This document shows positions 1 to 64,000 of a stretch of DNA of 64,000 nt, one piece after another (position 1 is the stretch's first letter; the number at the start of each line of letters is the position of its first letter). The DNA is from Planctomycetota bacterium (lineage in GTDB: Bacteria > Planctomycetota > UBA1135), in contig JBMYYH010000001.1 in the NCBI GenBank assembly GCA_049609225.1, positions 6,352-70,351 of the forward strand. The letters run 5' to 3'. The position numbers and the translations under genes were made by a program. The notes below the pieces were generated by a model, which saw only the letters and a list, made by a program, of their open reading frames with translations, had not been told where the DNA came from and did no database searches.

Positions 1-486
1 CATGCTGCCGTCTTACATGGTTTCCTGACGGTGCTGTTGAGCCGCAATGTCAATATGGTCAACGCAATGTCGATCGCGCAGGAGAATGGTTATCGCATCA
101 TCGAGGTGCAAGGCAATGACACCGTGGGCTTCGCGGGTCTTCTGAAGGTGCGGGTGGAGGCCGGTGGTCGTGATCATGTGATCGGCGGTTCCATTATCGG
201 GCACGATAAGCCGAAGTTGGTGCAGGTCGATCGCTTCTACCTCGAGACCCAATTGAAGGATTGGATGTTGTTCATCCGCAACCGCGATCAACCCGGACGC
301 CTTGCGGCCATCACGGCGGAGATCGCCAAGTATGGCCTCAATGTCGCCAACCTCGCCCTCGGTCGCGACGCCGATCAAGACATGGCATTCAACGCCATTC
401 AACTCGATCAGGAACCGCAGGAAGACTTGCGCCACGCACTGCTCGCTCTGGATGGAGTGGAGTGGCTGTGCGGAGTTGAGTTCTAA
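1..486 (+). CDS. serA: D-3-phosphoglycerate dehydrogenase, C-terminal fragment (gene begins upstream of window)
   Basis: Frame 1 is open from nt 1. The translation ...LLSRNVNMVNAMSIAQENGYRIIEV...IRNRDQPGRLAAITAEIAKYGLNVANLALGRD resembles the ASB plus ACT regulatory tail of long-form PGDH. Stop at 484-486. Confidence 0.8.
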   Translation, partial: HAAVLHGFLTVLLSRNVNMVNAMSIAQENGYRIIEVQGNDTVGFAGLLKVRVEAGGRDHVIGGSIIGHDKPKLVQVDRFYLETQLKDWMLFIRNRDQPGRLAAITAEIAKYGLNVANLALGRDADQDMAFNAIQLDQEPQEDLRHALLALDGVEWLCGVEF

Positions 487-504
487 ACGCTTCCGTGCCT
501 TATA

Positions 505-1050
505 GTGGGCGCAGTGCATCCCCACCGCCTGCGCCCTCGCTTCGAACTGAACCTTCCCGTCAGTGGTAAGGATGCTCTGGGTCTGTTGCAGAAGGATCTG
601 GATCGGCCGGATTGCCCCTGCGTCGGCATGGTCGCCGACATCCAACTGCACTTCGACCTGCGCGTGCCCAAACTGGAGCGCCATCTTTGGTCCCCTGCGC
701 TCAGTGGGTATTTTGAGGACCAGGAATCGGGTGGCACGGTGCTGCATGGCCTAATCGGGCCGAACCCCAGCACTTGGACTGCGGTGACCTTCAGTTATCT
801 GGCCCTGTTCACTGGCATCCTTTTCCTCCTCACCCTCGGAGGCGTGCAGTTGTTCCTAGAAAACAGCCCATGGGCCTTGTATGCAGCAGGATTCCTCTTT
901 CTTCTGGTGGGTGTAAACTGGCTCATCGCCCAAGCTGGGCAGAAAATGGCTGCTGAACAGACGGCAACCCTACGCCATTTCCTAGAAGACACCTTTCTCA
1001 TTGGCCCCGAGGAGCACCAACGGACCGACGAGGACCCCTACCACTCTTAA
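505..1050 (+). CDS. hypothetical membrane protein
   Basis: 181-aa ORF with two hydrophobic helices (WTAVTFSYLALFTGILFLLTLGGV and WALYAAGFLFLLVGVNWLIA). No family recognised; start codon uncertain. Confidence 0.5.
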   Translation: MGAVHPHRLRPRFELNLPVSGKDALGLLQKDLDRPDCPCVGMVADIQLHFDLRVPKLERHLWSPALSGYFEDQESGGTVLHGLIGPNPSTWTAVTFSYLALFTGILFLLTLGGVQLFLENSPWALYAAGFLFLLVGVNWLIAQAGQKMAAEQTATLRHFLEDTFLIGPEEHQRTDEDPYHS

Positions 1051-1055
1051 TCTCC

Positions 1056-1679
1056 ATGCCCTCACCTTCGGCCGAAGACCCGACCGAACATCTGCTCGCG
1101 CATGCCCGTAGCGAGACCCCCTCAAGTTCCCAAGCATGGGTTCAATTGTTGGAGCGTTGCGAATCGAAGCTCCGCGTCTTGGCAGAGTTTCGCGTGCGCG
1201 GTGCCTCCGGCGGGCGCCCGCATGATGTGGATGACTTGTTGCAGGAGACTTGGCTTCAGGCCACATCCAAGATCGATGATTTCGAATACCGCGGCACGGG
1301 CAGTCTGCAACGTTGGCTCGCCAGCATCATGCGCTTCAAGATTCTTGAGGGCAATCGTGCTGAGGAGAAGCGACCGCGTCCGGTTTCAGGCTTGGCCGCG
1401 AATCAGGATGACCAGCGATCGCAGTTGTTGGAAGCCTTCACCCGCACGCAACCTGGTGCGTCGTATGACACCCAACGTCGCGAGGCGGAAGTGCGGGTCC
1501 GTGAAGTCCTCGACACCTTGAGTGAAGTGCATCGCGAAGCCTTGCTGCTGAAGATCTATGAAGGCAAGACCGGTGTTGAGGCCGCGCAACAACTCGGCAT
1601 CAGCGAAAGCGCCTTCTCCAAACGGTTCCGTCAGGCCTTGGCAGCCGTCCGCATCCCACTACGCGAGGACGCCTCTTGA
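1056..1679 (+). CDS. ECF-type RNA polymerase sigma-70 factor
   Basis: Region 2 (DDLLQETWLQATSKIDDFEYRGTGSLQRWLASIMRFKILE) and region 4 HTH (REALLLKIYEGKTGVEAAQQLGISESAFSKRFRQAL). Stop TGA 1677-1679 overlaps the TTG start of the next gene. Confidence 0.9.
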   Translation: MPSPSAEDPTEHLLAHARSETPSSSQAWVQLLERCESKLRVLAEFRVRGASGGRPHDVDDLLQETWLQATSKIDDFEYRGTGSLQRWLASIMRFKILEGNRAEEKRPRPVSGLAANQDDQRSQLLEAFTRTQPGASYDTQRREAEVRVREVLDTLSEVHREALLLKIYEGKTGVEAAQQLGISESAFSKRFRQALAAVRIPLREDAS

Positions 1680-4186
1680 GTCTCACTCCGGAAGAACAGG
1701 AAGCACTGGATTTCCTCGACTTCCAGGAGGATGAAGATACGGCCTTACCGGAGATCGGGGAGGACGTCGCTGGTTATCGCATTTTGCGTGAGATCGGCAG
1801 TGGCGGCGGTGGTGTCGTTTTCGAAGCGCTGCAGGTCGAGATCGATCGCCGCGTCGCGGTGAAGATGATCCCGATGCGTCCGCACGAGATGCAGGAAGGT
1901 GATGAAGAGCGGATTCGCCGGGAAGCGCGTCTATTGGCCGCTTTGGAGCATCCTGGGATCATCGAGATCTTCGATTCCGGCGTGATTCCGGGCTATCGCT
2001 GGGTGGCCATGCAATATGTGGCTGGCCCATCCCTGCGAGCCGTCGTGCATGGCGAGGCCGACGACTTCCCACTGCGCGGCACCTCCGCATGGACTCCTTT
2101 CCTTGCAGCCATCCTGCATCAGATCGCGGAAGCCTTGGCGGAAGCGCATAAGCAAGGCGTGCTGCACTTGGATGTCAAACCTTCGAACATCCTGCTCGAA
2201 TCCTCCGAGCGCGCCTACTTGGTGGATTTCGGCATCGCGCGCAGTGACAACGCTGCGCAAGCCGAAAGTCATTTCGCCTTCCGTGGCACTCCGAAATATG
2301 CCGCGCCCGAACAGCTCACCGGTCGGTCCCCATCCCCCGCTTCCGACGTCTACGCTTTCGGTTGCCTGGCCTTCGAAGCCCTGAACGGCGAAGTCCCCTT
2401 CCCGCATGCCAACACCATGCGTGGCCTGCGCGATGTCCAAGTCAAACTCCCGACCTGGACCCACGCGCGCGGCATCTCCAAGGACCTGCTCGCCATCATC
2501 AACCGATGCCTGGAGAAGGATCCGCTCGCCCGCTACCCCGACGCCGACGCCCTCGCTCAAGACCTCGGACGCTTCCTGCGCTTTGAACCGGTGCATGCGA
2601 GTAACCGCAGCTTGCCGTCGCGTCTTTGGTTGCGCATGCGCCTGCGGCCGAAGCAAAGCTTGATGGCTTGCTCCATCCTCATCCTTGCCCTGGTCTCGGC
2701 TTGGCTTGGGGATCGCATGATGGACAATGAGTCGCAGATCATGGAAATGCAGGTCTCCGAGGACCTCGGCACGGCTTATCGCCTGTTCCATGGTTCGGAT
2801 TGGGATGCCTTGGAACTGCATTTCGACTCCCTCGACCTGGAGGATCCTTCGTACAGCAGGATTCTCGCGCTGAAAGCCGATCTGCACCTGGCCCGCGCCG
2901 AATTTCCTGCGGCCTTGGAGGCCTATCAAGAGACCCTCGAAAGCGGCCGTGACCTCCCTGGATCACGCCTTGGCTTGGCCTACCTCGAGTGGAAGCAAAA
3001 CGGCTCCATCGGTGAACCTGCTTGGCCTGAAGTGGATTCCACCGACCTGCGCACCGCTTATCTCGCGATGATCGTGGCCGAGCAGCTGCATGAACCGGAT
3101 CGCGTCTTGGCATATGCCAATCACGCTCTAGCCAAGCACCCGACTTCCCACTTCCTGCTCGACGCCAAGGCCTTCGCATGTAGCTTGACCGGACGTCATT
3201 CGGAAGCGATCAACATCCTGAAGGATTGTTTAGCGATCAAGCCAAGTGGCGCGGATCAAACCGTCCGCCTGCTTCAAAGCCTCAATCATCTGAGCCGGTT
3301 CCGGGAGTCGATCCGCACCGGTGATGCAGCCGTCCTCCGTGGGCAGAACATCTCCGGGATCTTCATCGGTTTGGCGCAAGCGGCGCAGAACATCGGCCGC
3401 CTGGAAGATGCCTGGGATTATGCGCGCGAGGCTCGTCTGCGCATCGCCTCCTTTGAGGATGAGTCCTATGTGCTGCAACTCGAAGCGGCACTGTTACGCT
3501 CCGACGGCAAGCGCAAGGAGGCCATGGTCTTATTGGAGGGCTTGTTGGAACGCGATCCGGAGCATCCGCAATCGATCGCCTCGATGGCACGGTTCCTGTT
3601 GCGTAGCCACGATTTCGAGGAGGCGCAAAAATTGACCGATGCTCTTGCCCGCGTGGATGACTACCGTTGGCAGCTCAAGAGCATGATGCTGCAGATCCGT
3701 ATCCATACCGCCCGCGACGAAACCGACCGCGCTCTGGAGTTGCTCACCACTCCAGAAATGATTCGCTTCGGCAACCGCGCCCGGATCGATCTACTGAAGA
3801 AGGAAAAGGGCCTCGACGTCGCCATCGATGCGGCCTATGAGGCGATTGCCGAAGAACCTGGCGATCTCGGCCTGCAATTGCTGCAGGTAGAGCTGCTGCG
3901 TGATGCAAAACGTCTGCAGGAGGCCCATGACCAGGCCATGAACGCCTTCAGTCTCGATCCCGGCGGCGCCAAGACTTCCTATTGGCTGGCTTCCGTCCTG
4001 TGGAACCGGGGCGACGTCGAGATGGCGCTGAAGCATGCGCGGAATGCCAACGTCGAACGACCCGATTGGAGCCCATCCCTGTACTTGGAGGCGGAATGCC
4101 TCCACTTTCTCGGGGATAAGACACAGGCGGAGGTCCTTTTTGCCCGCGCCGAGGCCTTGGATTCGAAGCGCAAACGGTCCCGCTGA
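1676..4186 (+). CDS. Ser/Thr protein kinase with one TM helix and a C-terminal TPR-like repeat domain
   Basis: Hanks kinase motifs GSGGGGVVFEA, VAVKMI, HLDVKPSNILL, DFGIAR and GTPKYAAPE. TM segment ACSILILALVSAWLG is followed by about 480 aa of helical TPR-like repeats. Confidence 0.9.
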   Translation: MSLTPEEQEALDFLDFQEDEDTALPEIGEDVAGYRILREIGSGGGGVVFEALQVEIDRRVAVKMIPMRPHEMQEGDEERIRREARLLAALEHPGIIEIFDSGVIPGYRWVAMQYVAGPSLRAVVHGEADDFPLRGTSAWTPFLAAILHQIAEALAEAHKQGVLHLDVKPSNILLESSERAYLVDFGIARSDNAAQAESHFAFRGTPKYAAPEQLTGRSPSPASDVYAFGCLAFEALNGEVPFPHANTMRGLRDVQVKLPTWTHARGISKDLLAIINRCLEKDPLARYPDADALAQDLGRFLRFEPVHASNRSLPSRLWLRMRLRPKQSLMACSILILALVSAWLGDRMMDNESQIMEMQVSEDLGTAYRLFHGSDWDALELHFDSLDLEDPSYSRILALKADLHLARAEFPAALEAYQETLESGRDLPGSRLGLAYLEWKQNGSIGEPAWPEVDSTDLRTAYLAMIVAEQLHEPDRVLAYANHALAKHPTSHFLLDAKAFACSLTGRHSEAINILKDCLAIKPSGADQTVRLLQSLNHLSRFRESIRTGDAAVLRGQNISGIFIGLAQAAQNIGRLEDAWDYAREARLRIASFEDESYVLQLEAALLRSDGKRKEAMVLLEGLLERDPEHPQSIASMARFLLRSHDFEEAQKLTDALARVDDYRWQLKSMMLQIRIHTARDETDRALELLTTPEMIRFGNRARIDLLKKEKGLDVAIDAAYEAIAEEPGDLGLQLLQVELLRDAKRLQEAHDQAMNAFSLDPGGAKTSYWLASVLWNRGDVEMALKHARNANVERPDWSPSLYLEAECLHFLGDKTQAEVLFARAEALDSKRKRSR

Positions 4187-4213
4187 GTCTGGCATCGGTA
4201 CAATCTCGTTTCC

Positions 4214-4732
4214 ATGCGTGTCTTCCGACTCCAGGTAAACGGCGATACCGTCGAAGTGGCCGCCCCCGAACACTGGACCTTGCTCGAGGTCCTGCGTTAT
4301 CAGATGGGGCTGACTGGCTCCAAACAAGGCTGCGATAAGGGTGATTGCGGTGCTTGCACCGTGCTGGTCAACGGCACTCCGGAGCTGGCCTGCCTGAGCC
4401 TGGCCGCGACCGCAGAGGGCAAGGAGATCACCACCATCGAGGGCTTGAAGCCTGCCCACCTGGCCGACGGCGGCGAAGGTGCGGATCCAGTGCAAGATGC
4501 CTTCGATCGTTGCGGCGCTCTGCAATGTGGTTTTTGCCAGCCCGGCATGATCCTTTCGGCCAAGGCCCTGCTCACGCGCAACCCTGACCCAAGCGCCGAA
4601 GAGATCAAGGATTCCCTGGCCGGCAACCTGTGTCGTTGCACCGGCTACACCCAGATCTATGAAGCGGTGGTCCTCGCGGCGAAGGAGCAAATGGCTTCCG
4701 GCGCCGGCGCAGCCCAGAGGGAGCAAGTCTGA
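4214..4732 (+). CDS. xanthine dehydrogenase-family (2Fe-2S)-binding small subunit (HcrC/CoxS-like)
   Basis: Two [2Fe-2S] Cys motifs: CDKGDCGACTV and CGFCQPG...CRCTGY. Its stop overlaps the next start (TGATG at 4730-4734). Confidence 0.9.
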   Translation: MRVFRLQVNGDTVEVAAPEHWTLLEVLRYQMGLTGSKQGCDKGDCGACTVLVNGTPELACLSLAATAEGKEITTIEGLKPAHLADGGEGADPVQDAFDRCGALQCGFCQPGMILSAKALLTRNPDPSAEEIKDSLAGNLCRCTGYTQIYEAVVLAAKEQMASGAGAAQREQV

Positions 4733-7062
4733 TGGCAGCACGCGACCAACATGGTTCGGAGGCACCCTGGGATCAGGGTTTCCGCGTCGTCGGGCATGGC
4801 AATCGCAAGGTGGATGGCCTGGCCAAGGCCACCGGCGAGGCCGTGTACACCGATGACATCCAACTGCCCGGCATGCTGCACGCGAAGACTTTGCGTTCGC
4901 CGCACGCGCATGCACGGATTGTGTCGATCGACACTTCCAAGGCAGAGGCCCTGCCGGGTGTCTTGGGTGTGCTCGTGGGTTCGGAGATGCCGATCAAGTA
5001 CGGCGTGATCCCTTGGACCCCGGATGAGAATGCGCTCGCCACCGACAAGGTCCGTTTCATCGGCGATGAAGTGGCTGCCGTCGCGGCGGTTGATGAGGAT
5101 ACGGCGAATGAAGCCGTCGAACTGATCGAGGTCGAGTATGAAGTGCTCGATGCGATCCTGGAACCGGAGCAGGCCTTGGTTACTCCGGAACCGCCGATTC
5201 ATGAGGACCGTAAGCGTCGCGACAACATCTCCAAGCATGTGGACTTGGAGTTCGGCGATGTCGAAGCGCAAGTCGCAACGGCCGACGTGGTGGTGGAAGA
5301 TGACTACTCTTTCCACAGCACCAGTCATACACCGATTGAGCCGCATTGCGCGGTTGCACAATTGGGTGCCGATGGGCGCCTGACCTTGTGGTCCTCCACG
5401 CAGATCACGCACTATGTGCATCGTGCCCTGGCACGCGTGTTGGAGATGGAGCCGGCTAAGATCCGCGTCATCCAGCCTTGTTTGGGCGGTGGCTTCGGCG
5501 GCAAGTCGGATCCCTTCGCTCTGGAGTTCATCGTCGCGCAGTTGGCGCGCAAGACCGGACGTCCGGTCAAGATGCTGTGGACCCGCGAAGAAGTGTTCTA
5601 TGCGCATCGCGGGCGTCACCCGATGAAGATGCATTACCGCACCACGGCCAAGGCAGATGGCATGATCACTGGCGTCGATGCGAAGCTGTTGATCGATGGC
5701 GGTAGCTACTCCAGCTTCGGCCTGGTGACCACCTACTACTCCGGTCAGTTATTGACTGGACCGTACTCCTTCCCGAACTACCGTTTCGACAGCACGCGGG
5801 TGTTCACCAACAAGCCGCCGAATGGACCGAAGCGTGGACATGGTTCGGTGCAGCCGCGTTTCGCATTCGAAGTGCAGTTGGATGAGATCGCGACCAAGCT
5901 TGGCGTCGATCCGATCGAGATCCGCCGACGCAATTACCTTGGCGAGCATACGCATACCGTGAATGGGCAGCGGATCACGTCGAATGGCTTCCTGCAGTGC
6001 CTGGAGGAAGTGGAGAGCGCGAGTGATTGGAAGACGCGGCACGGCAAGTTGCCGGAAGGCCGCGGACTAGGTGTGGCCGGATCGATGTACATCTCCGGCA
6101 CCAACTATCCGGTCTACCCGAACAAGATGCCGCAAGCTGGCGTGCAGTTGAAGATCGACCGCAGTGGTCTGGTCACGGTGTTCACCGGCGGCAACGACAT
6201 CGGTCAGGGATCCAACTCGATGGTGGCTTACCTCGTCGCTGAGGAGTTGGGCATTCGACCCGAAAGCATCAAGGTAATCGCCGCGGATACGGATCTGTGC
6301 CCGGTGGACCTCGGGGCCTACTCCAGTCGCGTCACCTTCATGGTCGGCAATGCCGCGATCGACGGCGCCCGCAAGTTGCGTCATCAGATCGTGGAAGCCG
6401 TCGCGCGCCACTGGGAAGTGGAGCAACGCGATGTTCGTCTGATGGACGGCACCGTGGTCGACCTGAGTGATGCCGCGCGGTCGATGGATCATGTCGAGGC
6501 TTTCCACCTGGCGGAAGAGATGTTCGACACACTCGGCTCCACCGGTAGCTACAACACCCCGACTTTGGGTGGGGATTATCGCGGCGGCACCATCGGTGCT
6601 TCGCCGGCGTATTCCTTCACCGCGCATGTGGCCGATGTCGATGTCTGCACGGAAACCGGGCGCATTACCGTCAACAAGGTTTGGGTCGCGCATGACTGCG
6701 GTCGTGCCCTCAACCCGACCATCGTGCGCGGGCAGATGGAAGGCTCCACCTACATGGGTGCGGCCGAAGTCGTGCTCGAAAGCCATCACCTGAACCGATT
6801 TGGCCTGCATGCCGGGCCGTCCCTGCTCGACTATCGCATTCCGACTTCGGTGGACACGCCGGACCTGGAAGCGCGCATCGTCGAGAGCATCGATCCGGAA
6901 GGTCCGTTCGGGGCGAAGGAAGCGGGTGAAGGTCCGCTGCACTCCACCATCCCGGCGATCGCCAATGCGGTTTTTGATGCGGTCGGCATTCGCCTTCGTC
7001 ACCTACCGTTCACCCCCGCCAAGGTGCTTGCTGCCTTGCGCGCCAAGGAGGAGCAGGCCTGA
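4732..7062 (+). CDS. xanthine dehydrogenase-family molybdopterin-binding large subunit (HcrA-like)
   Basis: 776 aa with the family motifs CLGGGFGGKSD and FGAKEAGEGPL (catalytic Glu loop). Translationally coupled to both flanking subunit genes. Confidence 0.9.
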   Translation: MAARDQHGSEAPWDQGFRVVGHGNRKVDGLAKATGEAVYTDDIQLPGMLHAKTLRSPHAHARIVSIDTSKAEALPGVLGVLVGSEMPIKYGVIPWTPDENALATDKVRFIGDEVAAVAAVDEDTANEAVELIEVEYEVLDAILEPEQALVTPEPPIHEDRKRRDNISKHVDLEFGDVEAQVATADVVVEDDYSFHSTSHTPIEPHCAVAQLGADGRLTLWSSTQITHYVHRALARVLEMEPAKIRVIQPCLGGGFGGKSDPFALEFIVAQLARKTGRPVKMLWTREEVFYAHRGRHPMKMHYRTTAKADGMITGVDAKLLIDGGSYSSFGLVTTYYSGQLLTGPYSFPNYRFDSTRVFTNKPPNGPKRGHGSVQPRFAFEVQLDEIATKLGVDPIEIRRRNYLGEHTHTVNGQRITSNGFLQCLEEVESASDWKTRHGKLPEGRGLGVAGSMYISGTNYPVYPNKMPQAGVQLKIDRSGLVTVFTGGNDIGQGSNSMVAYLVAEELGIRPESIKVIAADTDLCPVDLGAYSSRVTFMVGNAAIDGARKLRHQIVEAVARHWEVEQRDVRLMDGTVVDLSDAARSMDHVEAFHLAEEMFDTLGSTGSYNTPTLGGDYRGGTIGASPAYSFTAHVADVDVCTETGRITVNKVWVAHDCGRALNPTIVRGQMEGSTYMGAAEVVLESHHLNRFGLHAGPSLLDYRIPTSVDTPDLEARIVESIDPEGPFGAKEAGEGPLHSTIPAIANAVFDAVGIRLRHLPFTPAKVLAALRAKEEQA

Positions 7063-8084
7063 TGCTGCGTCTACCGAAGTTCGAAGTGAAGAACCCGACC
7101 ACCGTGGAAGATGCGGTGGCCATGATGCACGAGATCGATGGTGAGGCGCGTTTCCTCGCCGGCGGCACCGACTTGAACCCGAACATGAAGCACAAGCTGT
7201 TCGAGCCGGAACGCGTCGTTGCGCTGAACGGGATCGGAGAGTTGAGCGGCGTGGAAATGGGCACGGATGGCAGCGTGCGCATCGGCGCGATGACCACGCT
7301 GACGACAGTGGCGGAACATCCGCAACTGCAAGGAGCCTTTGCGGCCTTGAGTCAGGCTGCACGCCTGGTCAGCGGGCCGCAACTGCGCAACATGGGCACG
7401 CTTGGCGGCAACGTCATGCTCGACACCCGTTGCCAGTGGTACAACCAGACCTACTTCTGGCGCAAGTCGCTCGGCTGGTGCATGAAGAAGGATGGCACCA
7501 AGTGTCATGTGGTCGAAGGTGGTTCGAAGTGCGTGGCCGCAGCCTCCAACGACACCGCCCCCGCCTTGATGACTTTGGGTGCGGAGCTTGAGTTCGCCAA
7601 TGCAGAGGGGCGTCATCGCATGGCGATCGCTGACTTCTGGCAGGCAGATGGCATCTGGAACAAGAAGGTTCCGCATACCGACCTGCTCGTGGCGATTCAC
7701 TTGCCTGCTCCTTCCGCGCATCAGCGTGGCGCCTACGGCAAGTTGCGCGATCGTGGATCGATCGACTTCCCGCTGTTCGGCATCGCCGTACGTTTGGATT
7801 GCGATGAGGCTGGCACGATCACCGAAGCAGGTGTTTGTGCGGTTGCCCTGCAAGCACGTCCGTGGCCGTTGAAAAAGGCTGCGGCACTTCTCATCGGCAC
7901 CAAGCCGGGGGAAGAGGCCTACACCGAGGCGGTGGAACAAGTCGCAGCACTTGCGGCCAAGCAGTGTCGCCCGATGCCCAATGTGCCTGGCGATCATGAG
8001 TACCGTCACGCGATGGTGCCGGTCTACACACGGCGCACGCTAATGGCTGCTGGTGCCGGCGAAGGGCCGGTGCACCACATTTAA
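7062..8084 (+). CDS. xanthine dehydrogenase-family FAD-binding medium subunit with an extra four-Cys loop (HcrB-like)
   Basis: FAD-binding motif FLAGGTDL. Insertion CQWYNQTYFWRKSLGWCMKKDGTKCHVVEGGSKC places Cys at residues 124, 140, 148 and 157 (nt 7431-7532). Confidence 0.85.
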   Translation: MLRLPKFEVKNPTTVEDAVAMMHEIDGEARFLAGGTDLNPNMKHKLFEPERVVALNGIGELSGVEMGTDGSVRIGAMTTLTTVAEHPQLQGAFAALSQAARLVSGPQLRNMGTLGGNVMLDTRCQWYNQTYFWRKSLGWCMKKDGTKCHVVEGGSKCVAAASNDTAPALMTLGAELEFANAEGRHRMAIADFWQADGIWNKKVPHTDLLVAIHLPAPSAHQRGAYGKLRDRGSIDFPLFGIAVRLDCDEAGTITEAGVCAVALQARPWPLKKAAALLIGTKPGEEAYTEAVEQVAALAAKQCRPMPNVPGDHEYRHAMVPVYTRRTLMAAGAGEGPVHHI

Positions 8085-8217
8085 GGACTTAGGCGCCTTT
8101 GGACGGCATTCGTCGGGAAATTTCCGGCGGAAATGCCCCGAAATCCCGGTTTTTACTCATCCGTGAGCTATGCTTGGAGGGGTACCCCTGTTCCCTAATT
8201 CCTTTTAGGACCCCTCC

Positions 8218-10092
8218 ATGGATCTAACAACCGTCCTCCTACTTACAGCAGTTTTTACCCCACCCCAGAATTCCGATCAGACTGTTCCGCAGCACGAGAA
8301 ATTCCTGGAAGCCGAGCTGCACCACCTTATTGAAAACGCTCCTCTGAATGAGCGGATTCACGTCGACCTGGTTTTCCGCACGCAGCCAGACTTTGCTGCC
8401 ATGAAGCAGGAGCTCGGCGCGATGGACCCGAAGAAGCTGCCGATGGCACTTCGCACGCGCGCCCTCGAGATCGCGCTTCCGGAACAAGCGGAAGCCATGA
8501 CCCTGCTGGTGCAATATCAGAAAGATGGTCTTGCCGATCAGGTCAAGCCACTGTGGCTGACCAACGTCATCGGCGTCAACACCACGGCGGATGTGATCCT
8601 GGAGCTCGCGGCTCTGGAAGACGTCGCCTATGTGCACTATGACCCGCCGCGTGAAGGCACCTTGCTCTCCACCACTACCGGCACCCCGACTTGCGACCAG
8701 GATCGCATCAACTCGCCTTGGGCTTGGAAGCACATGAATGCCATCGGCCAAGACATGGTCGTTGCGGTCATCGACACGGGTACGTGCTACACCCACCCCG
8801 ACTTGGCCAACAACATCTGGGTGAACCCCGGCGAAGACCTCGGCGGGGATGGCATCGTTTGGGATGCCAACGACATGAACGGCATCGATGACGATGGCAA
8901 TGGTCATGTCGACGACCTCATCGGTTGGGCTTTCGACCACAACACCACCACGCCGAATGATCCGATGGACCACGGCAGCCATGGTTCCCACACTTCGGGT
9001 ACCGTCGCTGGTGATGGCACCGGTGGCACGCAAACGGGTGTCGCTCCCGGCGCCAAGATCATGCCCCTGCGCAACTCCACGCTGATCACGCATGAGATCG
9101 AAGTGTGGCAGTGCATGCAGTACGCCATGATGATGGATGCCGACGTCATCTCCATGAGCCTCGGTTGGATTTCTTCTTGGTCCCCGGATCGCGCCATGTG
9201 GCGTTCCAACTGCGACAACGTCCAGGCTGCAGGAACCATCATGGTGATTGCTGCGGGTAACGAGGCCGGTTGGACCACGACCGAGAACATCCGGACTCCA
9301 GGCGATGTGCCTGATGTCACCACCGTCGGTGCGACCAACTGCAGCGACGTCCTGGCCAGCTTCAGCTCGATCGGTCCGACCGAATGGGCAAGCGTCGCGG
9401 GATACAACGACTTCCCCTATCCTCCGGGATTGATCAAGCCGGACATCAGTGCTCCTGGCTCGAACACCAAGTCGACCTTCATTTGCAGTGGTTACACCAG
9501 CATGTCGGGAACCTCGATGGCAACGCCTCACGTCGCAGGTGCTGCAGCAGTGCTGCGCTCCTTGCGTCCGGACATGGATGTGGCCGAAGTGAAGGCTGCT
9601 TTGATGGCCACGAGTCGTGACCTTGGTCCGGCAGGCATGGACAATGACTTCGGTGCTGGGCGTCTCGACGTCCGCGCCCTGGTCGCAACCTATGCTCCAC
9701 TGCGCGCCGATGTGTACGCCGTCAGCCAAAGCGCCGGTGGCACCATCAACCTCACTCTTGAGGCGACCGCCGCACGCGCCGGTCAGGATTACTGGGTGCT
9801 GGCTTCCGCTTCCGGAAACACTCCTGGCGTGAGCTACCTCGGTGGCGTGACCATTCCGCTGAACCCGGACATCGCGCACAACCAGTCGATCGCACTGGCG
9901 AATACCGCGACCTTCACCAACAGCAATGGCGTACTCGATGGCGCCGGCAACGGCAGCTGCACCATCAATGTCGCTGCAGGTTCCCTGCCGACGAGCTTCA
10001 TCGGACGCACGCTGTCGTTCGCCTACGGAACTCTTTCCGGTGGCACCGTGGTCTACGCTTCCAACCCGGTCAACATCGACATCCTGCCGTAG
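8218..10092 (+). CDS. secreted subtilisin-like serine protease (peptidase S8) with C-terminal beta-rich domain
   Basis: Catalytic triad motifs VAVIDTGTCYTHPDL (Asp), HGSHTSGTVAG (His) and SGTSMATPHVAGAAA (Ser). C-terminal ~125 aa are the recurrent CTD described in findings. Confidence 0.9.
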   Translation: MDLTTVLLLTAVFTPPQNSDQTVPQHEKFLEAELHHLIENAPLNERIHVDLVFRTQPDFAAMKQELGAMDPKKLPMALRTRALEIALPEQAEAMTLLVQYQKDGLADQVKPLWLTNVIGVNTTADVILELAALEDVAYVHYDPPREGTLLSTTTGTPTCDQDRINSPWAWKHMNAIGQDMVVAVIDTGTCYTHPDLANNIWVNPGEDLGGDGIVWDANDMNGIDDDGNGHVDDLIGWAFDHNTTTPNDPMDHGSHGSHTSGTVAGDGTGGTQTGVAPGAKIMPLRNSTLITHEIEVWQCMQYAMMMDADVISMSLGWISSWSPDRAMWRSNCDNVQAAGTIMVIAAGNEAGWTTTENIRTPGDVPDVTTVGATNCSDVLASFSSIGPTEWASVAGYNDFPYPPGLIKPDISAPGSNTKSTFICSGYTSMSGTSMATPHVAGAAAVLRSLRPDMDVAEVKAALMATSRDLGPAGMDNDFGAGRLDVRALVATYAPLRADVYAVSQSAGGTINLTLEATAARAGQDYWVLASASGNTPGVSYLGGVTIPLNPDIAHNQSIALANTATFTNSNGVLDGAGNGSCTINVAAGSLPTSFIGRTLSFAYGTLSGGTVVYASNPVNIDILP

Positions 10093-10106
10093 TACAAGGT
10101 TCCCCC

Positions 10107-12824
10107 TTACGACCCGTCGCCTTGAGGCGGCGGGTCGTTTTTCAATGCGTGGATATGGACATCCCGCTGAGGGAATGCGATCACAATACCTAGTTTGCGG
10201 AAGGCATCATCGATGGCCTCATGGAGCCGATCGACAATTTCGGCCCAGTATTCCCGATTCCCGATGAATACCCTCAATTGGAAGTCTAGGCTGCTTTCCC
10301 CGAATCCTCGGAAGATCGCGACGGGCTCAGGGTCTCCCAGTACGAGGGGTTCTTCGCGGGCGCATTCAAGGAGGGCTCGCCTTACGGAATCGGTGTCGGA
10401 CCCATATGCGATCCCGACGGGAACGATGATTCGAGTTACAGGATCGGTCAGGGTCCAATTGATCACACGTTGGGTAATGAACTCTTTGTTGGGGACCAGC
10501 ATTTCCCGGCGATCATAATCCTGGATAGTGGTGGCCCTCATACGCAGCTGCATGACCTTCCCCTCCGAATCTCCTACGGTCACGATATCTCCTACGCGTA
10601 TCGGGCGCTCGAAGAGGATAATAAGCCCCGAAACGAAGTTCGCAAAAATCTCCTGGAGGCCGAAGGCCAAGCCGAAAGTGAGAGCGGCGGCCAACCACTG
10701 CAACTGATTCCAGCCGACCCCGATGACATGGAAGGTGGAGCCAAGGCCTACCAGCAGGACAAAGTAACGAATCAAGGTTGTGGCGGCGTAGCGTGTTCCG
10801 CCATCAAGGGGGAGTCGTTGAAGAAGCGTCAACTCGAGCAGGGCCGGCAGGTTCCTTGCGAAAAGTAAAGTCACTATTAGCGCCACTGCCGCCAGCAGAA
10901 TCTCACCAAGACTCAGGGGGTTGGCCGCCGCAGCTGTCGAAGCCATGGCTACTTCACCCTCCGTCAAACCATCTCGGGCAAGCAACGGCAGGGAGACGCG
11001 GTCGCTCCTTTCGGAGGAAGGAGCACCCTCCTCGGCCACTTGATTGGCCGCACCGCCGAATGTCGGCCACACCTCGAAATCGTTTAGGTTACTCAGGGCT
11101 GGGAATATGCCTCGCCAAAGGAGGAAAAGGCCTATGATCGTGGTTAAGGTCAGCGCGCTTCGGAACAACCGCCTAGTTTGGGCATCGACAGTCGGGATAT
11201 CCACATGATCCATCTCCTGCGAGGCAAAATCGCCACTGACACCTAGTTCGGATCTCTCATCGGCGGAGGCACGTGCGGCTCTCGCTTCCAAGGCCTGGGC
11301 AAGGGCAAGTTGCCGCCGTGCGACGGCCAACCATCGATACAACAGCCCCTGGACCAGGAGAAGGACCGCCATCAACAGGAAGGTGGAGGCGAAAAGGACC
11401 AGGAATCGCTCGACCGTGAAGACGAAACCGAGGAAAGCCGCAACGCATAAAGCAAGTGGTACCCCTACACCCAATACACGCCAAAGCGGCCGCCATCTAA
11501 GGGTTATGGTGGTCTCCGATTGGGCAGGATCCTTTGCCGGGAACGCCCGCAAGACACGAAAAGTGAACAACGCAAGGGCCGTAAAAATGATCATGCATCC
11601 GAGCCTCCCCAATGTTTCACTCAGTGATCCCGCTTGCGCCGGGAAAGCGATGAGCATCCCTGCGAGCCAAACCGGCTCCGACCAACGCATCTCCGCGATA
11701 AGGCGCCCGCTCGTTCCCGGATGCCAATGGAAGTGTATGGGGACGAGGCCGGCTGGCTCCAGTGCCCGGGTGATCACCCGGAAAAGAAGCCAAGCCTTGG
11801 CCACGGATTGAAGCTGTGCACCAATTGCCCAGGTGGTGGCATCTCCTGAATCCTGGACTATTCCACCAAATACCCAAAGGAATAAGGGCAGCGGTAGTGC
11901 CAAGCAAACAGCAGCCCCGAGTGCGAAAATAGTCTTGCGGAAGTGGTCCGTCCGGACATGGCGAATGCAGGCATTCCATTCCATTCGTTTCACGAGCAAA
12001 ACCTTCCTGCGAAGAACAAGGGCGGTTGCGAAGGCGACGCCGAAAAGCCAGGCGAAGCGCCGGCCAGGTGTTGATTCCGACCAGGCCCTGCTGACACTAA
12101 ACTCCGCAAAGGACCGGATTATCCGTAAGGAGTCCGTGCCAATTGCGGCGAACCACTCGGCAACGGTTTGATTGGAACTGCGAATCCAAAGGACATTCTC
12201 GTCGATAAAGTTACGGTAATCCACGACTGCGAGCTCCAGTTCGCGGACCAACTCCAGGGATCTGGTCTTGACCGCAATCACCTTTTCGAGCTCCTCTAGT
12301 CTCTCCTTGGCGAGTCTATCCCGCATGCCGAATAGCTCCTCGAACCTGGATTCGGATTCCCCGCCGAAACTTCGCAGCAACGCCTCCGGCGAGCGGGCAT
12401 CCCCCAGGGATGCCGTCATCCAATCCACCAGGTCGTACCGAGCGATTTGTGTCGTGGCCAGGTCCATTTGAGCCTCAGACCTAAGGCGCCGTAAATCCAC
12501 GGCCTCAGGTAGCCATTCCGAATCTCGGCGAAGGATGCTACCGGTACTGGAAGACATACCGGCTGTCTCGACCCTCTTCATGGAAATAAGGAGGCGTCGC
12601 CTGACCTCCGCTAGCTGCCTCCGGATCCTGGCCTGCTCCTGCTCCGCGATGCGTAAGTGAGCTGGAGAGCCCATGGAAAACGTCTCCAGGCCTTGAAGAT
12701 AATCCACATCCGACTCAATGCCCTCGACGATGGCAGGTGGTTCCTGCTCTTGGGCGAAAGTAGGTGCGGCAATCTGCCCCTGCACCAACAGCAGGGTCAA
12801 GTAAACCATTCGGCGGGCGATCAT
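10107..12824 (-). CDS. large mechanosensitive channel, MscK/KefA-like (MscS family)
   Basis: C-terminal MscS core FANFVSGLIILFERPIRVGDIVTVG...VMQLRMRATTIQDYDRREMLVPNKEFITQRVINWT. Multiple upstream TM helices, and an N-terminal signal peptide plus coiled-coil region. Confidence 0.85.
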   Translation of the reverse strand: MIARRMVYLTLLLVQGQIAAPTFAQEQEPPAIVEGIESDVDYLQGLETFSMGSPAHLRIAEQEQARIRRQLAEVRRRLLISMKRVETAGMSSSTGSILRRDSEWLPEAVDLRRLRSEAQMDLATTQIARYDLVDWMTASLGDARSPEALLRSFGGESESRFEELFGMRDRLAKERLEELEKVIAVKTRSLELVRELELAVVDYRNFIDENVLWIRSSNQTVAEWFAAIGTDSLRIIRSFAEFSVSRAWSESTPGRRFAWLFGVAFATALVLRRKVLLVKRMEWNACIRHVRTDHFRKTIFALGAAVCLALPLPLFLWVFGGIVQDSGDATTWAIGAQLQSVAKAWLLFRVITRALEPAGLVPIHFHWHPGTSGRLIAEMRWSEPVWLAGMLIAFPAQAGSLSETLGRLGCMIIFTALALFTFRVLRAFPAKDPAQSETTITLRWRPLWRVLGVGVPLALCVAAFLGFVFTVERFLVLFASTFLLMAVLLLVQGLLYRWLAVARRQLALAQALEARAARASADERSELGVSGDFASQEMDHVDIPTVDAQTRRLFRSALTLTTIIGLFLLWRGIFPALSNLNDFEVWPTFGGAANQVAEEGAPSSERSDRVSLPLLARDGLTEGEVAMASTAAAANPLSLGEILLAAVALIVTLLFARNLPALLELTLLQRLPLDGGTRYAATTLIRYFVLLVGLGSTFHVIGVGWNQLQWLAAALTFGLAFGLQEIFANFVSGLIILFERPIRVGDIVTVGDSEGKVMQLRMRATTIQDYDRREMLVPNKEFITQRVINWTLTDPVTRIIVPVGIAYGSDTDSVRRALLECAREEPLVLGDPEPVAIFRGFGESSLDFQLRVFIGNREYWAEIVDRLHEAIDDAFRKLGIVIAFPQRDVHIHALKNDPPPQGDGS
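10110..10142 (+). terminator. intrinsic terminator candidate for the S8 protease gene
   Basis: A 12-bp stem (cgacccgtcgcc / ggcggcgggtcg, one G-U pair) with loop ttga, followed by ttttt. Starts 18 nt after the S8 stop and lies inside the last codons of the convergent channel gene. Confidence 0.5.
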
Positions 12825-13924
12825 GACTTTCTACCTAACCAACCCAGTTTGCGGAAAAGGGCAAGTAATCCGACGACCAGGACCACATTGACCACCCAGA
12901 ACGCCAAGTATCCGAACCGCCAATGGAGTTCCGGTAAGTTCCAGGGCTCCGTCGTATCAAAGTTCATCCCGTAGATTCCCGCGATGAAGGTCAGTGGGAT
13001 GAAAATCGTACTGACAATGGTGAGGACCTTCATGACCTCATTGGTCCGTTGCCCGACCAGGTTCAAATGGGCGTCCACTAGACTTGCAGCCAGGTCACGG
13101 TAACTCTCAATTACCTCCAAGGTCTGGGTCAAGTGGTCGAGGGTGTCTCTGAGATGTAACTGGTGCTGTTCCCGAACCGGGGAATCGCCTGATTTCGATA
13201 GGGAGTGCAGGACCTCGCGCATTGGCCAGGCCGAACGACGGAACAGCGCCAGGTCACGCCGGATCCCATAGATCTCCGACAGCACCTCATGATCCTGGCC
13301 ATCAAGGACACGATCCTCAAGGTCATCAAGGCGGTCCCCATACTCTTCAAGGATCGGGAAGTACCCATCAACGACGGCGTCCAGGATCATGATGGCAAGG
13401 TAATCCGCACCGCCAGACCTGATTGCCACCCGTCCTCGATGGAGGCGGTCTCGGATACCCGATAACCCAGTGAGGCCAGGCTCATGCACCGTGAGGAGAA
13501 GGCCTTCCCGAAGGAATAGACTGACCTGGGTCCACTCCAGATGCCCTTCTTCATCCAGGAGGAAGGCCCGCAGTGCCAGGAAATGGAAATCCTCATAAGG
13601 CTCCACCTTTGGCCGCTGACCGATGTTCTGCGCATCTGCAAGAGCCAATGGATGAAACTCGAGACGCTCACATAACTCCGCCAGAGCAGTGCCGTCTCCA
13701 AGCCCTTCGACATCGATCCATTGAACCCATTCCGGTTCCAGTGGATATTGAAGCCCAGTGACCACACATTGATCATCCTCTCGGAGCTCCGTGGAGTGGT
13801 ACTCCATGATCCGGACGACGCTCGACTTGGAGGGCTCAAGTCCATCGGTGACCAGGTTTCCAGGAGGCGCTCCAGGCTTCGTGAAGGCGCGACGGAATAG
13901 CTTCGAATTTTTCCTATTTGCCAC
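12821..13924 (-). CDS. corA: magnesium/cobalt transporter CorA
   Basis: 367 aa with two C-terminal TM helices and the signature YGMNF (IAGIYGMNFD). Its stop overlaps the next start (ATGA at 12821-12824). Confidence 0.9.
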   Translation of the reverse strand: MANRKNSKLFRRAFTKPGAPPGNLVTDGLEPSKSSVVRIMEYHSTELREDDQCVVTGLQYPLEPEWVQWIDVEGLGDGTALAELCERLEFHPLALADAQNIGQRPKVEPYEDFHFLALRAFLLDEEGHLEWTQVSLFLREGLLLTVHEPGLTGLSGIRDRLHRGRVAIRSGGADYLAIMILDAVVDGYFPILEEYGDRLDDLEDRVLDGQDHEVLSEIYGIRRDLALFRRSAWPMREVLHSLSKSGDSPVREQHQLHLRDTLDHLTQTLEVIESYRDLAASLVDAHLNLVGQRTNEVMKVLTIVSTIFIPLTFIAGIYGMNFDTTEPWNLPELHWRFGYLAFWVVNVVLVVGLLALFRKLGWLGRKS

Positions 13925-14363
13925 CTGCCATCACCTCCAGCAATAACGCGGCTTGACCTCCGGGATCATCGGCTGCCATGGCGTGCTCGATAATTCCATC
14001 GGGACCGATCACGAATGTGTAACGCTGTGCATATTGGTCCCGCACATCCTTCACGGCACCGAAAGCGAGACATACGGAGCGGCTCTCGTCCGAAAGCAGC
14101 TGAAAAGGAAAGTCGAACTTGTTGCGGAATGCCGCATTCTCGGTGACAGCATCCACCGATACGCCGAAGACGAGGATGCCACGCTCCTCGAAATCCTGGA
14201 TTCGATCACGGAACCCTTGGCCTTGCTTCGTTCAGCCTGGGGTGTCTGCTTTCGGGAAGAACCACAGGACCGCCCGACGTCCGCGAAGATCCCCTGCGGT
14301 GACAGGGAATCTATTGCAGTCGAGGGCGGAGAAGTCAGGACAGGGAGAACCGGGGTTCAGCAT
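13914..14363 (-). CDS. bcp: Bcp-type peroxiredoxin with in-frame TGA (candidate selenocysteine) at the peroxidatic position
   Basis: Track ORFs 14232-14453(-) and 13914-14156(-) are in the same frame. Read-through gives MLNPGSPCPDFSAL...VLWFFPKADTPG[TGA]TKQGQGFRDRIQDFEERGILVFGVSVD..., aligning with the FYPKxxTPGCT motif. TGA at 14232-14234. Start ATG at 14363 chosen by alignment logic. Confidence 0.75.
14198..14216 (-). promoter_or_regulatory. candidate bacterial SECIS hairpin downstream of the bcp TGA
   Basis: The mRNA GGGUUC-CGUGAUC-GAAUCC forms a 6-bp stem (one G-U pair) with a 7-nt loop. It starts 16 nt after the UGA, and CC/GG pairing could extend the lower stem. Confidence 0.4.
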
Positions 14364-14406
14364 GGTCGGTGGGCCTTTAAGAAACCTGGAGAGGAAGGTG
14401 CGGAGC

Positions 14407-15069
14407 ATGGAAGCCTCGTCCCCTACGATAACGCCTGACATGCCGAAGCCCACCTTGCTCTACATCGCGGATCCCATGTGCAGCTGGTGCTGGGGATTCG
14501 CCCCGCAATTGCGGCGGATTCGCGAGGCCCTGCCGCATTTGCCGGTGCGGATCGTGCTTGGGGGCCTGGCGCCGGACACCGAGGAGCCCATGCCGTCGGA
14601 CATGCGCCGCTATGTGCAGCAGGCCTGGGACGCGGTGGAAACGACCGCAGGAGTCTCCTTCAATCGGGAGTTCTGGGATGGGCGGCATGCGGACATCCGG
14701 CGCTCCACCTACCCCGCTTGCCGCGCCGTAGTCCTGGCCCGCACGGAGGGCAAGGAGATGGCCATGTTCGATGCGATCCAACGCGCCTATTACCTCGAGG
14801 CGCGCAACCCGAGCCGTGCCGATGTCCTCGCGGACTGCGGCGAGGCCATCGGGTTGTCCTTGGGGCGGCAAACGTTCCTGGAATCCCTGCATGCATCGAC
14901 CACCCAATCCATGCTCGAGGCGGACCTGCAGTTGCGCGGTGCACTCGGCGCGAACACCTTTCCCAGCTTGGGGCTGATGGGTACGGGACTGCCCGAGCCA
15001 GGATTGGTCCTCCACCGCGGTTGGGGAACTGCGAAGGAGCTGGTGCCACGTCTCGAGGCGAGCCTCTAG
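14407..15069 (+). CDS. DsbA-family thiol:disulfide oxidoreductase-like protein
   Basis: Thioredoxin-fold motif LLYIADPMCSWCWGF (CxxC). Divergent from bcp. The long track ORF starting at 14119 was trimmed; start is 14407 or 14440. Confidence 0.8.
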   Translation: MEASSPTITPDMPKPTLLYIADPMCSWCWGFAPQLRRIREALPHLPVRIVLGGLAPDTEEPMPSDMRRYVQQAWDAVETTAGVSFNREFWDGRHADIRRSTYPACRAVVLARTEGKEMAMFDAIQRAYYLEARNPSRADVLADCGEAIGLSLGRQTFLESLHASTTQSMLEADLQLRGALGANTFPSLGLMGTGLPEPGLVLHRGWGTAKELVPRLEASL

Positions 15070-15078
15070 ACTGACGGC

Positions 15079-15534
15079 ATGGCCGTAAAAGCAGAGACCG
15101 TCCCCGCCTACCTCGACAGCCTCCCCGACGACCGCAAGGCCGCCATGAAGAAGCTGCGCACCGTGATCCGCAAGAACCTGCCGAAAGGGTTCAAGGAAGT
15201 CATCAACTACAACATGCCGTCGTGGGTCGTCCCGCATTCGAAATACCCGGATGGCTACCACTGCACTCCCGACCTGCCGCTGCCCTTCCTCGGCATGGCT
15301 TCGCAGAAGAACTTCATCGCGCTCTATCACATGGGCATCTACGCCGATGCCAAGCTGATGACCTGGTTCGAGAAGCAATGGCCCAAGCACATGAGCACCA
15401 AGCTCGATATGGGCAAGAGCTGCATCCGTTTCAAGAAGATCGAGACCATCCCCTACGATTTGATCGGCGAGCTGTTGGCGAAGATGTCGCCGGAGGCTTG
15501 GATCAAACTGTACGAGAAGAACGTCAAAGGTTGA
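15079..15534 (+). CDS. DUF1801 (YdhG-like) domain protein
   Basis: 151 aa. The pattern VPAYLDSLPDDRKAAMKKLRTVIRKNLP...FIALYHMGIY...CIRFKK resembles DUF1801-family proteins. Confidence 0.75.
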   Translation: MAVKAETVPAYLDSLPDDRKAAMKKLRTVIRKNLPKGFKEVINYNMPSWVVPHSKYPDGYHCTPDLPLPFLGMASQKNFIALYHMGIYADAKLMTWFEKQWPKHMSTKLDMGKSCIRFKKIETIPYDLIGELLAKMSPEAWIKLYEKNVKG

Positions 15535-15962
15535 TGCGGGATCCGGAACTGCTGCAGGAATTCGAGAGCGGCACGCTGGCTTTCGAGTTGTACCGGCAGC
15601 ATGTTTATCACGTGCGCATCGCCTACCTGCTGCTGCAACGGGATGGTTTCGAACTGGCGCTCCAGAACATGCGTCGATGCATCAAGGTGATGAACGAACG
15701 CAATGAAGTACCTGAGGGTCCGCGTTCGGGTTACAACGAGACCACGACGCATGCGCTGTTGTGGTTGATTCACGTCGTCATGCGGGGTCAAGGAGAGGCC
15801 TTTCCAGTTGCAGACAGCGCGGCGTTTTTCGACACGCATCCACAGTTGCACACCAAGCACATCCTGCGTTTGTTCTATTCGCCCGAGCGGCGGTTGGATC
15901 CACGGGCGAAGGCGGAGTTCCTGGAGCCGGACTTAGGTCCGTTGCCGCTGCTCAACGCCTGA
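15534..15962 (+). CDS. hypothetical protein
   Basis: ATG at 15534 overlaps the upstream stop (TGATG). 142 aa, MRDPELLQEFESGTLAFELYRQHVYHVRIAYLLLQ...; no family recognised. Confidence 0.5.
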   Translation: MRDPELLQEFESGTLAFELYRQHVYHVRIAYLLLQRDGFELALQNMRRCIKVMNERNEVPEGPRSGYNETTTHALLWLIHVVMRGQGEAFPVADSAAFFDTHPQLHTKHILRLFYSPERRLDPRAKAEFLEPDLGPLPLLNA

Positions 15963-18417
15963 GCACATAGGGCCAGCCGGGATACTGGCTGGCTCCTTCG
16001 TCGCGCGGGTGCACCCACCGCGGCCAACACTCGAAAGTGATGGTTGCAGCGGCACGATCAAAACGCACGATGCCATAGCCCGGCATCCGGTCGTACAGCG
16101 CGCTCGGCTGACGTCCGCTGTTCACCGGATTGGCGACGGCCCACACGGTGAGCAGATTGCCGAAGCCGTCGAGGAAGTCTCCGGTGTAATGCGGCGCATC
16201 GGGTTCTGGATTGCCACCATGCACTGGCGGCCACCAACGTCGCGGCCAGGTGTTGGCAACGGCGGGTGCGGTGAAAGCGAAGGTGCCGTCGCGGTGGGCA
16301 TCGACTCCGTATTGCAGGAGGCTGCCGAGATGTTGATCGCCGGCAAGGTGGATGGCGTCGGCGGTGCGCAGGTAGGAAACCGCGCGCAGGCGTGCGGACT
16401 GTGGCCAACCGCCGGAATCGGTATCCGCGGCGAAGCGATAATCCTCGGGATATTCACCGGTCTCGGGAATGGGCAGACTCGGCAATACACCACCTCCATC
16501 GGCTTTCACGGGCAGCGTCGCGATGTTCACGAAGGGAGTTTGTGACAACAGGACTTTGGTCCAGGCATTGGGATCACGCTCTTGCGACCAGGCGTCGAGC
16601 ATGGCTTCTTGGCGTGGACCAAGCAGTTGAGCACCAGCCACGTCGGCGTCGCGCGGATCGAATCCATCGGCTTGGAACCAACCGTTCTTCACTTGGCCTT
16701 GGGGGACGACGTCGGAGGCGGAGTCCTTGAACTGGCGGTCCGCGACGACGGCGAAATCAATGCCGCCATAGGTGAAGGTGGTGCCGTAGACGGAGATGTC
16801 TTGAGCACTGGGCATCGGGTCGGCTGGATCCGGCAGATGCGAGGTCTGCGTCTTATGGACCATGTTGATGAAGGCCGGAGGATGCACGTATCCCCCTGAA
16901 TCCTGGGCCGTGAGACCGCGGGATCGATCCGCCTTCGCGCGACGTCCTCCCGCTCCCCAAAGATTGCCTTGGTAGACATCGTGGTCATCCGGAATCGTGA
17001 TGGTCGGATGCACCGCCGTGAGTTCGCGGAAGCTCCAGCACCACCGCGACCACTTATAGAGATAGTCCAACTGCAGTTTCTCCAGACTGCGCGCATCCAC
17101 CGGATCGAGATCTCCTTCATAGAGTTGATCGCCGGCGAAGTAGAGCATGTCCGGATTCTGCGCCTTCACATGCGCGACGGTCTCCGCATGCGGGAACCAG
17201 ATGCTGTCCCCATTCCACTGCAGGCTTCCGACGTAATGCTTCACGCAGTTCAACGACGCGACCACTACTTCCTGCTGACGACTATCCGGCTCCGCTTCGA
17301 TGCGACCCGGCCAAACATGCCACTTATGCAGCTCCTCCCCGCGCAGCATGTAGCGCACGCGATAGGCATGATTGCGACTGCTATCCCAATCCTCCAGGCG
17401 GAAGCGGAACACCGAAGCAGGTTGTTCCAGACTCGCAAGGCTGCGCATCTCCCAGCGCCCACCTTCCGGACGCACCCACAACTCCGCTTGTTGCGTATCG
17501 AGCCTTCCCAACGGCCCCATCTGCGCAGTCAACTTGAGCACGCCATCAGCGACAGTGTATTGCGTGGCTAAGACTGGACCGAAAGCGCGATCCGCATGAT
17601 TCTCCACCAGGGTTCCCTTGACGGTGAAATCCCCGAATTCGAAACCCATGCCGGTGTCTTGCGGCCCGAGATGACTGACCAAACCAATCAGCCCATCGAC
17701 CTTATGCAAGGGCAAGTCATCCACCACGAGGGAAGCCAGAGGACGATAGGAATTCGGCACCATGGTGGTCACCGTCAGGCGTGCGCGCGCACCGTGAACT
17801 TCCACGTGTGCCATCAAGCGCACCATGCCGCGCGTCTGCATGACATCCTTAGGCACTTCCGATTCCGTCAGCAGCGGCAACTCCCCTTCCTTCAAGGCGC
17901 CGCCGATGCTCCACGCACCGCCACCACTTGCTGGAACCCCGTTGTCGAAGATACGAATCCGTCCGAAGCCATCGGTGGTCACGAACAGGCCACCATCGAT
18001 GGCGGGACGATGATGCACTTGGGCGCTGATGCGGTAATCCACGTCGCGTCCGCCTGCGCCCAGCAGGAAACCGCTCCATCCATGCTCGGAAGGTTTGCGC
18101 GCCGAGGTTTCCGTGGTCTTCGCCACTGCTCCGGTAACCACTTCCACGAACAAGGTGCCATCACCCGGAGCGACCTCAAAAGTCAGGGCCATCAAGGTGC
18201 GCAAAGGCAACTTCGCGGATGCTTCCACGCACTGCAAGCGCCCATCTTGAAGACGCCAGTCCTGCATTCGATTGGCCCAATATTCCGGCCCAATCCAAAC
18301 TCGATCCGGGGAACCTGCCCAAGTGGCGCCGCCCAGGTCCGTCTTCATTGTCGGCGTGGTGCAGGTCACCAGCGGGAGCAGTAGGAAAAACGCGGCTGTA
18401 CGCGGTCGGATAGCCAT
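15952..18417 (-). CDS. PhoD-like metallophosphatase lipoprotein (function tentative)
   Basis: Signal/lipobox MAIRPRTAAFFLLLPLVTC. Metallophosphatase-like motifs FAGDQLYEGD and IPDDHDVYQGNLWG. About 820 aa. Confidence 0.7.
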   Translation of the reverse strand: MAIRPRTAAFFLLLPLVTCTTPTMKTDLGGATWAGSPDRVWIGPEYWANRMQDWRLQDGRLQCVEASAKLPLRTLMALTFEVAPGDGTLFVEVVTGAVAKTTETSARKPSEHGWSGFLLGAGGRDVDYRISAQVHHRPAIDGGLFVTTDGFGRIRIFDNGVPASGGGAWSIGGALKEGELPLLTESEVPKDVMQTRGMVRLMAHVEVHGARARLTVTTMVPNSYRPLASLVVDDLPLHKVDGLIGLVSHLGPQDTGMGFEFGDFTVKGTLVENHADRAFGPVLATQYTVADGVLKLTAQMGPLGRLDTQQAELWVRPEGGRWEMRSLASLEQPASVFRFRLEDWDSSRNHAYRVRYMLRGEELHKWHVWPGRIEAEPDSRQQEVVVASLNCVKHYVGSLQWNGDSIWFPHAETVAHVKAQNPDMLYFAGDQLYEGDLDPVDARSLEKLQLDYLYKWSRWCWSFRELTAVHPTITIPDDHDVYQGNLWGAGGRRAKADRSRGLTAQDSGGYVHPPAFINMVHKTQTSHLPDPADPMPSAQDISVYGTTFTYGGIDFAVVADRQFKDSASDVVPQGQVKNGWFQADGFDPRDADVAGAQLLGPRQEAMLDAWSQERDPNAWTKVLLSQTPFVNIATLPVKADGGGVLPSLPIPETGEYPEDYRFAADTDSGGWPQSARLRAVSYLRTADAIHLAGDQHLGSLLQYGVDAHRDGTFAFTAPAVANTWPRRWWPPVHGGNPEPDAPHYTGDFLDGFGNLLTVWAVANPVNSGRQPSALYDRMPGYGIVRFDRAAATITFECWPRWVHPRDEGASQYPGWPYVLRR

Positions 18418-18466
18418 GGCGGCAAGTCTACTGCCCCCCAACCCCGGAATCGGTTAGCCTTGGGAC

Positions 18467-19597
18467 ATGAGTTCGCCACGCGAGTTCGACCTCATCCTGC
18501 AAGGCGCTACTGGTTTCACGGGGCATCTCGCCGCAGAGGAGATTGCATTGCGCGCGCCGCAAGGATTCCGCTGGGCCGTGGCAGGGCGTGATGTCATCCG
18601 CACTTCCGCGCTCGCACAACGCTTCGGTGTGGATCCAGTCATCGCCGACGGCCTCGATGCCCGCGCCAATGATGCTTTGGCCGCGCGCACTCAAGTCGTG
18701 ATCAGTTGCGCCGGCCCCTTTGCGCGTTACGGCAAACATCTTGCGGATGCATGCGTGACCCATGGCACCCACTATGCCGACATTAGCGGCGAGGGTTCCT
18801 GGATTCGCGGATTGATCGAGGAGCATCACGCGGTTTGCCAGGAGCGCAGCATCACCATGATTCCTGCAGCAGGTTTCGACAGTGTGCCGTCCGACCTTGC
18901 GGTGATGGCGATGCGGGAGCAACTCGGTCCCGAAGTTGCCATCCAAGGTTTCTTCACCATTCGCGGCGGCTTCAATGGCGGCACCCTGTTTTCAGGAATC
19001 GCCATGGCGGAAGACCAAGGAGCCGATTCGGTGCCGCAGGCTTCCAAGACGAGCTCGATCTTCCCGGTGCCTTGCCTGAAGCGTTGGGCAACGCCGTTCC
19101 TGATGGCGCCGGTGAATGAAGCCACGGTGGCGCGCAGTCTGGAACTGTCCGAGGAGATCGCAACATCTCCCGACCTCTATCCGGCCTATCGTGAATTTAT
19201 GTGCGTGCGCGGGAAGATGCGCGCGCAGGGCGTCCGCCTGGGATTGAAAATGATCGAAGGGATGTTCCGCAGTCGCTTCGGCCGCTCGATGCTTCAACGC
19301 TTCGGCCCGAAGCCTGGTGAAGGTCCAAGTGAAGAGGATATTCGGAATGGATTCGCGCGACTGACCTTGGTCGCCGGTTCGCTCGAGGTTCCACTTGCCA
19401 AACGTACTTGGAGTTGGACGGGTGATCCCAGCAATCGCATCACCGTGAACAGTTTGGTCCAAACAGGCCTCGCTCTCGCCCATGGAGAAGCAATTGCAGC
19501 AGGGGTCCTTACTCCGGCATCTGGACTCGGCCAAGGATTACTCGATCGCCTGCTCGAGACCGGAGCCGTGCGCGAAGAACCTGCGGCTGATTCCTAG
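18467..19597 (+). CDS. saccharopine dehydrogenase-like NAD(P)-binding oxidoreductase
   Basis: N-terminal Rossmann motif LILQGATGFTGHLAAEE. Length and general similarity fit the saccharopine dehydrogenase / trans-acting enoyl reductase family. Confidence 0.75.
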   Translation: MSSPREFDLILQGATGFTGHLAAEEIALRAPQGFRWAVAGRDVIRTSALAQRFGVDPVIADGLDARANDALAARTQVVISCAGPFARYGKHLADACVTHGTHYADISGEGSWIRGLIEEHHAVCQERSITMIPAAGFDSVPSDLAVMAMREQLGPEVAIQGFFTIRGGFNGGTLFSGIAMAEDQGADSVPQASKTSSIFPVPCLKRWATPFLMAPVNEATVARSLELSEEIATSPDLYPAYREFMCVRGKMRAQGVRLGLKMIEGMFRSRFGRSMLQRFGPKPGEGPSEEDIRNGFARLTLVAGSLEVPLAKRTWSWTGDPSNRITVNSLVQTGLALAHGEAIAAGVLTPASGLGQGLLDRLLETGAVREEPAADS

Positions 19598-19980
19598 ATC
19601 CCTAAGGCCGCGGCACGTTCGTCGATCGCTGCTTGCACCAAGGCACGTAGCGCTGGGGTGCCGACCGCGTCTTCCGTGTGCACTTTCACATGCCGCAGCT
19701 TCTTGCCCGCGCCTTCCAAGAGCCCTTCGCCATCCGCGAGGGCCGCGCCCATAAAGAAGCCGAGGTTGACCCACTTCTTATGCGGTTGGATATACACATA
19801 ACCTTCCGACATCTTCTTCGGCCCATGTCCGAAAGTCGCGGCGCGCTCTCCCAACCGCACGACTTCGGTGCTTTCCGGATGCAATGCCAAGACCATCGCC
19901 CGCAATGCGTGAGCGATGGTCTGGATTTCTGGGCTGGATGCTTCCAGCAGCTCTTCGAAGGTACCTAGTTCGGCGGACAT
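19594..19980 (-). CDS. DUF1801 domain protein
   Basis: 128 aa, ...IQTIAHALRAMVLALHPESTEVVRLGERAATFGHGPKKMSEGYVYIQPHKKWVNLGFF...; second DUF1801-like gene in the window. Confidence 0.7.
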   Translation of the reverse strand: MSAELGTFEELLEASSPEIQTIAHALRAMVLALHPESTEVVRLGERAATFGHGPKKMSEGYVYIQPHKKWVNLGFFMGAALADGEGLLEGAGKKLRHVKVHTEDAVGTPALRALVQAAIDERAAALGI

Positions 19981-19997
19981 GCCACTAGGTTAGCGAC

Positions 19998-20639
19998 TCA
20001 GTACTGAACCTTGTCGCCTTCGTGCATGCCGGCGGGGAAGGCTTCGAGATAATCTTCCATCGAAGCCTGCACCACGAGTTCCGCACGCTCGCGACCATAA
20101 GGCTCGCCGATGTGCACGGACGGAGCCGTGTTCGGTGCAAGCTTATAGGTGTTGAAGTAGTGCATGAGGCGCTCGATCAGCACGCTCGGAAGCTCACTGA
20201 TGTCATCGAGGTGACCCCACTGGTGGTCGCAGTCGAGGATTGCGATGATCTTGTCGTCGGCCTCGCCATCGTCCAGCATCGGCAGGCCACCGACGACGCG
20301 CGCGTTGAGCAGGGTTTCTGCACGCGTGATGGGGCGTTCGCTGATCACGCAGATATCAAGTGGATCATGGTCGCCGGTCTCTGCACCCGGCATCAGGTCA
20401 CGCACGCGGTCGCCGCAGTAGGTGCGCGGCACGAAACCATAGAGGCCTGGTGGCAGCGAAGAGGTGCGCTGCGGACGATCGACCCGCAGGAAACCCGACT
20501 CCTTATCGATTTCATACTTCACCATGTCGAATGGCGTGATTTCGATGAAGGCGTGCACCAGCGAGGGTGGGTTCAAACCTGCACTCAGGCCATGCCAAGG
20601 GTGCGGACGGAATTTATGGAAGGCGCTATGCGGGGCCAT
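19998..20639 (-). CDS. ppa: inorganic pyrophosphatase (family I)
   Basis: Motifs [38 protein letters not shown] and [12 protein letters not shown] are typical of soluble family I PPase. Confidence 0.9.
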
Positions 20640-20758
20640 CGCGGAATTGTCTCAGGCTGAGGGTGGGCCGTCAACGGGCATTGGGACAACTCAAGAGTCA
20701 GGCCCAGACGTCCGATAGGTCCATTTGGCGCTTTGTCGGTTCCGTCCTCGCGGATGCC

Positions 20759-22909
20759 ATGGCGCCGGTGACCACCATGACCGACTCCGCTGCATCGGCA
20801 ACCCCCTCTCCTCTGGATTCCATCGGGGCAGAGAAACCTATGGTTCGTCTTGGCGTCGCTGAGGCCTCCTCCGCTCAGGTCGTTTTCGCGGGCCTGCAGG
20901 AATCGCTGGAAGTCCGCGTCCATGCGGTGAAGGACGACGGCATCGAGATCCTCAGCTCCACCTTCTATCCCAAGAACACCTGTCTGGATCTGAAGTTGGA
21001 ACCGCCGCGTGGATACGCAACCGCGGAAGGGCAGGATGCGATCGCGCTGACGGGCACCGTCGCCAAGGTGCAGATGGTGGCTGCGGCCCCCACCTACCGC
21101 ATGTGGATTCAGCTGGCGGATTTCGATCCATCGCTGCTGCATGCCATCTGGGTCCAATGCCGGACTGCGGATCAGGAGTCCGCGCAGAAACCCGCTGGAT
21201 TCCCGGCGCCATCCTTCGCAGCTCCAGGTTGGGCCTTGCAGCTCATCCACCAGGGCGTTGTCGACAAGGATCAGTTGCGTCAGGTGATCCTGCGTAGCAA
21301 GGAAGCCGATGCCAATTTGGAAGGCGCGCTGACTGCTGCTGGGTTGGCGAATGCGGAACAGATCGCATCGTGCAAGGCCTTGGAGTTCAGCGTGCCATTC
21401 CTGGACACGCGCGCCTTCGAGATCTGCATGGAGAACCGCGCGCTGCTTTCCCTGGATGTCGCCCGCAAACAGCAGCTATTCCCGCTTTTCCAGCTGGATG
21501 GAGTTCTCACGCTGGGCATGGTTGACCCTACCGATCTAGCCGTCATCGACCAGGTGCGTTTGGAAACGAATTGCCAAGTAGAACCCTGCTTATTGCTGCC
21601 AGCCGCGATCGATGGCCTCATCGACAATGCGCGCCTCAAGCAATCGGCGGCAGCCACGCGTGCCCAGGCCAAGGAAGTGGAAGTCGCAGCGGCCAAGGTG
21701 GAAGACGAGAGTGCCGTCATGAACGCGAACGTGCGCCTGGTGCATTCCATCATCGAAGAGGCTGCGGAGGACGGCGCCAGTGACCTTCACTTCGAACCGG
21801 AGCAAGGACAACTGCGCGTACGGATGCGCGTGGATGGCGTCATGCGTGAGAAGGCGACTTATCCTTCCAGCCAGCAAGCCTCGATCGTTTCGCGCATCAA
21901 GGTGCTGTCCAAACTTGATATCGCGGAGACCCGACGCCCGCAAGATGGTCACTTCAGCATGGAGTTATCCTTCGGAAGTGTTGATATCCGCGTTTCGACG
22001 ATTCCGACGGTCTACGGTGAGAACGTGGTGCTGCGTCTGCTCGTTTCCGAGGGAGAAGTCCTCGGCTTGGAGGATCTCGGCATGGCCGACGACGTCCACG
22101 GCAAGATGGAGGCCTTCCTTGAGAATCCGCATGGCATGATCCTGGTCACTGGCCCTACCGGTAGTGGCAAGACCACCACGCTGTATGCCGCTTTGGCGCG
22201 CCTTGGAACTCCGGAGCGCAATGTGGTCACGGTCGAGGATCCAGTGGAGAAACGAATCCAATTCCTGCGTCAGACGGAGGTGAATCCGAAAGCCGGAGTG
22301 ACCTTCGCGACGGGTTTGCGCAGCATTCTGCGGCAGGACCCGGATGTCATCATGATCGGTGAGATTCGCGATGAGGAAGCAGCGGAGCTTGCGGTGCAGG
22401 CTGCGCTCACTGGCCACTTGGTGTTGAGCACTCTGCATACCAACGATGCCTGTGGCGCCATCGTGCGCCTGAATGAGATGGGCGTGCCCCCATTCCTGAT
22501 CACCTCGTCCTTGCGCGCCGTGATCAGCCAACGACTCGCACGCAAGGTGTGTGAGGTCTGCGCGGAAGAAGTGGCTCCGGACATGCGTCTTGCCGAGGGC
22601 CTTGGACTGGAGGACGTCGCGGGAATCACTTTCCTGCAGGGCGCTGGATGCCCGACTTGCCTGCATTCTGGCTACAAGGGACGCGTCGGATTGTACGAGA
22701 TGCTCGAGTTGAACTCGGAGTTGCGCGCCGCCTTGCTGGGACGTGCATCGCGAAGTGAAATCGAAGCCGTAGCGCAGGATGCGCTGTTCTGCAGCATGCG
22801 CATGGATGGATTGCGTCGGATCCGGGAGGGAGTCACCACCCTGGAAGAGGTCGCCCGCATCGTCGGCTTGAAGACCTCCGTCCAAGATCGCAAACGGGAA
22901 GGTGAATAA
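20759..22909 (+). CDS. GspE/PilB-family type IV filament assembly ATPase with ~150-aa unassigned N-terminal extension
   Basis: T2SSE_N-like region, Walker A GPTGSGKTTT, Asp/His boxes, and tetracysteine CEVC...CPTC. Start trimmed to ATG 20759 because the upstream part of the track ORF overlaps ppa. Confidence 0.9.
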   Translation: MAPVTTMTDSAASATPSPLDSIGAEKPMVRLGVAEASSAQVVFAGLQESLEVRVHAVKDDGIEILSSTFYPKNTCLDLKLEPPRGYATAEGQDAIALTGTVAKVQMVAAAPTYRMWIQLADFDPSLLHAIWVQCRTADQESAQKPAGFPAPSFAAPGWALQLIHQGVVDKDQLRQVILRSKEADANLEGALTAAGLANAEQIASCKALEFSVPFLDTRAFEICMENRALLSLDVARKQQLFPLFQLDGVLTLGMVDPTDLAVIDQVRLETNCQVEPCLLLPAAIDGLIDNARLKQSAAATRAQAKEVEVAAAKVEDESAVMNANVRLVHSIIEEAAEDGASDLHFEPEQGQLRVRMRVDGVMREKATYPSSQQASIVSRIKVLSKLDIAETRRPQDGHFSMELSFGSVDIRVSTIPTVYGENVVLRLLVSEGEVLGLEDLGMADDVHGKMEAFLENPHGMILVTGPTGSGKTTTLYAALARLGTPERNVVTVEDPVEKRIQFLRQTEVNPKAGVTFATGLRSILRQDPDVIMIGEIRDEEAAELAVQAALTGHLVLSTLHTNDACGAIVRLNEMGVPPFLITSSLRAVISQRLARKVCEVCAEEVAPDMRLAEGLGLEDVAGITFLQGAGCPTCLHSGYKGRVGLYEMLELNSELRAALLGRASRSEIEAVAQDALFCSMRMDGLRRIREGVTTLEEVARIVGLKTSVQDRKREGE

Positions 22910-22911
22910 GC

Positions 22912-24174
22912 ATGGCTGCCTTCGCATGTAGAAGTCGAGATGCTTCCGGAACCGCGGTCGAGACCAAGGTCGAGGCCGACACCGTGCGCGACGCCATGGC
23001 GCAGCTCGAAGAGGACGGCCTGTACCCGATCGAGATCCATCCCATTGAGGCTGAATCGGCCGATAAGCCCTCGAAACGGGCAGTATCCGCCGCACCCGAG
23101 CCCAAGAAGGCGGCCCCCAAAGGCCTCCATCGGGTCAAAGTTGGGCGCAAGGAGGTCATGCAGTTCTCCGTGCAGCTCGGCAGCAGTTTGGAGGCGGGCA
23201 TTCCGATTCTCCAGAGTGTCCAGGCCTGCGCCGACATGACCCGCAACCAGAACTTCCAGCAGGTGCTGCAGAGCATGGCTGTGGAGATCGAAGGTGGTGC
23301 TCCGCTGTCCGATGCGATGCGCCAATACCCGAACGTCTTCCCCCATGCCTATGTGGGCACGGTGGCTGCAGGCGAAGCTTCCGGAACTCTCGAGGACATG
23401 CTCGAGAACTTGGTGGAATTCCTCGAAGCCGATCTCGAAGTCCGCTCCGACGTCCGCTCGGCCATCATGTATCCCGCCATCGTGGTGGTTTCCTTGTGCC
23501 TCGCGGTTGCGGTCCTGGTGGTCTTCGTGGTACCGCGCTTCACCGCTTTCTACTCCGGCTTCGACACCGAGCTCCCCGTCGCGACGCGCATGCTGATGAG
23601 CTTCAGCACATTCCTCCAGGAACACTATGCGCTGGTTCTCTTGGGCATGATCGGCGCTGGTTTCGCTCTCTTTCGCATGATGCGTATCCCCGTCATCGCG
23701 ACGGCACGCGATCGTTTCATCCTTAAGATTCCTGTCCTCGGGAAACTCATCGAAACCTCGATTACGCTGCAGGTCGTGCAGCTCCTTGGCCTCTTCACCA
23801 AGGCCGGTGTACCGATTCTTGATGCTATACGCTCCGCTGCAAGCACCGTGGGCAATACCAAGATTCGCCAGGACCTGAATGTGGTGGCAGACGGCATTTC
23901 CTCTGGCCAAACCATGGCTGCAGGCATGCAGGAAGTCGACTGTTTCCCTCCGGAAGCCCGCCATATGCTCGCGAATGGCGAATCCACCGGATCCATGGAA
24001 CGCGCCTGCATGTCCACCGCGAAGCGCTACAAGAAGGAGCTTCGCACCATGACCAAGACGCTTGCGACCCTGATTGAACCCATGCTGACGCTGGTTCTGG
24101 CTGGAATCGTCCTGTTCATTGCCCTGGCTGTGTTCCTCCCCATGTGGGATCTGGCCAACGTCGCGAAAGAATAG
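22912..24174 (+). CDS. GspF/PilC-family inner-membrane platform protein
   Basis: 420 aa with a duplicated T2SSF-type domain (FSVQLGSSLEAGIPILQSV... and ...LGLFTKAGVPILDAIRSA) and three TM helices. Confidence 0.9.
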   Translation: MAAFACRSRDASGTAVETKVEADTVRDAMAQLEEDGLYPIEIHPIEAESADKPSKRAVSAAPEPKKAAPKGLHRVKVGRKEVMQFSVQLGSSLEAGIPILQSVQACADMTRNQNFQQVLQSMAVEIEGGAPLSDAMRQYPNVFPHAYVGTVAAGEASGTLEDMLENLVEFLEADLEVRSDVRSAIMYPAIVVVSLCLAVAVLVVFVVPRFTAFYSGFDTELPVATRMLMSFSTFLQEHYALVLLGMIGAGFALFRMMRIPVIATARDRFILKIPVLGKLIETSITLQVVQLLGLFTKAGVPILDAIRSAASTVGNTKIRQDLNVVADGISSGQTMAAGMQEVDCFPPEARHMLANGESTGSMERACMSTAKRYKKELRTMTKTLATLIEPMLTLVLAGIVLFIALAVFLPMWDLANVAKE

Positions 24175-24292
24175 ATGTTTTTTCCGGAATCCCTAAGGGA
24201 TTCCAAGGCGAAGGTCGATAGGTTCTGCGGCGCTCTGACTCTCCGACAGACCTTCAGGCGACCCATCACCTTCACATCGCACTTGTAAACCA

Positions 24293-24739
24293 ATGAAGCT
24301 AAACAAGACACGCAATGGCCAGGCTGGATTCACCCTTGTGGAACTCGTCGTGGTCATCATCGTCCTCGGTATTCTGGCCGCAATCGCCGTGCCGAAATTC
24401 ATGGATTTCACCACTGACGCCAAAGACTCTGCCCTGAAAGGCAGCCTCGGTGGCGTTCGTTCTGCAATCTCAAACTTCTACGCCTACTCCGGCACTCCTG
24501 CAGGCGGCGGCACCATTGCTTACCCGACCTTGGCTGAGCTGACGACCACCGGAACCGTAATGGCGCAGGGAATCCCTGCGAACCCCTACTCCACCGGAGC
24601 CGATCCTTCTGCCGTGATCGCAGGTACCACCAAAGGCACCCCGGCTACTGCCGGCACGACGGGTGGATGGTGCTACAAGGCGTCCACTGGAGAGTTCTGG
24701 GCCAATACCGCTAGCGGTGCTGGCGAAGCCAGCGAATAA
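24293..24739 (+). CDS. major pilin/pseudopilin candidate (prepilin-type N-terminal cleavage/methylation domain)
   Basis: Leader MKLNKTRNGQAG|FTLVELVVVIIVLGILAAIAVPKF with Glu at +5. 148 aa. Confidence 0.85.
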   Translation: MKLNKTRNGQAGFTLVELVVVIIVLGILAAIAVPKFMDFTTDAKDSALKGSLGGVRSAISNFYAYSGTPAGGGTIAYPTLAELTTTGTVMAQGIPANPYSTGADPSAVIAGTTKGTPATAGTTGGWCYKASTGEFWANTASGAGEASE

Positions 24740-24819
24740 CTGGAGCACATCGAGCGCCGGCCATGCAGCAAACCACCTTTGGATGCTCTGGCCGGCGCTT
24801 TTCCAATTCCTCAACGATC

Positions 24820-25320
24820 ATGAAAAAAGCCCAGCACGGATTCTCCCTGGTGGAGCTCATGCTCATGCTGACGGTCATCGGCATCCTTTCTGGAGTTGCC
24901 GTAGCCTCACTGAACGGGCTGACGTCCTCCCAACAGGATGTTGCAGCCGCTCGCGTTCGCTCGGCAGTGATCCATGCCCAACTGTGGGCCATCAGCACCG
25001 GCGACTCGACCTGGGTCCAGTTCGATGCTGGATCCGACCTGGTCCGCTTGTACTGCGAGGATGAAGGCAATCCGGGCAAAGCCAACCGCGTTGCCATGCT
25101 CGACCCCTTAACGCGAAGCGCCATGGAGATTCACCTTGGCAACGACAGCTCTGGCATTACCTCGGTGGATTTCGACACGACTGCGGAAGTGCAGTTCGAT
25201 GCCCAAGGCCTTCCTTATGACGCCGATGGTGCCCTACTCACTTCCGATGGAGTGGTGGGATTCACTGGCGGCGCCACCCTCCGCGTGACCCGCAACACCG
25301 GATACATCAAGTTGGATTAG
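24820..25320 (+). CDS. minor pseudopilin (GspH-like)
   Basis: MKKAQHG|FSLVELMLMLTVIGILSGVAVASL prepilin signal with Glu at +5. Confidence 0.75.
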   Translation: MKKAQHGFSLVELMLMLTVIGILSGVAVASLNGLTSSQQDVAAARVRSAVIHAQLWAISTGDSTWVQFDAGSDLVRLYCEDEGNPGKANRVAMLDPLTRSAMEIHLGNDSSGITSVDFDTTAEVQFDAQGLPYDADGALLTSDGVVGFTGGATLRVTRNTGYIKLD

Positions 25321-25324
25321 TTCC

Positions 25325-25837
25325 ATGAGAATCCGTACCAACTTGCGACCGGGCCGCTCCGGAACCAACGGTTTCACTCTGGTGGAACTCGTCGCAAGCA
25401 TGACGGTCTTGGCCATCATTGCACTGATTGCTTCCAATGTGATCATGGAGTCGATGCGCGTCTACTCCCGCGCGATTCCTGCCATGGGAGTTTCCTACAA
25501 ATCAGATTTGGCCCTGCGCACGCTCCTGCGTGACATTCGCGACTTGAGCGATCGCAACGCCATCTCGGTGTTCACTAGCACGGCCTTCACTTTCGAGGAT
25601 TCTAACGGCACCGAAATCGCCTATGTCCTTACAGGCACGGACCTGACGCGCAATGGTGACCTGCTGGCTGATGACGTCATCAGCTTCTCCTTTCAATACC
25701 TGGAAAGCGATGGCAGCGTGGCTGGAGATGCGATCGACCTGCACCTCGTCGACATCGATTTCACCGTGCAAAGCGGCAACCAGAGTCTGCGTTCCCGCAG
25801 CCTTGCCTTCCCACGATCTCTGGGGGTATCCCTGTGA
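25325..25837 (+). CDS. minor pseudopilin (GspJ-like)
   Basis: ...RSGTNG|FTLVELVASMTVLAIIALIASNVI prepilin signal with Glu at +5. Confidence 0.75.
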   Translation: MRIRTNLRPGRSGTNGFTLVELVASMTVLAIIALIASNVIMESMRVYSRAIPAMGVSYKSDLALRTLLRDIRDLSDRNAISVFTSTAFTFEDSNGTEIAYVLTGTDLTRNGDLLADDVISFSFQYLESDGSVAGDAIDLHLVDIDFTVQSGNQSLRSRSLAFPRSLGVSL

Positions 25838-26802
25838 TGTTGCTCTCTCCTAGGAAAAGCGCTGCCTCGCAACGAGGCTCTGCCCTGTTACCGCTCGTCG
25901 CCGCCATGTTGATCATGGTGTTGACCGGTGTGGCACTTTCAGAGACTTTCGGCTCGCAACGCATGGAATCCGTCTTGGATGTGGAATCCACGCGCGCGAT
26001 CTGGATTGCGGAAGCTGGAATCTATCACGCTGTCCATGAAGGCAGCGGCATCTCTACGCCGGTTTCCTTCGGCGGCGGAACCTATGCCGTGAATAAGGAT
26101 GGCAACATTTATGTCTCGGATGGAATCCGCGGCATGGCGTATGGCATCGCCACGATGGAAGTCTCCACGGAGGTTGAGAGTGGCCCCTTGGATGTGCCGG
26201 CTTCAATCGCCACACTGGAGATTACGAGCGATAAGAAATATGAGATGAACCTCGTGAGCATCTCCGCGACCGATGTCGAGATTGAATCCTTCGAGCTTAG
26301 CGACGACGCCGATGGGGAGTACGAAGCTCATCGCTTCAAGCTCGACAATCACGATATTTGGCACGAGCACAGTGGTATCGACGTGCCCACTGGAGTCGTG
26401 AACATGAACTCCGGCAACTCCGATAAGCGCACCATCGAGTCGTACGACGACCCGGTCCTGCTCTATCAATCCGATGAGGAGCCGGATGATCCCATTACGT
26501 ACACCCTCGTCCTTCACTTCACGGATGGTCGTCAATCCACTCTGACCTTCACGGTGCCTTGGGGTGACGATGACGATGATGATGATGATGACGATGACGA
26601 CGGCGGAAGCTGTGGTGGTGGCTATGGCTGTGGCGGTGGTTGTGGCAGAGGTAGCTCCGGCCGTGGCTGCGGTGGCGGCGGCTATGGCGGTGGATATGGC
26701 GGTGGCGGATACGGTGGCGGATACGGCGGAGGTTATGGCGGTGGTTATGGTGGAGGTTGTGGTGGCAATGGCGGCGCCGGAGGAGGGCACGAGCACTTCT
26801 AA
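25834..26802 (+). CDS. GspK-like pseudopilin with novel C-terminal domain, D12 tract and Gly/Tyr/Cys-rich tail
   Basis: N-terminus SQRG|SALLPLVAAMLIMVLTG (no Glu at +5, as in GspK). Shared domain at 26182-26562. Then D12 (26566-26601) and the 66-aa tail GGSCGGGYGCGGGCGRGSSGRGCGGGGYGGGYGGGGYGGGYGGGYGGGYGGGCGGNGGAGGGHEHF. Confidence 0.7.
   Translation: MMLLSPRKSAASQRGSALLPLVAAMLIMVLTGVALSETFGSQRMESVLDVESTRAIWIAEAGIYHAVHEGSGISTPVSFGGGTYAVNKDGNIYVSDGIRGMAYGIATMEVSTEVESGPLDVPASIATLEITSDKKYEMNLVSISATDVEIESFELSDDADGEYEAHRFKLDNHDIWHEHSGIDVPTGVVNMNSGNSDKRTIESYDDPVLLYQSDEEPDDPITYTLVLHFTDGRQSTLTFTVPWGDDDDDDDDDDDDGGSCGGGYGCGGGCGRGSSGRGCGGGGYGGGYGGGGYGGGYGGGYGGGYGGGCGGNGGAGGGHEHF
26566..26799 (+). repeat. 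in-frame low-complexity coding repeat: (GAY)12 followed by GGN-GGN-TAY-type repeats
   Basis: gac gat gac gat gat gat gat gat gac gat gac gac, then repeated ggc ggt gga tat / ggc gga tac units up to the stop at 26800-26802. Confidence 0.9.
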
Positions 26803-27923
26803 TGCGCACTTCTCACAACCAAAGAACCAGTTGCTCCAAACGGTTCACGGATGTTGCCCAACGTGGCATCACCCTGGTGGAGACCGTCATCGCGGTCTTG
26901 GTACTGGGCATTGCTGTCCCCCCACTGGTGACCCTCTTCGGAGAAGTCTCCACGCAAACGGTGGATGACTCTTACCAGCGTGTCGCGTTGATCTATGCCG
27001 AGTCGATGCTCGAGGAGATCGTCTCCAAGGAGTTCGAAGACCCGCAGTCAAGCACGGGTAGCTTCGGCACGGAAGAAGGTCTACGCGCGAATTTCGATGA
27101 CATCGATGACTTCGATGGCCTGAGCAACTCCCCGCCCAAGCATATCGATGGAAGCCTACTCGATCAGTACGCCGGCTTCACGCGCAGCGTCATCATCGAC
27201 AATGTCACTGCAGAGGAAACGGATCCAGCAAGCGCGGAATCCGATGGTTCCACCGACTTCAAGCGCATTCGCGTGACGGTGGCGTGGACGTCCGGTCGCG
27301 GTGGTGAAGTCACCTTGGCGACCTTGCGTTCGCAACTTTCGACAGCAGGACCGACTGGATTACTGGATGTCCCTGCTTCCGTCGCGACGATTCGTAAGAC
27401 CGCTTCCAAGAAGTTCGCTCTGGACCTCGTCAACATTTCCGGGGAAGACCTGGTCATTGAATCCTTCGAGATAAGCGAAGGTAGTAGTGAAAGTAGTGGC
27501 AGTGGCTGTGTCGCGAGTTGTGTTTGTTGCGGCGGCGTCGGCACTTGCCCCTATGACTGCGATGATCGCCACGAGGATGAAGATGACATCTGCGATGACG
27601 AAGATGATCTCGACGGTGATGATGAAGATGACTGCGGATATGACGGAGACGACGACGATGATGATGACGACCCTGAAACCAAGGTCAAGAAGCTCCGCCT
27701 AGACTCCAAACAGATTTGGTCCAAGGGCAGCGGCATCTGGTTGCCGACCGGCATCACCGACCTCAATAAGGGCAGCACCTCCGACCGCACCATTGATTGG
27801 GACGACTCTCCCAAGCTCGAATTCCAGGTGAAGGAAAAGCCCGAGGACAGCATGGCTTACACGCTGACCCTGTATTTCACGGACGGCCGTAGCTCGACGC
27901 TTCCCTTCACGGTCGATTGGTAG
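26802..27923 (+). CDS. GspI-like pseudopilin with paralogous novel domain interrupted by a Cys/Asp-rich insertion
   Basis: ATG 26802 overlaps the upstream TAA. Prepilin signal AQRG|ITLVETVIAVLVLGI with Glu at +5. Shared domain at 27357-27920, with a 66-aa insertion at 27480-27677 (8 Cys, 30 Asp/Glu, ends in D8). Confidence 0.7.
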   Translation: MRTSHNQRTSCSKRFTDVAQRGITLVETVIAVLVLGIAVPPLVTLFGEVSTQTVDDSYQRVALIYAESMLEEIVSKEFEDPQSSTGSFGTEEGLRANFDDIDDFDGLSNSPPKHIDGSLLDQYAGFTRSVIIDNVTAEETDPASAESDGSTDFKRIRVTVAWTSGRGGEVTLATLRSQLSTAGPTGLLDVPASVATIRKTASKKFALDLVNISGEDLVIESFEISEGSSESSGSGCVASCVCCGGVGTCPYDCDDRHEDEDDICDDEDDLDGDDEDDCGYDGDDDDDDDDPETKVKKLRLDSKQIWSKGSGIWLPTGITDLNKGSTSDRTIDWDDSPKLEFQVKEKPEDSMAYTLTLYFTDGRSSTLPFTVDW

Positions 27924-27939
27924 AAGAACGGGCTTACTG

Positions 27940-27972
27940 GCCTGAAAACAGCGCTTTTTAGGCGGTTTTTTC
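27940..27972 (+). terminator. terminator/attenuator-like hairpin between the pilin genes and pilM-like gene
   Basis: gcctgaaaa-cagcgc-tttttaggc (one mismatch) followed by ggtttttt. Lies 17 nt after the stop at 27921-27923. Confidence 0.35.
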
Positions 27973-28040
27973 ACTTAAGGGAATTCCCCTCTTTTTCCGA
28001 AAAGAAGCAGGGACTCCCTCCTGGCACGTACGACCAGACC

Positions 28041-29747
28041 ATGGAATCCCCCTCGTCCATGAAATCCTTTCGCAAGAGACACCGTCACACCGTCGTGGTG
28101 GATATCGGTCGCGGCTCCATCAAGATGGCTGCGGCGGAAGCTGCTGGAGAAGCGCGTCGGTTCCGCAACATCACCAAGGTTGCTCTGCCACAAGAGGACA
28201 TCCTCGGGGAGGAGGATTTGGCCAAGGTCGTCGAGCAGTTGCGTGCCGAGGTCTTGAAGAACGGCTGGAATGGTGCGCCGGCAGCCTGCCTGCTTTCGCA
28301 ACGATCCACCAGCACCCATACCTATCTGCTGCCGCCCATGCCTGATGAAGAGATTCGTCAAGCCATCGAATTGAAACTGCGAGATACGCTGCATTTCGAT
28401 GTCGACGAAGCGGTGTTCGATTTCCGCTGCAATCAGGATGCTGCCGACGCCGACCAGCCCCGCATGATGGTTCAGGTGGTCGTCGCGCGGAAGGATGCCC
28501 TGCTGCGCAACTTGTCCGTGATTCGCCAAGCTGGACTGCACCCCGTCTCGGTGAGTGCGGCGAGTGAATCTCTGGCCAACCTCACTTGCTTGAGCAGTCT
28601 CGAGCACCAAGATGAGGCTTCCATCCACATCGACCTTGGCACCGATTCCACGGTCATCAACCTGTTCGATGGTCAGGTTCTTCGTTTCAGTCGGGAGATC
28701 GACGTCACCGGCGACAGTTTCGCCGAAGCCTTGACGCGGCCAATCCTCACGACGACCCAAGATGTCGTGCGCCTGACGTTGAACCAAGCACGTGAAATCC
28801 TCCTTCTGACGGGATTCCCCCGCACCGATACCGGCGTGGTGCTTCCGCATGGCGTCAGTGTCGCTGACATCATGCCGCTCGCCGCTCCGGTAGCGCAGAA
28901 GCTCACCACCGAGATCCGACGTTCGATCGAATACCTCAATGGTCTGCTCGACCGCACCGGAAAAGTCGAGATCGTGTTGTCTGGATCCGCTGGGTCCATG
29001 CCGAACCTGAGCCGGATGCTTGAGGAGAACCTGCATCATCCGGTTTCCTTCGTCGATCCAGTGGAACACGCCATCGAGCATTGGCGTCTTGCCATCTGCG
29101 ACGAGAACCCACCCCCCGCTGCAGAGTTCTCCGCAGTCCTCGGCTATTCGCTGGGACATCATGTGCCGCTCAACCTGCTGTCCCAGGAAGAGGCTGCCAA
29201 TGAAGCGCGTCAACGTGCGACTCGTGACCAACGCGTGCGCGCGACGGGTGCCGTCGCCCTTCTTTCCTGCTTGGCAATGGTCGCGCTCCCTTTGAACCGC
29301 AGTTACGTCAACGCCAACAAGCAGGCCAAAAGCACATCCATCACCCTGGATGGTCAGATTGCCGAGCAATCCGCTGCGGTTTCGCAATGGGCGGCATTCC
29401 AGGACAAGACCACCAAGGTCGCCTTGGCGCGCGGCCCCATCGCCGACTGGTCCGGTGTGATGAAGGAGATCACTGCCCTCCTTCCCGATTCCGTTCAGAT
29501 CACTTCGCTGGAGACGGATCGCAAGGATGGCGCCTTAGTCATCCATATGGAAGCCCGGGTCTATCCCGGCATGCAGGCGAGTCGCGCCACCTTGACGCGC
29601 CTGTCCCAGGCCTTGAATGATTCGCCGTTCTTCGACAAGGTCCGTGTGATCCAGGCATCGGTTCCGGTGCAGGACACCAAGGGCAAATTCGAAGCCACCT
29701 TCGAGGTCATCACGCCTCCCATCCGCACGGAGGCCTTGCCATCATGA
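28041..29747 (+). CDS. PilM-PilN fusion (GspL-like) assembly protein
   Basis: N-terminal actin-like PilM region (TVVVDIGRGSIKMAAAE...), then a single TM helix (GAVALLSCLAMVALPL) and a PilN-like periplasmic part. 568 aa. Confidence 0.75.
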   Translation: MESPSSMKSFRKRHRHTVVVDIGRGSIKMAAAEAAGEARRFRNITKVALPQEDILGEEDLAKVVEQLRAEVLKNGWNGAPAACLLSQRSTSTHTYLLPPMPDEEIRQAIELKLRDTLHFDVDEAVFDFRCNQDAADADQPRMMVQVVVARKDALLRNLSVIRQAGLHPVSVSAASESLANLTCLSSLEHQDEASIHIDLGTDSTVINLFDGQVLRFSREIDVTGDSFAEALTRPILTTTQDVVRLTLNQAREILLLTGFPRTDTGVVLPHGVSVADIMPLAAPVAQKLTTEIRRSIEYLNGLLDRTGKVEIVLSGSAGSMPNLSRMLEENLHHPVSFVDPVEHAIEHWRLAICDENPPPAAEFSAVLGYSLGHHVPLNLLSQEEAANEARQRATRDQRVRATGAVALLSCLAMVALPLNRSYVNANKQAKSTSITLDGQIAEQSAAVSQWAAFQDKTTKVALARGPIADWSGVMKEITALLPDSVQITSLETDRKDGALVIHMEARVYPGMQASRATLTRLSQALNDSPFFDKVRVIQASVPVQDTKGKFEATFEVITPPIRTEALPS

Positions 29748-30304
29748 TGCGCACGCTTACGAACTCCTCCATCCGCTTCCTCGGCAGCGGCCCTGGACTC
29801 GCCATCATCCTGGTCATCGCTTTGGCATGGGTGGTCGTGCACCTCTCCGGGTTGAAGAGTGAATCCGGACGCCTCCAAGAGGAAGTGGCGGGCAAGCAGG
29901 AGACCTTTACGCGCAACATCGCGTTCGCAAATGGATCGGCTAACCACAAGTTCGCCAAGAGTGAACTCGCGAAATGGCAGGATCTTGCGGAGCACGAAGC
30001 TTCGCGCATCTCGGCCCTGTCCATCGTCGCGCAAAGCGCGGAAGCCACCATCGTGTCCCTGCGTAGCCGCGAATCCGAAGTCCTGAAGGAACAGGGATTG
30101 GCCCGCCTCTCCCACGAGATCGAGACCGTCGGCCAACAGCACCAAATCGCCGCATTCCTCGACGGCATCTATTCCATGGAAGGGATGGCGTCGATTGAAT
30201 CGATGGTGCTCACCGCGGAGGACGAAGACGATCCCGAAACCCTGGTCGCCTTCCTTACCGTGACCTGGCATGCACCGCATGAGACGGAGGAGGATCCATC
30301 ATGA
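29744..30304 (+). CDS. PilO/GspM-like bitopic assembly protein
   Basis: N-terminal TM helix (GLAIILVIALAWVVV), a coiled coil, and a C-terminal ferredoxin-like segment (HEIETVGQQHQIAAFLDGIYSMEG). Position in the operon supports the call. Confidence 0.55.
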   Translation: MMRTLTNSSIRFLGSGPGLAIILVIALAWVVVHLSGLKSESGRLQEEVAGKQETFTRNIAFANGSANHKFAKSELAKWQDLAEHEASRISALSIVAQSAEATIVSLRSRESEVLKEQGLARLSHEIETVGQQHQIAAFLDGIYSMEGMASIESMVLTAEDEDDPETLVAFLTVTWHAPHETEEDPS

Positions 30305-30777
30305 ATCAGCCCTCCAAGCGCATGAAGGTGTTCCTCGGCAGCGCCGTCATCCTGATCGCCGCCGTCGCAGCATTGCCTTCGAAAGGGGCGCAAGGCTCGA
30401 CCGCAACCAACCAGGAAGGTTTCGTGCCGAAGCCTTTCCGTTCCAATGCATCCGCAACGGAAATCCCACAAGGTGATGCGATGACGCTCCAACGCCGTCG
30501 CTCTGAAGAGTTGTCCTGGGGACGCAATCCATTCCGCGACCCTCGTGATTACCTGGATACCACCGAACGTGTTCCTCAGTACGTGGCAAAAGACCTGCCC
30601 AAACTTTCCGGCATCTCCACGATTGGAGACGAGCGCATGGCCATCATCGGTCGGCAGATCGTCGGCGTGGGTGATGTCCTTGAATCCGGTCACCTGGTGA
30701 CGGGAGTCTCGGAAACCAACGTTTCGCTGCAACGCGAAGGCAAAGGCTACACCTTGCATCTGGAGATGAAACCATGA
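30301..30777 (+). CDS. PilP/GspC-like protein
   Basis: Signal/TM segment (VFLGSAVILIAAVAAL). C-terminal beta domain LSGISTIGDERMAIIGRQIVGVGDVLESGHLVTGVSETNVSLQREGKGYTL. Lies immediately upstream of the secretin gene. Confidence 0.5.
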   Translation: MNQPSKRMKVFLGSAVILIAAVAALPSKGAQGSTATNQEGFVPKPFRSNASATEIPQGDAMTLQRRRSEELSWGRNPFRDPRDYLDTTERVPQYVAKDLPKLSGISTIGDERMAIIGRQIVGVGDVLESGHLVTGVSETNVSLQREGKGYTLHLEMKP

Positions 30778-32396
30778 ATCCAATCCCCCTGACTTGCGGC
30801 ATCCTGAGCTTATGCGCCGTATTCGCGACACCAGCCCCAGCGCAGCAGTCTGAAGCCGCGCAGGAGCCGACGATCAGCCTGCAGTTGGTCGATACGGATA
30901 TCCGTGATGCCCTACGCATGGTCGCGAAACAAGGCGACATCAACCTGGTCATGAGCAATGGCGTCGAAGGTTCCCTTTCCTTGGAGCTGAACGATGTCAC
31001 CATTCGTGAGACGCTGGACGCCATCGTCAGTGTCGGCGGCTATCGCTACAACATCAACGGCAACATCGTCACGGTGACTTCCCTGGAGGAAGAACTGGAG
31101 CGCGATCGCCTGCGCGCTGAGGTCTATCCGGATCTGCCACCGGAGCTTGATGCCCTGGTGATTGAGTTGCGCTATGTCGATGCCGAACGCGTGAAGGCCG
31201 TGGTCGAGAAGATGCTCAATCAGACGGGTTCCGTTTCCATCCTGAAGACCCCGGACCAGGTCGCGCAGACCAACCGCAATCAGTACGGCGTCAACGGACG
31301 CAGTGGCGGCAACTACAACAACAACGGTTCCAACCGTCAGCAAGGCAACTCCGGCGAGAGCCTCCAGATCGCCAGTCAGTTGACCTCCTCGACCCAGGGA
31401 ACTCCGGCCGTGTCCCACACCCTCGTGGTGATGGACACGCCGGCGAAGTTGGAGCAGGTGCAGAAGGTCGTCGATCGCATCGACGTCAAGCCACCGCAGG
31501 TCCTGATCGAAGCCCGTTTCGTCGAAGTCTCCTTGGACGACGTCGACAAGATGGGTATCGATTGGAACTTGGTCGCAAGCGCGACGGGTGGCTCCACACC
31601 GACGACGTTCCCATTCGGTGACTCTACGCTCGGCTCCTTCGGCCCGAACGTCGAAGGTGGCACTGGACCTGGTGTCTACCCATCCGCGCCGAACTCCGTC
31701 TCTTCGCCGACGGCCGCGGGACTCTTCACCTTCGGAACGCTGGACTTCTCCGCCTTCTCCGCAGTCCTGCAGTTGATCCAGACGGATTCGCGCGTGAAGA
31801 TCGTCTCGAATCCACGCATCGTGGTCGGTGACCGTCATACGGCAACCATCCTCGTGGGTGAGCGTTATCCGATCCTGAGCGCGAACATCTCTGAGTTCGG
31901 CACCGTGACCGAGCAGCTGGATCGCTACGAGCCGATCGGTGTGCAACTCGAAGTCACGCCTGCAGTCCTCGGCGATGATGAAATCGAACTCCTGGTGCGC
32001 CCTTCGACCAGTTCGCTCGGCGGCGTCGTCTCCGGTTCGACTGGATTGGAAGTCGCGCGGATCAACTCGCGTCAGATCGACACTTCCGTCACGACCAAAG
32101 ACACCCAGACGGTGGTTCTCGGCGGTCTTTTCACCACGCGTGAAGTCGACGAGAAATCGGGTATCCCCTACCTCAGCGCGGTGCCCTTGGTCGGTGGACT
32201 GTTCGAAAGCGAAACCACCACGGTGGAGCGCGTCGATCTCGTGATCTTCCTGACCGTGACCATCGTGCACGAAGGAGGCCTCACCGCCTCGCAGAAGCAG
32301 ATGTTCGATGACTCCACCGTCGATGAACAGGTCATGCTCGACCCCAACAAGCCGCAAAGCCGTCTCGGCTTCAGCTCTACTGGCCCGCAAGAGTAG
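30774..32396 (+). CDS. secretin (GspD/PilQ family)
   Basis: Signal peptide, N0-like domain (ISLQLVDTDIRDALRMVAKQGDINLV), and secretin core (VKIVSNPRIVVGDRHTATILVGERYPI ... TVVLGGLFTTREVDEKSGIPYLSAVPLVGGLF). Confidence 0.9.
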   Translation: MNPIPLTCGILSLCAVFATPAPAQQSEAAQEPTISLQLVDTDIRDALRMVAKQGDINLVMSNGVEGSLSLELNDVTIRETLDAIVSVGGYRYNINGNIVTVTSLEEELERDRLRAEVYPDLPPELDALVIELRYVDAERVKAVVEKMLNQTGSVSILKTPDQVAQTNRNQYGVNGRSGGNYNNNGSNRQQGNSGESLQIASQLTSSTQGTPAVSHTLVVMDTPAKLEQVQKVVDRIDVKPPQVLIEARFVEVSLDDVDKMGIDWNLVASATGGSTPTTFPFGDSTLGSFGPNVEGGTGPGVYPSAPNSVSSPTAAGLFTFGTLDFSAFSAVLQLIQTDSRVKIVSNPRIVVGDRHTATILVGERYPILSANISEFGTVTEQLDRYEPIGVQLEVTPAVLGDDEIELLVRPSTSSLGGVVSGSTGLEVARINSRQIDTSVTTKDTQTVVLGGLFTTREVDEKSGIPYLSAVPLVGGLFESETTTVERVDLVIFLTVTIVHEGGLTASQKQMFDDSTVDEQVMLDPNKPQSRLGFSSTGPQE

Positions 32397-32416
32397 ATCG
32401 CACCAAAGGCAACATC

Positions 32417-33262
32417 ATGAAACCACTCGCGCATCCGTCGAAAGCACTCGCCGTCCTACTCGTGTCGACCGTGATCGGTTGTGCTTCGGCCAGCCCCATG
32501 ATGGAGGCCGGCGATCGGCATCTCGCGACGCATGATTACCACAAGGCCTTGGCCAGCTATGACCTTGCCCTTCAGGAGAAGGAGTCCGGTGCATCGCACG
32601 CCGGTCGCGCCCGCGCACTCGTTGCCCTTGGGCATGCTGACGCAGCCATCGCCGCCTACGCCCAGGCGTTGGTGTTCGAGCCGCAACGCGCGGATTGGCA
32701 TGTCGGTATCGCAGTCGTCCGCCTCGGCCAACGCGACCTGGATGCAGCCATTGCTTCCTGCAATCAGGCCATTGCACTCGACCCTTCTTGTGCACGCGCT
32801 TTCTACAACCGTGGGTTCGCGCATCAACTGCAGGGCGACCGCGAGTTGGCGTTCCAGGATTACTGCAATGCCATCCAAGCCGATGCCGCTTTTGCCGACG
32901 CCTACAACAGCCGAGGCATTCTTCTCGCCGAGCAAGGTGACATGGCGAAGGCCATGCAGGACTTCCAGGCGGCTGTCCAACGCTCTCCGCAACTCGCGAA
33001 TGCATACGCCAACATGGCTTCCGTGCATTATTCCGCCGGAGATGCAGAGCGCGCCTTCATGAACCTGAACGCCGCCATCCGCGCCGAACGCGACAACCCG
33101 CTTTACTACAAGAACCGTGGGTTGATCTATTTCGATCTCGGCAAGCATGCGATGGCGCATAAGGATTTTGAGCAGGCCTTGATCCTCTCACCAGAGGATC
33201 CACATCTCAAGGATCTCCATGCACGGACCCAGCCCGCGGAACTCGCCTCGATGGAACGATGA
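32417..33262 (+). CDS. TPR-repeat lipoprotein (possible secretin pilotin, PilF/PilW-like)
   Basis: Lipobox LLVSTVIGC followed by about 6 TPR units (AxxAYxxALxxxP patterns). Confidence 0.75.
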   Translation: MKPLAHPSKALAVLLVSTVIGCASASPMMEAGDRHLATHDYHKALASYDLALQEKESGASHAGRARALVALGHADAAIAAYAQALVFEPQRADWHVGIAVVRLGQRDLDAAIASCNQAIALDPSCARAFYNRGFAHQLQGDRELAFQDYCNAIQADAAFADAYNSRGILLAEQGDMAKAMQDFQAAVQRSPQLANAYANMASVHYSAGDAERAFMNLNAAIRAERDNPLYYKNRGLIYFDLGKHAMAHKDFEQALILSPEDPHLKDLHARTQPAELASMER

Positions 33263-34149
33263 AGTTGGTCTCCCTCAAGAATCCGAAGCCGAAGAAGAGC
33301 GCTAGCCCCTTTCAGGTCGATGCGCGCGGCCGTGGCCTGTCCGTGAAGCAAGCAGCTCTCGTTGAGCCGGCTGCATTACTCGCTTCTCCTGCAGATCCCA
33401 CGCAAGCACTCGCGGACCGCGAGTCCTTCGAGAAAGTCGTTGCCGCGACCCTCGCCAAGGACCTTGCGCAACTGACACTTGGCTTCGCCATGGCCGAGGA
33501 ATGCGCGAATGCCCTGGAAACCCTGAACTTGGGCCGCTGCAGTGAAACTCCCGACCCCTACCGCATGGTTTGGGTCGCCTCTGAAGGGCGCGAACCCCTG
33601 CGTGGAGTCGTGATTCCCGGACGCTCCGGTGAAGTCGCGGTGTTCTGCCCAGTGAAAGGCGATGCTCCCACCACCATCGGTACCGAGATTGACCTTTCCT
33701 ATCGTGACAGCAAGTCCGATTTGACTTACGACCTACAATTGCTCGACACCGTCTGTCTTGCCGATGCACGCGTGCTGCACTTGGGACGACGTCAGGATCC
33801 GGAAACGGGACATGGGCGTGTGACTGCGCGCCATGAAGTCGAGATTGTCGGATTCGTCCGACGGACGGATGCCGTCGATGGTCCAGCGACCCCCATGCCA
33901 TGCCGCATCGTCGATATCAGCTTCGGCGGCTTGCGTTTGACCTGCACCACGCGTCTCGAGAAGGGTATTCAGATCCAACTCGATGTCTTCCTCGACGACG
34001 GCATCGCTGAACCACTTTCCGTGGCCTGTGAAGTACGTTGGGTCGAGATGGTTCCGGAAGGCCATCAAATCGGACTGCATTTCGGCGAACTGCCGGAGGA
34101 ACAGTCCAAGCGCCTGGAACAAGCGATTGGCCTAATCCGCGCTACTTGA
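33259..34149 (+). CDS. PilZ-domain protein (YcgR-like architecture)
   Basis: C-terminal PilZ motifs RVTAR (33817-33831, RxxxR) and DISFGG (33913-33930, DxSxxG), preceded by a PilZN-like beta region. Confidence 0.8.
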   Translation: MKLVSLKNPKPKKSASPFQVDARGRGLSVKQAALVEPAALLASPADPTQALADRESFEKVVAATLAKDLAQLTLGFAMAEECANALETLNLGRCSETPDPYRMVWVASEGREPLRGVVIPGRSGEVAVFCPVKGDAPTTIGTEIDLSYRDSKSDLTYDLQLLDTVCLADARVLHLGRRQDPETGHGRVTARHEVEIVGFVRRTDAVDGPATPMPCRIVDISFGGLRLTCTTRLEKGIQIQLDVFLDDGIAEPLSVACEVRWVEMVPEGHQIGLHFGELPEEQSKRLEQAIGLIRAT

Positions 34150-35059
34150 TCGGTAGCTGACAGCTCAACTCGAAGTGCTCATAGCCATGCGCGAAGGGGC
34201 GGCCATGCCATGCCTCGAACGCAGGATGATCATCTGGCACATAACCGCTTTGCGGTAACCAGGTGCGGAAGATCCAATCCAAGGCGCGTTGCTCCAACTC
34301 GATGCTGCCGTGGATCGGAAGTTCTGCCACCTGCATTGCCGGGAACTCGAAGCGACCCACTTCACCTTCAGGCTTGAAATCGTCCACCACCACGGCGACG
34401 TCGTAACGACAGGCTTCAAGCGCGACGATCTCCGGATCCTCCCACATGTAGCCAAGCCACTGGTTATCGCCAAGACCGCGGTCGTCGGCCCAAGCCAAAA
34501 GACGCTTGCAAGCATCGACGACTCCCGTGCCTTGATAAGGGTCAAGCACGCGGATGTAAGCCACGGTGCGCGCGGGGATTTCCCTCAGGGTGACTTCAAA
34601 TCCATCCGGATTCTCGCCCTGAGGCAGGCGCGGCAACTTCGGCCCCCCTTCCTGATCCGCCATGACCGCCTCGAACTCGGCGCGGCGGGCAGCGCGGAAA
34701 CCTTCAAGGTCAAAAGCACTCGGCGCGACCTCAAACCGTTGCTTGAAGCTGCGCGAGAAATCGGAGGAGGAAGAGAATCCACACTCCAAAGCGATCTCGG
34801 TCAAGGAACGATCGGGCGCATGGGACATCCAATAAAGCGCACGCTCCAAGCGTTGACGTTTCACGAACTGGCTTAAGGTCTCCCCTAGAAGCGAACGGAA
34901 GACTCGATGAAAATGGAAGGGTGAAAAACTAGCCGCCTTGGCGACGTCTTCCAGCCGCAATGGGTTCGATAGATTGCGGACAATGAAGTCGATCGCTCGA
35001 TTCGTCCGCTCGACGTAGTCCGCAGGCGCGGCTCCTTCCTTTTCAGTGCAACTTCGCAA
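34142..35059 (-). CDS. AraC-family transcriptional regulator with GyrI-like effector domain
   Basis: N-terminal AraC HTH (LEDVAKAASFSPFHFHRVFRSLLGETLSQFVKRQRLERA; LTEIALECGFSSSSDFSRSFKQRF) and a C-terminal GyrI-like domain. Confidence 0.85.
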   Translation of the reverse strand: MRSCTEKEGAAPADYVERTNRAIDFIVRNLSNPLRLEDVAKAASFSPFHFHRVFRSLLGETLSQFVKRQRLERALYWMSHAPDRSLTEIALECGFSSSSDFSRSFKQRFEVAPSAFDLEGFRAARRAEFEAVMADQEGGPKLPRLPQGENPDGFEVTLREIPARTVAYIRVLDPYQGTGVVDACKRLLAWADDRGLGDNQWLGYMWEDPEIVALEACRYDVAVVVDDFKPEGEVGRFEFPAMQVAELPIHGSIELEQRALDWIFRTWLPQSGYVPDDHPAFEAWHGRPFAHGYEHFELSCQLPIK

Positions 35060-35155
35060 GATTTGGCAAGCGGTGATTTCGCTCCTATGTCATGGTAGCA
35101 ATCCTGCACCCGAGGCCCACGCCTCTCCCCTCGACCCGCGCCCCCAACCCATACG

Positions 35156-35656
35156 ATGAAGCCTCTTACCTGCCTCGCCTTCGCTTCCTGCCTCGTCCTG
35201 ACGATTTCCGCTACGACCATGCAACAAGATGATCCCGCCCAAGAGAAGTCCATGAGCCTCGGCAACTTCTCCGTCAGCCTCGCGGTGGAAGACATCAAGG
35301 CTTCCCGCGCCTTCTACGAGAAACTGGATTTCGTCGAGGTCGGTGGCGACATGGAGCAGAACTGGCTCATCCTGCAGAACGGAACCACCACCATCGGCCT
35401 ATTCCAAGGCATGTTCCAGGAGAACATCATGACCTTCAACCCCGGATGGGATAAGGACACGAATACCTTGGAAGGTTTTGACGATGTTCGCTCCATCCAG
35501 GCAAAGCTGAAGGCCCGAGGTATCAAGCCGGTGATGGCTGCCGATGAAAGCACCGATGGGCCGGCGAGTTTCGTTATCGTGGATCCCGATGGCAACACCA
35601 TCTTGGTCGATCAGCATGTCGACCACCCTGCGAAAAAGAAGTCTGAGGAGAAGTAG
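35156..35656 (+). CDS. VOC/glyoxalase-family protein with signal peptide
   Basis: Signal peptide MKPLTCLAFASCLVLTISA, then FSVSLAVEDIKASRAFYEKLDFVEV... in a VOC-like pattern. Confidence 0.65.
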   Translation: MKPLTCLAFASCLVLTISATTMQQDDPAQEKSMSLGNFSVSLAVEDIKASRAFYEKLDFVEVGGDMEQNWLILQNGTTTIGLFQGMFQENIMTFNPGWDKDTNTLEGFDDVRSIQAKLKARGIKPVMAADESTDGPASFVIVDPDGNTILVDQHVDHPAKKKSEEK

Positions 35657-35660
35657 GTAT

Positions 35661-36131
35661 ATGAGCACCCTTGTTGTTTCTGCACTTGTCGCGGCGCCGG
35701 CTGATGCCGTCTTTGAGGTCTACACCGATCTCGAGAAGGCGGTGGATCGCATTCCCGAGATCGTCGCCTTGGAGTTGCTCACGGATGGCCCCGTCGGGGT
35801 CGGGACGCGATGGCGCGAGACCCGCTTGATGTTCAAGAAAGAGGCCGTCGAGGAGATGGAGATCACTTCCTTCGATCGTCCGAGCCAATACGTGGTGGAA
35901 GCGAACTCCCATGGATCGCTTTACCGCACCGTATTCGACTTCGTGGAGGAAGATGGCGGCACCCGCGTCTTCTGGACTTTCCACACCACGGCGCAAAGCT
36001 TCGGTGCCAAGATCATGGCCCCCATCTTCAAGCTGTTGATGAGCGGCATGATGCGCAAACTCATGCAGAAGGAATTGGAAACCCTAGGCGCCGTCTGTGA
36101 ACAGGAAGTGGGCGCAAGCGTTCACGACTAG
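35661..36131 (+). CDS. SRPBCC (START/polyketide-cyclase-like) family protein
   Basis: MSTLVVSALVAAPADAVFEVYTDLEKAVDRIPEIVALELLTDGPVGVGTRWRETR... is a typical SRPBCC N-terminus. Start trimmed to ATG 35661. Confidence 0.7.
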   Translation: MSTLVVSALVAAPADAVFEVYTDLEKAVDRIPEIVALELLTDGPVGVGTRWRETRLMFKKEAVEEMEITSFDRPSQYVVEANSHGSLYRTVFDFVEEDGGTRVFWTFHTTAQSFGAKIMAPIFKLLMSGMMRKLMQKELETLGAVCEQEVGASVHD

Positions 36132-36857
36132 ATGAGCCAAGATGGGCGGCACGATGGAACCCGTCCGCAGCCGTAGCCAGCCGAGAAGGAGCCCACCGAT
36201 AAAACGATGCGGGAACTCGAGGACGGCGCCACCATTGAGGCCGTGCAACAGCGCGAATAGGGCGGAAGTGGCAAGGATGGTGGCGCGCGTATTGCCGATC
36301 CGCAGCATCGCTTCCCAGGCGACCCCTCGCATCAACCACTCTTCCACCAGCGGTGCCAGCAGCACTACCGTCCACCAACGCGAGGGCCAGGATTCCAGCT
36401 CCCCATCAAGCAGGGCATTGATGCTATTGGCATAGGCCATGTTGATGCCAAAGCAGACTGCACCACTAAGCAATCCCAACCCCAAGGCCGCGGCTCCAAA
36501 ACTCCCGCCGAGGATCTTTTCCCGCGATGGCCACCCGAGAATCCAGAGAGCCATCACTCCAATGCCTGTCATGAAGATATGGGTGAGCCCCCAATCATCT
36601 TCCAGGGCCGCCCCGAGGATGAGCGAAAAGACGCCACCTGTAAAGAGAACCCCGAGGGCATAGGAAGCCCTGCGCATAGGCGCACCTTCATCCGCGAAAT
36701 CGGCCGCCATCTTCTTCTGGCCAGCCAAGGTCGCCGTGCCGCATTGCGGACAGAAATGCAGATCACGGGTCAAAGAGGTTCCACAATTGCGGCACCCCCC
36801 TTGGGGAAGCGTTCGTTCGCTCAAGACCGGGGTGGTTTGATCGAAGTCGTGATCCAC
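36084..36857 (-). CDS. CPBP-family intramembrane glutamic endopeptidase with N-terminal zinc ribbon
   Basis: Zinc ribbon CRNCG...CPQCG. CPBP motifs APLVEEWLMRG and FALLHGLN. Multiple TM helices. Confidence 0.8.
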   Translation of the reverse strand: MDHDFDQTTPVLSERTLPQGGCRNCGTSLTRDLHFCPQCGTATLAGQKKMAADFADEGAPMRRASYALGVLFTGGVFSLILGAALEDDWGLTHIFMTGIGVMALWILGWPSREKILGGSFGAAALGLGLLSGAVCFGINMAYANSINALLDGELESWPSRWWTVVLLAPLVEEWLMRGVAWEAMLRIGNTRATILATSALFALLHGLNGGAVLEFPHRFIGGLLLGWLRLRTGSIVPPILAHLVVNACAHFLFTDGA

Positions 36858-38272
36858 TGATCGCGAATCAAGGAGAAGCGAACCATGAACACCCCGATGG
36901 TCGTGTTCATGCGGATCTCACGGCGCTCACCGCCTCCGCGCACTTCCACATCCAAGACCGGAGGCAAGGTGTTCCATTCGCGCCTTTCCATCAGCTTCTT
37001 CAGGTTCTTGGTGGCATCCACCGGCTCCTCGAACATGCGCCCGAGACCGTTGACGTCATCCGCTTCCCATTTGGTGACCCATTCCTCTTCAGTCGATTCG
37101 AAACTGGGTTCCGGCAGGTCGATGTCGTGCAGATACCAGGCGTTTCCGGATGCCTGCCAAGTCAGGGTGATGGCCTCTTCACCGAAGCTCGCCTCGACGA
37201 CCTGCTGGCGATAGGTGATGGTTTCCTCAGGGCTGTAAAGCAACTCCGGCTCTTCTGGCTGCGGCCAGGATCCATTCCAACCACGGTTATCGACAATCGC
37301 CTTCAAGCGATCCCGTTGCCCTGGTTGTTGCCCATCCGGGAAGTAGGCCACCACGTCTTCCAAATTGCCGGCATCCCAATCCTCTTGGAAGTTGCCCCAC
37401 ACGGAATCGAAGGACGGCCGGTGGTATTGCATGACCACCACCAAAGCGAGGACCGCAGTGACGCCTGCAAGCCCGCCGGACCAGAGGAAAGTCTTCTTCT
37501 TGGCCCGCTGTGCCGCAACGGCATTGGCTTCCGCATAGTCTTCTTCCGTTGCATCGCCACGCCGCAGGACACCAGTCATCTGGCGAACCGCAGCGAGGTC
37601 GGGGTTCTCCTCCATCAGGCGTTGCGCCTTCGCAGCCTGCGGGACGAATGCCCAGAACAACAAGGACCATCCACTCAGGACCACGGTCCAGACCAGTTGG
37701 AACTCCACCGCGTAGATGATGAGTGCACAGTTCAGGGTGACCATGCACGCGTAGATCAAGCTCCACAAGAAGGGCTGAAAGAAGATCATCCGCGCGCCCA
37801 TCAACATCAAGCAACACGATCCGAGCCGCAGCAGCAACTCCACCACGCCGCGCCCTAGCGAAACATCATTGCTGGAGAGCAGCGTTAGGGCCGACCAGAT
37901 TCCGAGGACCCCAAAGAACACGCCGATGCGCAGGAAGGTGCGCAGAGTCTTCAAAACCCCGAGCGCTTTGGTCAACTCCTTCGAGGCCTTCGCGCGGCTG
38001 CTGCGCTGCTTGCCACTAGGCTGCACCCGCACCGGCGCTTGCGCTGCGCTTTCCTGTTCGGTTCCGCAATCACCACAGAATCGATCGGTGGGATTCATGG
38101 CACCGCCACACCCTGGGCAACACAACAACCCCTCCTCTACTTCCATGACTTCCGGTGCGATCGCCGCGACCTGGCCATCGCATTGCCGGCAACTGTAGGT
38201 CTTGGCGGGATCGGGAACTTGATAGGCATGGCCACAAGAATCACAAGCTGCAGGGAAAGTCGAGTCAGTCAT
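36821..38272 (-). CDS. double zinc-ribbon multi-pass membrane protein, function unknown
   Basis: Start trimmed to MTDSTFPAACDSCGHAYQV...CRQCDG...CCPGCGG...CGDCG, followed by about 5 TM helices and a ~230-aa soluble C-terminal region. The 3' end overlaps the CPBP gene by 37 nt. Confidence 0.6.
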   Translation of the reverse strand: MTDSTFPAACDSCGHAYQVPDPAKTYSCRQCDGQVAAIAPEVMEVEEGLLCCPGCGGAMNPTDRFCGDCGTEQESAAQAPVRVQPSGKQRSSRAKASKELTKALGVLKTLRTFLRIGVFFGVLGIWSALTLLSSNDVSLGRGVVELLLRLGSCCLMLMGARMIFFQPFLWSLIYACMVTLNCALIIYAVEFQLVWTVVLSGWSLLFWAFVPQAAKAQRLMEENPDLAAVRQMTGVLRRGDATEEDYAEANAVAAQRAKKKTFLWSGGLAGVTAVLALVVVMQYHRPSFDSVWGNFQEDWDAGNLEDVVAYFPDGQQPGQRDRLKAIVDNRGWNGSWPQPEEPELLYSPEETITYRQQVVEASFGEEAITLTWQASGNAWYLHDIDLPEPSFESTEEEWVTKWEADDVNGLGRMFEEPVDATKNLKKLMERREWNTLPPVLDVEVRGGGERREIRMNTTIGVFMVRFSLIRDQWITTSIKPPRS

Positions 38273-38305
38273 AAAGTTGGGGGTCCGTTCTTGACGACCT
38301 ATCCT

Positions 38306-39049
38306 ATGCGCTTTCCGCTCGTCATGCTGCGCAAACTCAAGAACCTGGGCCTTATGGCCGTGCGCCTGCCGTTTCACGCGGTCAAGGCCCATCGCCTCAT
38401 GGTCGGGCGTTATCTGCGCGGCGATGCGGTGATGGGAGCGATTCCCTATGAGGTCAACTTGCATGATAAATATTGGGAAAAGCGTCTCAAGCTAGACACT
38501 GGCGGTTGGGATTCCGTCGAGCTGGAGGATGGCATGCTTTACGAAGCCACTCCCTACCTCGTCTTGCACGACATCCTGCGTCATCTCGATCTCGGCCCGG
38601 AAGACGTCTTCGTCGACCTCGGCTGCGGCAAGGGTCGGGCCACTTGTGTTGCTGCACGCGAGTCCGCTTGTGATGTGGTGGGCGTGGAGCAGGATGAAGG
38701 ATTCCTCGCCGTGGCCCAATCCAATATCGACAACCTCGACGCCACCCGCGGTGAGGTCAATCTCCACCATGGGCTCGCTCAGGATTTCGACTTCGACCAA
38801 GCCACGGTCGTTTTCCTCTTCAATCCCTTCGGTGCGCGGACCCTAGAACAGGTCCTTGCACTGCTGCAGGCCAGCGTCGAACGCAAGCCCCGACGCCTGC
38901 GCATCGTCTACGTGAATCCAGTGCATGAAAGCGTGCTCGCGCACCATGCCTGGTTGCAGAACACCCAAACCTGGCCCAGCGACGCCTATCCAGGCTTCGA
39001 AATCCAACCGCCCAATCCGCGGTTGGTCACCTTCTGGGAAGCGGCTTAG
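38306..39049 (+). CDS. class I SAM-dependent methyltransferase
   Basis: Motif I VFVDLGCGKGRATCVAA plus the acidic loop VVGVEQD. Start trimmed to ATG 38306. Confidence 0.75.
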   Translation: MRFPLVMLRKLKNLGLMAVRLPFHAVKAHRLMVGRYLRGDAVMGAIPYEVNLHDKYWEKRLKLDTGGWDSVELEDGMLYEATPYLVLHDILRHLDLGPEDVFVDLGCGKGRATCVAARESACDVVGVEQDEGFLAVAQSNIDNLDATRGEVNLHHGLAQDFDFDQATVVFLFNPFGARTLEQVLALLQASVERKPRRLRIVYVNPVHESVLAHHAWLQNTQTWPSDAYPGFEIQPPNPRLVTFWEAA

Positions 39050-39054
39050 GCGAC

Positions 39055-41640
39055 CTACTGCCCGACGAGCGCGCGCAAGCCGTGGCTCATCGACCAACCG
39101 AACAACATGTTGGTGTCTCGCATGGCAGCCTGCAGATAACGCTCGACTCCGATGAGTCCTGCATTGTTCGGGATTGACAGCTGCGTCGTCGCGACGCCCT
39201 GTGCATTCGCCACCAATCCGGTGCGGTAGATCTCCTGCGCGACATCGACAAGCACATCTCCACCGAGGAGAGTCGTGTCATCCTCCGCCAACGAGACGGA
39301 AAGGAATCCCGTCGCACCGGGCTCTGCACCTTCCACCGTAATCGTGACGGTATCCCCTAGCAGCGGCTGTGCACTTGCGGAGAGCGTCAGGACATTGGGC
39401 GAAGTGCGCAACTCCCCATATGGGAAGAATCCAGGCGTGTTCGGCGCATAGTCCCAGACGCCGCGCCCGTAGGTGCCGAAGCGAATCAGGTTCTGCGACG
39501 GCACCGATTCCACCGACCAGTAGGTCGTCAGGGGTGCATCGCCATCAAGGATGCTGTGCCATTGATCGCTGCTCGGATCGAACTCCCATGCCCCTGTCTC
39601 CGACGCCGCGTACATCCGGCCACTGCCATCAGCGGCTTCGCAGATGTCGTACACCAGGGTGTTGGGCAAGCCATCGCTCATGTCGACCCAAGTCGCACCA
39701 CCATTGGTGGATCGCAAGACCGGTGCATTGGAGTAACCGGCGCCGGCGATCCAGACCGTATCGACATCGGTCGAAGAGGCGACGATGGAGCTGCCGTAGA
39801 AGTAATGTGCGCCCGGTCCGCCACCGGACTGGAACTGCCACGAAGTGCCGCCCGTCTGCGAAGTGTAGATGTTGCCGACACTGGTCACGCAGATCGCGAA
39901 GTCGGGATTGATCTTCGAGAACTCCAGGGAAGTCACCGGCTGCCCGAATGGATTGGGGTGCAAGGCGGTGTAGTTCCAAGTACCGGAAAACCCAACGCGC
40001 TCATAACGCCAGATGGTCTTGCCGCAAAGGTAGAACACCGGATTCGAAACGGGATCGGCCACGAGGAAAGGCAGCCATTGTCCCGCGAAGCCCGTCGGGA
40101 AGTCGGCGGTGTAGAGTGCCGGGCTGGGCGCGTGCGCCGTGATCAACACGAAGCCCGGGTAATCGGAGTAGACCAGGCCATGGCCGCCGTCGGCCGAACT
40201 GATGTGGCCATAGTCACCGGTGATCTCTTCGATGAAATCAGCCCATGGTCCGGAGGTACCGGGTGTGCCGAGGACCGTGGTCTGATAACCCTGGTCCTGC
40301 GACCCGGCGTGAAGGTATTCGGGATTGCGTCGGCTGGTGTGCGTGCTGTAGTACTGGCTCACGCCCATGCCGGAGTAGCTCAACCAATCGGTGGTGCTCA
40401 TCTGATCCACACTTTCATAGGTGCCGCCGTGCGTATTGATGAACCAACGTTCGCCGCTGCTTAGGGAGGCGTCGGCGATGACGGAGATGCCCATGATGTC
40501 GGCGTGCAGTTTGCCGTAACGATCGGCGGGATGTTCCCACCATGGATTCTGCATGCTGAAGCTGGTGCCGCCGTTGTGGCTGACCCACATCTCCACGCCG
40601 CCATAGGCCACGAGGTCAGCGTCGGTGGCGGAGGTACAGAATGCACTCCACATCTCGGGCATGTCATTGCGGTAAGACCAACTGCTGGCGCTATTGGTGG
40701 TACGCCACAACTCCCATCCGCCGCCATCCTTCAACGCCAGGCTGAAGGTGGAGGAAGCGCTCGACTCATGTCCACCGAGTCGGACATCCGTCGGTGAGAA
40801 GCCGAGGGCATTGCCGTAGGTATTGAAGTTGAGACCGGCGTCGGTGGAACGATAAAGACGGTCGTCTTCGAATAGGAAGACGTCGCCGGCGGTGGTGCGG
40901 TCGGTGAAGACATCCGCAGTGCCGGAAACGCTTCGCGCCAAGGTGAAGCTCGCGCCGCGGTCGACGGAACGGTAAAGCTTCCAACCGCCTTCATCGATCA
41001 ACAGGAAGATGGTCTGTTGCGCATCATCTCGCTTCAGGAAGCGGCGAATGCCACCGTAATTTCCAAGACCCGCAGGTTCGTGCCAGGTCATGCCGTTGTC
41101 GGTCGAACGCCAAATCGCGCCGTGGGTGCCGCGCAACATGATGTCGTCGCCCCCGCCTGCAGCTGGAATGGCGAGCAGATGTTGCGCTCCGCCATAGACC
41201 CCATCCCCTACAGCTTCCCAGGCACTGCCATCCTTAGGCCCGCGGAAGACGCCACCATGCGCCGAGCCGACGTACAACTCCGTGCCATCACTCGAAAGCA
41301 CGCTCACGAACACGCTACCGGCAAGGTTACTACTGCCGACTTCATTCCAAGTGCCGGTGGTCACCGCACGCGACATCAGCGCCGCTTCTCGTGCTTGCAT
41401 CGCTGCAAGACGATTGCGCTCTTCTTCCGCCCGCCAATCAAATCCGGGTGCGGCGCGGTGCATCTCCTCGATCCAAGCGAGGCGTTCGGCATGACTATCC
41501 TCACCTTCTTCGAACCCTGCTGGGCGCGGCAAAGGAGGTGTGTAGCCATCATCCATCGCCTCCACACCAGTGCAGGAGAGTATGGTCAGGCTTCCACCTA
41601 GGGTAAGGGCGGAAATTCTGAAGGTAGGGACCATCGCCAA
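39055..41640 (-). CDS. secreted BNR/Asp-box repeat beta-propeller protein (GH74/sortilin-like) with recurrent C-terminal domain
   Basis: Asp-box motifs STDNGMTW, SVDRGASF, STDAGLNF, SHNGGTSF, SQTGGTSW and STNGGATW. Signal peptide present. CTD at 39058-39395. Confidence 0.8.
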   Translation of the reverse strand: MAMVPTFRISALTLGGSLTILSCTGVEAMDDGYTPPLPRPAGFEEGEDSHAERLAWIEEMHRAAPGFDWRAEEERNRLAAMQAREAALMSRAVTTGTWNEVGSSNLAGSVFVSVLSSDGTELYVGSAHGGVFRGPKDGSAWEAVGDGVYGGAQHLLAIPAAGGGDDIMLRGTHGAIWRSTDNGMTWHEPAGLGNYGGIRRFLKRDDAQQTIFLLIDEGGWKLYRSVDRGASFTLARSVSGTADVFTDRTTAGDVFLFEDDRLYRSTDAGLNFNTYGNALGFSPTDVRLGGHESSASSTFSLALKDGGGWELWRTTNSASSWSYRNDMPEMWSAFCTSATDADLVAYGGVEMWVSHNGGTSFSMQNPWWEHPADRYGKLHADIMGISVIADASLSSGERWFINTHGGTYESVDQMSTTDWLSYSGMGVSQYYSTHTSRRNPEYLHAGSQDQGYQTTVLGTPGTSGPWADFIEEITGDYGHISSADGGHGLVYSDYPGFVLITAHAPSPALYTADFPTGFAGQWLPFLVADPVSNPVFYLCGKTIWRYERVGFSGTWNYTALHPNPFGQPVTSLEFSKINPDFAICVTSVGNIYTSQTGGTSWQFQSGGGPGAHYFYGSSIVASSTDVDTVWIAGAGYSNAPVLRSTNGGATWVDMSDGLPNTLVYDICEAADGSGRMYAASETGAWEFDPSSDQWHSILDGDAPLTTYWSVESVPSQNLIRFGTYGRGVWDYAPNTPGFFPYGELRTSPNVLTLSASAQPLLGDTVTITVEGAEPGATGFLSVSLAEDDTTLLGGDVLVDVAQEIYRTGLVANAQGVATTQLSIPNNAGLIGVERYLQAAMRDTNMLFGWSMSHGLRALVGQ

Positions 41641-41714
41641 AAGGATACCCCATATTGCCGGAACTGGCTGTTCGTTCCAGGGTTACGCCTTTGTCCGCTT
41701 CCCTAGCAGAGCCC

Positions 41715-43373
41715 ATGATCAAGACCCTAACGACGACCCTACTTTGTATTTCTGGCCTTACGGCAACCGCTGCAGCGCAAGGCCCACCCTTAATGCCGCC
41801 GCCCACGCCGCCGCAGAACCCATACACCGCAGAGAAGGCCGTCTTGGGCAAGATGCTGTTCTGGGAAGAGCAACTCTCCTCCGACGACACTATGGCTTGT
41901 GGAACTTGCCACACCGTGACTGCCGGTTTCGGCGATAACCGTATCGGCATCCACCCTGGCCCCGATGGCATCCAAGGCAACGCGGACGACATCTTCGCTT
42001 CCCGCGGTGTGCGTCGAGCGGACCATGATGGCAGTTATGCGGAAGATTCCACTTTCGGTTTGGATGTGCAAGTCACCGGCCGTCGTACGCCTGAAATTTT
42101 CGCGGCGCTTTATGCACCCGAGACCTTCTGGGATGGCCGTGGTACCTCCAGCTTCACCGACCCCGAAACTGGCATCGTCACCATTCCTTTCGGTGCTGCG
42201 CTCGAGAGTCAGGCTATCGGCCCGATCCTGAATGATGCTGAAATGGCGCATGAATCGGTGGATTGGGCGGAAGTCACGGCAAAGCTGGCCTCCGCACGCC
42301 CCATGGCCTTGGCCACCGATCTGACGCCCGACATGGTCGCGGCCCTACTCAGCTCCCCGACCTACCCAGAGTTGTTCCAGGATGCCTTTGGGACTTCCGA
42401 TATCACTGCGCAACGCATCGCTTATGCGATTGCCACCTACGAGCGCACTTTGATTCCGGATGAATCACCTTGGGATCTGTTCAATGCTGGCGATCCACTC
42501 GCCATGACTCCGAACCAGATCGCGGGCTGGAACCAGTTCAACACCATCGCGAACTGCAACCAGTGTCATACCCCGCCGATGTTCACGGACAACCAGTTCC
42601 ACAACCTCGGTTTGCGTCCGAGTACCGAAGACGCTGGCCGCCAAGACGTGACGGGGCTGTTCGCCGACCGCGGCAAGTTCAAGACTCCTTCGCTACGCAA
42701 CGCGGGCCTGCGTACTCGCTACTTCCACAACGGTTCCGAACTGATCCTCGACAACGGCCCGGCCCCGGGTGGTGTCGACATGGTTTACATCAATGGTGGT
42801 GGAGCCTTCCGCGACAATCTCGACCCATTGTTGGTCCCCCTGGCCGGACGCCCAGGCATCAACATGCAACAGATCATGGATTTCGTCGCAAACGGGCTGA
42901 CGGATCCACGCGTGGAAAACGCTCTGCCTCCGTTTGATAAGCCGACCCTTTTCAGTGAAGCGAATCCAGCCGGTGCCATCCGCTTCGGACCCTCCAACAT
43001 GGGCGGCAACGGCGTGACCCCGACCCTCATCGTGAACACTCCAGCAGCTCTGGGTAGTACTTCCTTTAAGGTAGGGCTGGAAAACGCGCCAGCCACTGCG
43101 AGCATCGCCTGGCTCGGCCTTTCCCGCGCTGCCGGCAGCGGCACCCTGGTGAATGGTGTGCCGTTCAACCTCGGTGGCCCGGTCGACCTGTGGAAGACCT
43201 CCTCCCTGCAGACGGATAGCTCCGGGCTCGGATACGCCACTTTCCAGATCGACATTCCCAGCCAAGCCGGCCTCCTAGGCATGGATTTCCACGTCCAGGC
43301 CTTCGTCGAAGACCTTTCGGCCCCTGGAGGCACCGGAGCCGCCACCCGCGGAGCCACTTTTACGGTGCTTTAA
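41715..43373 (+). CDS. di-haem cytochrome c peroxidase (CCP/MauG family) with recurrent C-terminal domain
   Basis: Signal peptide and two CxxCH motifs (ACGTCH, NCNQCH). CTD at about 43011-43370. Confidence 0.9.
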   Translation: MIKTLTTTLLCISGLTATAAAQGPPLMPPPTPPQNPYTAEKAVLGKMLFWEEQLSSDDTMACGTCHTVTAGFGDNRIGIHPGPDGIQGNADDIFASRGVRRADHDGSYAEDSTFGLDVQVTGRRTPEIFAALYAPETFWDGRGTSSFTDPETGIVTIPFGAALESQAIGPILNDAEMAHESVDWAEVTAKLASARPMALATDLTPDMVAALLSSPTYPELFQDAFGTSDITAQRIAYAIATYERTLIPDESPWDLFNAGDPLAMTPNQIAGWNQFNTIANCNQCHTPPMFTDNQFHNLGLRPSTEDAGRQDVTGLFADRGKFKTPSLRNAGLRTRYFHNGSELILDNGPAPGGVDMVYINGGGAFRDNLDPLLVPLAGRPGINMQQIMDFVANGLTDPRVENALPPFDKPTLFSEANPAGAIRFGPSNMGGNGVTPTLIVNTPAALGSTSFKVGLENAPATASIAWLGLSRAAGSGTLVNGVPFNLGGPVDLWKTSSLQTDSSGLGYATFQIDIPSQAGLLGMDFHVQAFVEDLSAPGGTGAATRGATFTVL

Positions 43374-43421
43374 GCCCTTTTTTGGGCCCTCGCCCTCCAG
43401 GAATCCTGGAATGCGACTTCC

Positions 43422-43458
43422 AACCATCCCCATGGTCTTAAAGACTTTGGGGATGGTT
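43422..43458 (+). terminator. strong hairpin downstream of first peroxidase gene
   Basis: aaccatcccca / tggggatggtt forms an 11-bp perfect stem around a sub-hairpin (gtctt aa agac). Only a weak T-run follows (cattccgtttta). Confidence 0.35.
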
Positions 43459-43584
43459 CATTCCGTTTTATGGGGTACTATTGGTGGAACATTCTTGGTG
43501 AATTGCCGTCATCTTTAAGTAGGCCGCCCTTGCCTACAGCTGTTTCAGGCTGTTTCCAAACCATCCCAAGTCCCCCGCTCCCGC

Positions 43585-45222
43585 ATGCGACTACCCATTC
43601 TTTGCACAACCCTGGCCGTGGCTGCCATCTTTGCTGGCAGTGCCAACGCTCAGCTCGGTCCGCCCCCGCAACCGCCCGAGAACCTCAGCACTCCTGAGAA
43701 GATTGTTCTCGGCAAGATTCTCTTCTGGGATGAGCAGCTCTCGTCCAACAACGAGACCGCCTGCGGTACCTGTCACATCCCGCGTTTCAGCTTTACCGAC
43801 AACCGCGAGTTCATCCACCCGGGTGCGGATGGCATCGTGGGTTCGCTGGATGACAACATCACTTCGCCAGGAGTGGTGCGGGCCAACGCGAACAAAAGCT
43901 TCGTCCCGACGCCATTGTTCGGCATGTCGCCACAGCTGACCCGTCGTCGTACCAACGACATCTTTGGTTCGCTCTACCAGGATCGCATCTTCTGGGATGG
44001 TCGTGCGGAAGACACCTTCCACGATCCGGAGACGGGTGCCGTCAGCATCGTGACAGGTGGCGCTTTGGAAAGCCAAGCCGTGGAGCCGATCATGTCGACG
44101 GTGGAAATGTCTCACATCGACCGCACTTGGGATGATGTGCGCGACAAGCTGACCGATGCGATCCCGCTGCGTCTTGCCACCGATATCCCACCGGATATGG
44201 CTGCTGCGATCGCCCTCGATCCGACTTACCCGGATCTGTTCGAAGCCGCTTTCGGCACGACCGACATCAACGCCGAGCGCATTGGTTTCGCGATTGCCGC
44301 CTACGAACGTGAACTGGTCCCGGACCAGACTCCATGGGACGACTTCATGAACGGCGACGCCAACGCTATGACTCCCGACCAGATTGATGGTTGGAACCAG
44401 TTCAACGGCATCGCCAACTGTCACCTCTGCCACACTCCTCCGATCTTCTCCGACGGCGATTTCCACAACAACGGCATGCGCCCGACCGTGTGGGATCCAG
44501 GTCTCCAAGAGACTACCGGCGATGTCAACGACCGCGGCAAGTTCAAGACTCCTTCCCTGCGTGGTGCTGGTCTGCGGACGAGCTTCTACCACGGTGGTTA
44601 CTTCCAAGAGCTTTGGCCGATCGGTGTGACCAACATCTACTGGGGTGGTGGCGGCGGATTCTCCGACAACCGCGACCCACTGCTGGTACCACTCATGAAC
44701 GTGCCTGGCATCGACATGGAGCACATCATGGATTTCGTCGGCAATGCGCTGACGGACCCACGTCTGGAAGCCGAGACCTTCCCCTTCGATAAGCCGACCC
44801 TGTTCTCGGAGCGCACGCCGTTCTCGACGAACCTTTACGGCGAGGCGAACCCAGGAGCTACGGGTGTGGAGCCAAAGATCACGGCGCACATGCCTGCGAT
44901 GCTCGGCGAGACCTTCCGTATTGCCGTCAGTGAAGGCAAAGGCGGTGTTCTGGCTCACTTCGGAGCTTCCGGTGCACCAGGTTCCGGCCTGATGCGCGGT
45001 GGTCGCATGATCAACATCGCGCTGCCGATGATGGAGTTCGTCACCCTGCCGTTGCCAGGCTCTGGCGATACCGACGGCTGGCGTTCGATCGAGTTCGTCA
45101 TTCCGGATCGCGCCAACCTCGTCGGCCGCAACTTCTACATGCAGTGGTGGGTCGAAGATACGGGAGCACCGGGTGGCGTCGCATCGTCGACCAAGGGTGC
45201 GATCATCGAGATCCTGCCTTAA
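43585..45222 (+). CDS. di-haem cytochrome c peroxidase paralog with recurrent C-terminal domain
   Basis: Collinear with the previous gene: TPEKIVLGKILFWDEQLSSNNETACGTCH and NCHLCH. CTD at about 44863-45219. Confidence 0.9.
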   Translation: MRLPILCTTLAVAAIFAGSANAQLGPPPQPPENLSTPEKIVLGKILFWDEQLSSNNETACGTCHIPRFSFTDNREFIHPGADGIVGSLDDNITSPGVVRANANKSFVPTPLFGMSPQLTRRRTNDIFGSLYQDRIFWDGRAEDTFHDPETGAVSIVTGGALESQAVEPIMSTVEMSHIDRTWDDVRDKLTDAIPLRLATDIPPDMAAAIALDPTYPDLFEAAFGTTDINAERIGFAIAAYERELVPDQTPWDDFMNGDANAMTPDQIDGWNQFNGIANCHLCHTPPIFSDGDFHNNGMRPTVWDPGLQETTGDVNDRGKFKTPSLRGAGLRTSFYHGGYFQELWPIGVTNIYWGGGGGFSDNRDPLLVPLMNVPGIDMEHIMDFVGNALTDPRLEAETFPFDKPTLFSERTPFSTNLYGEANPGATGVEPKITAHMPAMLGETFRIAVSEGKGGVLAHFGASGAPGSGLMRGGRMINIALPMMEFVTLPLPGSGDTDGWRSIEFVIPDRANLVGRNFYMQWWVEDTGAPGGVASSTKGAIIEILP

Positions 45223-45251
45223 GGCTTCCGACTGGAGCTGATGTCCTTAAG

Positions 45252-45812
45252 ATGGGCATCATGAGTTCCTCCCACCGGCGTCGTCTTGCAAGTCAAGGCG
45301 ACGCCGGTGGCATTCATGCCATCTACGCGCCCGTCGTGCGCGACACCGTCACGAGCTTCGAATATGAAGTTCCCACGGTTGAGGAAATGGCCCGACGGAT
45401 TCGCGAAGGAATGGAGCAGTATCCATGGCTGGTTGCGGTGGACCCAGAAGATGAGCAGAAGGTTTTGGGCTATGCCTATGCCTGTGCCTGGCGTGCGCGC
45501 ACGGCTTATCAGTGGTCGTGCGAGGTATCGGTCTATGTGCATGCGGAGCACCACCGCAAAGGCATCGCGACGGCCTTGTATACCGACCTGCTCGCGCGCT
45601 TGAAGAAGCAAGGTTATGTGCTGGTGGTAGCCGGCGCGACTTTACCTAATGACCCGAGCGTGGCCTTTCATAAAGCCTTTGGCTTTGAAGCGGTGGGAGT
45701 GTTCCCAGGATGCGGCTTCAAAGCCGGGGGTTGGCATGATGTCGGGTTTTGGAAGTTGGAGTTGGGCGAGCGATGTGCGTCACCGACCCCACCCACCTCC
45801 TTTCTCCCCTAG
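45252..45812 (+). CDS. GNAT-family N-acetyltransferase (phosphinothricin acetyltransferase-like)
   Basis: IHAIYAPVVRDTVTSFEYEVPTVEEMARRI...VYVHAEHHRKGIATALYTDLLARLKKQGY is a PAT-like pattern. Start is 45252 or 45261. Confidence 0.8.
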   Translation: MGIMSSSHRRRLASQGDAGGIHAIYAPVVRDTVTSFEYEVPTVEEMARRIREGMEQYPWLVAVDPEDEQKVLGYAYACAWRARTAYQWSCEVSVYVHAEHHRKGIATALYTDLLARLKKQGYVLVVAGATLPNDPSVAFHKAFGFEAVGVFPGCGFKAGGWHDVGFWKLELGERCASPTPPTSFLP

Positions 45813-45818
45813 AGTTCG

Positions 45819-45844
45819 TGTAACGTCTAGCGTGCTACGGTGTC
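45819..45844 (+). promoter_or_regulatory. candidate ECF-type promoter upstream of first sigma-fusion gene
   Basis: TGTAACG-N12-CGGTGTC ends 10 nt before ATG 45854. A near-identical element lies upstream of the paralog. Confidence 0.35.
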
Positions 45845-45853
45845 CCTAATGCG

Positions 45854-48646
45854 ATGGACCAGAGCGCACGATCAACCGACCTGAACGACCTGCTGCAACA
45901 TGCGGGTTGGATTCAAGGCCTTGCCTACGCCACATTGCGCGACCATGCACTGGCGGAGGACGTCTCCCAGGAAGTCCTCCTGAAGGCGTTGCAGGGTCCA
46001 AAGCGTGGCGGCCGAGTCCTGCGGGCATGGTTGGCAGCAGTGACTCGCAACGAAGCCCGAAACACTTTGCGTGCTGCAAAGCGCAAAAGGGAACGTGAAC
46101 AGAGGGTGGCTCAGCAGGAGGGCGTGCATGCGGACCCGGCCTCCAGTGCAGAAATCTTGCAGGCTCATCAGGCTTTGACCAGAGCCATCGAAGGCCTCGC
46201 GACACCCCATCGCGAGATTCTCTTGATGCGCTTCTACCGGGAGATGTCTTTCCGCGCGATTGCAGACGATCTGGGTGCAACCGAGGGGACGGTACGGACA
46301 CGCCTCCACCGAGCATTGGCAGCTCTGCGACAAGCACTCCAACGGGAAGGCGGAGATTGGCGCGTCTCCTGCATTGCGCTCGTTCCGTGGTGGAAGTCTT
46401 CTCCATGGACTCCATCTCTTGCAACCCACGCGAGTCGATTGGGCTGGATGGCAGGAGCCTCGATCCTCGCTGTCGCATGCTTCGTTTGGATCATGCAACC
46501 GCCGTCCTCGCCGAGGGAAGACCCAATAGACCCCTTCGTAGTCGCCCTCGCAACCCTCGAGATGGAAGAAGCTCAAGTCGCGGCGATGCCACACCGTTCT
46601 GCTCTCGAGGAGGCGGATGATAGTGCTTTAGGGAACTCCAGCATGGCAGCCAGTGCATCGGGGGTGCGCTCTCGAGCACTCCTACATGGAATCCCTGTGC
46701 CGGGAGCATCCGTGTCCGCGTTCCAAGATGGCCAACTTCACCGAATTACCACCGATGATGCCGGCTTGTTCCAGGTGCCTTGCGATCCCGATCGTGTCGT
46801 GGGCTTGACGATCGTCTCCGAGCACGGTGCTCGCTCTCTGGAGCTCGAGATGAGGTACCGATCGAATATCGACTTGGTCGACCTTCACCAAGCACGTGGC
46901 ATCTTGCGGTTATCCGATGAAGGTGTCGATACACCCTCGGAACAGGTCCAGGCCGAGGTGCGCATCTACGTGGACTGGTCCGCCATGGCCTACTTGGCTC
47001 CGCCACGCGAGGAGTTCCTGGAGTTGGCCTTCGAAACGAGTGCGCCTTGCCCCGGCGAAGTCGAGATTCCGACTTGGTTGGCGGAGGTCTCCACCATCGT
47101 CGAAGTGGAGGCGCCCGGGTACCTGCCCTATCGTCAGTATTTCGAAGGCGGTCAAGGTGGTGATGGCACCATCTGGGCAGGTCTCTTTCCTGGGGAAGAA
47201 CGGGAGTTGCGCCTCGAAGACACGGATGGCCACCCCTTGGCTGAGTGCCCGGTCTACTTGGGCTTTCCTTGCGAGCTGGCTGGAGTGACGGACACAGAGG
47301 GCCATCTTCCTTCGATGACTTCCTGGGGACGCGGGGAAGACCCCAATGTGGCGAACCTTTTCACGGGAATCCTCCTCCGCCTCGAGGATGGCCGCCACTG
47401 GTTCAGTGGCAACCTCACGGGCCCGGGTGATTCCGTTTCCATCGACTTTGATACCGACGTCCTCGTGGTGGACACCAAACCGATTGAGGTGCACCTCCAG
47501 GACAAACCTCTCGGGGATGGCCAATCGATTCAAGTGATGAGTATGCATTCCGCTTTCGGAAGAGGGTTGCTCCGAGCGACCGGCTACACCTCCACTGGCT
47601 TGGTCGGATCCTCCGATTTCCTCGGCCCCTTGTGGCAAGACATCGCCCCTGGAGAAACCGTGGAGTTGACGGGAGGCATCTTCGGCCCGGGCTCTGCAGT
47701 GTTTGCACGTTTGCAGCCGTATGGCTGGTCTTTAGGGGAGTTCCCAATTGAAGAGAATCGCGCGCTAGTCCAAGCCACGCTCGTAGAGCAGGCTTTCTCG
47801 CTAGAGGGAGTGATCCCAGAGGATGGAGTCTCCTATTCCATTCACCTACGGCAGGATCGTTCCCTCATCGAGGCACAACTGCCCGTGGAGGGAGGCGAGG
47901 CCAAGGTCATGATTCCGGCGGGCATCTACACGGTGGAGGTGTGGAGGTCCGATGCCCAAGGCTCCCACCCTCTGCTCTTGGGTAATCCAAGGCACCCCTC
48001 CTTCTCTCGGCATGGACGCCTGGATGGTTCCCGTTGGATTCTGTCGACTACCGCATTCGATTGGCTTCCGACTAGAATCCTCGTCGACGGCCAGGCTGCC
48101 TTAGGCGGAATAGTTGGTGGACACCGCGTCGACCCGGACGGACGTGTCCTATTGCCATATACCAACGAAGGGGAGCCCTTCTTTCAAGGCATGAGGCTGG
48201 AACTTCCGGCAGCCGTTCACCAGGCGACCGGTGGCACGGTATTCCTGAACCATCATGGGCGCCAGGCCTCTCCCTTCGGCACGCATTCAATCGGCATGCA
48301 AGGGGAGCACGTCTTGGCTTTCACTCTCAGCCCGGTGGAATTGATGGTGCCAGCAAGTACTGCCGCCAATCCTCGAAACCTTTCAGTGTTCACACATCCA
48401 CTTGGCGAAACTGGGACCACCCATGCAATGACTGATGAGCCGATCTTTCCCCCACCTAAGCCAAACTCCTGGGGGCGATGGGGTTCTTTTGAGGTAAGCA
48501 ATGATGATCAAGTGTTCCGCCTTCGCCTCCCCCCTGGCCGGTACAAGGTCCGGTTGGGAGACTGGGGAGAGGTCGCTGCGACCTTCGGGGGAGATGATGG
48601 TTTCGAGGTCCTTCCAGGAGTCCTGGAAGTGGTCTATCCTGATTAG
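45854..48646 (+). CDS. ECF sigma factor fused to a TM helix and a ~700-aa extracytoplasmic domain
   Basis: Sigma region 2 (EDVSQEVLLKAL...RAWLAAVTRNEARNTLRA) and region 4 (HREILLMRFYREMSFRAIADDLGATEGTVRTRLHRALAALR). TM helix LGWMAGASILAVACFVWIM, then a long beta-rich region with CarboxypepD_reg-like segments. Confidence 0.8.
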   Translation: MDQSARSTDLNDLLQHAGWIQGLAYATLRDHALAEDVSQEVLLKALQGPKRGGRVLRAWLAAVTRNEARNTLRAAKRKREREQRVAQQEGVHADPASSAEILQAHQALTRAIEGLATPHREILLMRFYREMSFRAIADDLGATEGTVRTRLHRALAALRQALQREGGDWRVSCIALVPWWKSSPWTPSLATHASRLGWMAGASILAVACFVWIMQPPSSPREDPIDPFVVALATLEMEEAQVAAMPHRSALEEADDSALGNSSMAASASGVRSRALLHGIPVPGASVSAFQDGQLHRITTDDAGLFQVPCDPDRVVGLTIVSEHGARSLELEMRYRSNIDLVDLHQARGILRLSDEGVDTPSEQVQAEVRIYVDWSAMAYLAPPREEFLELAFETSAPCPGEVEIPTWLAEVSTIVEVEAPGYLPYRQYFEGGQGGDGTIWAGLFPGEERELRLEDTDGHPLAECPVYLGFPCELAGVTDTEGHLPSMTSWGRGEDPNVANLFTGILLRLEDGRHWFSGNLTGPGDSVSIDFDTDVLVVDTKPIEVHLQDKPLGDGQSIQVMSMHSAFGRGLLRATGYTSTGLVGSSDFLGPLWQDIAPGETVELTGGIFGPGSAVFARLQPYGWSLGEFPIEENRALVQATLVEQAFSLEGVIPEDGVSYSIHLRQDRSLIEAQLPVEGGEAKVMIPAGIYTVEVWRSDAQGSHPLLLGNPRHPSFSRHGRLDGSRWILSTTAFDWLPTRILVDGQAALGGIVGGHRVDPDGRVLLPYTNEGEPFFQGMRLELPAAVHQATGGTVFLNHHGRQASPFGTHSIGMQGEHVLAFTLSPVELMVPASTAANPRNLSVFTHPLGETGTTHAMTDEPIFPPPKPNSWGRWGSFEVSNDDQVFRLRLPPGRYKVRLGDWGEVAATFGGDDGFEVLPGVLEVVYPD

Positions 48647-48656
48647 GAACACCCTC

Positions 48657-48683
48657 TGTAACGGATTCGCTGCTGGCGGTGTA
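48657..48683 (+). promoter_or_regulatory. candidate ECF-type promoter upstream of second sigma-fusion gene
   Basis: TGTAACG-N13-CGGTGTA ends 10 nt before ATG 48694. Confidence 0.35.
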
Positions 48684-48693
48684 TTTCCTCCTG

Positions 48694-51486
48694 ATGGCAT
48701 CTGAATCCCTTCCCAACGACCCCGAAGAGATCCTCGAGCATTCCGGCTGGATCCGGCGGCTGGCATTCTCCACCCTTCGCGATCACGAGCTGGCGGAGGA
48801 CGTCTCCCAAGAGGTCTTGTTGAAGGCCCTTGCCGCCCCACGGCGATCTGGACGCATCCTGAAAGCATGGCTGGCGACTGTGACCTTTCATCAGGCGAAG
48901 AACTCACGACGAGGTGCTGTGAGGCGGTCGATCCGGGAAACCAAGGTAGCCGCCGAGCGCGCTGACCTGGAACCGCAGACCCCCGACTTACTCGCCATGC
49001 ACCGCGAGGTCCTCGATGCCGTTGGTGCCCTCGCACCACATTATCGCGAAGTCATCCGACTACGCTTCTTCGAGGACTGCTCCTTCCGGGAGATTGGAAC
49101 CAAGCTCGGACTTACCGAAGGGAATGCACGCGTTCGTCTCCATCGAGCACTGAAGGAACTGCGTGGGGTCATGGCTGGAGGTGGTAAGGATTGGCGTGCA
49201 AGTTGCCTCGCCCTTGCCCATTCCCTTCCCTCTGGCACCGCGACGACCCTCTCGACCAGCTGGTGGATGGTCGCTGCCGGCATTCTGCTCCTATGGTGTG
49301 GGTGGTGGAGTTGGAACTGGATACAGACTCCGGCGATGCCTTCCGGGGAAACTGCTCAATGGGCCACAGCCACCAAGGAGTCCCAGCAGGAGCCCCCAAC
49401 GGAGGCTGCCTCTTTAGAGAGCCTGCTCACGCGCGAGGTTCACAAGCCGACTCCAACCCAGTCGGAGGATCCCGCGCCCTCGGCAAGAACTGTTCTTATG
49501 CAGGGACAAGTCCTTGAAGCCGGCATGCCTGTCTCAAATGCAATAGTACGGGTATGGGATAAAGGCAATCTCTCGGAACTTGCGACGGATGAATCGGGCC
49601 TCTTCGAAATGAATGTCGACCCTGATTCTCGCCCAGCAGTCTCCGCCTATACAACTAAGGCATCGGCAAGCCGGACCTGGAGCAGTAAGGGCAGTCGACC
49701 GTACTACCTTCATTTGATCGAGTATCCGGCAGAAGGGCGAGTTTTCATGGTTCGCGACGAGATGACGGGAGGCCCCGTGAGTGAAGCGCAAGTCGAGGTC
49801 TTCGTGGATTGGGGGAATGGCGACCGAGAGACCGTCGGCGAAGATGGGCATCGCTTCCAAAAGGTCGGGGAAGGGAGGACGGACTCCACCGGAAACTTCC
49901 GCCTTCAAGGCTGGTTTCTTGGGCTACCGCTGGTCTTCAACACGGTGGCCTCTGGGTATTTCCCGGAACGCTTCGCAAGAGACCTCTTTCTTTGTCCTGG
50001 AATCACTAAGCCTATTCAGCTTCTGGATACAGACCAAAACCCCTTGGCGGATTGCCTCGTATGGACAGGGGAGCATTCCGGAACTCCACAGTCGACGGAT
50101 GCACTTGGCATGATTCCGAATGTGCAGAGTTGGGGACCCTCGCACATGACGTTCAAGGCCAACGGGCTCAGCGCCATGCCATCCAATCTGCTCCTACGCC
50201 TTCCCGATGGACGCTTCTGGTACGCCTCTAGCTATGAACATGAACCCAACACGGTGAGTGAATGGGAAGATCGCATCTGCGTAGTCGTCGACACGACCCC
50301 TCTGTCCATCCAAGCCGTGGACATGTCAATCCCTCCGGATTCTTGGGTAGAAGTTCGGCAAATTGTCCCAGATGGCTACTACCCGAAAGGGCTAGACACG
50401 CGGGAAGGATTGGTCTGGCATCGAGTCGACCAAGGCGAATCGACGACCCTCCCTTCTGGCATCCTCGGCCATTTCACGGAGGTCCAGGCCAGGATCATGC
50501 CGCAGGATTGGTATCTTGGCGAATTCCCGATTGTCGACCACAAAGCCATCATCGACCAACAACTTTGCAGCCTGACCGTGACCCTGGAGGCCGATTCACA
50601 AACCCTCAAGAAACCTCTTCTACTCTTCGTGAATCAAAGGAGTAAACCACTTCGAAGCGTGCCCGTGGTAAATGGTGTAGCCACAATCCAAGTTCCATTC
50701 CGGGAGGAGTCGAAACGAAGCTACCCCGACCATTTCTTTAACTACAAACTCTCCGTCCAAGACACCTCAACCGGCAAGCTGATCCTTCTTCAATACCCGG
50801 AAGGTGACCAAGCTTCTGACAAAATTTCTCTTCAGCCCGGCCAGGAGCAGATGCAGGTGACCCTGCGCGCCAGCACCTCCAGCTGGTTACCACTCCAAGT
50901 ACGTGTGAATGGCATTCCTGTAGAAGGAGGCACCTTAAACAGGCAGCCGATCGGCCTAGACGGCATGACGCGCATCTTGCAGGGCGCAAACGGAGAAGTC
51001 GAGCTCACCCACCTTGGCCTCAGCCTCCCGACTCAGCTGCGGTCTTCCGACATGCCTCCCCTGCTCCGCTCCATGAACCTCCAGAATCACAGGGATCATT
51101 TCCCCACTATCCAGGAGCAAGGTGGTCTCCATTTCATTGATGTCGAACTGGCTACCGTAGAACTCTTGATTACCCAGGATGTCGCAGGCAAGCTTCTCGG
51201 AGAAAAGACCGGTCGCCTCGGCTCATGGATTCGCCATTGGCCGACCTGGGAAAACTCCGATCCCTGGGAGTTCATAAAGACACCCTCCACAGAAGGCTGG
51301 TTCCCTTTCCGTGTGCCTGCCGGTCGATACCGCTTTAGCGTTGGCGAGAAGACCTATGGCGACGAAGGAGGGACAGAGTTCGCACCCGGCACGATCACTA
51401 GGCTGTATCCCAATGAGGAAACGGAGCCGCCGGATTCCTCCACTCTCCGAAGCCAAGAGCACTCCTCCCCTGCCTCGCCGAAGTAG
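48694..51486 (+). CDS. ECF sigma factor fused to a TM helix and a ~700-aa extracytoplasmic domain (tandem paralog)
   Basis: Collinear with the previous gene: EDVSQEVLLKAL...KAWLATVTFHQAKNSRR, YREVIRLRFFEDCSFREIGTKLGLTEGNARVRLHRALKELR, and TM helix WWMVAAGILLLWCGWWSW. Shared external blocks (LLRLPDGRFWY vs LLRLEDGRHWF). Confidence 0.8.
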   Translation: MASESLPNDPEEILEHSGWIRRLAFSTLRDHELAEDVSQEVLLKALAAPRRSGRILKAWLATVTFHQAKNSRRGAVRRSIRETKVAAERADLEPQTPDLLAMHREVLDAVGALAPHYREVIRLRFFEDCSFREIGTKLGLTEGNARVRLHRALKELRGVMAGGGKDWRASCLALAHSLPSGTATTLSTSWWMVAAGILLLWCGWWSWNWIQTPAMPSGETAQWATATKESQQEPPTEAASLESLLTREVHKPTPTQSEDPAPSARTVLMQGQVLEAGMPVSNAIVRVWDKGNLSELATDESGLFEMNVDPDSRPAVSAYTTKASASRTWSSKGSRPYYLHLIEYPAEGRVFMVRDEMTGGPVSEAQVEVFVDWGNGDRETVGEDGHRFQKVGEGRTDSTGNFRLQGWFLGLPLVFNTVASGYFPERFARDLFLCPGITKPIQLLDTDQNPLADCLVWTGEHSGTPQSTDALGMIPNVQSWGPSHMTFKANGLSAMPSNLLLRLPDGRFWYASSYEHEPNTVSEWEDRICVVVDTTPLSIQAVDMSIPPDSWVEVRQIVPDGYYPKGLDTREGLVWHRVDQGESTTLPSGILGHFTEVQARIMPQDWYLGEFPIVDHKAIIDQQLCSLTVTLEADSQTLKKPLLLFVNQRSKPLRSVPVVNGVATIQVPFREESKRSYPDHFFNYKLSVQDTSTGKLILLQYPEGDQASDKISLQPGQEQMQVTLRASTSSWLPLQVRVNGIPVEGGTLNRQPIGLDGMTRILQGANGEVELTHLGLSLPTQLRSSDMPPLLRSMNLQNHRDHFPTIQEQGGLHFIDVELATVELLITQDVAGKLLGEKTGRLGSWIRHWPTWENSDPWEFIKTPSTEGWFPFRVPAGRYRFSVGEKTYGDEGGTEFAPGTITRLYPNEETEPPDSSTLRSQEHSSPASPK

Positions 51487-51502
51487 CCGCAGCCACAGTG
51501 AC

Positions 51503-52186
51503 TCAAGAACACTTCTTGATCCAGTATTTATCCAAGAAGATCAAGGTCGTAAATCCGACGGCGGCGATGCCGAATGCGATCTCCAGGCCATCTTGAACCT
51601 TGCCGATCATGATGGCGCGGCCGGTGAGGAAGGCCATGATGAACCAAAGCGGGCGTCGCCACCAGATCAGGACTCGCAGCCTGGCAACATTGGCCTTTTC
51701 GATGATGTCCGGTCGGTTCTTGTGTTGGCCCCAACCGCCGATGCCGGAAGTCACCGGCATAAGTTCCGAAACCAGGGCAATCAAGCACACCGCGAATCCG
51801 ACGTCTTTCCATAACGCATAGGCAAAGGCCAACAAGCAGACACCGTGGTGGATGACGAGGTCCTTACGCGGAATGATGCTGCGACTCATGCGCCCGTAGA
51901 GCATCCACACGAAGTCGGAGAGGATGTGTGCGAGCACCACCAACATCCCGTGCCACATCCAAAGATCGCCCAGGGACTGCTCGGGATAGTGCCGGTAAAG
52001 ATAGGCCTGATCCCAGTGTTGGATGCCGACGATGGCTGCTGCGATGCCGATGCCAGTCAGGATTGCGGCAGCGATGCCGCGCGATAATTTGAAGGCTCGG
52101 TGATACTCGTGAACGACGCGCCCGAGGAACCAGGCGTGCACCGCAACGAAGAATGCGGTGTAGATCGAAAGCAGCAGAAGTAGCAC
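51503..52186 (-). CDS. multi-pass membrane protein (possibly TLC-like), function unknown
   Basis: 227 aa with about 6 hydrophobic helices and an HH motif (DLVIHHGVCLLAF). Assignment is tentative. Confidence 0.55.
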   Translation of the reverse strand: MLLLLLSIYTAFFVAVHAWFLGRVVHEYHRAFKLSRGIAAAILTGIGIAAAIVGIQHWDQAYLYRHYPEQSLGDLWMWHGMLVVLAHILSDFVWMLYGRMSRSIIPRKDLVIHHGVCLLAFAYALWKDVGFAVCLIALVSELMPVTSGIGGWGQHKNRPDIIEKANVARLRVLIWWRRPLWFIMAFLTGRAIMIGKVQDGLEIAFGIAAVGFTTLIFLDKYWIKKCS

Positions 52187-52239
52187 GAAGCTAAGAGGTT
52201 ACCATCCCCACTCCGACGAATTTTGTATAGGATGGACGC

Positions 52240-55200
52240 ATGTCCCCCCCATGGAAGGCAACCCTAGCCTTCCTTTGCTTTGCCACATCCCCTACCTCGT
52301 GGCTCAGCGCTCAGGAAAGCGAACCCCGTGAAACCCTGCTTCAGAGCGACTTGGAAGTCGTTGAAGGAGTGGCGGAGAACTTTGTGCATGTCGACCCTGC
52401 CGCTGCAGGTTGGCGCACGGAGGTCCTGCACGATGGTGCCAAGGCTGGACTGAAACATCTGTTCGCTTGGATCGCAAAGGATAAGGAGCTACCGCAAGAA
52501 CTCTTCGCCGATGGGTTCCTAAGCACGGAGTTTCGCCCGGAAGAATTGGAGACCGTGTTCCAGGATGGCGCCTTGTCTGTACGTCAAGCGCATGCGATCG
52601 CGGAACGGACCTACTCCTCCCAAGAGTTGGGGCAAGCTGCCGCCACGCTGAAGGCACAGTTCGCATCGGGAGAACAACGGGATGCCTTCTTCAAGATCAT
52701 CACGGTGGAGATGCAGAGTTCGCATGTGGTGCAGACGCAGTTCCTCTACCACGCGGCGATTGCAGCAGATCCATTCGTCACGCAGGTGAACCTGGAAGGC
52801 GTAGCGACATGGGAGATCGGCGCGGACGACGAAGCCGTTTCGATGGCTTCGCTTGCGGTGCATCATTACGAAGAACTCGTCACTTCAAGGCCGACCTTTG
52901 AAGACATCACCACTTCCGTCTTCGGCAAGACCAAGCGTTGGAAGCCCGAGATGATGGTGGGCGTGGATCAGCTGATGAACCGCAATGACCGCCTCATCGG
53001 CATGAGCTTCGTAGGCAGCCAAGGCATTGCCGTCGGCGATGTCAATGGTGATGGACTCGACGACCTCTACGTCGCGCAACAGGGTGGCCTGCCGAACCGG
53101 CTATATCTGCATCAAGCCGATGGCACCGTCGTCGAAGCTGCGCGCGATGCCCAGATTGATTTCCTCGACAACACGCGGGGAGTCCTGTTGGTCGACCTCG
53201 ACAATGATGGTGACCAGGATCTGGTCTCGACCGTGCGCGCCAACCTGGTGCTGGCCTACAACAACGGCAAAGGCGTCTTCGCCGAACGCAAGATCCTGCG
53301 CTACAACGACGTCGCCGACATCTACTCGATCACGGCCGCGGACCCCGATGGCGATGGAGACCTGGATCTCTACGCATGTCGCTATGTCACGGGTGGCCTG
53401 GTCGGCGGTGTACCGACTCCCTATCACGATGCCGAGAACGGAGCGACCAACTTCTACTGGCGCAATGAAGGCAATCGAGAGTGGCGCGAAGTCACGAATC
53501 TCGTCGGCTTAGGGCAGAACAACACAAAGTTCAGTCTCGGCGCATGCTGGGAAGACATCGACAACGATGGCGACGTCGACCTGTACGTCGCGAATGACTT
53601 TGGGCGTAACAACCTGTACATCAATGATGGTCATGGGCAGTTCAAGGATGAAGCCGTGGCGCGGGGTGCGGATGACATCGGCGCGGCCATGGGTGCGAGC
53701 ATCGCGGATGTCGATGATGACGGGGACTTGGACATCCTGGTGACCAACATGTTCAGTTCGGCAGGGCGTCGGATCGCCACGCAGAGCGACATGTTCATGG
53801 ATGGTGAAGCGCAGGAACTGCACAAGGACTATGTGCGACACGCCCGCGGCAACACCCTGTTGTTGAACCATGGAGATGGCAACTTCACCGATGCGACCGA
53901 GACTTCGGGAATCGCCATCGGTGGTTGGGCATGGGGTGCGCAATTCGTCGACATCAACAACGATGGCCTCGAAGACATCTACTCCCCCAACGGCTTCCTC
54001 ACCAACACCAACTCCGACGATTTGTGAAGTTTCTTCTGGCGGCGCGTGACGTCGCAATCTCCAGCTTCCGGATCCGACCCCACCGACGCCTATGCCGATG
54101 CATGGGCCAGCATCGCACACCTCGTTGCGGTCGAAGGCATGTCCTGGAGCGGACGCGAACGCAACCGCATGTTCCTCTCCGTCGGCAACAACAAGTTCGT
54201 CGATGCGAGCTCCGTCGCCGACCTCGACTTCCTGGAAGACGCACGCGCGCTCGCCCAGCTCGATTGGGATGGAGATGGTCGCGTGGATCTGCTGTTGCGC
54301 AATCGCAATGCCCCACGCTTGCGCCTCCTGCGAAACCGCGGCCCGGAGCAAGCCCATTGGATGCAGGTGCAGCTGGTCGGCACTGGCAAATCCAATCGCG
54401 ACGCCATCGGTGCCCGCGTCACCCTCAAGACCGCAAAGGGTGAAGAGCAACGCAACCTACGCGCCGGCGAAGGATTCCTGTCGCAGAACTCCAAGACCCT
54501 GTTCTTCGGTTTGGGTGATACCGAGGTCGTCGACAGCGTTGCGGTGCGCTGGCCCGACGGCACCGTGGAAGAGTTCCCACTCGGCACCATCAACAGCCGC
54601 ATTCGCTTGACTCAAGGCAAGGCTGAAGTCGAGAGCATCGATGTCGTCCGCCCGGGTCGCTTGGCCGCGATGCCACAGGAAGCACCGACCTCCCCCGATC
54701 TGGGGCGTGTCACGGTCATCACCAAACTGCCGATGGAGGAGTTCCCGATCCCTTCCTGGGAGAACCCGGAGCGCAAGGTCAAGGATCTCGCCGGCCGCCC
54801 GTTATTGATCAACTTCTGGTCGACGACCTGTGCATCCTGCATTGAGGAGTTCGAACAGATTCGCCTGAAGCGGAAGAACCTCAACCGCCGGGGGCTGCAA
54901 GTGGTCACCCTGCTGACCGATGGCCCCGAGGCTGAAGTGAAAGCGCGCACGATCCTGAAGGCCGTGCAGCTCGATCGCATGGGCGGCCGCGCTACGGAAA
55001 CGCACACCGAGGCGATGCGGTTTCTGATTGAGGAAATCCTGGGCCGCTCCATCGATATGCCCCTGCCCGTGAGCCTGTTGCTGGATGAACGCGGGCAGTT
55101 GGTGCAGATTCATATCGGCGCCCTCAAGATGCAGGGGTTGATCCGCGACCTCGGCATCCTCGACAAGATGGATCCGAAGAACCCCTCCGCCAGCCCCCTA

Positions 55201-55341
55201 GCTTTCGGCCGACGCCTCGCTTTCGCCGACCGCAGCTTCAATCGCCTCGCCGGGCGTTTCCAAGTAGCCGGCATGCATCACTTGGCGCTGTACTTCGCCA
55301 AGTTCCAGGACCGCTTCCAGCAGCCTAAGGCGCAACACTAG
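52240..55341 (+). CDS. CRTAC1/ASPIC-family FG-GAP repeat protein with UnbV_ASPIC and C-terminal TlpA-like thioredoxin domain; in-frame TGA (candidate selenocysteine) at 54025-54027
   Basis: Track ORFs 52240-54027 and 54046-55341 are in the same frame. Signal peptide and FG-GAP/VCBS repeats (GDVNGDGLDDLYV, DLDNDGDQDLV, DIDNDGDVDLYVAN, DVDDDGDLDILVTN, DINNDGLEDIYSPNGF). Then ...NSDDL[TGA]SFFWRRVTSQSP... followed by the UnbV_ASPIC region (DWDGDGRVDLLLRNRNAPRLRLLRN...SNRDAIGARV...GEGFLSQNS) and LINFWSTTCASCIEEF. Confidence 0.7.
54036..54064 (+). promoter_or_regulatory. candidate bacterial SECIS hairpin downstream of the CRTAC1-like TGA
   Basis: CUGG-CGGCG-CGUGA-CGUCG-CAAUCU-CCAG: lower 4-bp stem, upper 5-bp stem (one G-U pair) and 5-nt loop. 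The loop starts 18 nt after the UGA. Confidence 0.35.
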
Positions 55342-55349
55342 TCCTGGGA

Positions 55350-55877
55350 CTAGTCCAGGCGGTCCATCGCCAGCACGCTGTTGACCACGACCGTGAGTCG
55401 GCCGCTTTCGTAGACCAGGATTTCCTCGGTGCCGGCCAGGGTTTGCCGGTCTTCGTCCATCCATAGAACCTTGGTCACGTTTTCATCCACGAACTGGCCG
55501 ACCGGACCGAAGCCGAGGTAGCGCGTATCCAGCTGGAGGCGGCCACCGGCGGTGTAGAACACCTCGTAGAAGGTGATCAAAGCCAGATAATCGATGGTGC
55601 CGGAGCTGCGCGGCGCCGGAAAGCTGTAGTGAACCAAGCGGATCTCATCGGGGCCCTCGCCATAGCTGTCGAATCCCAGGGTCTGGGTGAGCGGCAGGTC
55701 CCCCGGGCTCAGCGGGACGGCCACCCCACGCCACAGCCCATCGAGGTCGGTGTTTTCGAAGACCTGGCTGGTCTCACCGGCTGGGGTTGCATCCACAAGA
55801 GCATCCCCGAGGCCTCCCCCGCAACTTGGGGCAGCCAGGATCATGGGCACGGCTAGAATGAGAGCGGAATAACGCAC
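55350..55877 (-). CDS. hypothetical lipoprotein
   Basis: MRYSALILAVPMILAAPSCGGG lipobox. 175 aa; no family recognised. Confidence 0.6.
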   Translation of the reverse strand: MRYSALILAVPMILAAPSCGGGLGDALVDATPAGETSQVFENTDLDGLWRGVAVPLSPGDLPLTQTLGFDSYGEGPDEIRLVHYSFPAPRSSGTIDYLALITFYEVFYTAGGRLQLDTRYLGFGPVGQFVDENVTKVLWMDEDRQTLAGTEEILVYESGRLTVVVNSVLAMDRLD

Positions 55878-56012
55878 AACCCACTATAGGGCATGGTTTG
55901 CGCTCGGCCGGTGGTTTCGGTGGTCTTCTCTTGACGAAATCCACCCTTCCACCTACTCTATTCGGCCCATTTCGCCCCACGACACCGTGTTCCTGGGCGA
56001 CATCAAGATTCC

Positions 56013-56618
56013 ATGGCTACCTACACCGGTCCCAAAGTCCGCCTCTCCCGCCAGCTCGGCGTGGCGATCTCGGACAACCCGAAGCATCTCAACTCCCGGC
56101 GTCTCGATACGCCCCCGGGAGGCACCTCCAAGCGCATGCGTCGCCTTAGCGACTATGGTGTGCGTCTGCGCGAGAAGCAGAAGCTTCGTTACTACTACAA
56201 CGTGCAGGAGAAGCAGCTCCGCCGTTACGTCCAAGAAGCCGCACGCCGTAAGGGCAACACCGGTGAGAACCTGCTCGAGATCCTCGAGCGTCGCTTGGAC
56301 AACGTTGTGCGTCGCATGAACTTTGGTCGCAGCATCTGGCAGAGCCGCCAGGTCGTGAACCACGGTCACGTGCTCGTCAACGGCCGCAAGGTCGACATCC
56401 CTTCCTACCAGGTGCGTCCAGGCGATGTCATCACCGTGAAGGAGAAGTCGAAGGAAGGCATCGAGCGTAATGTCGAGCTGATGGGTGGCGAGTCCAGCTA
56501 TGAGTGGATGGCCCTTGACCGCGGCAGCCTGACCATTACGATCACTGATAAGCCCAAGGGTGCCCAGCACCCCTTCGATCTGCACATGGGCATGATCGTC
56601 GAGTTCTACTCCAACTAG
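56013..56618 (+). CDS. rpsD: 30S ribosomal protein S4
   Basis: MATYTGPKVRLSRQLGV...LREKQKLRYYYNVQEKQLRRY...LERRLDNVVRRMNF...SRQVVNHGHVLVNGRKVDIPSYQVRPGDVI includes the S4 domain. Confidence 0.95.
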   Translation: MATYTGPKVRLSRQLGVAISDNPKHLNSRRLDTPPGGTSKRMRRLSDYGVRLREKQKLRYYYNVQEKQLRRYVQEAARRKGNTGENLLEILERRLDNVVRRMNFGRSIWQSRQVVNHGHVLVNGRKVDIPSYQVRPGDVITVKEKSKEGIERNVELMGGESSYEWMALDRGSLTITITDKPKGAQHPFDLHMGMIVEFYSN

Positions 56619-56686
56619 AGTTCACCCAAACGGCGGCGGTTGGCGAGAGACTGTCCGTCCGCGGCGCACCGCGCCTCTTTCCCCTG

Positions 56687-56716
56687 AACGCAGCTGCTCC
56701 GGCAGCTGCGTTTTTT
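56687..56716 (+). terminator. rho-independent terminator of rpsD
   Basis: aacgcagctgc-tccg-gcagctgcgtt is a perfect 9-11 bp stem followed by a T-run (tttttt). Confidence 0.8.
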
Positions 56717-56730
56717 ATTGGATTCGCACG

Positions 56731-57783
56731 CTATTGGATGACGAAACTGGCCACGTTGGAGAAGTTGCGATATTGCACCGCCTGCAGCCACATGGTCGCT
56801 CCGGTCATCTGGGGTACATTGGCGACAACACTCTCTCCACCCGTAAGGTCACTCAGAAAGGGACCCGCAAAGACATAGGGAGATTGCAGCTGCATAAGGA
56901 TGCCCAGTGCAGGAATGTAGGTGAATCCCGTTCCCTGGAGGGAAGCCGCAATCCAGGTATCGGCCTCGGCTCTTCCCCGAGTCATCTCAATGGTGACGGT
57001 TTGGCCCCCCACCGGCTGGGCAGGAGAAATTGAGATTTGTGGCTGGGCAGGAAGAATGGCTGTATCGCCGAGGGAATCAAACCGTGCAAGAGGATAGTGA
57101 ACCGGGCCAACCTGACTGACCCGGCTATAGGCATAGGGTTTGGGATTCTGAGAGTTGAAGTCCACCCCGTAGAGTCCGCCCAATGGATGAAAACTGATGC
57201 CACGGAGGCTCTGATAGCTTTCGATATGCCAGACCTGGGTGCCGTCGACAGCGACGCGATAGTAGTGGGAATCCCAGAAACCACCGGCAACATCTTGAGT
57301 GGCATAGAGCTCCCCATCCACCGGATTGAAAGCCAAGCCAGACCACCCGCTATTCCTACCAAGCGTGGTGAGCCAGGTAAGGGAAGCATCGGCTTTGTTG
57401 ATGAGATACCAAGAGCCGCCGTAGATATTGCCGCCATACATTTGCCCCGTGACCGGATGGCACGCAACCATGGAGATGTCGTCGGCAAAGTCTCCGATTT
57501 CCTGGGTTTGCCAGGTCACCGGGTCGATCCGGGTCAGGGTGAAGCGGGTCCAAAAATTACGCACATGCACCGCATAGATTTGGTCCGTCGATGGGTCGTA
57601 AGTGAGACAGGATGGAAAGGCGCTTGCCCCGTAGATATCGAGCAGCGGCTGACTGCGCCCGGCGCTACCAATGGCATGAATCTCTCCGCCAACATTGGCG
57701 AGAATCGGGTCATGCCCTTGACTCAGTTGAGCCCCCCAACAGGGTGAGGTGGCTAAAAATAGGATGGCTAAGAAACGAATCAT
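56731..57783 (-). CDS. secreted beta-propeller-like protein with recurrent C-terminal domain, function unknown
   Basis: Signal peptide MIRFLAILFLATSPCWGA and repeated blade-like segments (DQIYAVH, GQMYGGN, GELYATQ, GGLYGVD). CTD at 56734-57048. Confidence 0.65.
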   Translation of the reverse strand: MIRFLAILFLATSPCWGAQLSQGHDPILANVGGEIHAIGSAGRSQPLLDIYGASAFPSCLTYDPSTDQIYAVHVRNFWTRFTLTRIDPVTWQTQEIGDFADDISMVACHPVTGQMYGGNIYGGSWYLINKADASLTWLTTLGRNSGWSGLAFNPVDGELYATQDVAGGFWDSHYYRVAVDGTQVWHIESYQSLRGISFHPLGGLYGVDFNSQNPKPYAYSRVSQVGPVHYPLARFDSLGDTAILPAQPQISISPAQPVGGQTVTIEMTRGRAEADTWIAASLQGTGFTYIPALGILMQLQSPYVFAGPFLSDLTGGESVVANVPQMTGATMWLQAVQYRNFSNVASFVIQ

Positions 57784-57817
57784 AAACTTAGACCCATCCT
57801 AGCAGAGAAACGTCTTC

Positions 57818-58033
57818 TCAGTCTTGCTCCTCAACCACGCAACCAAGCGCATCGAGGTGGACGGCTTCCGGCGCCGTCTCTTCAGCTCCTGGACCTGACT
57901 CAGAGGCTGTCATGCCTTCCACTACGGCTGCCTCGCTCGGGTCGGAATCCTCCGCATGGGATTCTCCACAGCCGGCGATGCCGAGAGAAACTGCCGCGAG
58001 CCAGACAAAATGCAGGTGCCGCATCATCGCCAA
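57818..58033 (-). CDS. small hypothetical lipoprotein
   Basis: MRHLHFVWLAAVSLGIAGC lipobox and an acidic tail. Overlaps the upstream gene's stop by 10 nt. Confidence 0.45.
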   Translation of the reverse strand: MAMMRHLHFVWLAAVSLGIAGCGESHAEDSDPSEAAVVEGMTASESGPGAEETAPEAVHLDALGCVVEEQD

Positions 58034-58320
58034 CGATCATCGAGCGGATTGTCCGGCGCGGAGCCGTCGTCGCTGTCTGTGGTCTTTTCGGCGGCCTTCT
58101 TGAACAGGTCATCTAATTCCTTCTTGCGCCCTTTCTCGGCGTTCAGGGCCGCACCAAAGGCATCCGCCTGTCGATCCTCGCGTGCGGAAATGCGCGCTTG
58201 GATCTCCCCCAGATCGTTGGCCTTCTCCTCTCCGTGGGCCAGAATCGCACCGGTCTCACGGTCGATCCGAAGTCGGCTCCCGCAGTCGGGGCAGTGGATT
58301 TCCAAGTCTTTCTTGCGCAT
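58024..58320 (-). CDS. zinc-ribbon protein, function unknown
   Basis: MRKKDLEIHCPDCGSRLRIDRETGAILAH... is followed by a charged helical tail. 98 aa. Confidence 0.55.
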   Translation of the reverse strand: MRKKDLEIHCPDCGSRLRIDRETGAILAHGEEKANDLGEIQARISAREDRQADAFGAALNAEKGRKKELDDLFKKAAEKTTDSDDGSAPDNPLDDRWR

Positions 58321-58789
58321 CGATTCCTCCTGAAATGGGGCTTCGCGCCCACTTTACCCCTCTTTTTGGGGGAGCCTGAAGAGAATATCCACAGAATCCT
58401 GAAAATCCTGGAACTCAACTGGCCCTGAGCCCATCCCATGAATGAAGCAAGTAGGTGTTGCCGTCATCGATTCATCCAGGGGGCTGGCGGCAGGATCAAC
58501 TTGCTTCTTTTTTTGCCGCTGAAGGCACGAACCTCCCCTCGGTGGTGAACCCGGACCGCAGCTGAAACATCCCCGCCCCCTGGGCTCCTTTCCCATCTGG
58601 GGTTTGTTTCGCGCGATTTGGTCCGAGTCATTCTGATGCGGCCTAGCAATTTTCTTTGCTAGGCATCCCAGAACTCCTGTATCGTTGAGAAATGCCCCAA
58701 ATGGGCGTTGGAATGCTCCGGGGATTCAAAACCCTGATTGCGTTATTCCCGTTTTGACAAGGTCCTCTCCTTGCCTTGCAAATAGACCT

Positions 58790-59938
58790 ATGGCACTTTC
58801 TCTTCCCTTTTGCACTGCGATTGCCGCGGCATTGACGGCCAGCTCTGCGCTTGGCTCGCCCTTGCAACTCAACTTGGAGATTGAAGAAATCTACACCCCA
58901 AAGGCGGAGGCCGAAATCTCCTCCTTTTCGGGTTGGAGTGTGATTAATCCTCTGGGGGACATCCTCGGCAATGGCAGGCCAACGGTTCTAATTGGCGGAG
59001 AGGACATAGAGAATTGGAGCACGTATGACTTGATCCAGTTCACATCCGGACCGGGAACTAGAGGCCTTGAGTTTCGGATACCTCAATTCGTTACCTATCA
59101 AGCCCTTGGGCTCTGGTGGGAACCATCCCTAACTTTGCTAAAGACTCCCTCTGGGTTTCAGGCGGTCATTAACCGATTCCCATACGCTTTGGAGTTCCTG
59201 GATTTCCCGAATGGCACGTCTAGATCCGTGTTGAATCCGCTGCCCCCCAATCCAGGAGACGCTCCCCAACTTGGGTGGGAGGGCATTTGGAATGCAGGTG
59301 ACCTCAATCAAGATGGCTTTGATGACTTGTTTTTCCAAGCACATTCTTCCGGCCTATTTGATGGGTACACGGGAATGATTGACGGGTCTTCCATGCAGGT
59401 GGTTTGGAGGAATTATTCGCACTGGGACAGCCAAGTTCGGCCTGTCACACCGGACCCAACCTCTGGTTTTTCCGATTTCAATGGAGATGGGGTAAGAGAC
59501 TTTGTCTCCGGTTGGCTTCAAGTACTCCCTCCATTTACACATGGGACCAAACACTTAATCGCACATTCGGGCAGTGATGGATCGATTATCTGGGAAAGCA
59601 ACGTTGGGACTGGATCTCGATTTGGTGTTTCAGGGCGAGACCTTAACACCGACGGAATTCCAGATATTGTTACCGTTGGACTCCCAACAGAAATTTTTGC
59701 TGTGAGTGGCGCCGATGGACTACCCATTTGGTCCTTACATATTTCCTCAGTAGCTCCACTCATCCCCGCAACCGGAACGAACCCGTTCTTCAACATTACC
59801 GTTTTCTTCGAGGACAGCACCAATCCGATTTCCTCCGACACCGTTTCCGTTGTCGTCAGCCTGCAGACCGGTGCCACCCCAGGGGATGAACATTTCGTCG
59901 CCACGTTAAGGGAAACGATGGGTTGCCTCTTTCCGTAA
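58790..59938 (+). CDS. FG-GAP/VCBS repeat secreted protein, N-terminal part (probably disrupted by a frameshift)
   Basis: Signal peptide MALSLPFCTAIAAALTASSALG. Repeats GDLNQDGFDDLFF, SDFNGDGVRDFV and RDLNTDGIPDIVTVG. Ends at TAA 59936-59938, with the continuation open in another frame. Confidence 0.6.
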   Translation: MALSLPFCTAIAAALTASSALGSPLQLNLEIEEIYTPKAEAEISSFSGWSVINPLGDILGNGRPTVLIGGEDIENWSTYDLIQFTSGPGTRGLEFRIPQFVTYQALGLWWEPSLTLLKTPSGFQAVINRFPYALEFLDFPNGTSRSVLNPLPPNPGDAPQLGWEGIWNAGDLNQDGFDDLFFQAHSSGLFDGYTGMIDGSSMQVVWRNYSHWDSQVRPVTPDPTSGFSDFNGDGVRDFVSGWLQVLPPFTHGTKHLIAHSGSDGSIIWESNVGTGSRFGVSGRDLNTDGIPDIVTVGLPTEIFAVSGADGLPIWSLHISSVAPLIPATGTNPFFNITVFFEDSTNPISSDTVSVVVSLQTGATPGDEHFVATLRETMGCLFP

Positions 59939-60498
59939 CGCCATTCCCGCAGTCGCTTTCCCCATGGCTGCCTGACCCTGTTGAGCCGAATAACAATCAG
60001 CCATTTTTGGTTGGGGATTGGGATCGAGACGGTCTTACCGAAATTGCTACCTACTTCGATACACCGAGCTTCGATCCCAACGGCTTCTGGCCAGCTGGCT
60101 CGGCCTTTACGCTTGCCGTGCTGGGAAGACCCACGATTGAGGTGCCGGGGAGTCACTCCATAGGGCAAACTAACCAGATCTCTTTTGAGATCCCTTCGGC
60201 TGCCGGCATGGTCGCTCAACTTGTAATCTCATCTGGGTTTGATTCCTCAGGCGGCGTGACGATTGATCATTGGCCTACGAACCTTAGCAATGATGCTTTT
60301 TTGACTTGGAGCCGCAATCAGCCACTCCTAACTTCTCTCGATGTGGACGGGAAAGGTTCCATCGACTTCACTATCCCCAATAACCCCAGCTTTATCGGAA
60401 CCGAAGTTTTTCTCCGGGGGATCGTTTGGGAACCAGCATTCCCTTTCACTAAGGTCTGGACGATGTCCACCTTAGGCAAGACTATCGTTACCAACTAG
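59923..60498 (+). CDS. FG-GAP repeat protein, C-terminal part carrying the recurrent C-terminal domain
   Basis: This frame is open from 59890 and contains a further repeat (VGDWDRDGLTEIATY) plus the CTD (about 60130-60495). No signal peptide of its own. Confidence 0.5.
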   Translation: MPLSVTPFPQSLSPWLPDPVEPNNNQPFLVGDWDRDGLTEIATYFDTPSFDPNGFWPAGSAFTLAVLGRPTIEVPGSHSIGQTNQISFEIPSAAGMVAQLVISSGFDSSGGVTIDHWPTNLSNDAFLTWSRNQPLLTSLDVDGKGSIDFTIPNNPSFIGTEVFLRGIVWEPAFPFTKVWTMSTLGKTIVTN

Positions 60499-60517
60499 AC
60501 GCAGCGAAATCTGCCCG

Positions 60518-60802
60518 TCAGCAAGCACAAGGCACAGCCTTGCAGTACGGGCATCCATCGCCGTACTTCTTCTTCGCCGCATCTTCGAGATCGATGCCGC
60601 GGATTGAAGCCAAAGTGCTGAGCCAGGCGAGGACATCGGCGAACTCCTCTTCGAGGTTGGCGCGGTCATTGTTCCTGCGAATTGCGCGGGTGAGTTCCCC
60701 CACCTCTTCGGCGAACCACATGTAGGTGGCATCGATGCCACGGGCCTTATCCTTCTCGAAGTAGATCTCTTCGATCCGTTTTTGAAACTCGCGTAGTTGC
60801 AT
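60518..60802 (-). CDS. MazG-like nucleotide pyrophosphohydrolase domain protein
   Basis: FAEEVGELTRAI...EEEFADVLAWL (EExxE/D metal motifs). C-terminal Cys cluster CPYCKAVPCAC. Confidence 0.8.
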   Translation of the reverse strand: MQLREFQKRIEEIYFEKDKARGIDATYMWFAEEVGELTRAIRRNNDRANLEEEFADVLAWLSTLASIRGIDLEDAAKKKYGDGCPYCKAVPCAC

Positions 60803-60804
60803 CT

Positions 60805-62199
60805 CTAGCCGTGACGGATGACGGTGAAAGCCAAGTCGCTTTCAGGTTCGCCTTGCAGGAAGGCGCGCAGCTTTTCTTCCAGAGTGTCGATGCCATGCTC
60901 CACCGCCATCTTGGCTAACTGATAAACCCCGGCTTCCCCGAGTTGCTTGCCAGAAGGCGAAGTGCATTCGAAGGCCAGTGGGCTGAACATGACCAGGGCA
61001 TCGCCCTTCTTCAGTTCGAGATGCAGCGTCTCGATGGAGTTCCGGAAGATGGGGCCTTGGTCAAAGCCAAGTGCGATGCCGTTCGGCTGCAACTTACGCA
61101 GCTGACCTTCCTTGGCATCCCAACGAACCGCCGGGGCTTGGTGGCCGGCGGAAACCACTTCGACCTGAGCGGTTTCGGTATCGACGCGGGCAGCCATCAC
61201 CGAACAGTAGAGGCCGCGGGCCAAATCTCGGTTCAGACTGGTGTTGGCGGCATCAAAAGCGACGGCAGGTTCCGCGCCACCGAGCAGGCTACTGCGCAGA
61301 TAAGCACGGGTCATCGCCATCAGCAAAGCGCCGGGCATACCGTGGGTGGCGGGCGCACCGACCAAAGCGGTGAGGTGGCCGAGGCCGTCGTCCATGGCAT
61401 CGACGAAATCGCCGGTACCGGCACCACCGGATTCAATCAGGCAGTTCTCGATCGACCAACCTGCAGGCGGCGACAACTCCATCGGCTGCAGATGCCTGCG
61501 TAGTTCGCGCAGGTTTTCGGCTTCGGCTTCAGAAGCCGCGAGGGCTTCTTGATTGTCTTGACTCTCGATGAGGTCATCGACCATGCGCTCCATCGCCACA
61601 GCAAGATGCGCCACTTCGCCGACGGCATCTTCACCGCGAATCTGGCGATCGAGGTGACCGCGGCTGATCGCGAGCACGTCTTCGACCATCTCATTGAGTG
61701 GCGCGGCCAGTCGCCGTGCGGTGAGGGCACCCATCATCACGGTTGCCGCAACCAGTGCGCCGCAGACCAAGACCACTAAGGCCAAAACTCGCATAGCCGT
61801 ATCGCCACCGAGGTCACTGGGCGCATACATGGTGACGGATTCCGATACCGCACCACCTCCACTTGGCGTGTTGGCGAGGAACACCGTGCTGGTCTCTTCG
61901 CCGCGGGTGGAAGTGACTGGGCCGACACCGACCTGCACTGGAATGCCGGTGGTGGTGTCGTGTGCCGTCATCTCCATGGCACCGCGACGGGCACCATCGG
62001 CTTCAAGACGAATGGTCTTGGCGACCAATTCGGTTTGCGCTTCCTGCACCAGGTCGGTGCCCATGTCCTGAATGCCTTGCAGCAGCACAAAGGCTGCAAT
62101 CGATGCGAACACGCTCGCCAGCAGACCCAAGCCGAGGGTGAATCGGGTGGCGATGCCCATGCCGGGCGGGCGACGACGTTGGTAAGCCGAGTCGGTCAA
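60805..62199 (-). CDS. membrane-bound HAMP-domain PP2C/SpoIIE-family protein phosphatase (RsbU-like)
   Basis: Two TM helices, HAMP domain (RRLAAPLNEMVEDVLAISRGHLDRQIRGEDAVGEVAHLAVAMERMVDDL) and SpoIIE/PP2C motifs (GTGDFVDA...VGAPATHGMPGALLM...VSAGH). Confidence 0.85.
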   Translation of the reverse strand: MTDSAYQRRRPPGMGIATRFTLGLGLLASVFASIAAFVLLQGIQDMGTDLVQEAQTELVAKTIRLEADGARRGAMEMTAHDTTTGIPVQVGVGPVTSTRGEETSTVFLANTPSGGGAVSESVTMYAPSDLGGDTAMRVLALVVLVCGALVAATVMMGALTARRLAAPLNEMVEDVLAISRGHLDRQIRGEDAVGEVAHLAVAMERMVDDLIESQDNQEALAASEAEAENLRELRRHLQPMELSPPAGWSIENCLIESGGAGTGDFVDAMDDGLGHLTALVGAPATHGMPGALLMAMTRAYLRSSLLGGAEPAVAFDAANTSLNRDLARGLYCSVMAARVDTETAQVEVVSAGHQAPAVRWDAKEGQLRKLQPNGIALGFDQGPIFRNSIETLHLELKKGDALVMFSPLAFECTSPSGKQLGEAGVYQLAKMAVEHGIDTLEEKLRAFLQGEPESDLAFTVIRHG

Positions 62200-62702
62200 G
62201 TAACTAACAAGTCAGGGAAGAGACCACGTAGTGCGACCATGACCACGAGCGCATAGGCACCGGCGACCAGGTCATCTACCACGATACCCCAACCGCCGGG
62301 AAGTTTCTCCAGCCTTCGGGCGGGTGGCGGCTTGACGATGTCGAACAGGCGGAACAGGAAAAAGGCGAGAATGAGGTGGTTCCAGCCCGGGAAACCGACC
62401 CAAGCCACGGCCACGAGATAGCCGACAACCTCATCCAGGACGAATTCGCCCGGATCCTTCCGGCCATAACGACGCTCCGCCCATTTCCCGGCCAGTGCGC
62501 CGAGGAAACTCATGACCACCGTAAGGCCGAGCACCAGGGGCAGGAAGGCAGTAGGCCAAGTCCAGCCGACCAGCGCGGCAATCGCGACGCCACCCAGCGT
62601 GCCGAAGGTGCCAGAAGCGACGGGCGCATAGCCGAGCCCAAACCAGGTCACGTACATCTCGACGCAACGGTCCTTCCAGCTCGTCATTTGATGGCTGCTC
62701 AT
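62196..62702 (-). CDS. pgpA: phosphatidylglycerophosphatase A
   Basis: FGLGYAPVASGTFGTLGG...FRLFDIVKPPPARRLEKLPGGWGIVVDDLVAG is the PgpA signature. Confidence 0.9.
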   Translation of the reverse strand: MSSHQMTSWKDRCVEMYVTWFGLGYAPVASGTFGTLGGVAIAALVGWTWPTAFLPLVLGLTVVMSFLGALAGKWAERRYGRKDPGEFVLDEVVGYLVAVAWVGFPGWNHLILAFFLFRLFDIVKPPPARRLEKLPGGWGIVVDDLVAGAYALVVMVALRGLFPDLLVT

Positions 62703-64000
62703 GTGAGTTTCTCCAACATCGAGTAGGCCAGAAGCAGGGTGCGCTCCTCGCCGGTCTCATCGAACTGTACGACCACGCGCGCGTTCACGCCTTTGCCTTG
62801 AATGCGGGTGATGCATCCATCGCCGAACACCGGATGCCCGACGAGATCGCCGACAGCCAATCCTTCATCCTCGCTATCTTCCAGTTCCGACTCCGCGGCG
62901 GAGGACGATGCACTGCTGGTCCGGCCGCTGCTGTGGAAACCTCCAGCTGCAGGGACGCGCACACTGCTGACATCTTCCAACTCCTCCCCGATGACAAAGT
63001 CCGGCAGGACCTCATCCGGAAGCTCCTCCAGAAAACGCGACGGCGTGGTCGGCCCCGGTGCTCCAGTACGGAAACGCATCCGGCAATGCGACAACAGGAG
63101 TTCTTCCCGCGCACGCGTCAGGGCCACATAGAACAAGCGACGTTCTTCCTCCAAGCCTTCTGGATCCTCAAAGGAACGCGCGTGTGGGAACAAGCCTTCT
63201 TCCAATCCCACCACTGCGACGCGATCGAACTCCAATCCTTTGGCGGCATGCACCGTCATCAAGGAGACGCGCTCGGCGGTTTCTTCCCAACGATCCAAAT
63301 CGGTCAGCAGGGAAATCTCTTCGAGGAAACCGCGGAGGCCACCCTCTTCGCGTTCATCGTATTCATGCGCGAAGGCGAGCAGTTCCTCGATGTTCTGTCC
63401 GCGGTCGACATCTTCAGTGTGGTCCAGGCTCTCCGCGAAGTGACGATAGCCACTGCGATCGATGATCGTGCGCAAGGCGAACTCTGCCTTACCCAAGTCC
63501 TTGCGCATCGCCTCATAGACCGAAAGGAACTTCAGTAGCCCCTTCTTCGCTGGACCGCGCACACCGGAACGCACCTCTTCGCGTTGAATGGTAGTGAGCA
63601 TCGGCTCTTGATGCTCTTCCGCGACGGCACGGATGCGCCCCAGCGTGGTGGCGCCGATGCCTCGGGGTGGCACATTGACCACACGTTGGAATGCGACATC
63701 ATCCCGTGGATTGATGGCCAACCGCGCGAAGGAGGTCAGGTCCTTGATTTCTCGGCGCTCGAAGAAGCTGAGGCCACCGACGATCTGATACGGAATCTGC
63801 AGACGCGTAAAGGCAGCCTCCAAGGAACGTGAACAGGAGTTGGTGCGATAGAACACCGCGACTTCGTTGGCCTTGGTGCCATCACGCACCCAACCAGCCA
63901 CGCGCATCGCGACCTGATTCGCTTCGAGCTCTTCATCGTGGCCATCGGTGAGGCCAAGCGGCGGACCATCTTCGCGATCGGTGACCAGATCCTTCTCCTT
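62699..64000 (-). CDS. UvrD/PcrA/Rep-family DNA helicase, C-terminal part (gene continues beyond window end)
   Basis: The frame is open to nt 64000. Helicase motifs V-VI are present (VAVFYRTNSCSRSLE, LMTVHAAKGLEFDRVAVVGLEEGLFPH, EEERRLFYVALTRAREEL), plus a C-terminal Tudor-like tail (VGHPVFGDGCITRIQG). Confidence 0.85.
   Translation of the reverse strand, partial: KEKDLVTDREDGPPLGLTDGHDEELEANQVAMRVAGWVRDGTKANEVAVFYRTNSCSRSLEAAFTRLQIPYQIVGGLSFFERREIKDLTSFARLAINPRDDVAFQRVVNVPPRGIGATTLGRIRAVAEEHQEPMLTTIQREEVRSGVRGPAKKGLLKFLSVYEAMRKDLGKAEFALRTIIDRSGYRHFAESLDHTEDVDRGQNIEELLAFAHEYDEREEGGLRGFLEEISLLTDLDRWEETAERVSLMTVHAAKGLEFDRVAVVGLEEGLFPHARSFEDPEGLEEERRLFYVALTRAREELLLSHCRMRFRTGAPGPTTPSRFLEELPDEVLPDFVIGEELEDVSSVRVPAAGGFHSSGRTSSASSSAAESELEDSEDEGLAVGDLVGHPVFGDGCITRIQGKGVNARVVVQFDETGEERTLLLAYSMLEKLT

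Follow-up and report, generated by a model that had tools for sequence, protein, structure and literature searches.

An in-frame TGA as the predicted selenocysteine codon of a PrxQ/Bcp-type peroxiredoxin from a Planctomycetota lineage

Selenocysteine peroxiredoxins and the gene in the window

Cysteine-dependent enzymes of the PrxQ subfamily mostly carry a resolving Cys either at position +5 from the peroxidatic residue, as in Escherichia coli, or at about +36, as in Xanthomonas campestris. Bacterial SECIS elements, exemplified by that of E. coli fdhF, are hairpins located shortly after the UGA codon, with G/U in the apical loop (G23/U24 in fdhF), and are bound by SelB. Bacterial peroxiredoxins with selenocysteine (Sec) in a TxxU motif (COG1225/PF00578) have been described by Zhang, Gladyshev and co-workers (PMC1088965, PMC1794560, PMC5029168, PMC13188914), and a 2016 survey recorded Prx-family selenoproteins in 78 organisms (same four sources). 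This TxxU/COG1225 family, which ranks among the commonest bacterial selenoproteins and has been a standard family since 2001-2005 (PMC1088965, PMC5029168, PMC13188914), bears out the precedent invoked in an earlier note on the DNA analysed here, namely, that peroxiredoxin-like proteins containing Sec occur in bacteria. PrxU of Eubacterium acidaminophilum is cited in PMC13188914 as an experimentally characterised Sec-peroxiredoxin (Sohling et al. 2001).

The window, i.e., the whole 64-kb stretch of DNA that we analysed, carries on its minus strand a coding sequence (13914..14408) for which we estimate a probability of about 90% that its product is a cytoplasmic thiol peroxidase of the PrxQ/Bcp type in which Sec is the peroxidatic residue. 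As in the Sec-Prx family, of which COG1225 represents the Bcp/PrxQ group, the predicted protein combines the peroxiredoxin fold with a T-x-x-U motif, with Sec in place of the peroxidatic Cys, and a SECIS-type hairpin follows the UGA closely, inside the coding sequence. Unlike the family in general, the window copy comes from a lineage of Planctomycetota metagenome-assembled genomes (MAGs) whose database entries are split fragments; it is further set apart by a conserved 15-residue N-terminal extension, a Cys in a P-C-P motif and Gln at +5. With E. coli Bcp, X. campestris BCP and plant PrxQ, the protein shares the F-(Y/F)-P-K-x-x-T-P-G-C-T motif, the catalytic Arg and a length of approximately 150-160 residues, but the catalytic residue predicted here is Sec, whereas those enzymes use Cys. 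PrxU resembles the window protein in being a peroxiredoxin with a Sec peroxidatic residue, and thus provides an experimental precedent for the Sec chemistry, but belongs to a different Prx subfamily with a 233-position profile (NF040737); orthology between the two was rejected, since the window protein scores 34.4 bits where the cut-off is 270. The window gene is almost certainly an unannotated member of the widespread Sec-peroxiredoxin family that has been known for about 20 years, and no new biological principle emerges from it, T-x-x-U Sec-peroxiredoxins having been known since 2001-2005. Reading the TGA as Sec would, nevertheless, restore a complete antioxidant enzyme from database fragments of 58-87 residues, for this gene and for all its close relatives.

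Family membership, gene model and conservation of the TGA

The translated gene matches the Pfam family AhpC-TSA (PF00578) with E = 5.3e-30 over profile positions 2-123 of 124, and Redoxin (PF08534) with E = 1.9e-16. The best PDB matches are all PrxQ/BCP structures (5enu, 3drn, 2a4v and 5iiz, and also 3gkk; E = 1e-21 to 1e-15), in which TPGC lies opposite TPG-U and RSTFLI opposite RYTFVI, so that the catalytic Arg of Q-R-Y-T-F-V-I aligns with the Arg of E-R-S-T-F-L-I in 5enu. The active-site motif P-x-x-x-T-x-x-C(U) is present as P-K-A-D-T-P-G-U, with U in the Cys column; hence the TGA occupies, as the earlier note had proposed, the column of the peroxidatic Cys, which is Cys in the aligned Cys homologs and in the PrxQ/BCP structures. 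The top-scoring NCBIfam models are those of Bcp and PrxQ, but both equivalog cut-offs are missed (NF006960, 89.3 bits vs 140; NF053650, 76.2 bits vs 260), which marks the protein as a member of the subfamily rather than a strict orthologue of E. coli Bcp.

The coding sequence comprises 164 codons, for a predicted protein of ~18 kDa, and a TAG stop (13916..13914, minus strand), with the TGA (14232..14234, minus strand), the U of P-K-A-D-T-P-G-U-T, at codon 59. The two listed open reading frames, 14232..14453 and 13914..14156, share one frame with no further stop between them, and the minus strand from 14363 to 13914 is open except for the single TGA, so that the read-through peptide quoted from the sequence, ...VLWFFPKADTPG*TKQGQGFRDRIQDFEERGILVFGVSVD...FPFQLLSDES..., matches the translation. 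The start proposed along with it, an internal ATG (14361..14363, minus strand; Met16 of the new model), did not hold: the gene probably starts 45 nt further upstream, at the ATG 14406..14408 (minus strand), which adds the 15-residue extension MLRTFLSRFLKGPPT. The corresponding peptide, MLRTFL(S/F/R)R(L/F)(L/F)(K/V)G.P.M, is conserved in the relatives L001b, L003, L009 and L010 and, more loosely, in L013, even though its codons differ synonymously (TCC/AGC for Ser, AGG/CGT for Arg); in L001b and L010, a stop codon lies two codons upstream of the equivalent start, and gene callers place the start at the equivalent ATG. Judging by the sequence, GAGG (14414..14417, minus strand), 5 nt upstream of ATG 14408, might serve as a Shine-Dalgarno-like motif, of which the internal ATG 14363 appears to have no counterpart.

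Gene callers cut this gene and its relatives into two fragments, as had been predicted. The closest database relatives are all C-terminal fragments of 81-101 aa (81-87 aa for the nearest, at 67-71% identity), which indicates that this same TGA interrupts their genes too; full-length Cys homologs are at most 52% identical to the window protein. Such fragmentation would also be the fate of a pseudogene, and the TGA could, in principle, stem from a sequencing or assembly error or from an inactivating mutation, a view to which a family member on a Binatia chromosome (L043), which contains a further stop, TAG, ten codons beyond the TGA and may have decayed, lends some colour. However, the same in-frame TGA is shared, at the same codon, by six further genes of the lineage, all distinct and from five loci (L001, L003, L009, L010 and L013), including both tandem copies in L001; these genes are 53-84% identical to each other, the protein is conserved under purifying selection on both sides of the TGA, and all six retain the hairpin as well. 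Identical sequences were recovered in independent assemblies (L003-L008, and L010-L012), and a scan for the pattern T-P-G-TGA-T-x-x-G-x-G-F-R-D identified at least 120 species genomes from many phyla, with 10 Planctomycetota MAGs and one Anaeromyxobacter MAG among the matches listed. Nor would a covarying hairpin with frozen codons (see below) persist in a pseudogene. Thus, error or decay, which the earlier note had named as the grounds on which the Sec reading would fall, has a negligible probability.

The hairpin downstream of the TGA

The hairpin reported by the earlier note is present at 14198..14216 (minus strand), where it encodes G-F-R-D-R-I-(Q): a 5′ arm GGGUUC (14216..14211), a 7-nt loop CGUGAUC (14210..14204) and a 3′ arm GAAUCC (14203..14198); a 15-nt spacer separates the UGA from the first base of the helix (+16..+34). 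The minimum-free-energy structure predicted for the region includes the 6-bp stem, but the folding energy of the single sequence is no better than that of shuffled ones (z = -0.57), so that the hairpin alone proves nothing; a scan of the whole window against Rfam at gathering thresholds gave no match, nor did one of 14100..14300 at E ≤ 10.

The comparative evidence, by contrast, puts the hairpin far beyond chance. In an RNAalifold analysis of 64 sequences, this hairpin is the only consensus helix, with all 6 core pairs 100% paired, a percentage inflated by the choice of this class of sequences (class A) for pairing at 5 or more of the 6 positions. The third pair of the stem is GU in 28 sequences, AU in 22, GC in 13 and CG in one, with no A-C combination (Fisher p = 0.002), and the covariation of the hairpin exceeds that of 500 of 500 shuffles and of all slid registers. 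The window gene has a G-U wobble at this pair, where its six closest relatives have A-U. Variants with shifted arms covary as well (GGA with GAAUUC, GGG with GAACUC), and a hairpin, in one or another of a small number of registers, is present in 124 of 125 distinct sequences.

The same conclusion follows from codon usage, for which the family-wide comparison of Sec and Cys forms amounts to a clean natural experiment: the peptide is the same, but the codons are frozen in the Sec forms and drift in the Cys forms. A perfect hairpin is found in 61 of 63 Sec forms vs 3 of 41 Cys forms that encode the identical peptide (p = 2e-22). The Sec forms use TTC (63/63), CGT (58/63), GAT (49/63) and CGA (53/63), whereas the 41 Cys forms use ordinary codons (TTC in 22 and TTT in 19; CGC in 31/41; GAC in 33/41). 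Within the lineage, 5 of 6 conserved-residue columns inside the hairpin employ a single codon across the seven genes, against 0 of 48 outside it (p = 2e-6). The hairpin codons are, therefore, constrained at the RNA level only when the catalytic codon is TGA. Together with the family match and the conservation of the TGA, this constraint supports the central proposal of the earlier note, that the TGA is a Sec codon served by the downstream hairpin.

Like the fdhF SECIS, the window hairpin is located inside the reading frame and keeps a fixed spacing from the UGA, its loop G-U lying 23-24 nt from the first base of that codon, and across the family it is constrained in RNA structure rather than in stem sequence. 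It differs from fdhF in its 6-bp stem and 7-nt loop CGUGAUC, in having no bulged U and in the lack of an Rfam match. A second hairpin class, GGUYSCGG-GUU-CCGSGACC, occurs in 48 family members and is closer to fdhF in appearance than the window hairpin, presumably resembling the upper stem-loop of the E. coli fdhF SECIS in both sequence and distance from the UGA. Across the family, the UGA at this position is served by one of two different hairpin designs.

Decoding, catalysis and genomic context

We infer the decoding from these features. The ribosome would arrive at the UGA at codon 59; the hairpin 15 nt downstream, inside the coding sequence, would serve as a bacterial SECIS element; and SelB-GTP with Sec-tRNA(Sec) would bind it and deliver Sec in place of termination by RF2. 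If so, the enzyme would contain selenium.

Termination might, instead, be the principal outcome at the UGA. The functional products would then be the N-terminal 58 residues and/or a C-terminal fragment with its own translation start, and the hairpin would have a role in regulation or stability. In E. coli, the insertion of Sec is in competition with termination by RF2 and is only about 30-40% efficient (PMC4513850), and a truncated product is therefore to be expected under selenium limitation. However, neither fragment holds a complete Prx fold, as Thr-Pro-Gly precedes the TGA and the catalytic Arg follows it, and the residues that follow the TGA, up to the first possible restart codon (T-K-Q-G-Q-G-F-R-D-R-I-Q-D-F-E-E-R-G-I-L-V-F-G-V-S), are conserved at the protein level and can be aligned with Cys homologs of full length, all of which makes predominant termination highly unlikely.

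The UGA could also be recoded other than as Sec, through near-cognate read-through with Trp, Cys or Arg or through genome-wide reassignment, the hairpin then only stimulating read-through, as downstream hairpins can in other systems. Consistent with such a scheme, no Sec machinery was seen in the window or in the related loci: Pfam scans of approximately 60 open reading frames revealed no SelA, SelB or SelD in the 64-kb window, where ARAGORN detected zero tRNA genes and hence no tRNA-Sec, and 1.37 Mb of related loci yielded none of these genes either, on a search by ARAGORN and by tblastn with approximate E. coli SelD and SelB queries. Two SelB-like tblastn matches in those loci were rejected, Pfam assigning them to BipA/TypA and IF-2. 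The absence of these genes from the window says little, however, because the window is only part of the genome. Against reassignment, TGA acts as an ordinary stop in the window: it closes the adjacent CorA gene right after a full-length Pfam match, and a Ser/Thr kinase gene ahead of a separate Fer2 gene. Against read-through with another amino acid, the recoded site is the catalytic Cys of the family, where only Cys or Sec can work, and the hairpin of the 48 family members of the second class appears fdhF-like. Furthermore, the same arrangement is found in the Anaeromyxobacter MAG, whose genus includes a documented Sec user, A. dehalogenans, for which three Sec-Prx have been published (PMC1794560). 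On balance, we consider non-Sec recoding extremely unlikely.

With Sec at codon 59, the Sec59 selenolate would reside in the P-x-x-x-T-x-x-U pocket together with the conserved Arg of ...QRYTFVIG..., attack the hydroperoxide and become a selenenic acid. The residue at the E. coli resolving position is Gln rather than the Gly named by the earlier note (U-T-K-Q-G-Q vs C-T-V-Q-A-C of E. coli; the Gly is at +4). There is, accordingly, no Cys at +5 in the window protein, nor across the lineage, where this position is Q, H or N, whereas Cys is found at +5 in 30 of 120 Sec-form sequences among the matches listed; Arg stands at the site equivalent to the resolving Cys of X. campestris. Given the Gln at +5 and the other known PrxQ resolving positions without Cys, the enzyme probably works as a '1-Sec' peroxiredoxin. 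Recycling of Sec59 would then depend on an external thiol oxidoreductase, such as thioredoxin, glutaredoxin or, possibly, the product of a neighbouring gene. Alternatively, the selenenic acid might be resolved by the lineage-specific Cys24 of the N-terminal P-C-P motif, which is present in 6 of 120 family sequences among the matches listed.

The neighbouring gene (14440..15069, plus strand), with its start codon 31 nt from the peroxiredoxin start, is divergently transcribed and encodes a DsbA-family thioredoxin-fold protein of 209 aa with a C-S-W-C motif (Thioredoxin_5, E = 4e-10; DSBA, E = 7e-7). The DSBA gene adjoins the Sec-Prx gene in L001/L002 and L009, is separated from it by one DUF1801 gene in L003-L008, and is absent from the L010-L013 loci. 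It is possible that the DsbA-like protein is a redox partner of the peroxiredoxin. The lack of a resolving Cys at known positions, the 15-residue extension (MLRTFLSRLLKG.P.M), the P-C-P Cys and the usually adjacent DsbA-like C-S-W-C protein might even define the lineage as a mechanistically distinct sub-class of Sec-PrxQ, with a two-gene Sec-peroxidase/DsbA-type redox module undescribed for PrxQ enzymes, in which the P-C-P Cys could form a selenenyl-sulfide and the DsbA-like protein could be the dedicated reductase; we regard this reading as speculative and rather unlikely.

A search of the literature on Planctomycetota and selenoproteins returned nothing specific. The Sec reading marks this planctomycetotal lineage as a probable Sec user, which affects the interpretation of every other in-frame TGA there. 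In the window, a general search for TGAs with open frame on either side was too noisy, giving 162 candidates, and two in-frame pairs of open reading frames separated by TGA, the kinase and Fer2 pair at 4184 and the one upstream of AraC at 35092, were discarded as neighbouring or unrelated genes. The window also holds a second candidate selenoprotein gene, apparently undescribed and absent from current selenoprotein catalogues, which encodes a large secreted FG-GAP/ASPIC-TlpA fusion with a TGA at 54025..54027, in the predicted peptide context D-D-L-U-S-F-F-W-R. RNAalifold settled on no hairpin register for six FG-GAP/ASPIC loci; the gene has a conserved in-frame TGA and a hairpin, and we count it as support for the Sec reading.

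The interrupted peroxiredoxin gene

Translation of the minus strand from 14363 to 13914 yields a frame that is open except for a single internal stop, the TGA at 14234..14232 in the peptide context VLWFFPKADTPG*TKQGQGFRDRIQ, and the ORF list gives the same two in-frame pieces, split by this codon, that the earlier note had described. The strand reads GTC CTG TGG TTC TTC CCG AAA GCA GAC ACC CCA GGC TGA ACG AAG CAA GGC CAA GGG TTC CGT GAT CGA ATC CAG. With the stop replaced by Cys, the protein matches AhpC-TSA of Pfam over its full length (E = 5e-30) as well as Redoxin; in NCBIfam, thioredoxin-dependent thiol peroxidase (Bcp) and PrxQ score best, each below its equivalog cut-off, and the PrxU model scores 34 of 270 bits. 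Among solved structures, the best matches are those of PrxQ/BCP proteins (5enu, 3drn, yeast Dot5 2a4v and Xanthomonas BCP 5iiz), the TPGC of which aligns with TPG-U of the window, the catalytic Arg being kept, so that the proposed location of the TGA at the Cys column of a Bcp peroxiredoxin holds. The canonical resolving position, previously read as Gly, is Gln given the alignment of U-T-K-Q-G-Q with C-T-V-Q-A-C of E. coli Bcp which, unlike the window protein, has Cys there.

A search of 5.8 billion proteins yielded full-length Cys homologues with at most 52% identity to the window protein, and the closest matches (67–71% identity) are all C-terminal fragments of 81–87 residues, with one more fragment of 101 residues. 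They are fragments because their contigs, every one of them, carry the same in-frame TGA, with the N-terminal half of the enzyme before it; thus, automated annotation does render these genes as pieces, as anticipated, and an intact Cys codon in close homologues, which would have spoken against the proposal, was not encountered. Seven distinct genes, namely, those of the window and of L003, L009, L010 and L013 together with the tandem pair L001a and L001b (hereafter, the lineage), share 53–84% mutual protein identity, and identical copies are present in independent assemblies (L003–L008, L010–L012 and L001/L002). A sequencing error or a pseudogene is excluded by the conservation of the TGA and the downstream hairpin in these relatives. 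Genome-wide reassignment of TGA is excluded as well, given that the adjacent CorA gene ends in TGA straight after its full-length Pfam match, and a kinase gene ends in TGA with a separate ferredoxin-like gene beyond.

The true start is probably ATG 14408 rather than the ATG 14363 of the original gene model: it is the start chosen by gene callers, GAGG lies 5 nt upstream, and relatives retain the intervening peptide MLRTFLSRFLKGPPT, its codons having changed synonymously or across codon families. Two codons ahead of this conserved N-terminal peptide, L001b and L010 have a stop codon. With this start, the coding sequence (14408..13914, minus strand) would specify 164 residues, of which Sec is the 59th. 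The 15-residue N-terminal extension (MLRTFLSRLLKG.P.M, 14364..14408, minus strand) is conserved in L001b, L003, L009, L010 and L013. Within the N-terminal G-x-x-A-P-x-F motif, the lineage has Cys instead of the usual Ala (P-C-P, 14340..14332 in the window), a Cys present in only 6 of 120 Sec-PrxQ sequences among the matches listed.

The hairpin downstream of the TGA

The hairpin noticed shortly 3′ of the TGA is a GGGTTC/GAATCC inverted repeat with the loop CGTGATC (14216..14198), separated from the TGA by 15 nt and contained in the minimum-free-energy fold. For the 71-nt region, the energy of this fold is unremarkable (z = −0.57, with 51 of 200 shuffles equally good), and the hairpin of the window sequence alone is no evidence by itself.

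Scanning one genome per species for the pattern T-P-G-TGA-T-x-x-G-x-G-F-R-D matched at least 120 species genomes; among the matches listed are Acidobacteriota, Actinomycetota, ten Planctomycetota MAGs, Alpha-, Gamma- and Deltaproteobacteria, Myxococcota, Marinimicrobia, Rokubacteria, Binatia, Gemmatimonadota and SAR324, and the Prx coding sequence continues past the TGA in all those listed except L043 and L122. When 125 distinct sequences (L014–L133 included) were grouped by the hairpin in the region +10..+40 past the TGA, 64 fell into class A, the window type (GGRUUC-7 nt-GAAUCC and variants), and 48 into class B (GGUYSCGG-GUU-CCGSGACC). Another 11 have the class A design with the 3′ arm shifted by one base (e.g., GGAUUC with GAAUUC, or GGGUUC with GAACUC), one (L077) has a larger loop with C-G compensation (GGCUUC...GAAGCC), and one (L086) is imperfect. 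The Sec-PrxQ family therefore employs two hairpin designs at the same UGA, and L093 and L108 satisfy both perfectly. Class B sequences carry Cys, Arg or Ser, and in one case Leu, at +5, and their hairpin resembles the E. coli fdhF SECIS.

For class A, RNAalifold gives only one consensus structure, this helix, and the six core pairs are paired in 64 of 64 sequences, a percentage inflated by the definition of the class through pairing. The third stem pair is GU in 28 sequences, AU in 22, GC in 13 and CG in one, and never A-C (p = 0.002), and the covariation score exceeds those of 500 of 500 shuffles and of all slid registers. Together, the shuffle and slide controls and the hairpin groups above show that selecting by pairing did not create the signal.

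The strongest test is the comparison with Cys forms, which serve as a natural control. Metagenomes were scanned for the identical peptide carrying TGY in place of TGA, and 41 distinct sequences were obtained. Phe is encoded by TTC in all 63 Sec forms but by TTC in 22 and TTT in 19 Cys forms; the first Arg is CGT in 58 Sec forms versus CGC in 31 Cys forms, Asp is GAT in 49 versus GAC in 33, and the second Arg is CGA in 53, whereas the commonest codon in Cys forms is CGC (15). A perfect hairpin is present in 61 of 63 Sec forms and 3 of 41 Cys forms (p = 2e-22). In the seven lineage genes, 5 of 6 hairpin codons are kept as a single codon, against 0 of 48 invariant columns of degenerate residues outside the hairpin (p = 2e-6). 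Selection on the RNA structure is thus confined to forms with TGA at this codon, as is characteristic of a SECIS element; together with the conservation of the TGA, this supports the original proposal of a candidate selenoprotein.

Two individual matches deserve mention. In L043 (OZ241744.1, a Binatia chromosome), a TAG ten codons past the TGA (~5808..5840, ...TPG*TTEGRGFRD*) interrupts the 3′ arm region, and this copy of the selenoprotein gene may be in decay. L045 (CAMBFS010000005.1), whose label reads ‘MAG: Klebsiella pneumoniae’, contains a class B Sec-PrxQ that differs by one base, over 45 nt past the TGA, from that of L115, a Lake Baikal deltaproteobacterial MAG, and looks like a mis-binned or mislabelled contig.

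Decoding, mechanism and gene neighbourhood

The gene encodes an enzyme of the PrxQ fold, its peroxidatic position is occupied by UGA, and a hairpin under selection follows 15 nt later; we put the probability that this is a functional selenoprotein gene at about 0.9. Read-through with another amino acid is unlikely, considering that the position is catalytic with Cys or Sec only. Termination at the UGA must compete with Sec insertion, as in all bacterial selenoproteins. Neither fragment amounts to a complete fold. A second window gene with a conserved in-frame TGA and a downstream hairpin lends indirect support. The 64-kb window contains no tRNA gene, no SelA, SelB or SelD was found among the ~60 window ORFs scanned, and no Sec machinery in 1.37 Mb of related loci, where two SelB-like matches were rejected as BipA and IF-2.

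Following the established bacterial pathway, the hairpin would be bound by SelB carrying Sec-tRNA(Sec), leading to decoding of the UGA, and peroxide would be reduced by the selenolate, yielding selenenic acid. Cys is absent from the lineage at +5 (present in 30 of 120 sequences across the Sec family, among the matches listed) and at two other columns where many relatives have it; thus, judging by sequence, the most likely mechanism is 1-Sec, with an external reductant. The reductant could be the divergently transcribed DsbA-like C-S-W-C protein; a second option would be the lineage-specific P-C-P Cys.

Selenoproteins of this kind are already known. Eubacterium acidaminophilum yielded a purified Sec-peroxiredoxin in 2001, as cited in PMC13188914, a 2026 review that includes the Sec-Prx family; bacterial surveys reported 12 Sec-Prx selenoproteins, three of them in Anaeromyxobacter dehalogenans, in 2006 (PMC1794560) and Sec-Prx in 78 organisms in 2016 (PMC5029168). 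Given that COG1225 is the Bcp group, the window gene is a new, mis-annotated member of this well-known family.

The window is syntenic with the contigs of relatives, sharing PGDH, an ECF sigma factor, a Ser/Thr kinase, a xanthine-dehydrogenase-type trio, S8 peptidase, DsbA-like, DUF1801, PhoD and type II secretion genes. The DsbA-like gene, with its start codon 31 nt from that of the divergent Sec-Prx gene in the window, is conserved close to the latter in L001, L003 and L009. The spacer element CGTTATCGTAGGG, common to the window (14420..14432, read on the minus strand) and L001/L002 (L001 9199..9211), might serve as a shared regulatory or leader element. Downstream, the TAG stop of Sec-Prx falls within the first codons of the CorA ORF (GTG 13924), an 11-nt overlap (13914..13924) that points to co-transcription or translational coupling. 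Compared with L001, L003 and L010, where S8 peptidase or xanthine-dehydrogenase-type genes directly follow Sec-Prx, the window has CorA and MscS as insertions at this place. L001 and, likewise, L002 carry tandem Sec-PrxQ genes (L001 9236..9760 and 9764..10246), and each of the two has a TGA and a hairpin of its own. At the N-terminus of the first, MMKRALLWTFLLGIAAC... resembles a lipoprotein signal peptide which, if real, would imply a periplasmic or membrane-anchored Sec-peroxiredoxin beside a cytoplasmic one.

A second in-frame TGA in the window

The second gene (52240..55341, plus strand; in-frame TGA at 54025..54027) encodes a secreted protein of ~1030 residues with a signal peptide, FG-GAP repeats, UnbV_ASPIC and a C-terminal TlpA/ResA-like domain with C-A-S-C. 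The TGA context is ...NSDDL*SFFWRRVTSQSP..., read as DDL-U-SFFWRRV. More than 60 database relatives (about 45–99% identity) are C-terminal pieces that start just past the TGA. Among the related loci (L134, L135, L136 and L182–L186), five other lineages have, in their DNA, kept the TGA together with a GC-rich hairpin that starts 8–11 nt downstream, and so have independent assemblies of the window's own species. One reading of this hairpin, the register of which is ambiguous, is GCGRCG-CGUGA-CGUCGC, and in one lineage a double change closes an internal mismatch. Past the TGA, SFFWRR corresponds in position and sequence to SFFWRQ of distant homologues that are not split, indicating that translation continues through the TGA; the TGA column in those homologues holds N, S, A, D, E or M, not Cys. 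No NCBIfam model covers the family, and no such selenoprotein appears in the 2026 selenoproteome review (PMC13188914) or the other literature searched, so that this is, apparently, an undescribed candidate selenoprotein. A scan of the 64 kb for TGAs open on both sides and followed by a hairpin with a GUGA loop, criteria derived from both genes, returned exactly these two sites.

Upstream of this gene lies a tandem pair of di-haem cytochrome c peroxidase (CCP_MauG) genes (41628..45222, plus strand), followed by a GNAT acetyltransferase gene. After the GNAT gene, two tandem proteins of ~940 residues are encoded (45824..51486, plus strand), whose long C-terminal part, fused to N-terminal ECF sigma-70 regions 2/4, matches CarboxypepD_reg weakly. 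Peroxide-related and unusual sigma-fusion genes thus lie near both candidate selenoprotein genes.

Follow-up and report, generated by a model that had tools for sequence, protein, structure and literature searches.

A conserved 13-gene cluster for a probable type IV pilus-like fibre with modular minor pilins in an uncultured Planctomycetota lineage

What does the string of type IV filament genes in a Planctomycetota MAG build, a pilus or a protein secretion system? The original prediction, made for the 64-kb stretch of DNA analyzed here (the window), described a 13-gene hybrid of the type II secretion system (T2SS) and the type IVa pilus (T4aP), with no PilT or prepilin peptidase gene nearby and with a possible role in the export of exoproteins encoded in the same window. 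We find that the locus is a conserved 13-gene cluster that probably builds a surface fibre resembling a type IV pilus; the machine is of a well-known type, in an unusual form, rather than of a new kind.

Gene string and conservation of the locus

All 13 predicted ORFs are present on the plus strand at their coordinates (Table 1) and correspond to 13 consecutive NCBI protein records (MGB0951606-618); together with the domain matches, these confirm the existence and predicted gene content of a near-complete type IV filament locus. Adjacent genes overlap by 1-4 nt at six of the 12 junctions and are separated by 2-23 nt at four; the g2-g3 and g7-g8 gaps are about 118 nt long. By its consensus match, the hairpin in the g7-g8 gap may mark an operon sub-boundary or an attenuator; the 17 terminator-like sites found do not greatly exceed the 9.3 expected. 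The same gene order was found again in six metagenomic relatives (L004-L009), whose PilM-PilN proteins are only 38-91% identical to that of g8. This level of divergence marks the cluster as a locus type conserved within an uncultured lineage of Planctomycetota; chance is ruled out because synteny is retained. The genes adjoining the locus vary from relative to relative.

Table 1. Genes and other features of the locus, in window coordinates
Feature	Position	Strand	Basis and remarks
Type IV filament locus, g1-g13	20759-34149	+	13 co-directional genes
g1, PilB/GspE-type assembly ATPase	20759..22909	+	716 aa; T2SSE 432 bits, MshEN 54 bits
g1 N-terminal degenerate PilZ-fold domain	20759..21163	+	aa 1-135; AF2 and Foldseek
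g2, inner-membrane platform protein PilC/GspF	22912..24174	+	T2SSF 185 bits, two stretches
g3, major pilin	24293..24739	+	148 aa; prepilin N-methylation motif
g4, minor pilin, GspH/FimU-like	24763..25320	+	N_methyl; gspH 36 bits, under cut-off; alternative start 24820
g5, minor pilin	25325..25837	+	N_methyl; orthologs in L005-L009
g6, minor pilin, GspK/PilX class	25837..26802	+	pilin-like hydrophobic N-terminus, WIAEAG motif
g6 repeat tail	26563-26799		poly-Asp and Gly-Tyr/Cys repeats
g7, minor pilin, GspI/PilV-like	26802..27923	+	weak XpsI and PilV matches
g7 Cys/Asp-rich insert	27477-27671		65 aa, aa 226-290
Terminator-like hairpin, then GGTTTTTT	27940..27963	+	g7-g8 gap; consensus match only
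g8, PilM-PilN fusion	28041..29747	+	568 aa; PilM_2 63 bits, PilN weak
g9, PilO	29744..30304	+	Pfam PilO weak; profile search
g10, PilP-like periplasmic protein	30301..30777	+	N-terminal membrane anchor, C-terminal beta domain
g11, secretin	30774..32396	+	540 aa; Secretin 134 bits
g12, TPR lipoprotein	32417..33262	+	TPR families, VIGC lipobox
g13, PilZ protein	33259..34149	+	PilZ 49 bits (cut-off 22.5)

Core proteins resist assignment, accessory proteins are of the pilus type

The label of a T2SS/T4aP hybrid holds in one respect: the core proteins score under every NCBIfam equivalog cut-off and are unassignable to either system. The ATPase g1 scores 544 with PilB (cut-off 676) and 526 with GspE (cut-off 630); GspF is the top-scoring model for the platform g2, at 317 bits (cut-off 424); and for the secretin g11, PilQ (232, cut-off 284) is ahead of GspD (203, cut-off 351). 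These low scores count against a pilus, too. The N2D/CTD core of g1 carries the Walker A and tetracysteine motifs, and the PDB scores of the catalytic core place it equidistant from Thermus PilF (379) and Vibrio EpsE (378). The GspE phylogeny proposed as a check, run as an NJ tree, recovered the g1 ATPase clade as monophyletic (99%) and outside the proteobacterial GspE clade (100%).

In the other respect, the label does not hold: every typable accessory part is of the pilus type. These parts are PilM-PilN, PilO, PilP (by a weak match), the secretin, which is short and PilQ-like, the pilin and the TPR lipoprotein. The g8 protein, with homologues (n=55) of about 560 aa, spans the membrane once, between an actin-like domain in the cytoplasm and a PilN-like domain in the periplasm. 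It scores 111 bits with NCBIfam pilM and 63 bits with the Amuc_1101 family, and its profile matches include the solved PilM structures of Myxococcus, Thermus and Pseudomonas (E down to 3e-26) and no GspL. The g9 profile matches PilO of M. xanthus and P. aeruginosa (E 3.5e-4 to 1e-3). For g10, the only plausible PDB profile match is M. xanthus PilP, a weak one (E 0.07) that counts against the pilus reading; the g10 orthologs give a weak T2SSB match, and the position between the PilO and secretin genes fits PilP. In the secretin, the core is preceded by an N0/STN domain and a single Secretin_N domain, the latter containing a low-complexity insert, and the domain scan detected neither AMIN domains nor an N1-N3 series; its PDB matches are PilQ (125-108 bits) and GspD (107-82 bits). 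The g12 gene follows the secretin gene in all loci, and its product, which matches PilW (72 bits) and Tgl (63 bits), both under cut-off, may serve the secretin as a pilotin of the PilF/PilW/Tgl type.

The supposedly T2SS-like features, four minor pilins and the absence of pilT, were overstated, being not T2SS-specific. The four core minor pilins FimU-PilVWX occur also in T4aP, and four minor pilins with pilT and pilD outside the locus are normal for type IVa pili. The TXSScan models treat T4aP as multi-locus, with pilD a 'loner' gene that may lie elsewhere (PMC6668835). A mixed profile is not surprising in itself because 884 systems in the TXSScan survey were already classed as 'generic', under a model that also catches chimeric systems (PMC6668835). 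The predicted lack of pilT and of a prepilin peptidase nearby was borne out by tblastn over the 64 kb and by ORF scans. No second T2SSE-family ATPase was found by tblastn in the whole 64 kb, and no Peptidase_A24 among the window ORFs scanned. Neither the window nor the sequence up to 10 kb from the related loci contains PilT, PilD or PilY1; the absence of these three nearby counts against the pilus reading.

The major pilin and the case for secretion

The major pilin g3 has a 12-aa leader with the cleavage site between G and FTLVE. Its best PDB matches are MshA (E 5e-12), Geobacter PilA-N, Thermus PilA5 and PilE, with GspG behind, and no T2SSG match to its head was obtained in the Pfam and PDB comparisons. 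No other protein of the locus is as conserved: identity across the clade is 68-79% for g3 and 50-62% for the ATPase. Such conservation, typical of T2SS pseudopilins, is unusual in a T4a pilin that is exposed, and a pilin conserved above its ATPase counts against the pilus reading. A secretion role thus keeps some weight.

We consider it possible, although unlikely, that the locus encodes a protein secretion system, functionally a T2SS derived from a T4aP-like ancestor, in which a short g3 pseudopilus would be the piston pushing folded exoproteins through the secretin. Apart from the pseudopilin-like conservation of g3, this alternative draws on the lack of a retraction ATPase in the locus and its flanks, on the GspF-leaning platform, on an ATPase core as near to EpsE as to PilF, and on a precedent, the Bacteroidetes 'T2SS', which groups with T4aP yet secretes proteins (PMC6668835). 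Its substrates might be the window proteins with a common C-terminal domain. Six such exoproteins are indeed encoded in the window, but the export role originally proposed for the locus finds no conserved support: none of the related loci has the domain in its flanks, where the neighbours vary. Also against secretion, signatures of GspC, GspL, GspM and GspN are missing from the locus, where the accessory proteins match PilM, PilO and PilP; the secretin has a single N-domain rather than an N0-N3 chamber; the g3 head does not match T2SSG; the ATPase falls outside the GspE clade; and the lectin-type and Ig-like modules of the tip pilins suit adhesion better.

Beta-sandwich modules and repeats on the tip pilins

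The original prediction missed the paired beta-sandwich modules and the poly-Asp, Cys-rich and Gly-Tyr repeats on two tip pilins. Orthologs of g4 are present in L004-L009, and g5 is taken, by elimination, to be the GspJ/PilW-class member. The most likely starts of g6 and g7, as corrected, are ATG codons within TGATG overlaps. The g6 protein lacks Glu5 and gave no match in the Pfam search; in its AF2 model (pLDDT 88), a 4-strand sheet and a beta sandwich accompany a long alpha-1 helix, and the sandwich is an Ig-like module (aa 104-242) that matches only generic Ig-like/adhesin folds. That these matches are generic counts against the pilus reading. The tail of g6, which shows tandem repeats at the DNA level, is missing in its long form from 20 of 20 g6 homologues. 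In g7, where the prepilin N-methylation motif is weak and under the Pfam cut-off, a beta-sandwich module that shares 48% identity over 82 aa with its homologue in g6 is broken by the Cys/Asp-rich insert, which contains 9 Cys and is kept in L009. Orthologs of both g6 and g7 bear the beta-sandwich module; L008 has Laminin_G_3 lectin-type modules instead, and one is on its g5 ortholog. Such modular minor pilins match the tip-adhesin logic described for modular pilins (PMC8179133).

It is quite improbable that the fibre is a DNA-uptake pilus, akin to Thermus pilMNOWQ/PilF or to T4P-related competence pseudopili, delivering DNA to unlinked ComEA/ComEC. DNA would be repelled by the poly-Asp segments, which make the tip strongly acidic. 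Thermus PilF, an ATPase of both competence and pilus assembly, is the top PDB match of full-length g1, but this match is not specific because the catalytic core scores equally with EpsE. The g3 protein resembles PilA5 of the narrow Thermus pilus, a fixed ligand could explain a conserved pilin, and DNA uptake is possible in some PilT-less systems (PMC6668835); against this, comEA, comEC and dprA are missing from the window and the related flanks.

A PilZ-fold ATPase and c-di-GMP

Also missed originally were the N-terminal PilZ-fold domain of the ATPase and the loss of its MshEN c-di-GMP motif. The g1 protein has four parts: the PilZ-fold (aa 1-135), a degenerate MshEN-type N1 domain (aa ~149-291), N2D and CTD. 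The sequence of the first domain has no direct Pfam or PDB match, but its AF2 model (pLDDT 85) has nearly only PilZ domains as its best Foldseek matches, and a profile search with it retrieved 208 proteins, mostly stand-alone and of 110-160 aa, with 44 of 60 matching Pfam PilZ. Motif scans detected neither RxxxR nor DxSxxG in this domain; the MshEN c-di-GMP motif, even in relaxed form, is carried by none of the 45 clade ATPases. Residues 149-282 of g1 match the N-domain of X. citri PilB known from crystal structures (7LKM/7LKO). The g13 protein, which begins with a helical region and continues through a beta domain to a canonical PilZ domain (RVTAR...DISFGG), is a candidate c-di-GMP receptor; the RxxxR...[DN]xSxxG motif is present in 6/6 orthologs scanned.

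An MSH-type (mannose-sensitive haemagglutinin-like) pilus, a kind likewise encoded at a single locus, with a TPR protein and an ATPase under c-di-GMP control, would account for MshA as the best PDB match of the major pilin, for the MshEN-family domain and for the single locus with a TPR gene 3' of the secretin gene, in an order that we take to resemble that of the Vibrio msh genes. This identity is nevertheless hard to credit: the MshL model gives g11 138 bits (cut-off 250), below PilQ, no MshM-like gene is present in the locus, and the c-di-GMP motif is lost throughout the clade.

Proposed mechanism

We favour, with a probability of roughly 0.6, a single-locus machine with type IVa pilus architecture that assembles a surface fibre in this uncultured Planctomycetota lineage. 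Gene content, homologies, synteny, folds and motifs are observed; we infer fibre exposure, adhesion, the c-di-GMP wiring and the location of the peptidase and of any retraction ATPase. The five pilins would be cleaved by an unlinked prepilin peptidase, and the minor pilins g4-g7 would prime assembly as a complex that comes to sit at the tip of the fibre. The PilB-type ATPase would act on the PilC platform, kept in register with the outer membrane by the PilM-PilN fusion, PilO and PilP, and these components would jointly polymerise g3. The fibre would exit through the short PilQ-type secretin, whose assembly g12 would aid. The K/X-like and I/V-like minor pilins would each display an Ig-like beta-sandwich module and acidic, Cys-rich and Gly-Tyr-rich segments, so that adhesion to surfaces or particles appears the most likely output.

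To judge from its motifs, the fibre is probably switched on by c-di-GMP. Assembly would be gated, probably, by g13 acting on the g1 N-terminus, where the degenerate PilZ-fold is fused beside the MshEN-type domain lacking the c-di-GMP motif. Xanthomonas provides an established case of a PilZ protein that binds the N-domain of PilB (PMC8389850).

Comparison with known systems

The type IVa pilus of P. aeruginosa, M. xanthus and T. thermophilus is built from the same components (PilB-PilC-PilA, PilMNOPQ, PilF/Tgl and four minor pilins) and provides the closest sequence matches of the planctomycete accessory parts. In contrast to it, a single locus here holds all the genes, PilM is fused to PilN, AMIN domains are missing from the secretin, PilT/PilU, PilD and PilY1 are not nearby, the ATPase carries an extra N-terminal PilZ-fold, the major pilin is unusually conserved, and all scores are under the equivalog cut-offs. 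With the T2SS (Gsp/Eps/Xcp), the locus shares the single operon, the lack of a retraction ATPase, four minor (pseudo)pilins, a conserved major subunit and an ATPase core equally similar to EpsE; unlike the T2SS, it has no GspC, L, M or N, one secretin N-domain, a pilin head that is not GspG-like, an ATPase outside the GspE clade and a TPR lipoprotein in place of a small pilotin.

The X. citri PilB-PilZ-FimX complex (7LKM/7LKN/7LKO; PMC8389850) likewise combines a PilZ-fold module that does not bind c-di-GMP with a PilB N-domain lacking the c-di-GMP motif, the sensor being a separate protein; here, however, the PilZ-fold is covalently fused to PilB, and the candidate sensor is the canonical PilZ protein of the operon rather than a GGDEF-EAL protein. 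V. cholerae MSH/MshE is similar in its single locus, MshEN-family ATPase N-terminus and MshA pilin, the best PDB match of g3, and differs in that here the MshEN c-di-GMP motif is lost and the secretin is nearer PilQ than MshL. The Akkermansia Amuc_1098-1102 cluster is another pilus-like cluster of the PVC superphylum whose long PilM-like protein continues beyond the actin-like domain, and g8 aligns to positions 5-461 of 608 of the Amuc_1101 model; yet the scores with the Amuc_1101 and Amuc_1098 families are far under cut-off (63 vs 650 and 76 vs 750), the secretin here is much shorter, and there is no Amuc_1100-like gene in the locus. Finally, the modular pilins S. sanguinis PilB/PilC and ETEC CofB (PMC8179133) carry a grafted beta-rich or lectin module, presumably at the fibre tip, and the ConA-like Laminin_G_3 module of the L008 orthologs recalls S. 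sanguinis PilC. In the planctomycete locus, by contrast, one module type, without a database signature, sits on two different core minor pilins, which in this lineage also carry poly-Asp, Cys-rich and Gly-Tyr repeat segments.

Gene content and conservation

The locus comprises 13 ORFs (g1 to g13 in gene order; see the table), bounded upstream by an inorganic pyrophosphatase gene and downstream by a gene for an AraC/GyrI regulator, both on the minus strand. The gene content named in the original prediction is borne out by Pfam and NCBIfam, and the NCBI annotation of the Planctomycetota MAG to which an exact-sequence look-up traced the window lists these 13 genes in a row, naming the secretin 'hypothetical'. 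Overlaps of 1-4 nt occur at 6 of the 12 gene junctions; a gap of ~118 nt lies ahead of the major pilin gene and another ahead of the gene for the PilM-PilN fusion protein.

Coordinates and assignments of the features of the locus, its neighbours in the window and related contigs
Feature	Position	Strand	Assignment
Locus, 13 ORFs	20759-34149	+	
g1		+	T2SSE/MshEN ATPase (Pfam/NCBIfam)
g2		+	T2SSF platform (Pfam/NCBIfam)
g3 (major pilin)	24293-24739	+	prepilin, G|F(T/S)LVE site
g4, g5		+	prepilins, G|F(T/S)LVE site
g6	most likely start ATG 25837	+	prepilin-type protein without Glu5
g7	most likely start ATG 26802	+	prepilin, G|F(T/S)LVE site
g8		+	PilM_2 protein with PilN-like C-terminal part
g9		+	PilO, weak match (Pfam/NCBIfam)
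g11		+	secretin (Pfam/NCBIfam)
g12		+	TPR protein with lipobox
g13		+	PilZ protein (Pfam/NCBIfam)
Perfect palindrome GGAATCCCTAAGGGATTCC	24186-24204		upstream of the pilin gene
g6 tail	26563-26799	+	poly-Asp and Gly-Tyr/Cys (GGYGG/Cys) repeats
g7 insert	27477-27671	+	65 aa, 9 Cys, long Asp/Glu runs
Hairpin with T-run, then GGGAATTCCC	27940-27988		g7-g8 gap, upstream of g8
Exoproteins with common C-terminal domain	8218-10092	+	
	39055-41640	-	
	41655-43373	+	
	43585-45222	+	
	56731-57783	-	
	59923-60498	+	
Rce1-like protease	36084-36857	-	CAAX-type membrane protease, N-terminal zinc ribbon; two genes downstream of the locus
Sigma-factor fusion paralogs	45854-48646; 48679-51486	+	N-terminal ECF sigma factor (regions 2, 4)
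FG-GAP / ASPIC-UnbV repeat proteins	52240-55341	+	two adjoining; the second fused to an AhpC/TSA-redoxin-like domain
Related contig L007	6210-7164		major pilin gene in two tandem copies
Related contig L008	7248-9489		Laminin_G_3 modules in two minor pilins
Related contig L008	16340-16858		extra T2SSG-like pilin 3' of the PilZ gene

All 55 homologs of the PilM-PilN protein (~560 aa) are derived from metagenomes or MAGs. For a genome scan, an alignment of 19 PilM-PilN sequences offered no sufficiently conserved stretch; with an alignment of nine sequences, the scan retrieved three short MAG contigs only, and therefore no cultured relative was identified. In six relative contigs (PilM-PilN identity 38-91%), the gene order is identical: a long ATPase (686-711 aa), the platform, a pilin of 144-148 aa, a variable block of minor pilins, PilM-PilN, PilO, the PilP-like protein, the secretin, the TPR protein and the PilZ protein. 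The genes around the locus vary from relative to relative, and none of these flanks encodes a second T2SSE ATPase, a Peptidase_A24 or the C-terminal domain common to several exoproteins of the window. Because the order is kept while the flanks differ, the cluster is a functional unit under selection rather than a chance string of ORFs. Among the relatives, a single minor pilin is clear in the L004 contig, accompanied by a 60-aa ORF; the tandem and additional pilin genes seen in two others are listed in the table.

The absence of pilT and of a prepilin peptidase gene from the locus, which the original prediction had pointed out, extends further: neither PilT nor PilD turned up in the 64 kb of the window or within 10 kb of the six related loci. 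The Rce1-like protease encoded near the locus was considered as a stand-in prepilin peptidase and rejected, being a member of another family and not seen beside the loci of L004-L008.

Accessory proteins suggest a type IVa pilus architecture

The accessory proteins are more informative for typing than the ATPase core. Against solved structures, the profile of the PilM-PilN family matches PilM (E 3e-26 to 1e-10) and does not match GspL, and the g9 profile matches PilO; for g10, the sole plausible match is PilP, a weak one (E 0.07), and there is no PDZ domain. The T4aP alignment complex is thus represented by fused PilM and PilN, a clear PilO and a weakly matched PilP, and neither GspC, which is mandatory in the final TXSScan model, nor GspL/GspM is found at the locus. 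The g11 secretin consists of N0 and one Secretin_N domain, without the N0-N1-N2-N3 chamber of GspD; its best model is PilQ (232 bits, cut-off 284), with GspD at 203 bits (cut-off 351) and MshL at 138 bits (cut-off 250). An MSH-type pilus, which would call for MshL rather than PilQ, is accordingly very unlikely, the more so as the ATPase has lost the MshEN motif (see below). The g12 lipoprotein scores below the cut-offs of both PilW (72 vs 154) and Tgl (63 vs 225). The major pilin g3 reaches only 38 bits with the GspG model (cut-off 88.85), over the N-terminal helix alone, has no Pfam T2SSG match, and finds better matches in MshA, Geobacter PilA-N, Thermus PilA5 and PilE than in GspG. Four core minor pilins, as in T4aP, are present, with orthologs of g4-g7 in L005-L009. 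That the filament would serve competence is very unlikely, given that no com genes lie nearby.

In the TXSScan framework, T4aP are multi-locus systems in which pilD is a loner gene, the T2SS branches inside T4aP diversity, and 884 systems remained 'generic', a category into which chimeric systems also fall (PMC6668835). Because the accessory proteins are pilus-type, and under this framework, the locus has, as judged from sequence, a type IVa pilus architecture. What the original prediction described as T2SS-like traits are not T2SS-specific; the finding behind the 'hybrid' headline is real, but the label stems largely from nomenclature and divergent sequences.

Classification of the assembly ATPase and platform

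All core proteins score below the NCBIfam equivalog cut-offs. For the ATPase g1, the best-scoring model is PilB (544 bits, cut-off 676), followed by GspE (TIGR02533; 526 bits, cut-off 630), and for the platform g2 it is GspF (317 bits vs a cut-off of 424). Compared with solved structures, the catalytic core of g1 is equally close to Thermus PilF (378.8 bits) and Vibrio EpsE (378.2 bits), with Geobacter PilB (~343 bits) and Myxococcus PilB (337 bits) behind. A tree built by neighbour-joining only, with few references (31 sequences, 377 columns, 200 bootstraps), groups the window ATPase with its relatives in a separate clade (99%). This clade falls outside the proteobacterial GspE clade, which is supported at 100%; the deeper nodes reach only 38-54% bootstrap. 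Among the ATPase homologs, P0116-P0123 (~1010-1040 aa) combine strong HMMER scores with no single BLAST alignment and could represent T2SSE ATPases in tandem or duplicated form.

The major pilin is unusually conserved

Across the clade (window vs L004-L008), conservation within the locus is highest for g3, with 68-79% identity over the whole protein and 65-83% in the head domain; it is more conserved than the ATPase (50-62%), and the secretin is at 57-68%. An exposed T4a pilin would not be expected to be so conserved, and this is the main argument for retaining, as an alternative, a pseudopilus or a secretion machine derived from a T4aP-like ancestor. The absence of PilT from the locus and flanks, the EpsE-like core score of the ATPase and a precedent in Bacteroidetes point in the same direction. 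We nevertheless consider secretion rather unlikely because the accessory proteins, the secretin architecture and the ATPase tree all speak against it, as does the lack of a conserved tie to the exoproteins, for which the original prediction had regarded this machine as a candidate exporter. No flank of a related pilus locus encodes the domain that these exoproteins have in common, so that there is no conserved genomic link. The conservation of g3 turns pilus versus secretion into a concrete, testable question.

A PilZ-fold domain fused to the ATPase

We favor, with a probability of roughly 60%, the reading of the locus as a T4aP-type fibre that is gated by c-di-GMP and carries adhesive modules at its tip. 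The gating part of this reading centers on g1 and g13. The ATPases of the clade carry an extra N-terminal stretch of ~130 aa, which in g1 is modeled by AlphaFold2 (31-sequence alignment) as a confident beta barrel (pLDDT 85). Its top Foldseek matches are PilZ domains (probability 1.00, TM ~0.5), and nearly all matches belong to this family (MotI, Alg44, MrkH, VCA0042, PlzA, XC PilZ, YcgR). Sequence searches with this domain against Pfam (E up to 10) and, as a profile, against PDB sequences gave nothing usable; the same holds for the Pfam searches with the N-terminal half of g13 and the g6/g7 module. A profile search of 1.84 billion representatives retrieved 208 proteins only, most of them stand-alone and 110-160 aa long; Pfam PilZ (PF07238) matches 44 of 60 of these, so the domain combines a PilZ fold with homology to PilZ-family proteins. 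Its closest relatives, P0213-P0295, belong to this small stand-alone family (~200 of the representatives).

In g1, as in each of the five orthologs scanned, the fused domain lacks the c-di-GMP-binding signatures RxxxR and [DN]xSxxG (DxSxxG). The N1 domain that follows the PilZ fold is homologous to the N-domain of X. citri PilB that was crystallised with PilZ; its 24-residue MshEN c-di-GMP motif, strict or relaxed, is found neither in g1 nor in any of the 45 clade ATPases, and the relaxed pattern (taken from PMC5013675) occurs in 17 of 66 other PilB/GspE-like matches. The operon-encoded g13, in turn, is a canonical PilZ protein (Pfam PilZ 49.4 bits, cut-off 22.5) that keeps RxxxR...[DN]xSxxG in all six orthologs scanned. 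c-di-GMP would thus be sensed by g13 and the signal passed to the N-terminus of the ATPase.

Modular minor pilins at the predicted tip

The four conserved minor pilins are H-like, J/W-like (by elimination), K/X-like (g6) and I/V-like (g7), and the latter two share a homologous module of ~140 aa. In the model of g6 (pLDDT 88), the classic long alpha-1 helix is accompanied by a small sheet and an Ig-like sandwich; with this model, Foldseek returned only generic Ig-like sandwiches with low TM (Als, CNA and ClfA adhesins; archaeal FlaF/FlaG), so that no specific ligand can be inferred. In L008, lectin-type Laminin_G_3 modules take the place of this module. In addition, g6 ends in a repetitive tail and the g7 module is broken by an insert, both low in complexity and encoded by tandem-repeat DNA. 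L009, the 91%-identical relative, retains both segments with different lengths; they are missing from more distant orthologs. Binding of metals or minerals is a possible role of these segments. Tip adhesion through modular pilins is known and widespread (PMC8179133).

Candidate regulatory sites and neighboring genes

The hairpin in the g7-g8 gap is terminator-like. A shared operator formed by the palindromes GGAATCCCTAAGGGATTCC and GGGAATTCCC was rejected: with 4 occurrences in the window vs 3.3 expected, the motif is not enriched, and GGAATCCCTAAGGGATTCC is not conserved in L009. TGGCACG upstream of g8 was likewise dismissed as a sigma-54 promoter, lacking GC at -12 and lying 10 nt from the start codon, and a sigma-70 promoter scan gave sites no more than chance.

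Among the six predicted secreted proteins listed in the table are an S8 peptidase, a Sortilin/BNR-like protein and two di-haem cytochrome c peroxidases. Their common C-terminal domain (~90-100 aa; pattern ...IP..a.L.G....lQa.v.D....) has no Pfam match. The tandem sigma-factor paralogs (~930 aa) have an unusual fusion architecture, with a long C-terminal part that weakly matches CarboxypepD_reg-like domains.

Implications and relation to known systems

The PilZ-PilB fusion, the operon-encoded PilZ receptor, the paired modular tip pilins and the unusually conserved major pilin are the distinctive traits of this compact planctomycetal type IV filament locus. No study of the type IV filament machinery of Planctomycetota came up in a full-text literature search, and the fusion is not mentioned in a recent review of PilB cofactors (PMC11656802). 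The general picture of type IV filaments is unchanged by the locus; being one conserved compact architecture, it could join the classification models and address the gap left by the hundreds of systems classed only as 'generic' in the TXSScan survey. The paired tip modules, with their poly-Asp and Cys-rich repeats, point to a possible means of surface binding by particle-attached marine planctomycetes. Together with the operon-encoded PilZ protein, the fusion makes c-di-GMP control of pilus assembly testable beyond Proteobacteria.

More speculatively, the locus could be an independent T4aP-derived machine of Planctomycetota for protein export or surface display, with a short, strongly conserved pseudopilus, a PilB with built-in PilZ adaptor, gating by the operon c-di-GMP receptor and a metal- or mineral-binding tip rich in poly-Asp and Cys. 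This scenario, to which we give little credence, would imply functional convergence with the T2SS, as proposed for the Bacteroidetes system. For the pilus reading that we prefer, one comparison is the PilB-PilZ-FimX arrangement of Xanthomonas, of which the g13-to-g1 wiring would be a fused counterpart: unlike in Xanthomonas, the PilZ-fold module is here fused to PilB, a natural 'Rosetta stone' that backs the PilZ-PilB partnership of Xanthomonas and Pseudomonas as ancient and widespread.

Follow-up and report, generated by a model that had tools for sequence, protein, structure and literature searches.

Bacterial CRTAC1/ASPIC proteins abound in Planctomycetes, Verrucomicrobia and Bacteroidota, and to our knowledge no function has been assigned to them. 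Murine CRTAC1 (9etn) resembles the protein described here in having an FG-GAP propeller followed by an UnbV_ASPIC domain, but it carries no selenocysteine (Sec), no thioredoxin domain and no N-terminal domain of ~250 residues; identity is ~18%, and a profile alignment to 9etn leaves the Sec-bearing helix uncovered. The TlpA/ResA reductases, including the selenoproteins of the 'UGC-containing TlpA family', share with our protein a thioredoxin fold, a CxxC motif, an invariant proline and an exported setting; in contrast to the TlpA-family selenoproteins, the Sec position found here lies ~270 residues upstream, in another domain and outside the CxxC motif. Some redox enzymes are fused to their thioredoxin-type reductant (for example MsrA/B-thioredoxin and peroxiredoxin-glutaredoxin hybrids), and Sec enzymes such as GPx are also known. 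The likeness to these would lie in the possible way of working, namely a Sec or Cys at the N-terminus of a helix with a CxxC on the same chain that may recycle it, whereas the residue in our protein sits on a beta-propeller scaffold and not on a thioredoxin, peroxiredoxin or Msr fold.

Selenoprotein candidates with ASPIC and FG-GAP domains have not gone wholly unnoticed, as they occupy rows of a supplementary table from 2016, which lists split genes of this kind as candidates for Planctomycetes P1 and P2 (Kim et al., 2016, PLoS One, PMC4807772, S9 Table). Like the gene studied here, these candidates combine the two domains, are broken by an in-frame UGA into neighbouring annotated genes and come from the same phylum; bSECISearch reported a SECIS element in three of the four ASPIC/FG-GAP cases, and the host genomes carry selA, selB and selD. 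In that study, candidates occur in Rhodopirellula and related bacteria. The candidates appear there as table rows only, the closest hit having Gly at the position, without an alignment, a structure, a thioredoxin/CxxC link or a survey of distribution; we liken them to our gene by domain pair and split, and orthology at the exact column is presumed. Apart from these rows, this widespread family is omitted from published bacterial selenoprotein lists: it is absent from a 2026 review of >110 prokaryotic selenoprotein families, from the main texts of deep-Sep and BSepDB and from the deep-Sep supplementary files examined, and searches of main texts brought up nothing relevant on selenoproteins with FG-GAP, ASPIC, UnbV, VCBS or CRTAC1.

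One reading frame with an internal TGA

In the stretch of DNA that we analysed (64 kb, hereafter the window), we observed two forward-strand ORFs in one frame, 52240-54027 and 54028-55341, joined at TGA 54025-54027. The first encodes 595 amino acids and ends at this TGA, after which the frame remains open for 437 codons (54028-55338) and reaches its terminator at TAG 55339-55341; the junction reads ...NTNSDDL*SFFWRRVTSQSP. We consider it very probable that UGA 54025-54027 specifies selenocysteine, as residue 596 within D-L-U-S-F-F-W-R, and that 52240-55341 is a single gene of 1033 codons plus TAG, encoding an exported protein of ~1033 residues. The assignment of the codon draws on the ends of homologs and on TGA at the aligned column, and that of the gene on the single frame with one internal TGA and on full-length homologs that cover 94-98% of it.

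The predicted protein begins with a probable Sec-type signal peptide (residues 1-24, MSPPWKATLAFLCFATSPTSWLSA; 52240-52311), called by inspection and hydropathy: K6 is followed by a hydrophobic stretch (9-residue Kyte-Doolittle mean up to 2.27), and the ortholog consensus has a similar N-terminus. The region between this and the propeller has no Pfam match. FG-GAP/FG-GAP_3 propeller blades with DxDxDG-type motifs follow at 53026-54024 (Pfam PF13517, E 2e-37, in five stretches; PF01839), then the TGA, and a further FG-GAP_3 blade lies after the Sec-bearing helix (54151-54294; PF13517, residues 42-89 of the C-terminal half). Next come an UnbV_ASPIC domain at 54403-54579 (PF07593, E 1.3e-19), which aligns to murine CRTAC1 9etn, and a TlpA/ResA-like thioredoxin-fold domain at 54739-55137. 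Once the UGA is read through, FG-GAP and UnbV_ASPIC are on one chain, as in the CRTAC1/ASPIC family.

Pfam placed AhpC-TSA above its cut-off in the thioredoxin-fold domain (28.7 bits against 26) and Redoxin below it (21.5 bits against 26.6, in the C-terminal half), and profile comparison with solved structures matched TlpA (1jfu; E 1.2e-12, with the family profile) and ResA. No NCBIfam family exceeded its curated cut-off for either half. Since the weak matches to TlpA (NF047696, 36.2 bits against 230) and ResA (NF002854, 38.7 against 170) fell far below those cut-offs, we regard the domain as a family-level relative and not as an ortholog. The translation contains the CxxC motif CASC (residues 864-867; 54829-54840), and P943 (55066-55068), at the predicted cis-proline position of the thioredoxin fold, is invariant in alignment A4 of 69 sequences; fold, CxxC and conserved proline of the TlpA/ResA type are all present by Pfam, profile and alignment.

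Among the 120 best database homologs, 43 (46-100% identity) terminate at exactly this residue, ...DL, and the other 77 are full length, with FG-GAP and ASPIC on one chain. We found a stop at the aligned column in 44 other genomic sites, from Planctomycetota, Phycisphaerae, Verrucomicrobiota, Acidobacteriota (Ca. Multivorans) and uncultured bacteria or unclassified metagenome contigs. With the window included, all 45 are TGA, never TAA or TAG, and in every case the frame stays open downstream, over 83 to 886 codons as far as the contig permits. A reassignment of TGA in the genetic code was rejected because TGA terminates 13 of the 36 well-supported (Pfam-supported) genes in the window.

An earlier note on this DNA had described two same-frame ORFs parted by the TGA, a signal peptide on the first only and a TlpA/redoxin-like C-terminus, and each of these observations is upheld by the frame that runs on to the TAG, by comparison of the hydropathy of both N-termini and by the AhpC-TSA and TlpA matches together with CASC. 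Its view that the split is not a natural gene boundary agrees with the 77 full-length homologs, and its reading of the whole as an exported selenoprotein of about 1030 residues is supported by the TGA conserved at one column in 44 other sites and by the covarying hairpin described below. By calling this TGA the second in frame, the heading of that note implied another, 'first' one, which we could not recover: scans of the window for split ORFs and for a TGA followed by a hairpin gave no second convincing case. A three-segment same-frame run at 13953-15962 was also considered as a split gene and consists of ordinary genes read in another frame.

A SECIS-like hairpin downstream of the TGA

Folding, RNAalifold and covariation identified a hairpin of 17 nt that starts 11 nt after the UGA (54039-54055), with a stem formed by 54039-54044 and 54050-54055 and a loop at 54045-54049 (CGUGA); the loop of such hairpins contains GU or GGUC. 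In the window, the loop begins at the 18th nucleotide after the UGA, where the earlier note had also put it. The minimal SECIS of E. coli fdhF agrees with these hairpins in length (17 nt), in offset (11 nt) and in the GGUC loop. Like the bacterial SECIS consensus (the bSECISearch model, PMC13188914), the window has a small hairpin in the coding sequence after the UGA, with a 6-bp stem, a 4-5 nt loop starting G[G/U], 17 nt spacing and -9 kcal/mol. SECIS prediction had been proposed in the earlier note as a check, and the window hairpin agrees with the four bSECIS criteria as quoted in PMC13188914, compared directly (5-nt loop, 6-bp stem, G at loop position 2 and then U, 17 nt spacing and -9.0 kcal/mol). 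It differs from the consensus and from fdhF in having no bulged U in the stem, and the loop of its clade is CGUGA rather than GGUCG.

Taken by itself, the window hairpin is no more stable than its shuffled versions (z -0.60; a fold at least as good in 51 of 200), and its significance is therefore drawn from comparison with other loci. Hairpin registers of the subfamilies differ by one nucleotide (5-nt versus 4-nt loop), and RNAalifold was applied to 32 in-register sequences out of 41; all 41 together gave a meaningless consensus (-0.14 kcal/mol). The 32 sequences yielded the same helix at -9.8 kcal/mol, with 97.9% of cells paired and 14 compensatory cells, and in all of 500 shuffles the pairing percentage, the number of compensatory cells and the covariation score stayed below the values observed. 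Pair 18-28 of this alignment is AU in 15 sequences, GU in 11 and GC in 5, and pair 20-26 is AU in 22, GC in 9 and GU in 1. Divergent subfamilies, in which the peptide is WRTVVR, WRAVAR, FEGVGRR or MSAVAH, keep a GGUC-loop hairpin on different stem sequences.

A synonymous-recoding test gave a mean z of -1.26 in Sec forms against -0.35 in non-Sec forms. This signal is modest because the peptide WR[QR]VV dictates much of the hairpin and itself encodes most of the stem, and so we rest the case for a SECIS on the compensatory changes tied to amino-acid switches and on the recurrence of the hairpin in other peptides. The non-Sec sites served as a partly discriminating control, as the hairpin also occurs in four of ten: L161 (Cys), L092 (D), L017 (E) and, weakly, L162. 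A weak outer helix around the hairpin (54026-54031 with 54063-54068), seen in the minimum-energy fold of the window and of locus L001, occurs only in the closest relatives and is absent from L081 and more distant loci. Judged from the nucleotide sequences, the SECIS-like hairpin is conserved, covarying and of bacterial SECIS geometry, and SelB with Sec-tRNA would bind this 17-nt GU-loop hairpin 11 nt past the UGA.

The Sec column, the CxxC partner and possible chemistry

At the Sec column, the 77 full-length relatives carry E (29), D (15), S (11), C (5), or R, G and A (4 each). The five with Cys are P0041, P0069, P0098, P0112 and P0114, to which four L026 paralogs are added, and a TGC codon was confirmed at the column in L161, L162 and the four L026 paralogs. 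Cys homologs, as looked for in selenoproteins, do exist; they form a minority, with E, D and S dominating. The earlier expectation of 'Cys in homologs' is borne out in that Cys forms occur (5/77 plus the L026 paralogs), but they are the exception. For a catalytic Sec, the prevalence of E, D or S over Cys among non-Sec relatives is unusual, and it counts against that reading.

Quantification of the CxxC motif revealed its presence in all 31 Sec forms whose C-terminal half is complete and at least 350 residues long and in only 7 of 76 non-Sec homologs. In the short form L099, a separate lipoprotein gene with CQPC follows; the Cys form L161 retains both the hairpin and a CPNC, and the Cys form L162 has lost both. 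As far as the protein alignments go, the CxxC domain is a true thioredoxin-like domain and accompanies Sec. The only conserved Cys residues other than the Sec position are those of the CxxC and a structural Cys in YACRY.

We used the Cys homolog P0112 as a stand-in for the window protein in structure prediction. Its AF2 model (pLDDT 91.4, pTM 0.92) places Cys644 at the start of a helix (644-654), directly after a strand (639-642), and the best PDB folds by Foldseek were CRTAC1 (9etn_A; E 9.7e-24, TM 0.73 normalised to target) and ResA. Read through the UGA, the window protein consists, in order, of the signal peptide, the N-terminal domain, a calcium-binding-type FG-GAP beta-propeller, Sec596, one more blade, the UnbV/ASPIC domain and the TlpA/ResA-like domain with CASC. 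If it follows the P0112 model, Sec596 would be the first residue of an alpha-helix directly after a beta-strand, a place where reactive thiols and selenols are usually found. The selenol may attack an oxidised periplasmic substrate, for example a peroxide, disulfide or sulfoxide, giving a selenenic acid or selenenylsulfide that the fused thioredoxin domain would resolve through its CxxC; the selenol may be recycled in this way, and a membrane electron shuttle of the CcdA/DsbD type could in turn re-reduce the CxxC.

We tentatively propose that Sec and CxxC together mark a class of extracytoplasmic selenoenzymes, hitherto unrecognised, whose scaffold is a CRTAC1-type beta-propeller. The class would be of ancient standing in the Planctomycetota-Verrucomicrobiota lineage and also outside it, and the many E, D and S forms with a degenerate CxxC would be derivatives that have lost the redox function; this is possible, and we do not regard it as probable. 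Were it true, it would open the very large bacterial ASPIC/CRTAC1 family to biochemical study for the first time and would exemplify a selenoprotein family with few Cys counterparts. This paucity may explain how the family went unreported by searches built on Cys/Sec pairs.

A rather unlikely alternative is that Sec is inserted without being a recycled redox nucleophile and acts as a metal or metalloid ligand, or else as a single-turnover or structural selenylsulfide, while the thioredoxin domain keeps it reduced or loads the site, as TlpA does at copper sites. TlpA is a reductant for copper-site assembly, and it is the best sequence match of the C-terminal domain among solved structures. Most relatives have E or D at the column, typical hard-metal ligands, within a propeller rich in DxDxDG calcium motifs, and ~70% of predicted Sec-ligand interactions involve metals (2026 review). 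However, the sequence near Sec offers no conserved Cys or His as a second or third soft ligand, and a helix N-terminus after a strand combined with a CxxC partner is the classic arrangement of thiol oxidoreductases.

Alternative readings of the TGA, and the gene neighbourhood

Hairpins after stop codons can stimulate read-through, and the aligned column tolerates E, D, S, G, A and R in relatives. The UGA could on these grounds be recoded other than as Sec, by a near-cognate tRNA (Trp, Cys or Arg) aided by the hairpin, or to give a regulated mixture of 595- and 1033-residue products. We give this little credence, as the hairpin has SECIS-specific features (the fixed 11-nt spacing and a small loop that starts G[G/U] and is often GGUC), and the strict co-occurrence with CxxC, together with Cys at the column in sister forms, points to a chalcogen residue. 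The bSECISearch hits in three of the four ASPIC/FG-GAP candidates, from Planctomycetes that carry selA, selB and selD, argue in the same direction (PMC4807772).

It is extremely unlikely that the TGA is a genuine terminator, either between two head-to-tail genes (FG-GAP, and ASPIC-thioredoxin) or as the nonsense mutation of a pseudogene. Gene callers and NCBI do annotate the 595-residue product as a complete 'FG-GAP repeat domain-containing protein', and a GTG at 54046 could start a second ORF. The Sec machinery is likewise not seen within the window: Pfam on all main ORFs, ARAGORN and Rfam detected no selA, selB, selC or selD, and ARAGORN no tRNA in the 64 kb and no tRNA-Sec in 42 related loci; some Planctomycetes carry selA, selB and selD (PMC4807772). 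Against termination, the identical column is TGA in all 45 sites, spread over at least three phyla, with the frame always continuing, whereas the true terminal stops of the TGA-form genes use all three codons (TAG 15, TGA 14, TAA 8). The residues SFFWR directly after the TGA are conserved in full-length homologs, and this segment (SFFWRR in the window) precedes any possible start codon. The second part would moreover have no signal peptide, the Kyte-Doolittle window giving no hydrophobic stretch of that type in the first 20 residues after the TGA, yet its domains are of extracytoplasmic types, and a nonsense mutation would not be retained among homologs as far apart as 46% protein identity. 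A sequencing or assembly error has practically no weight even for a metagenome-assembled genome, as an independent assembly (Logan, run SRR27204695) agrees at every position over 3788 nt, including the TGA whose correctness the earlier note had wanted checked, and the TGA recurs at 44 other sites, which come from unrelated samples.

Reading the UGA as selenocysteine has consequences for annotation, as many homologs in public databases are cut into a truncated 'FG-GAP repeat protein' and a headless ASPIC/thioredoxin fragment. The co-occurrence of a conserved Sec with a fused CxxC is a tangible lead, open to test, that hints at redox chemistry in a large branch of the CRTAC1/ASPIC proteins. With Cys so rare at the Sec column, the family departs from the usual assumption that a selenoprotein has many Cys homologs, and this scarcity is relevant to the design of selenoprotein searches.

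ORF clustering across 40 Sec-form loci revealed no shared partner gene. Linkage to a di-haem peroxidase gene was observed only in the closest relatives and in one Cys form.

In-frame TGA of the CRTAC1-like gene

The CRTAC1-like gene at 52240-55341 (+) contains a TGA at 54025-54027 (codon 596) that ends an ORF of 595 aa (52240-54027), annotated by NCBI as a 595-residue FG-GAP protein. The same frame is stop-free from there up to a TAG at 55339-55341, and the junction reads ...NGFLTNTNSDDL*SFFWRRVTSQSP. Pfam placed five stretches of FG-GAP_3 (E 2e-37) and a single FG-GAP repeat upstream of the TGA; downstream it found another FG-GAP_3 blade, then UnbV_ASPIC (E 1.3e-19) and AhpC-TSA (28.7 bits; cut-off 26). 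A CASC motif lies at 54829-54840. A family profile matched TlpA (PDB 1jfu, E 1.2e-12) and several ResA structures across the C-terminal 140 residues. NCBIfam has no model for the N-terminal half, and on the C-terminal half gave solely ResA and TlpA model matches, far below cut-off. By inspection, the N-terminus (MSPPWKATLAFLCFATSPTSWLSA, then QE) shows a lysine ahead of a hydrophobic core, and nothing similar follows the TGA. The earlier note had described two same-frame ORFs split by a TGA, a signal peptide on the first only and a TlpA/redoxin-like C-terminal domain; every part of this observation is real, and the interpretation as a ~1030-aa exported selenoprotein is largely correct. An independent assembly of sequencing run SRR27204695 is identical over 3788 nt including the TGA. 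The "first" in-frame TGA implied by its title was not identified in the window.

Among the 120 best database homologs of the query, 43 are 575-656 residues long with 46-100% identity to it, all ending ...D[LV] at the same two residues, and the remaining 77 are full-length (about 770-1430 aa) and uninterrupted through D-L-x-S-F-F-W-R-R-V. Alignment of the junction by tblastn in DNA loci taken from genomes, one for each species (L001-L080), and from metagenomes (L081-L160) revealed 44 further sites with a stop at the aligned codon, and this stop was TGA in 44 of 44 (TAA 0, TAG 0), with an open frame of up to 886 codons thereafter; the true terminal stops of the same genes were TAG (15), TGA (14) or TAA (8). 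The hosts were Planctomycetota, Phycisphaerae, Verrucomicrobiales, Akkermansiaceae, Roseibacillus, the acidobacterium Ca. Multivorans and unclassified bacteria. Since TGA terminates 13 of 36 Pfam-supported genes in the window as an ordinary stop, the standard genetic code applies. GTG 54046 is the earliest codon after the TGA at which translation could start, and the conserved SFFWRR lies between the two, so it would be untranslated if a second gene began there. The conserved TGA-only column, the open frame, SFFWRR and the standard code thus rule out, for practical purposes, that the TGA is a nonsense mutation, stems from an assembly error or marks a genuine gene boundary; the earlier note's view that the split is not a natural boundary also agrees with the 77 homologs that run through it. 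Comparative evidence shows the UGA to be recoded and followed by an element with SECIS properties, and the product to be a single exported protein comprising the CRTAC1-like part and the thioredoxin domain. We consider it very probable that the UGA encodes Sec and that the gene specifies one exported selenoprotein of ~1033 residues.

At about 1540-2300 of metagenome locus L100, a Sec-form gene is apparently frameshifted, with its ASPIC and thioredoxin part (CAAC) in another frame; the frame change comes after a TGA located 169 codons past the Sec and is probably an assembly error.

SECIS-like hairpin downstream of the UGA

Upon folding the 54-63 nt after the UGA, the same hairpin was found in the minimum-energy fold of nearly all sites: a 6-bp stem at 15-20 / 26-31 (U of UGA = 1) and a 5-nt loop. 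The loop sequence is GGUCG for most loci; the window's clade has CGUGA. A hairpin of 17 nt with a GGUC loop, set 11 nt behind the UGA, is likewise the architecture of the minimal E. coli fdhF SECIS. In the window (+), the stem is at 54039-54044 / 54050-54055 and the loop at 54045-54049, confirming the hairpin noticed earlier after the UGA. Its values all lie within the limits of the published bacterial SECIS model (as quoted in PMC13188914): apical loop of 5 nt, CGUGA (model: 3-9 nt); upper stem of 6 bp (4-16 bp); G at loop position 2, then U (G within the first two positions); UGA-to-loop spacing of 17 nt (16-37 nt); and MFE of -9.0 kcal/mol (-7.5 kcal/mol or lower).

RNAalifold on 32 in-register sequences returned exactly the 15-20 / 26-31 helix (-9.8 kcal/mol), and pair counting showed 97.9% of cells paired, 14 of them with compensatory changes (pair 18-28: AU 15, GU 11, GC 5; pair 20-26: AU 22, GC 9, GU 1). 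In 500 shuffles, neither the pairing percentage nor the number of compensatory cells nor the covariation score ever rose to the observed value, and structures slid by 1-3 columns scored far lower. The switch at pair 20-26 is coupled to an amino-acid change from R-Q-V-V to R-R-V-[T/A], which suggests that the hairpin RNA constrains the protein sequence. Other subfamilies keep a GGUC-loop hairpin on different stems and with different peptides: GCGCAC-GGUC-GUGCGC (WRTVVR), GCGCGC-GGUC-GCGCGU (WRAVAR), GGGCGUC-GGUC-GACGCUC (FEGVGRR) and GCGC-GGUC-GCGC (MSAVAH).

Taken singly, the window hairpin folds no better than shuffled sequence (z -0.6), and a joint fold of all 41 sequences recovered no common hairpin because the subfamily registers differ by one nucleotide. 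A synonymous-recoding test was only modestly positive (mean z -1.26 in Sec forms, 43 of 45 below the recoded mean, vs -0.35 in non-Sec forms), with the caveat that the stem is mostly dictated by the encoded peptide. The hairpin is also present in some non-Sec homologs; in the Cys-form locus L161 (4909-4945) the identical sequence, GGCGACAGGUCGUGUCGC, follows TGC and has the look of a SECIS fossil, retained after a recent replacement of Sec by Cys.

Sec column, CxxC motif and possible chemistry

The 77 full-length homologs carry E (29), D (15), S (11), C (5), R, G or A (4 each), N or Q (2 each) or H (1) at the Sec column. Cys forms, which the earlier note had expected as the conserved state, do exist (DLCSFFWRQVV in the homologs P0069, P0098, P0112 and P0114, and four tandem DYCTTFWRH paralogs in locus L026), but are a minority (5 of 77), with E, D and S commoner. 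A rough neighbour-joining tree grouped the window protein and 42 of the 43 truncated database homologs in one clade, with the non-Sec states clade-specific; divergent Sec subfamilies among the loci indicate that Sec occurs in several deep branches.

The association of Sec (or Cys) with an intact CxxC is strong, although the counts are not phylogenetically independent: the motif is intact in 31 of 31 Sec forms whose C-terminal half is complete (350 residues or more) and in 7 of 76 non-Sec full-length homologs, two of the seven being Cys forms. Each of the 31 has a single CxxC, 226-291 (mostly 260-290) residues after Sec; the other non-Sec homologs have SxxS, DxxS, HxxG, GxxC and similar at the site. 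The Cys form in L161 retains CPNC, and that in locus L162 has a decayed hairpin and YPSS in place of CxxC. The short Sec form in L099 lacks the thioredoxin domain, and downstream (about 1870-2129) lies a separate lipoprotein-like gene with CQPC, inside which the contig ends.

As a stand-in for the window protein we modelled the Cys + CxxC homolog P0112 with 87 aligned sequences (pLDDT 91.4, pTM 0.92). Overall the model resembles murine CRTAC1 (best solved match 9etn_A, E 9.7e-24, TM 0.73 on target), and its thioredoxin domain matches ResA-type oxidoreductases. Cys644, at the Sec column, is predicted to open helix 644-654 immediately after strand 639-642, a strand-residue-helix setting typical for reactive thiols and selenols.

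SelB-dependent insertion of Sec at UGA 54025-54027 would give the propeller and ASPIC body a selenol as its reactive centre; the fused TlpA/ResA-like CxxC would recycle it, and a CcdA/DsbD-type membrane system would reduce the CxxC in turn. That Sec and CxxC form such a redox relay is somewhat probable. The chief alternative for the chemistry is a role of Sec as a metal ligand instead of a redox centre, which is suggested by E or D at this column in relatives.

The N-terminal ~240-residue domain (52312-53025, residues ~25-262) has no Pfam or NCBIfam match; W58, E61, L63, H64, A67 and K68 are invariant across 29 orthologs, and the P0112 model predicts a confident alpha/beta domain.

Prior reports and gene neighbourhood

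The recoding mechanism is of the standard bacterial type and nothing new in kind. The single prior mention of the family found is in S9 Table of Kim et al. (2016; PMC4807772), which has three ASPIC/FG-GAP candidates in planctomycete P1 and one in P2, bSECISearch-positive for 3 of 4, whose closest match carries Gly at this site and which are left undiscussed in the main text. The family is absent from a 2026 review tabulating more than 110 prokaryotic selenoprotein families, from the main text and the examined supplementary files of deep-Sep, and from the main text of BSepDB; we therefore class it as essentially undescribed, its kind being known. Its unusual traits are its size and beta-propeller scaffold and the scarcity of Cys homologs. 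This scarcity may be the reason that approaches built on Cys/Sec pairs did not report it. Tandem paralogs with an in-frame TGA in each were seen in L019 (TGA at 200 and 7819) and L098 (1197 and 4357), so some genomes have several copies, in agreement with the three reported for P1.

The studied gene is preceded by a tandem pair of genes for di-haem cytochrome c peroxidases (CCP_MauG), 41655-43373 and 43585-45222 (+), an arrangement retained in L001 and L081; in L162 the Cys form likewise has a CCP_MauG gene next to it. A 2025 paper (PMC12758564) describes, in other bacteria, CRTAC1-family genes flanked by homologs of hydrazine-synthase subunits, of which the gamma subunit resembles di-haem peroxidases. 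No neighbour gene is conserved across 40 Sec-form loci, so the adjacency is only a hint of peroxide or oxidant chemistry. The window contains neither a tRNA nor an Rfam family nor any gene of the Sec machinery.

At 45854-48646 and 48679-51486 (+), two proteins of about 930 residues are encoded in tandem; each combines N-terminal ECF sigma-70 regions 2 and 4 with a long extension that has a weak CarboxypepD_reg match. Divergent from the selenoprotein gene is a 227-aa ORF without Pfam match (51503-52186, -), kept beside it in L001 (81% identity) and L081 (53%). A DsbA-like ORF with CSWC (…LLYIADPMCSWCWGF…) lies at 14119-15069 (+). Within the surrounding 2 kb, both strands carry long ORFs that overlap and mask the true genes, and the run of same-frame segments separated by TGA there (13953-15962) is not a selenoprotein but ordinary genes read in another frame. 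Finally, an FG-GAP ORF at 58685-59938 (+) overlaps the ORF behind it, which is in a different frame and without Pfam match (59923-60498); a frameshift, a pseudogene or a pair of genes could account for 58685-60498.
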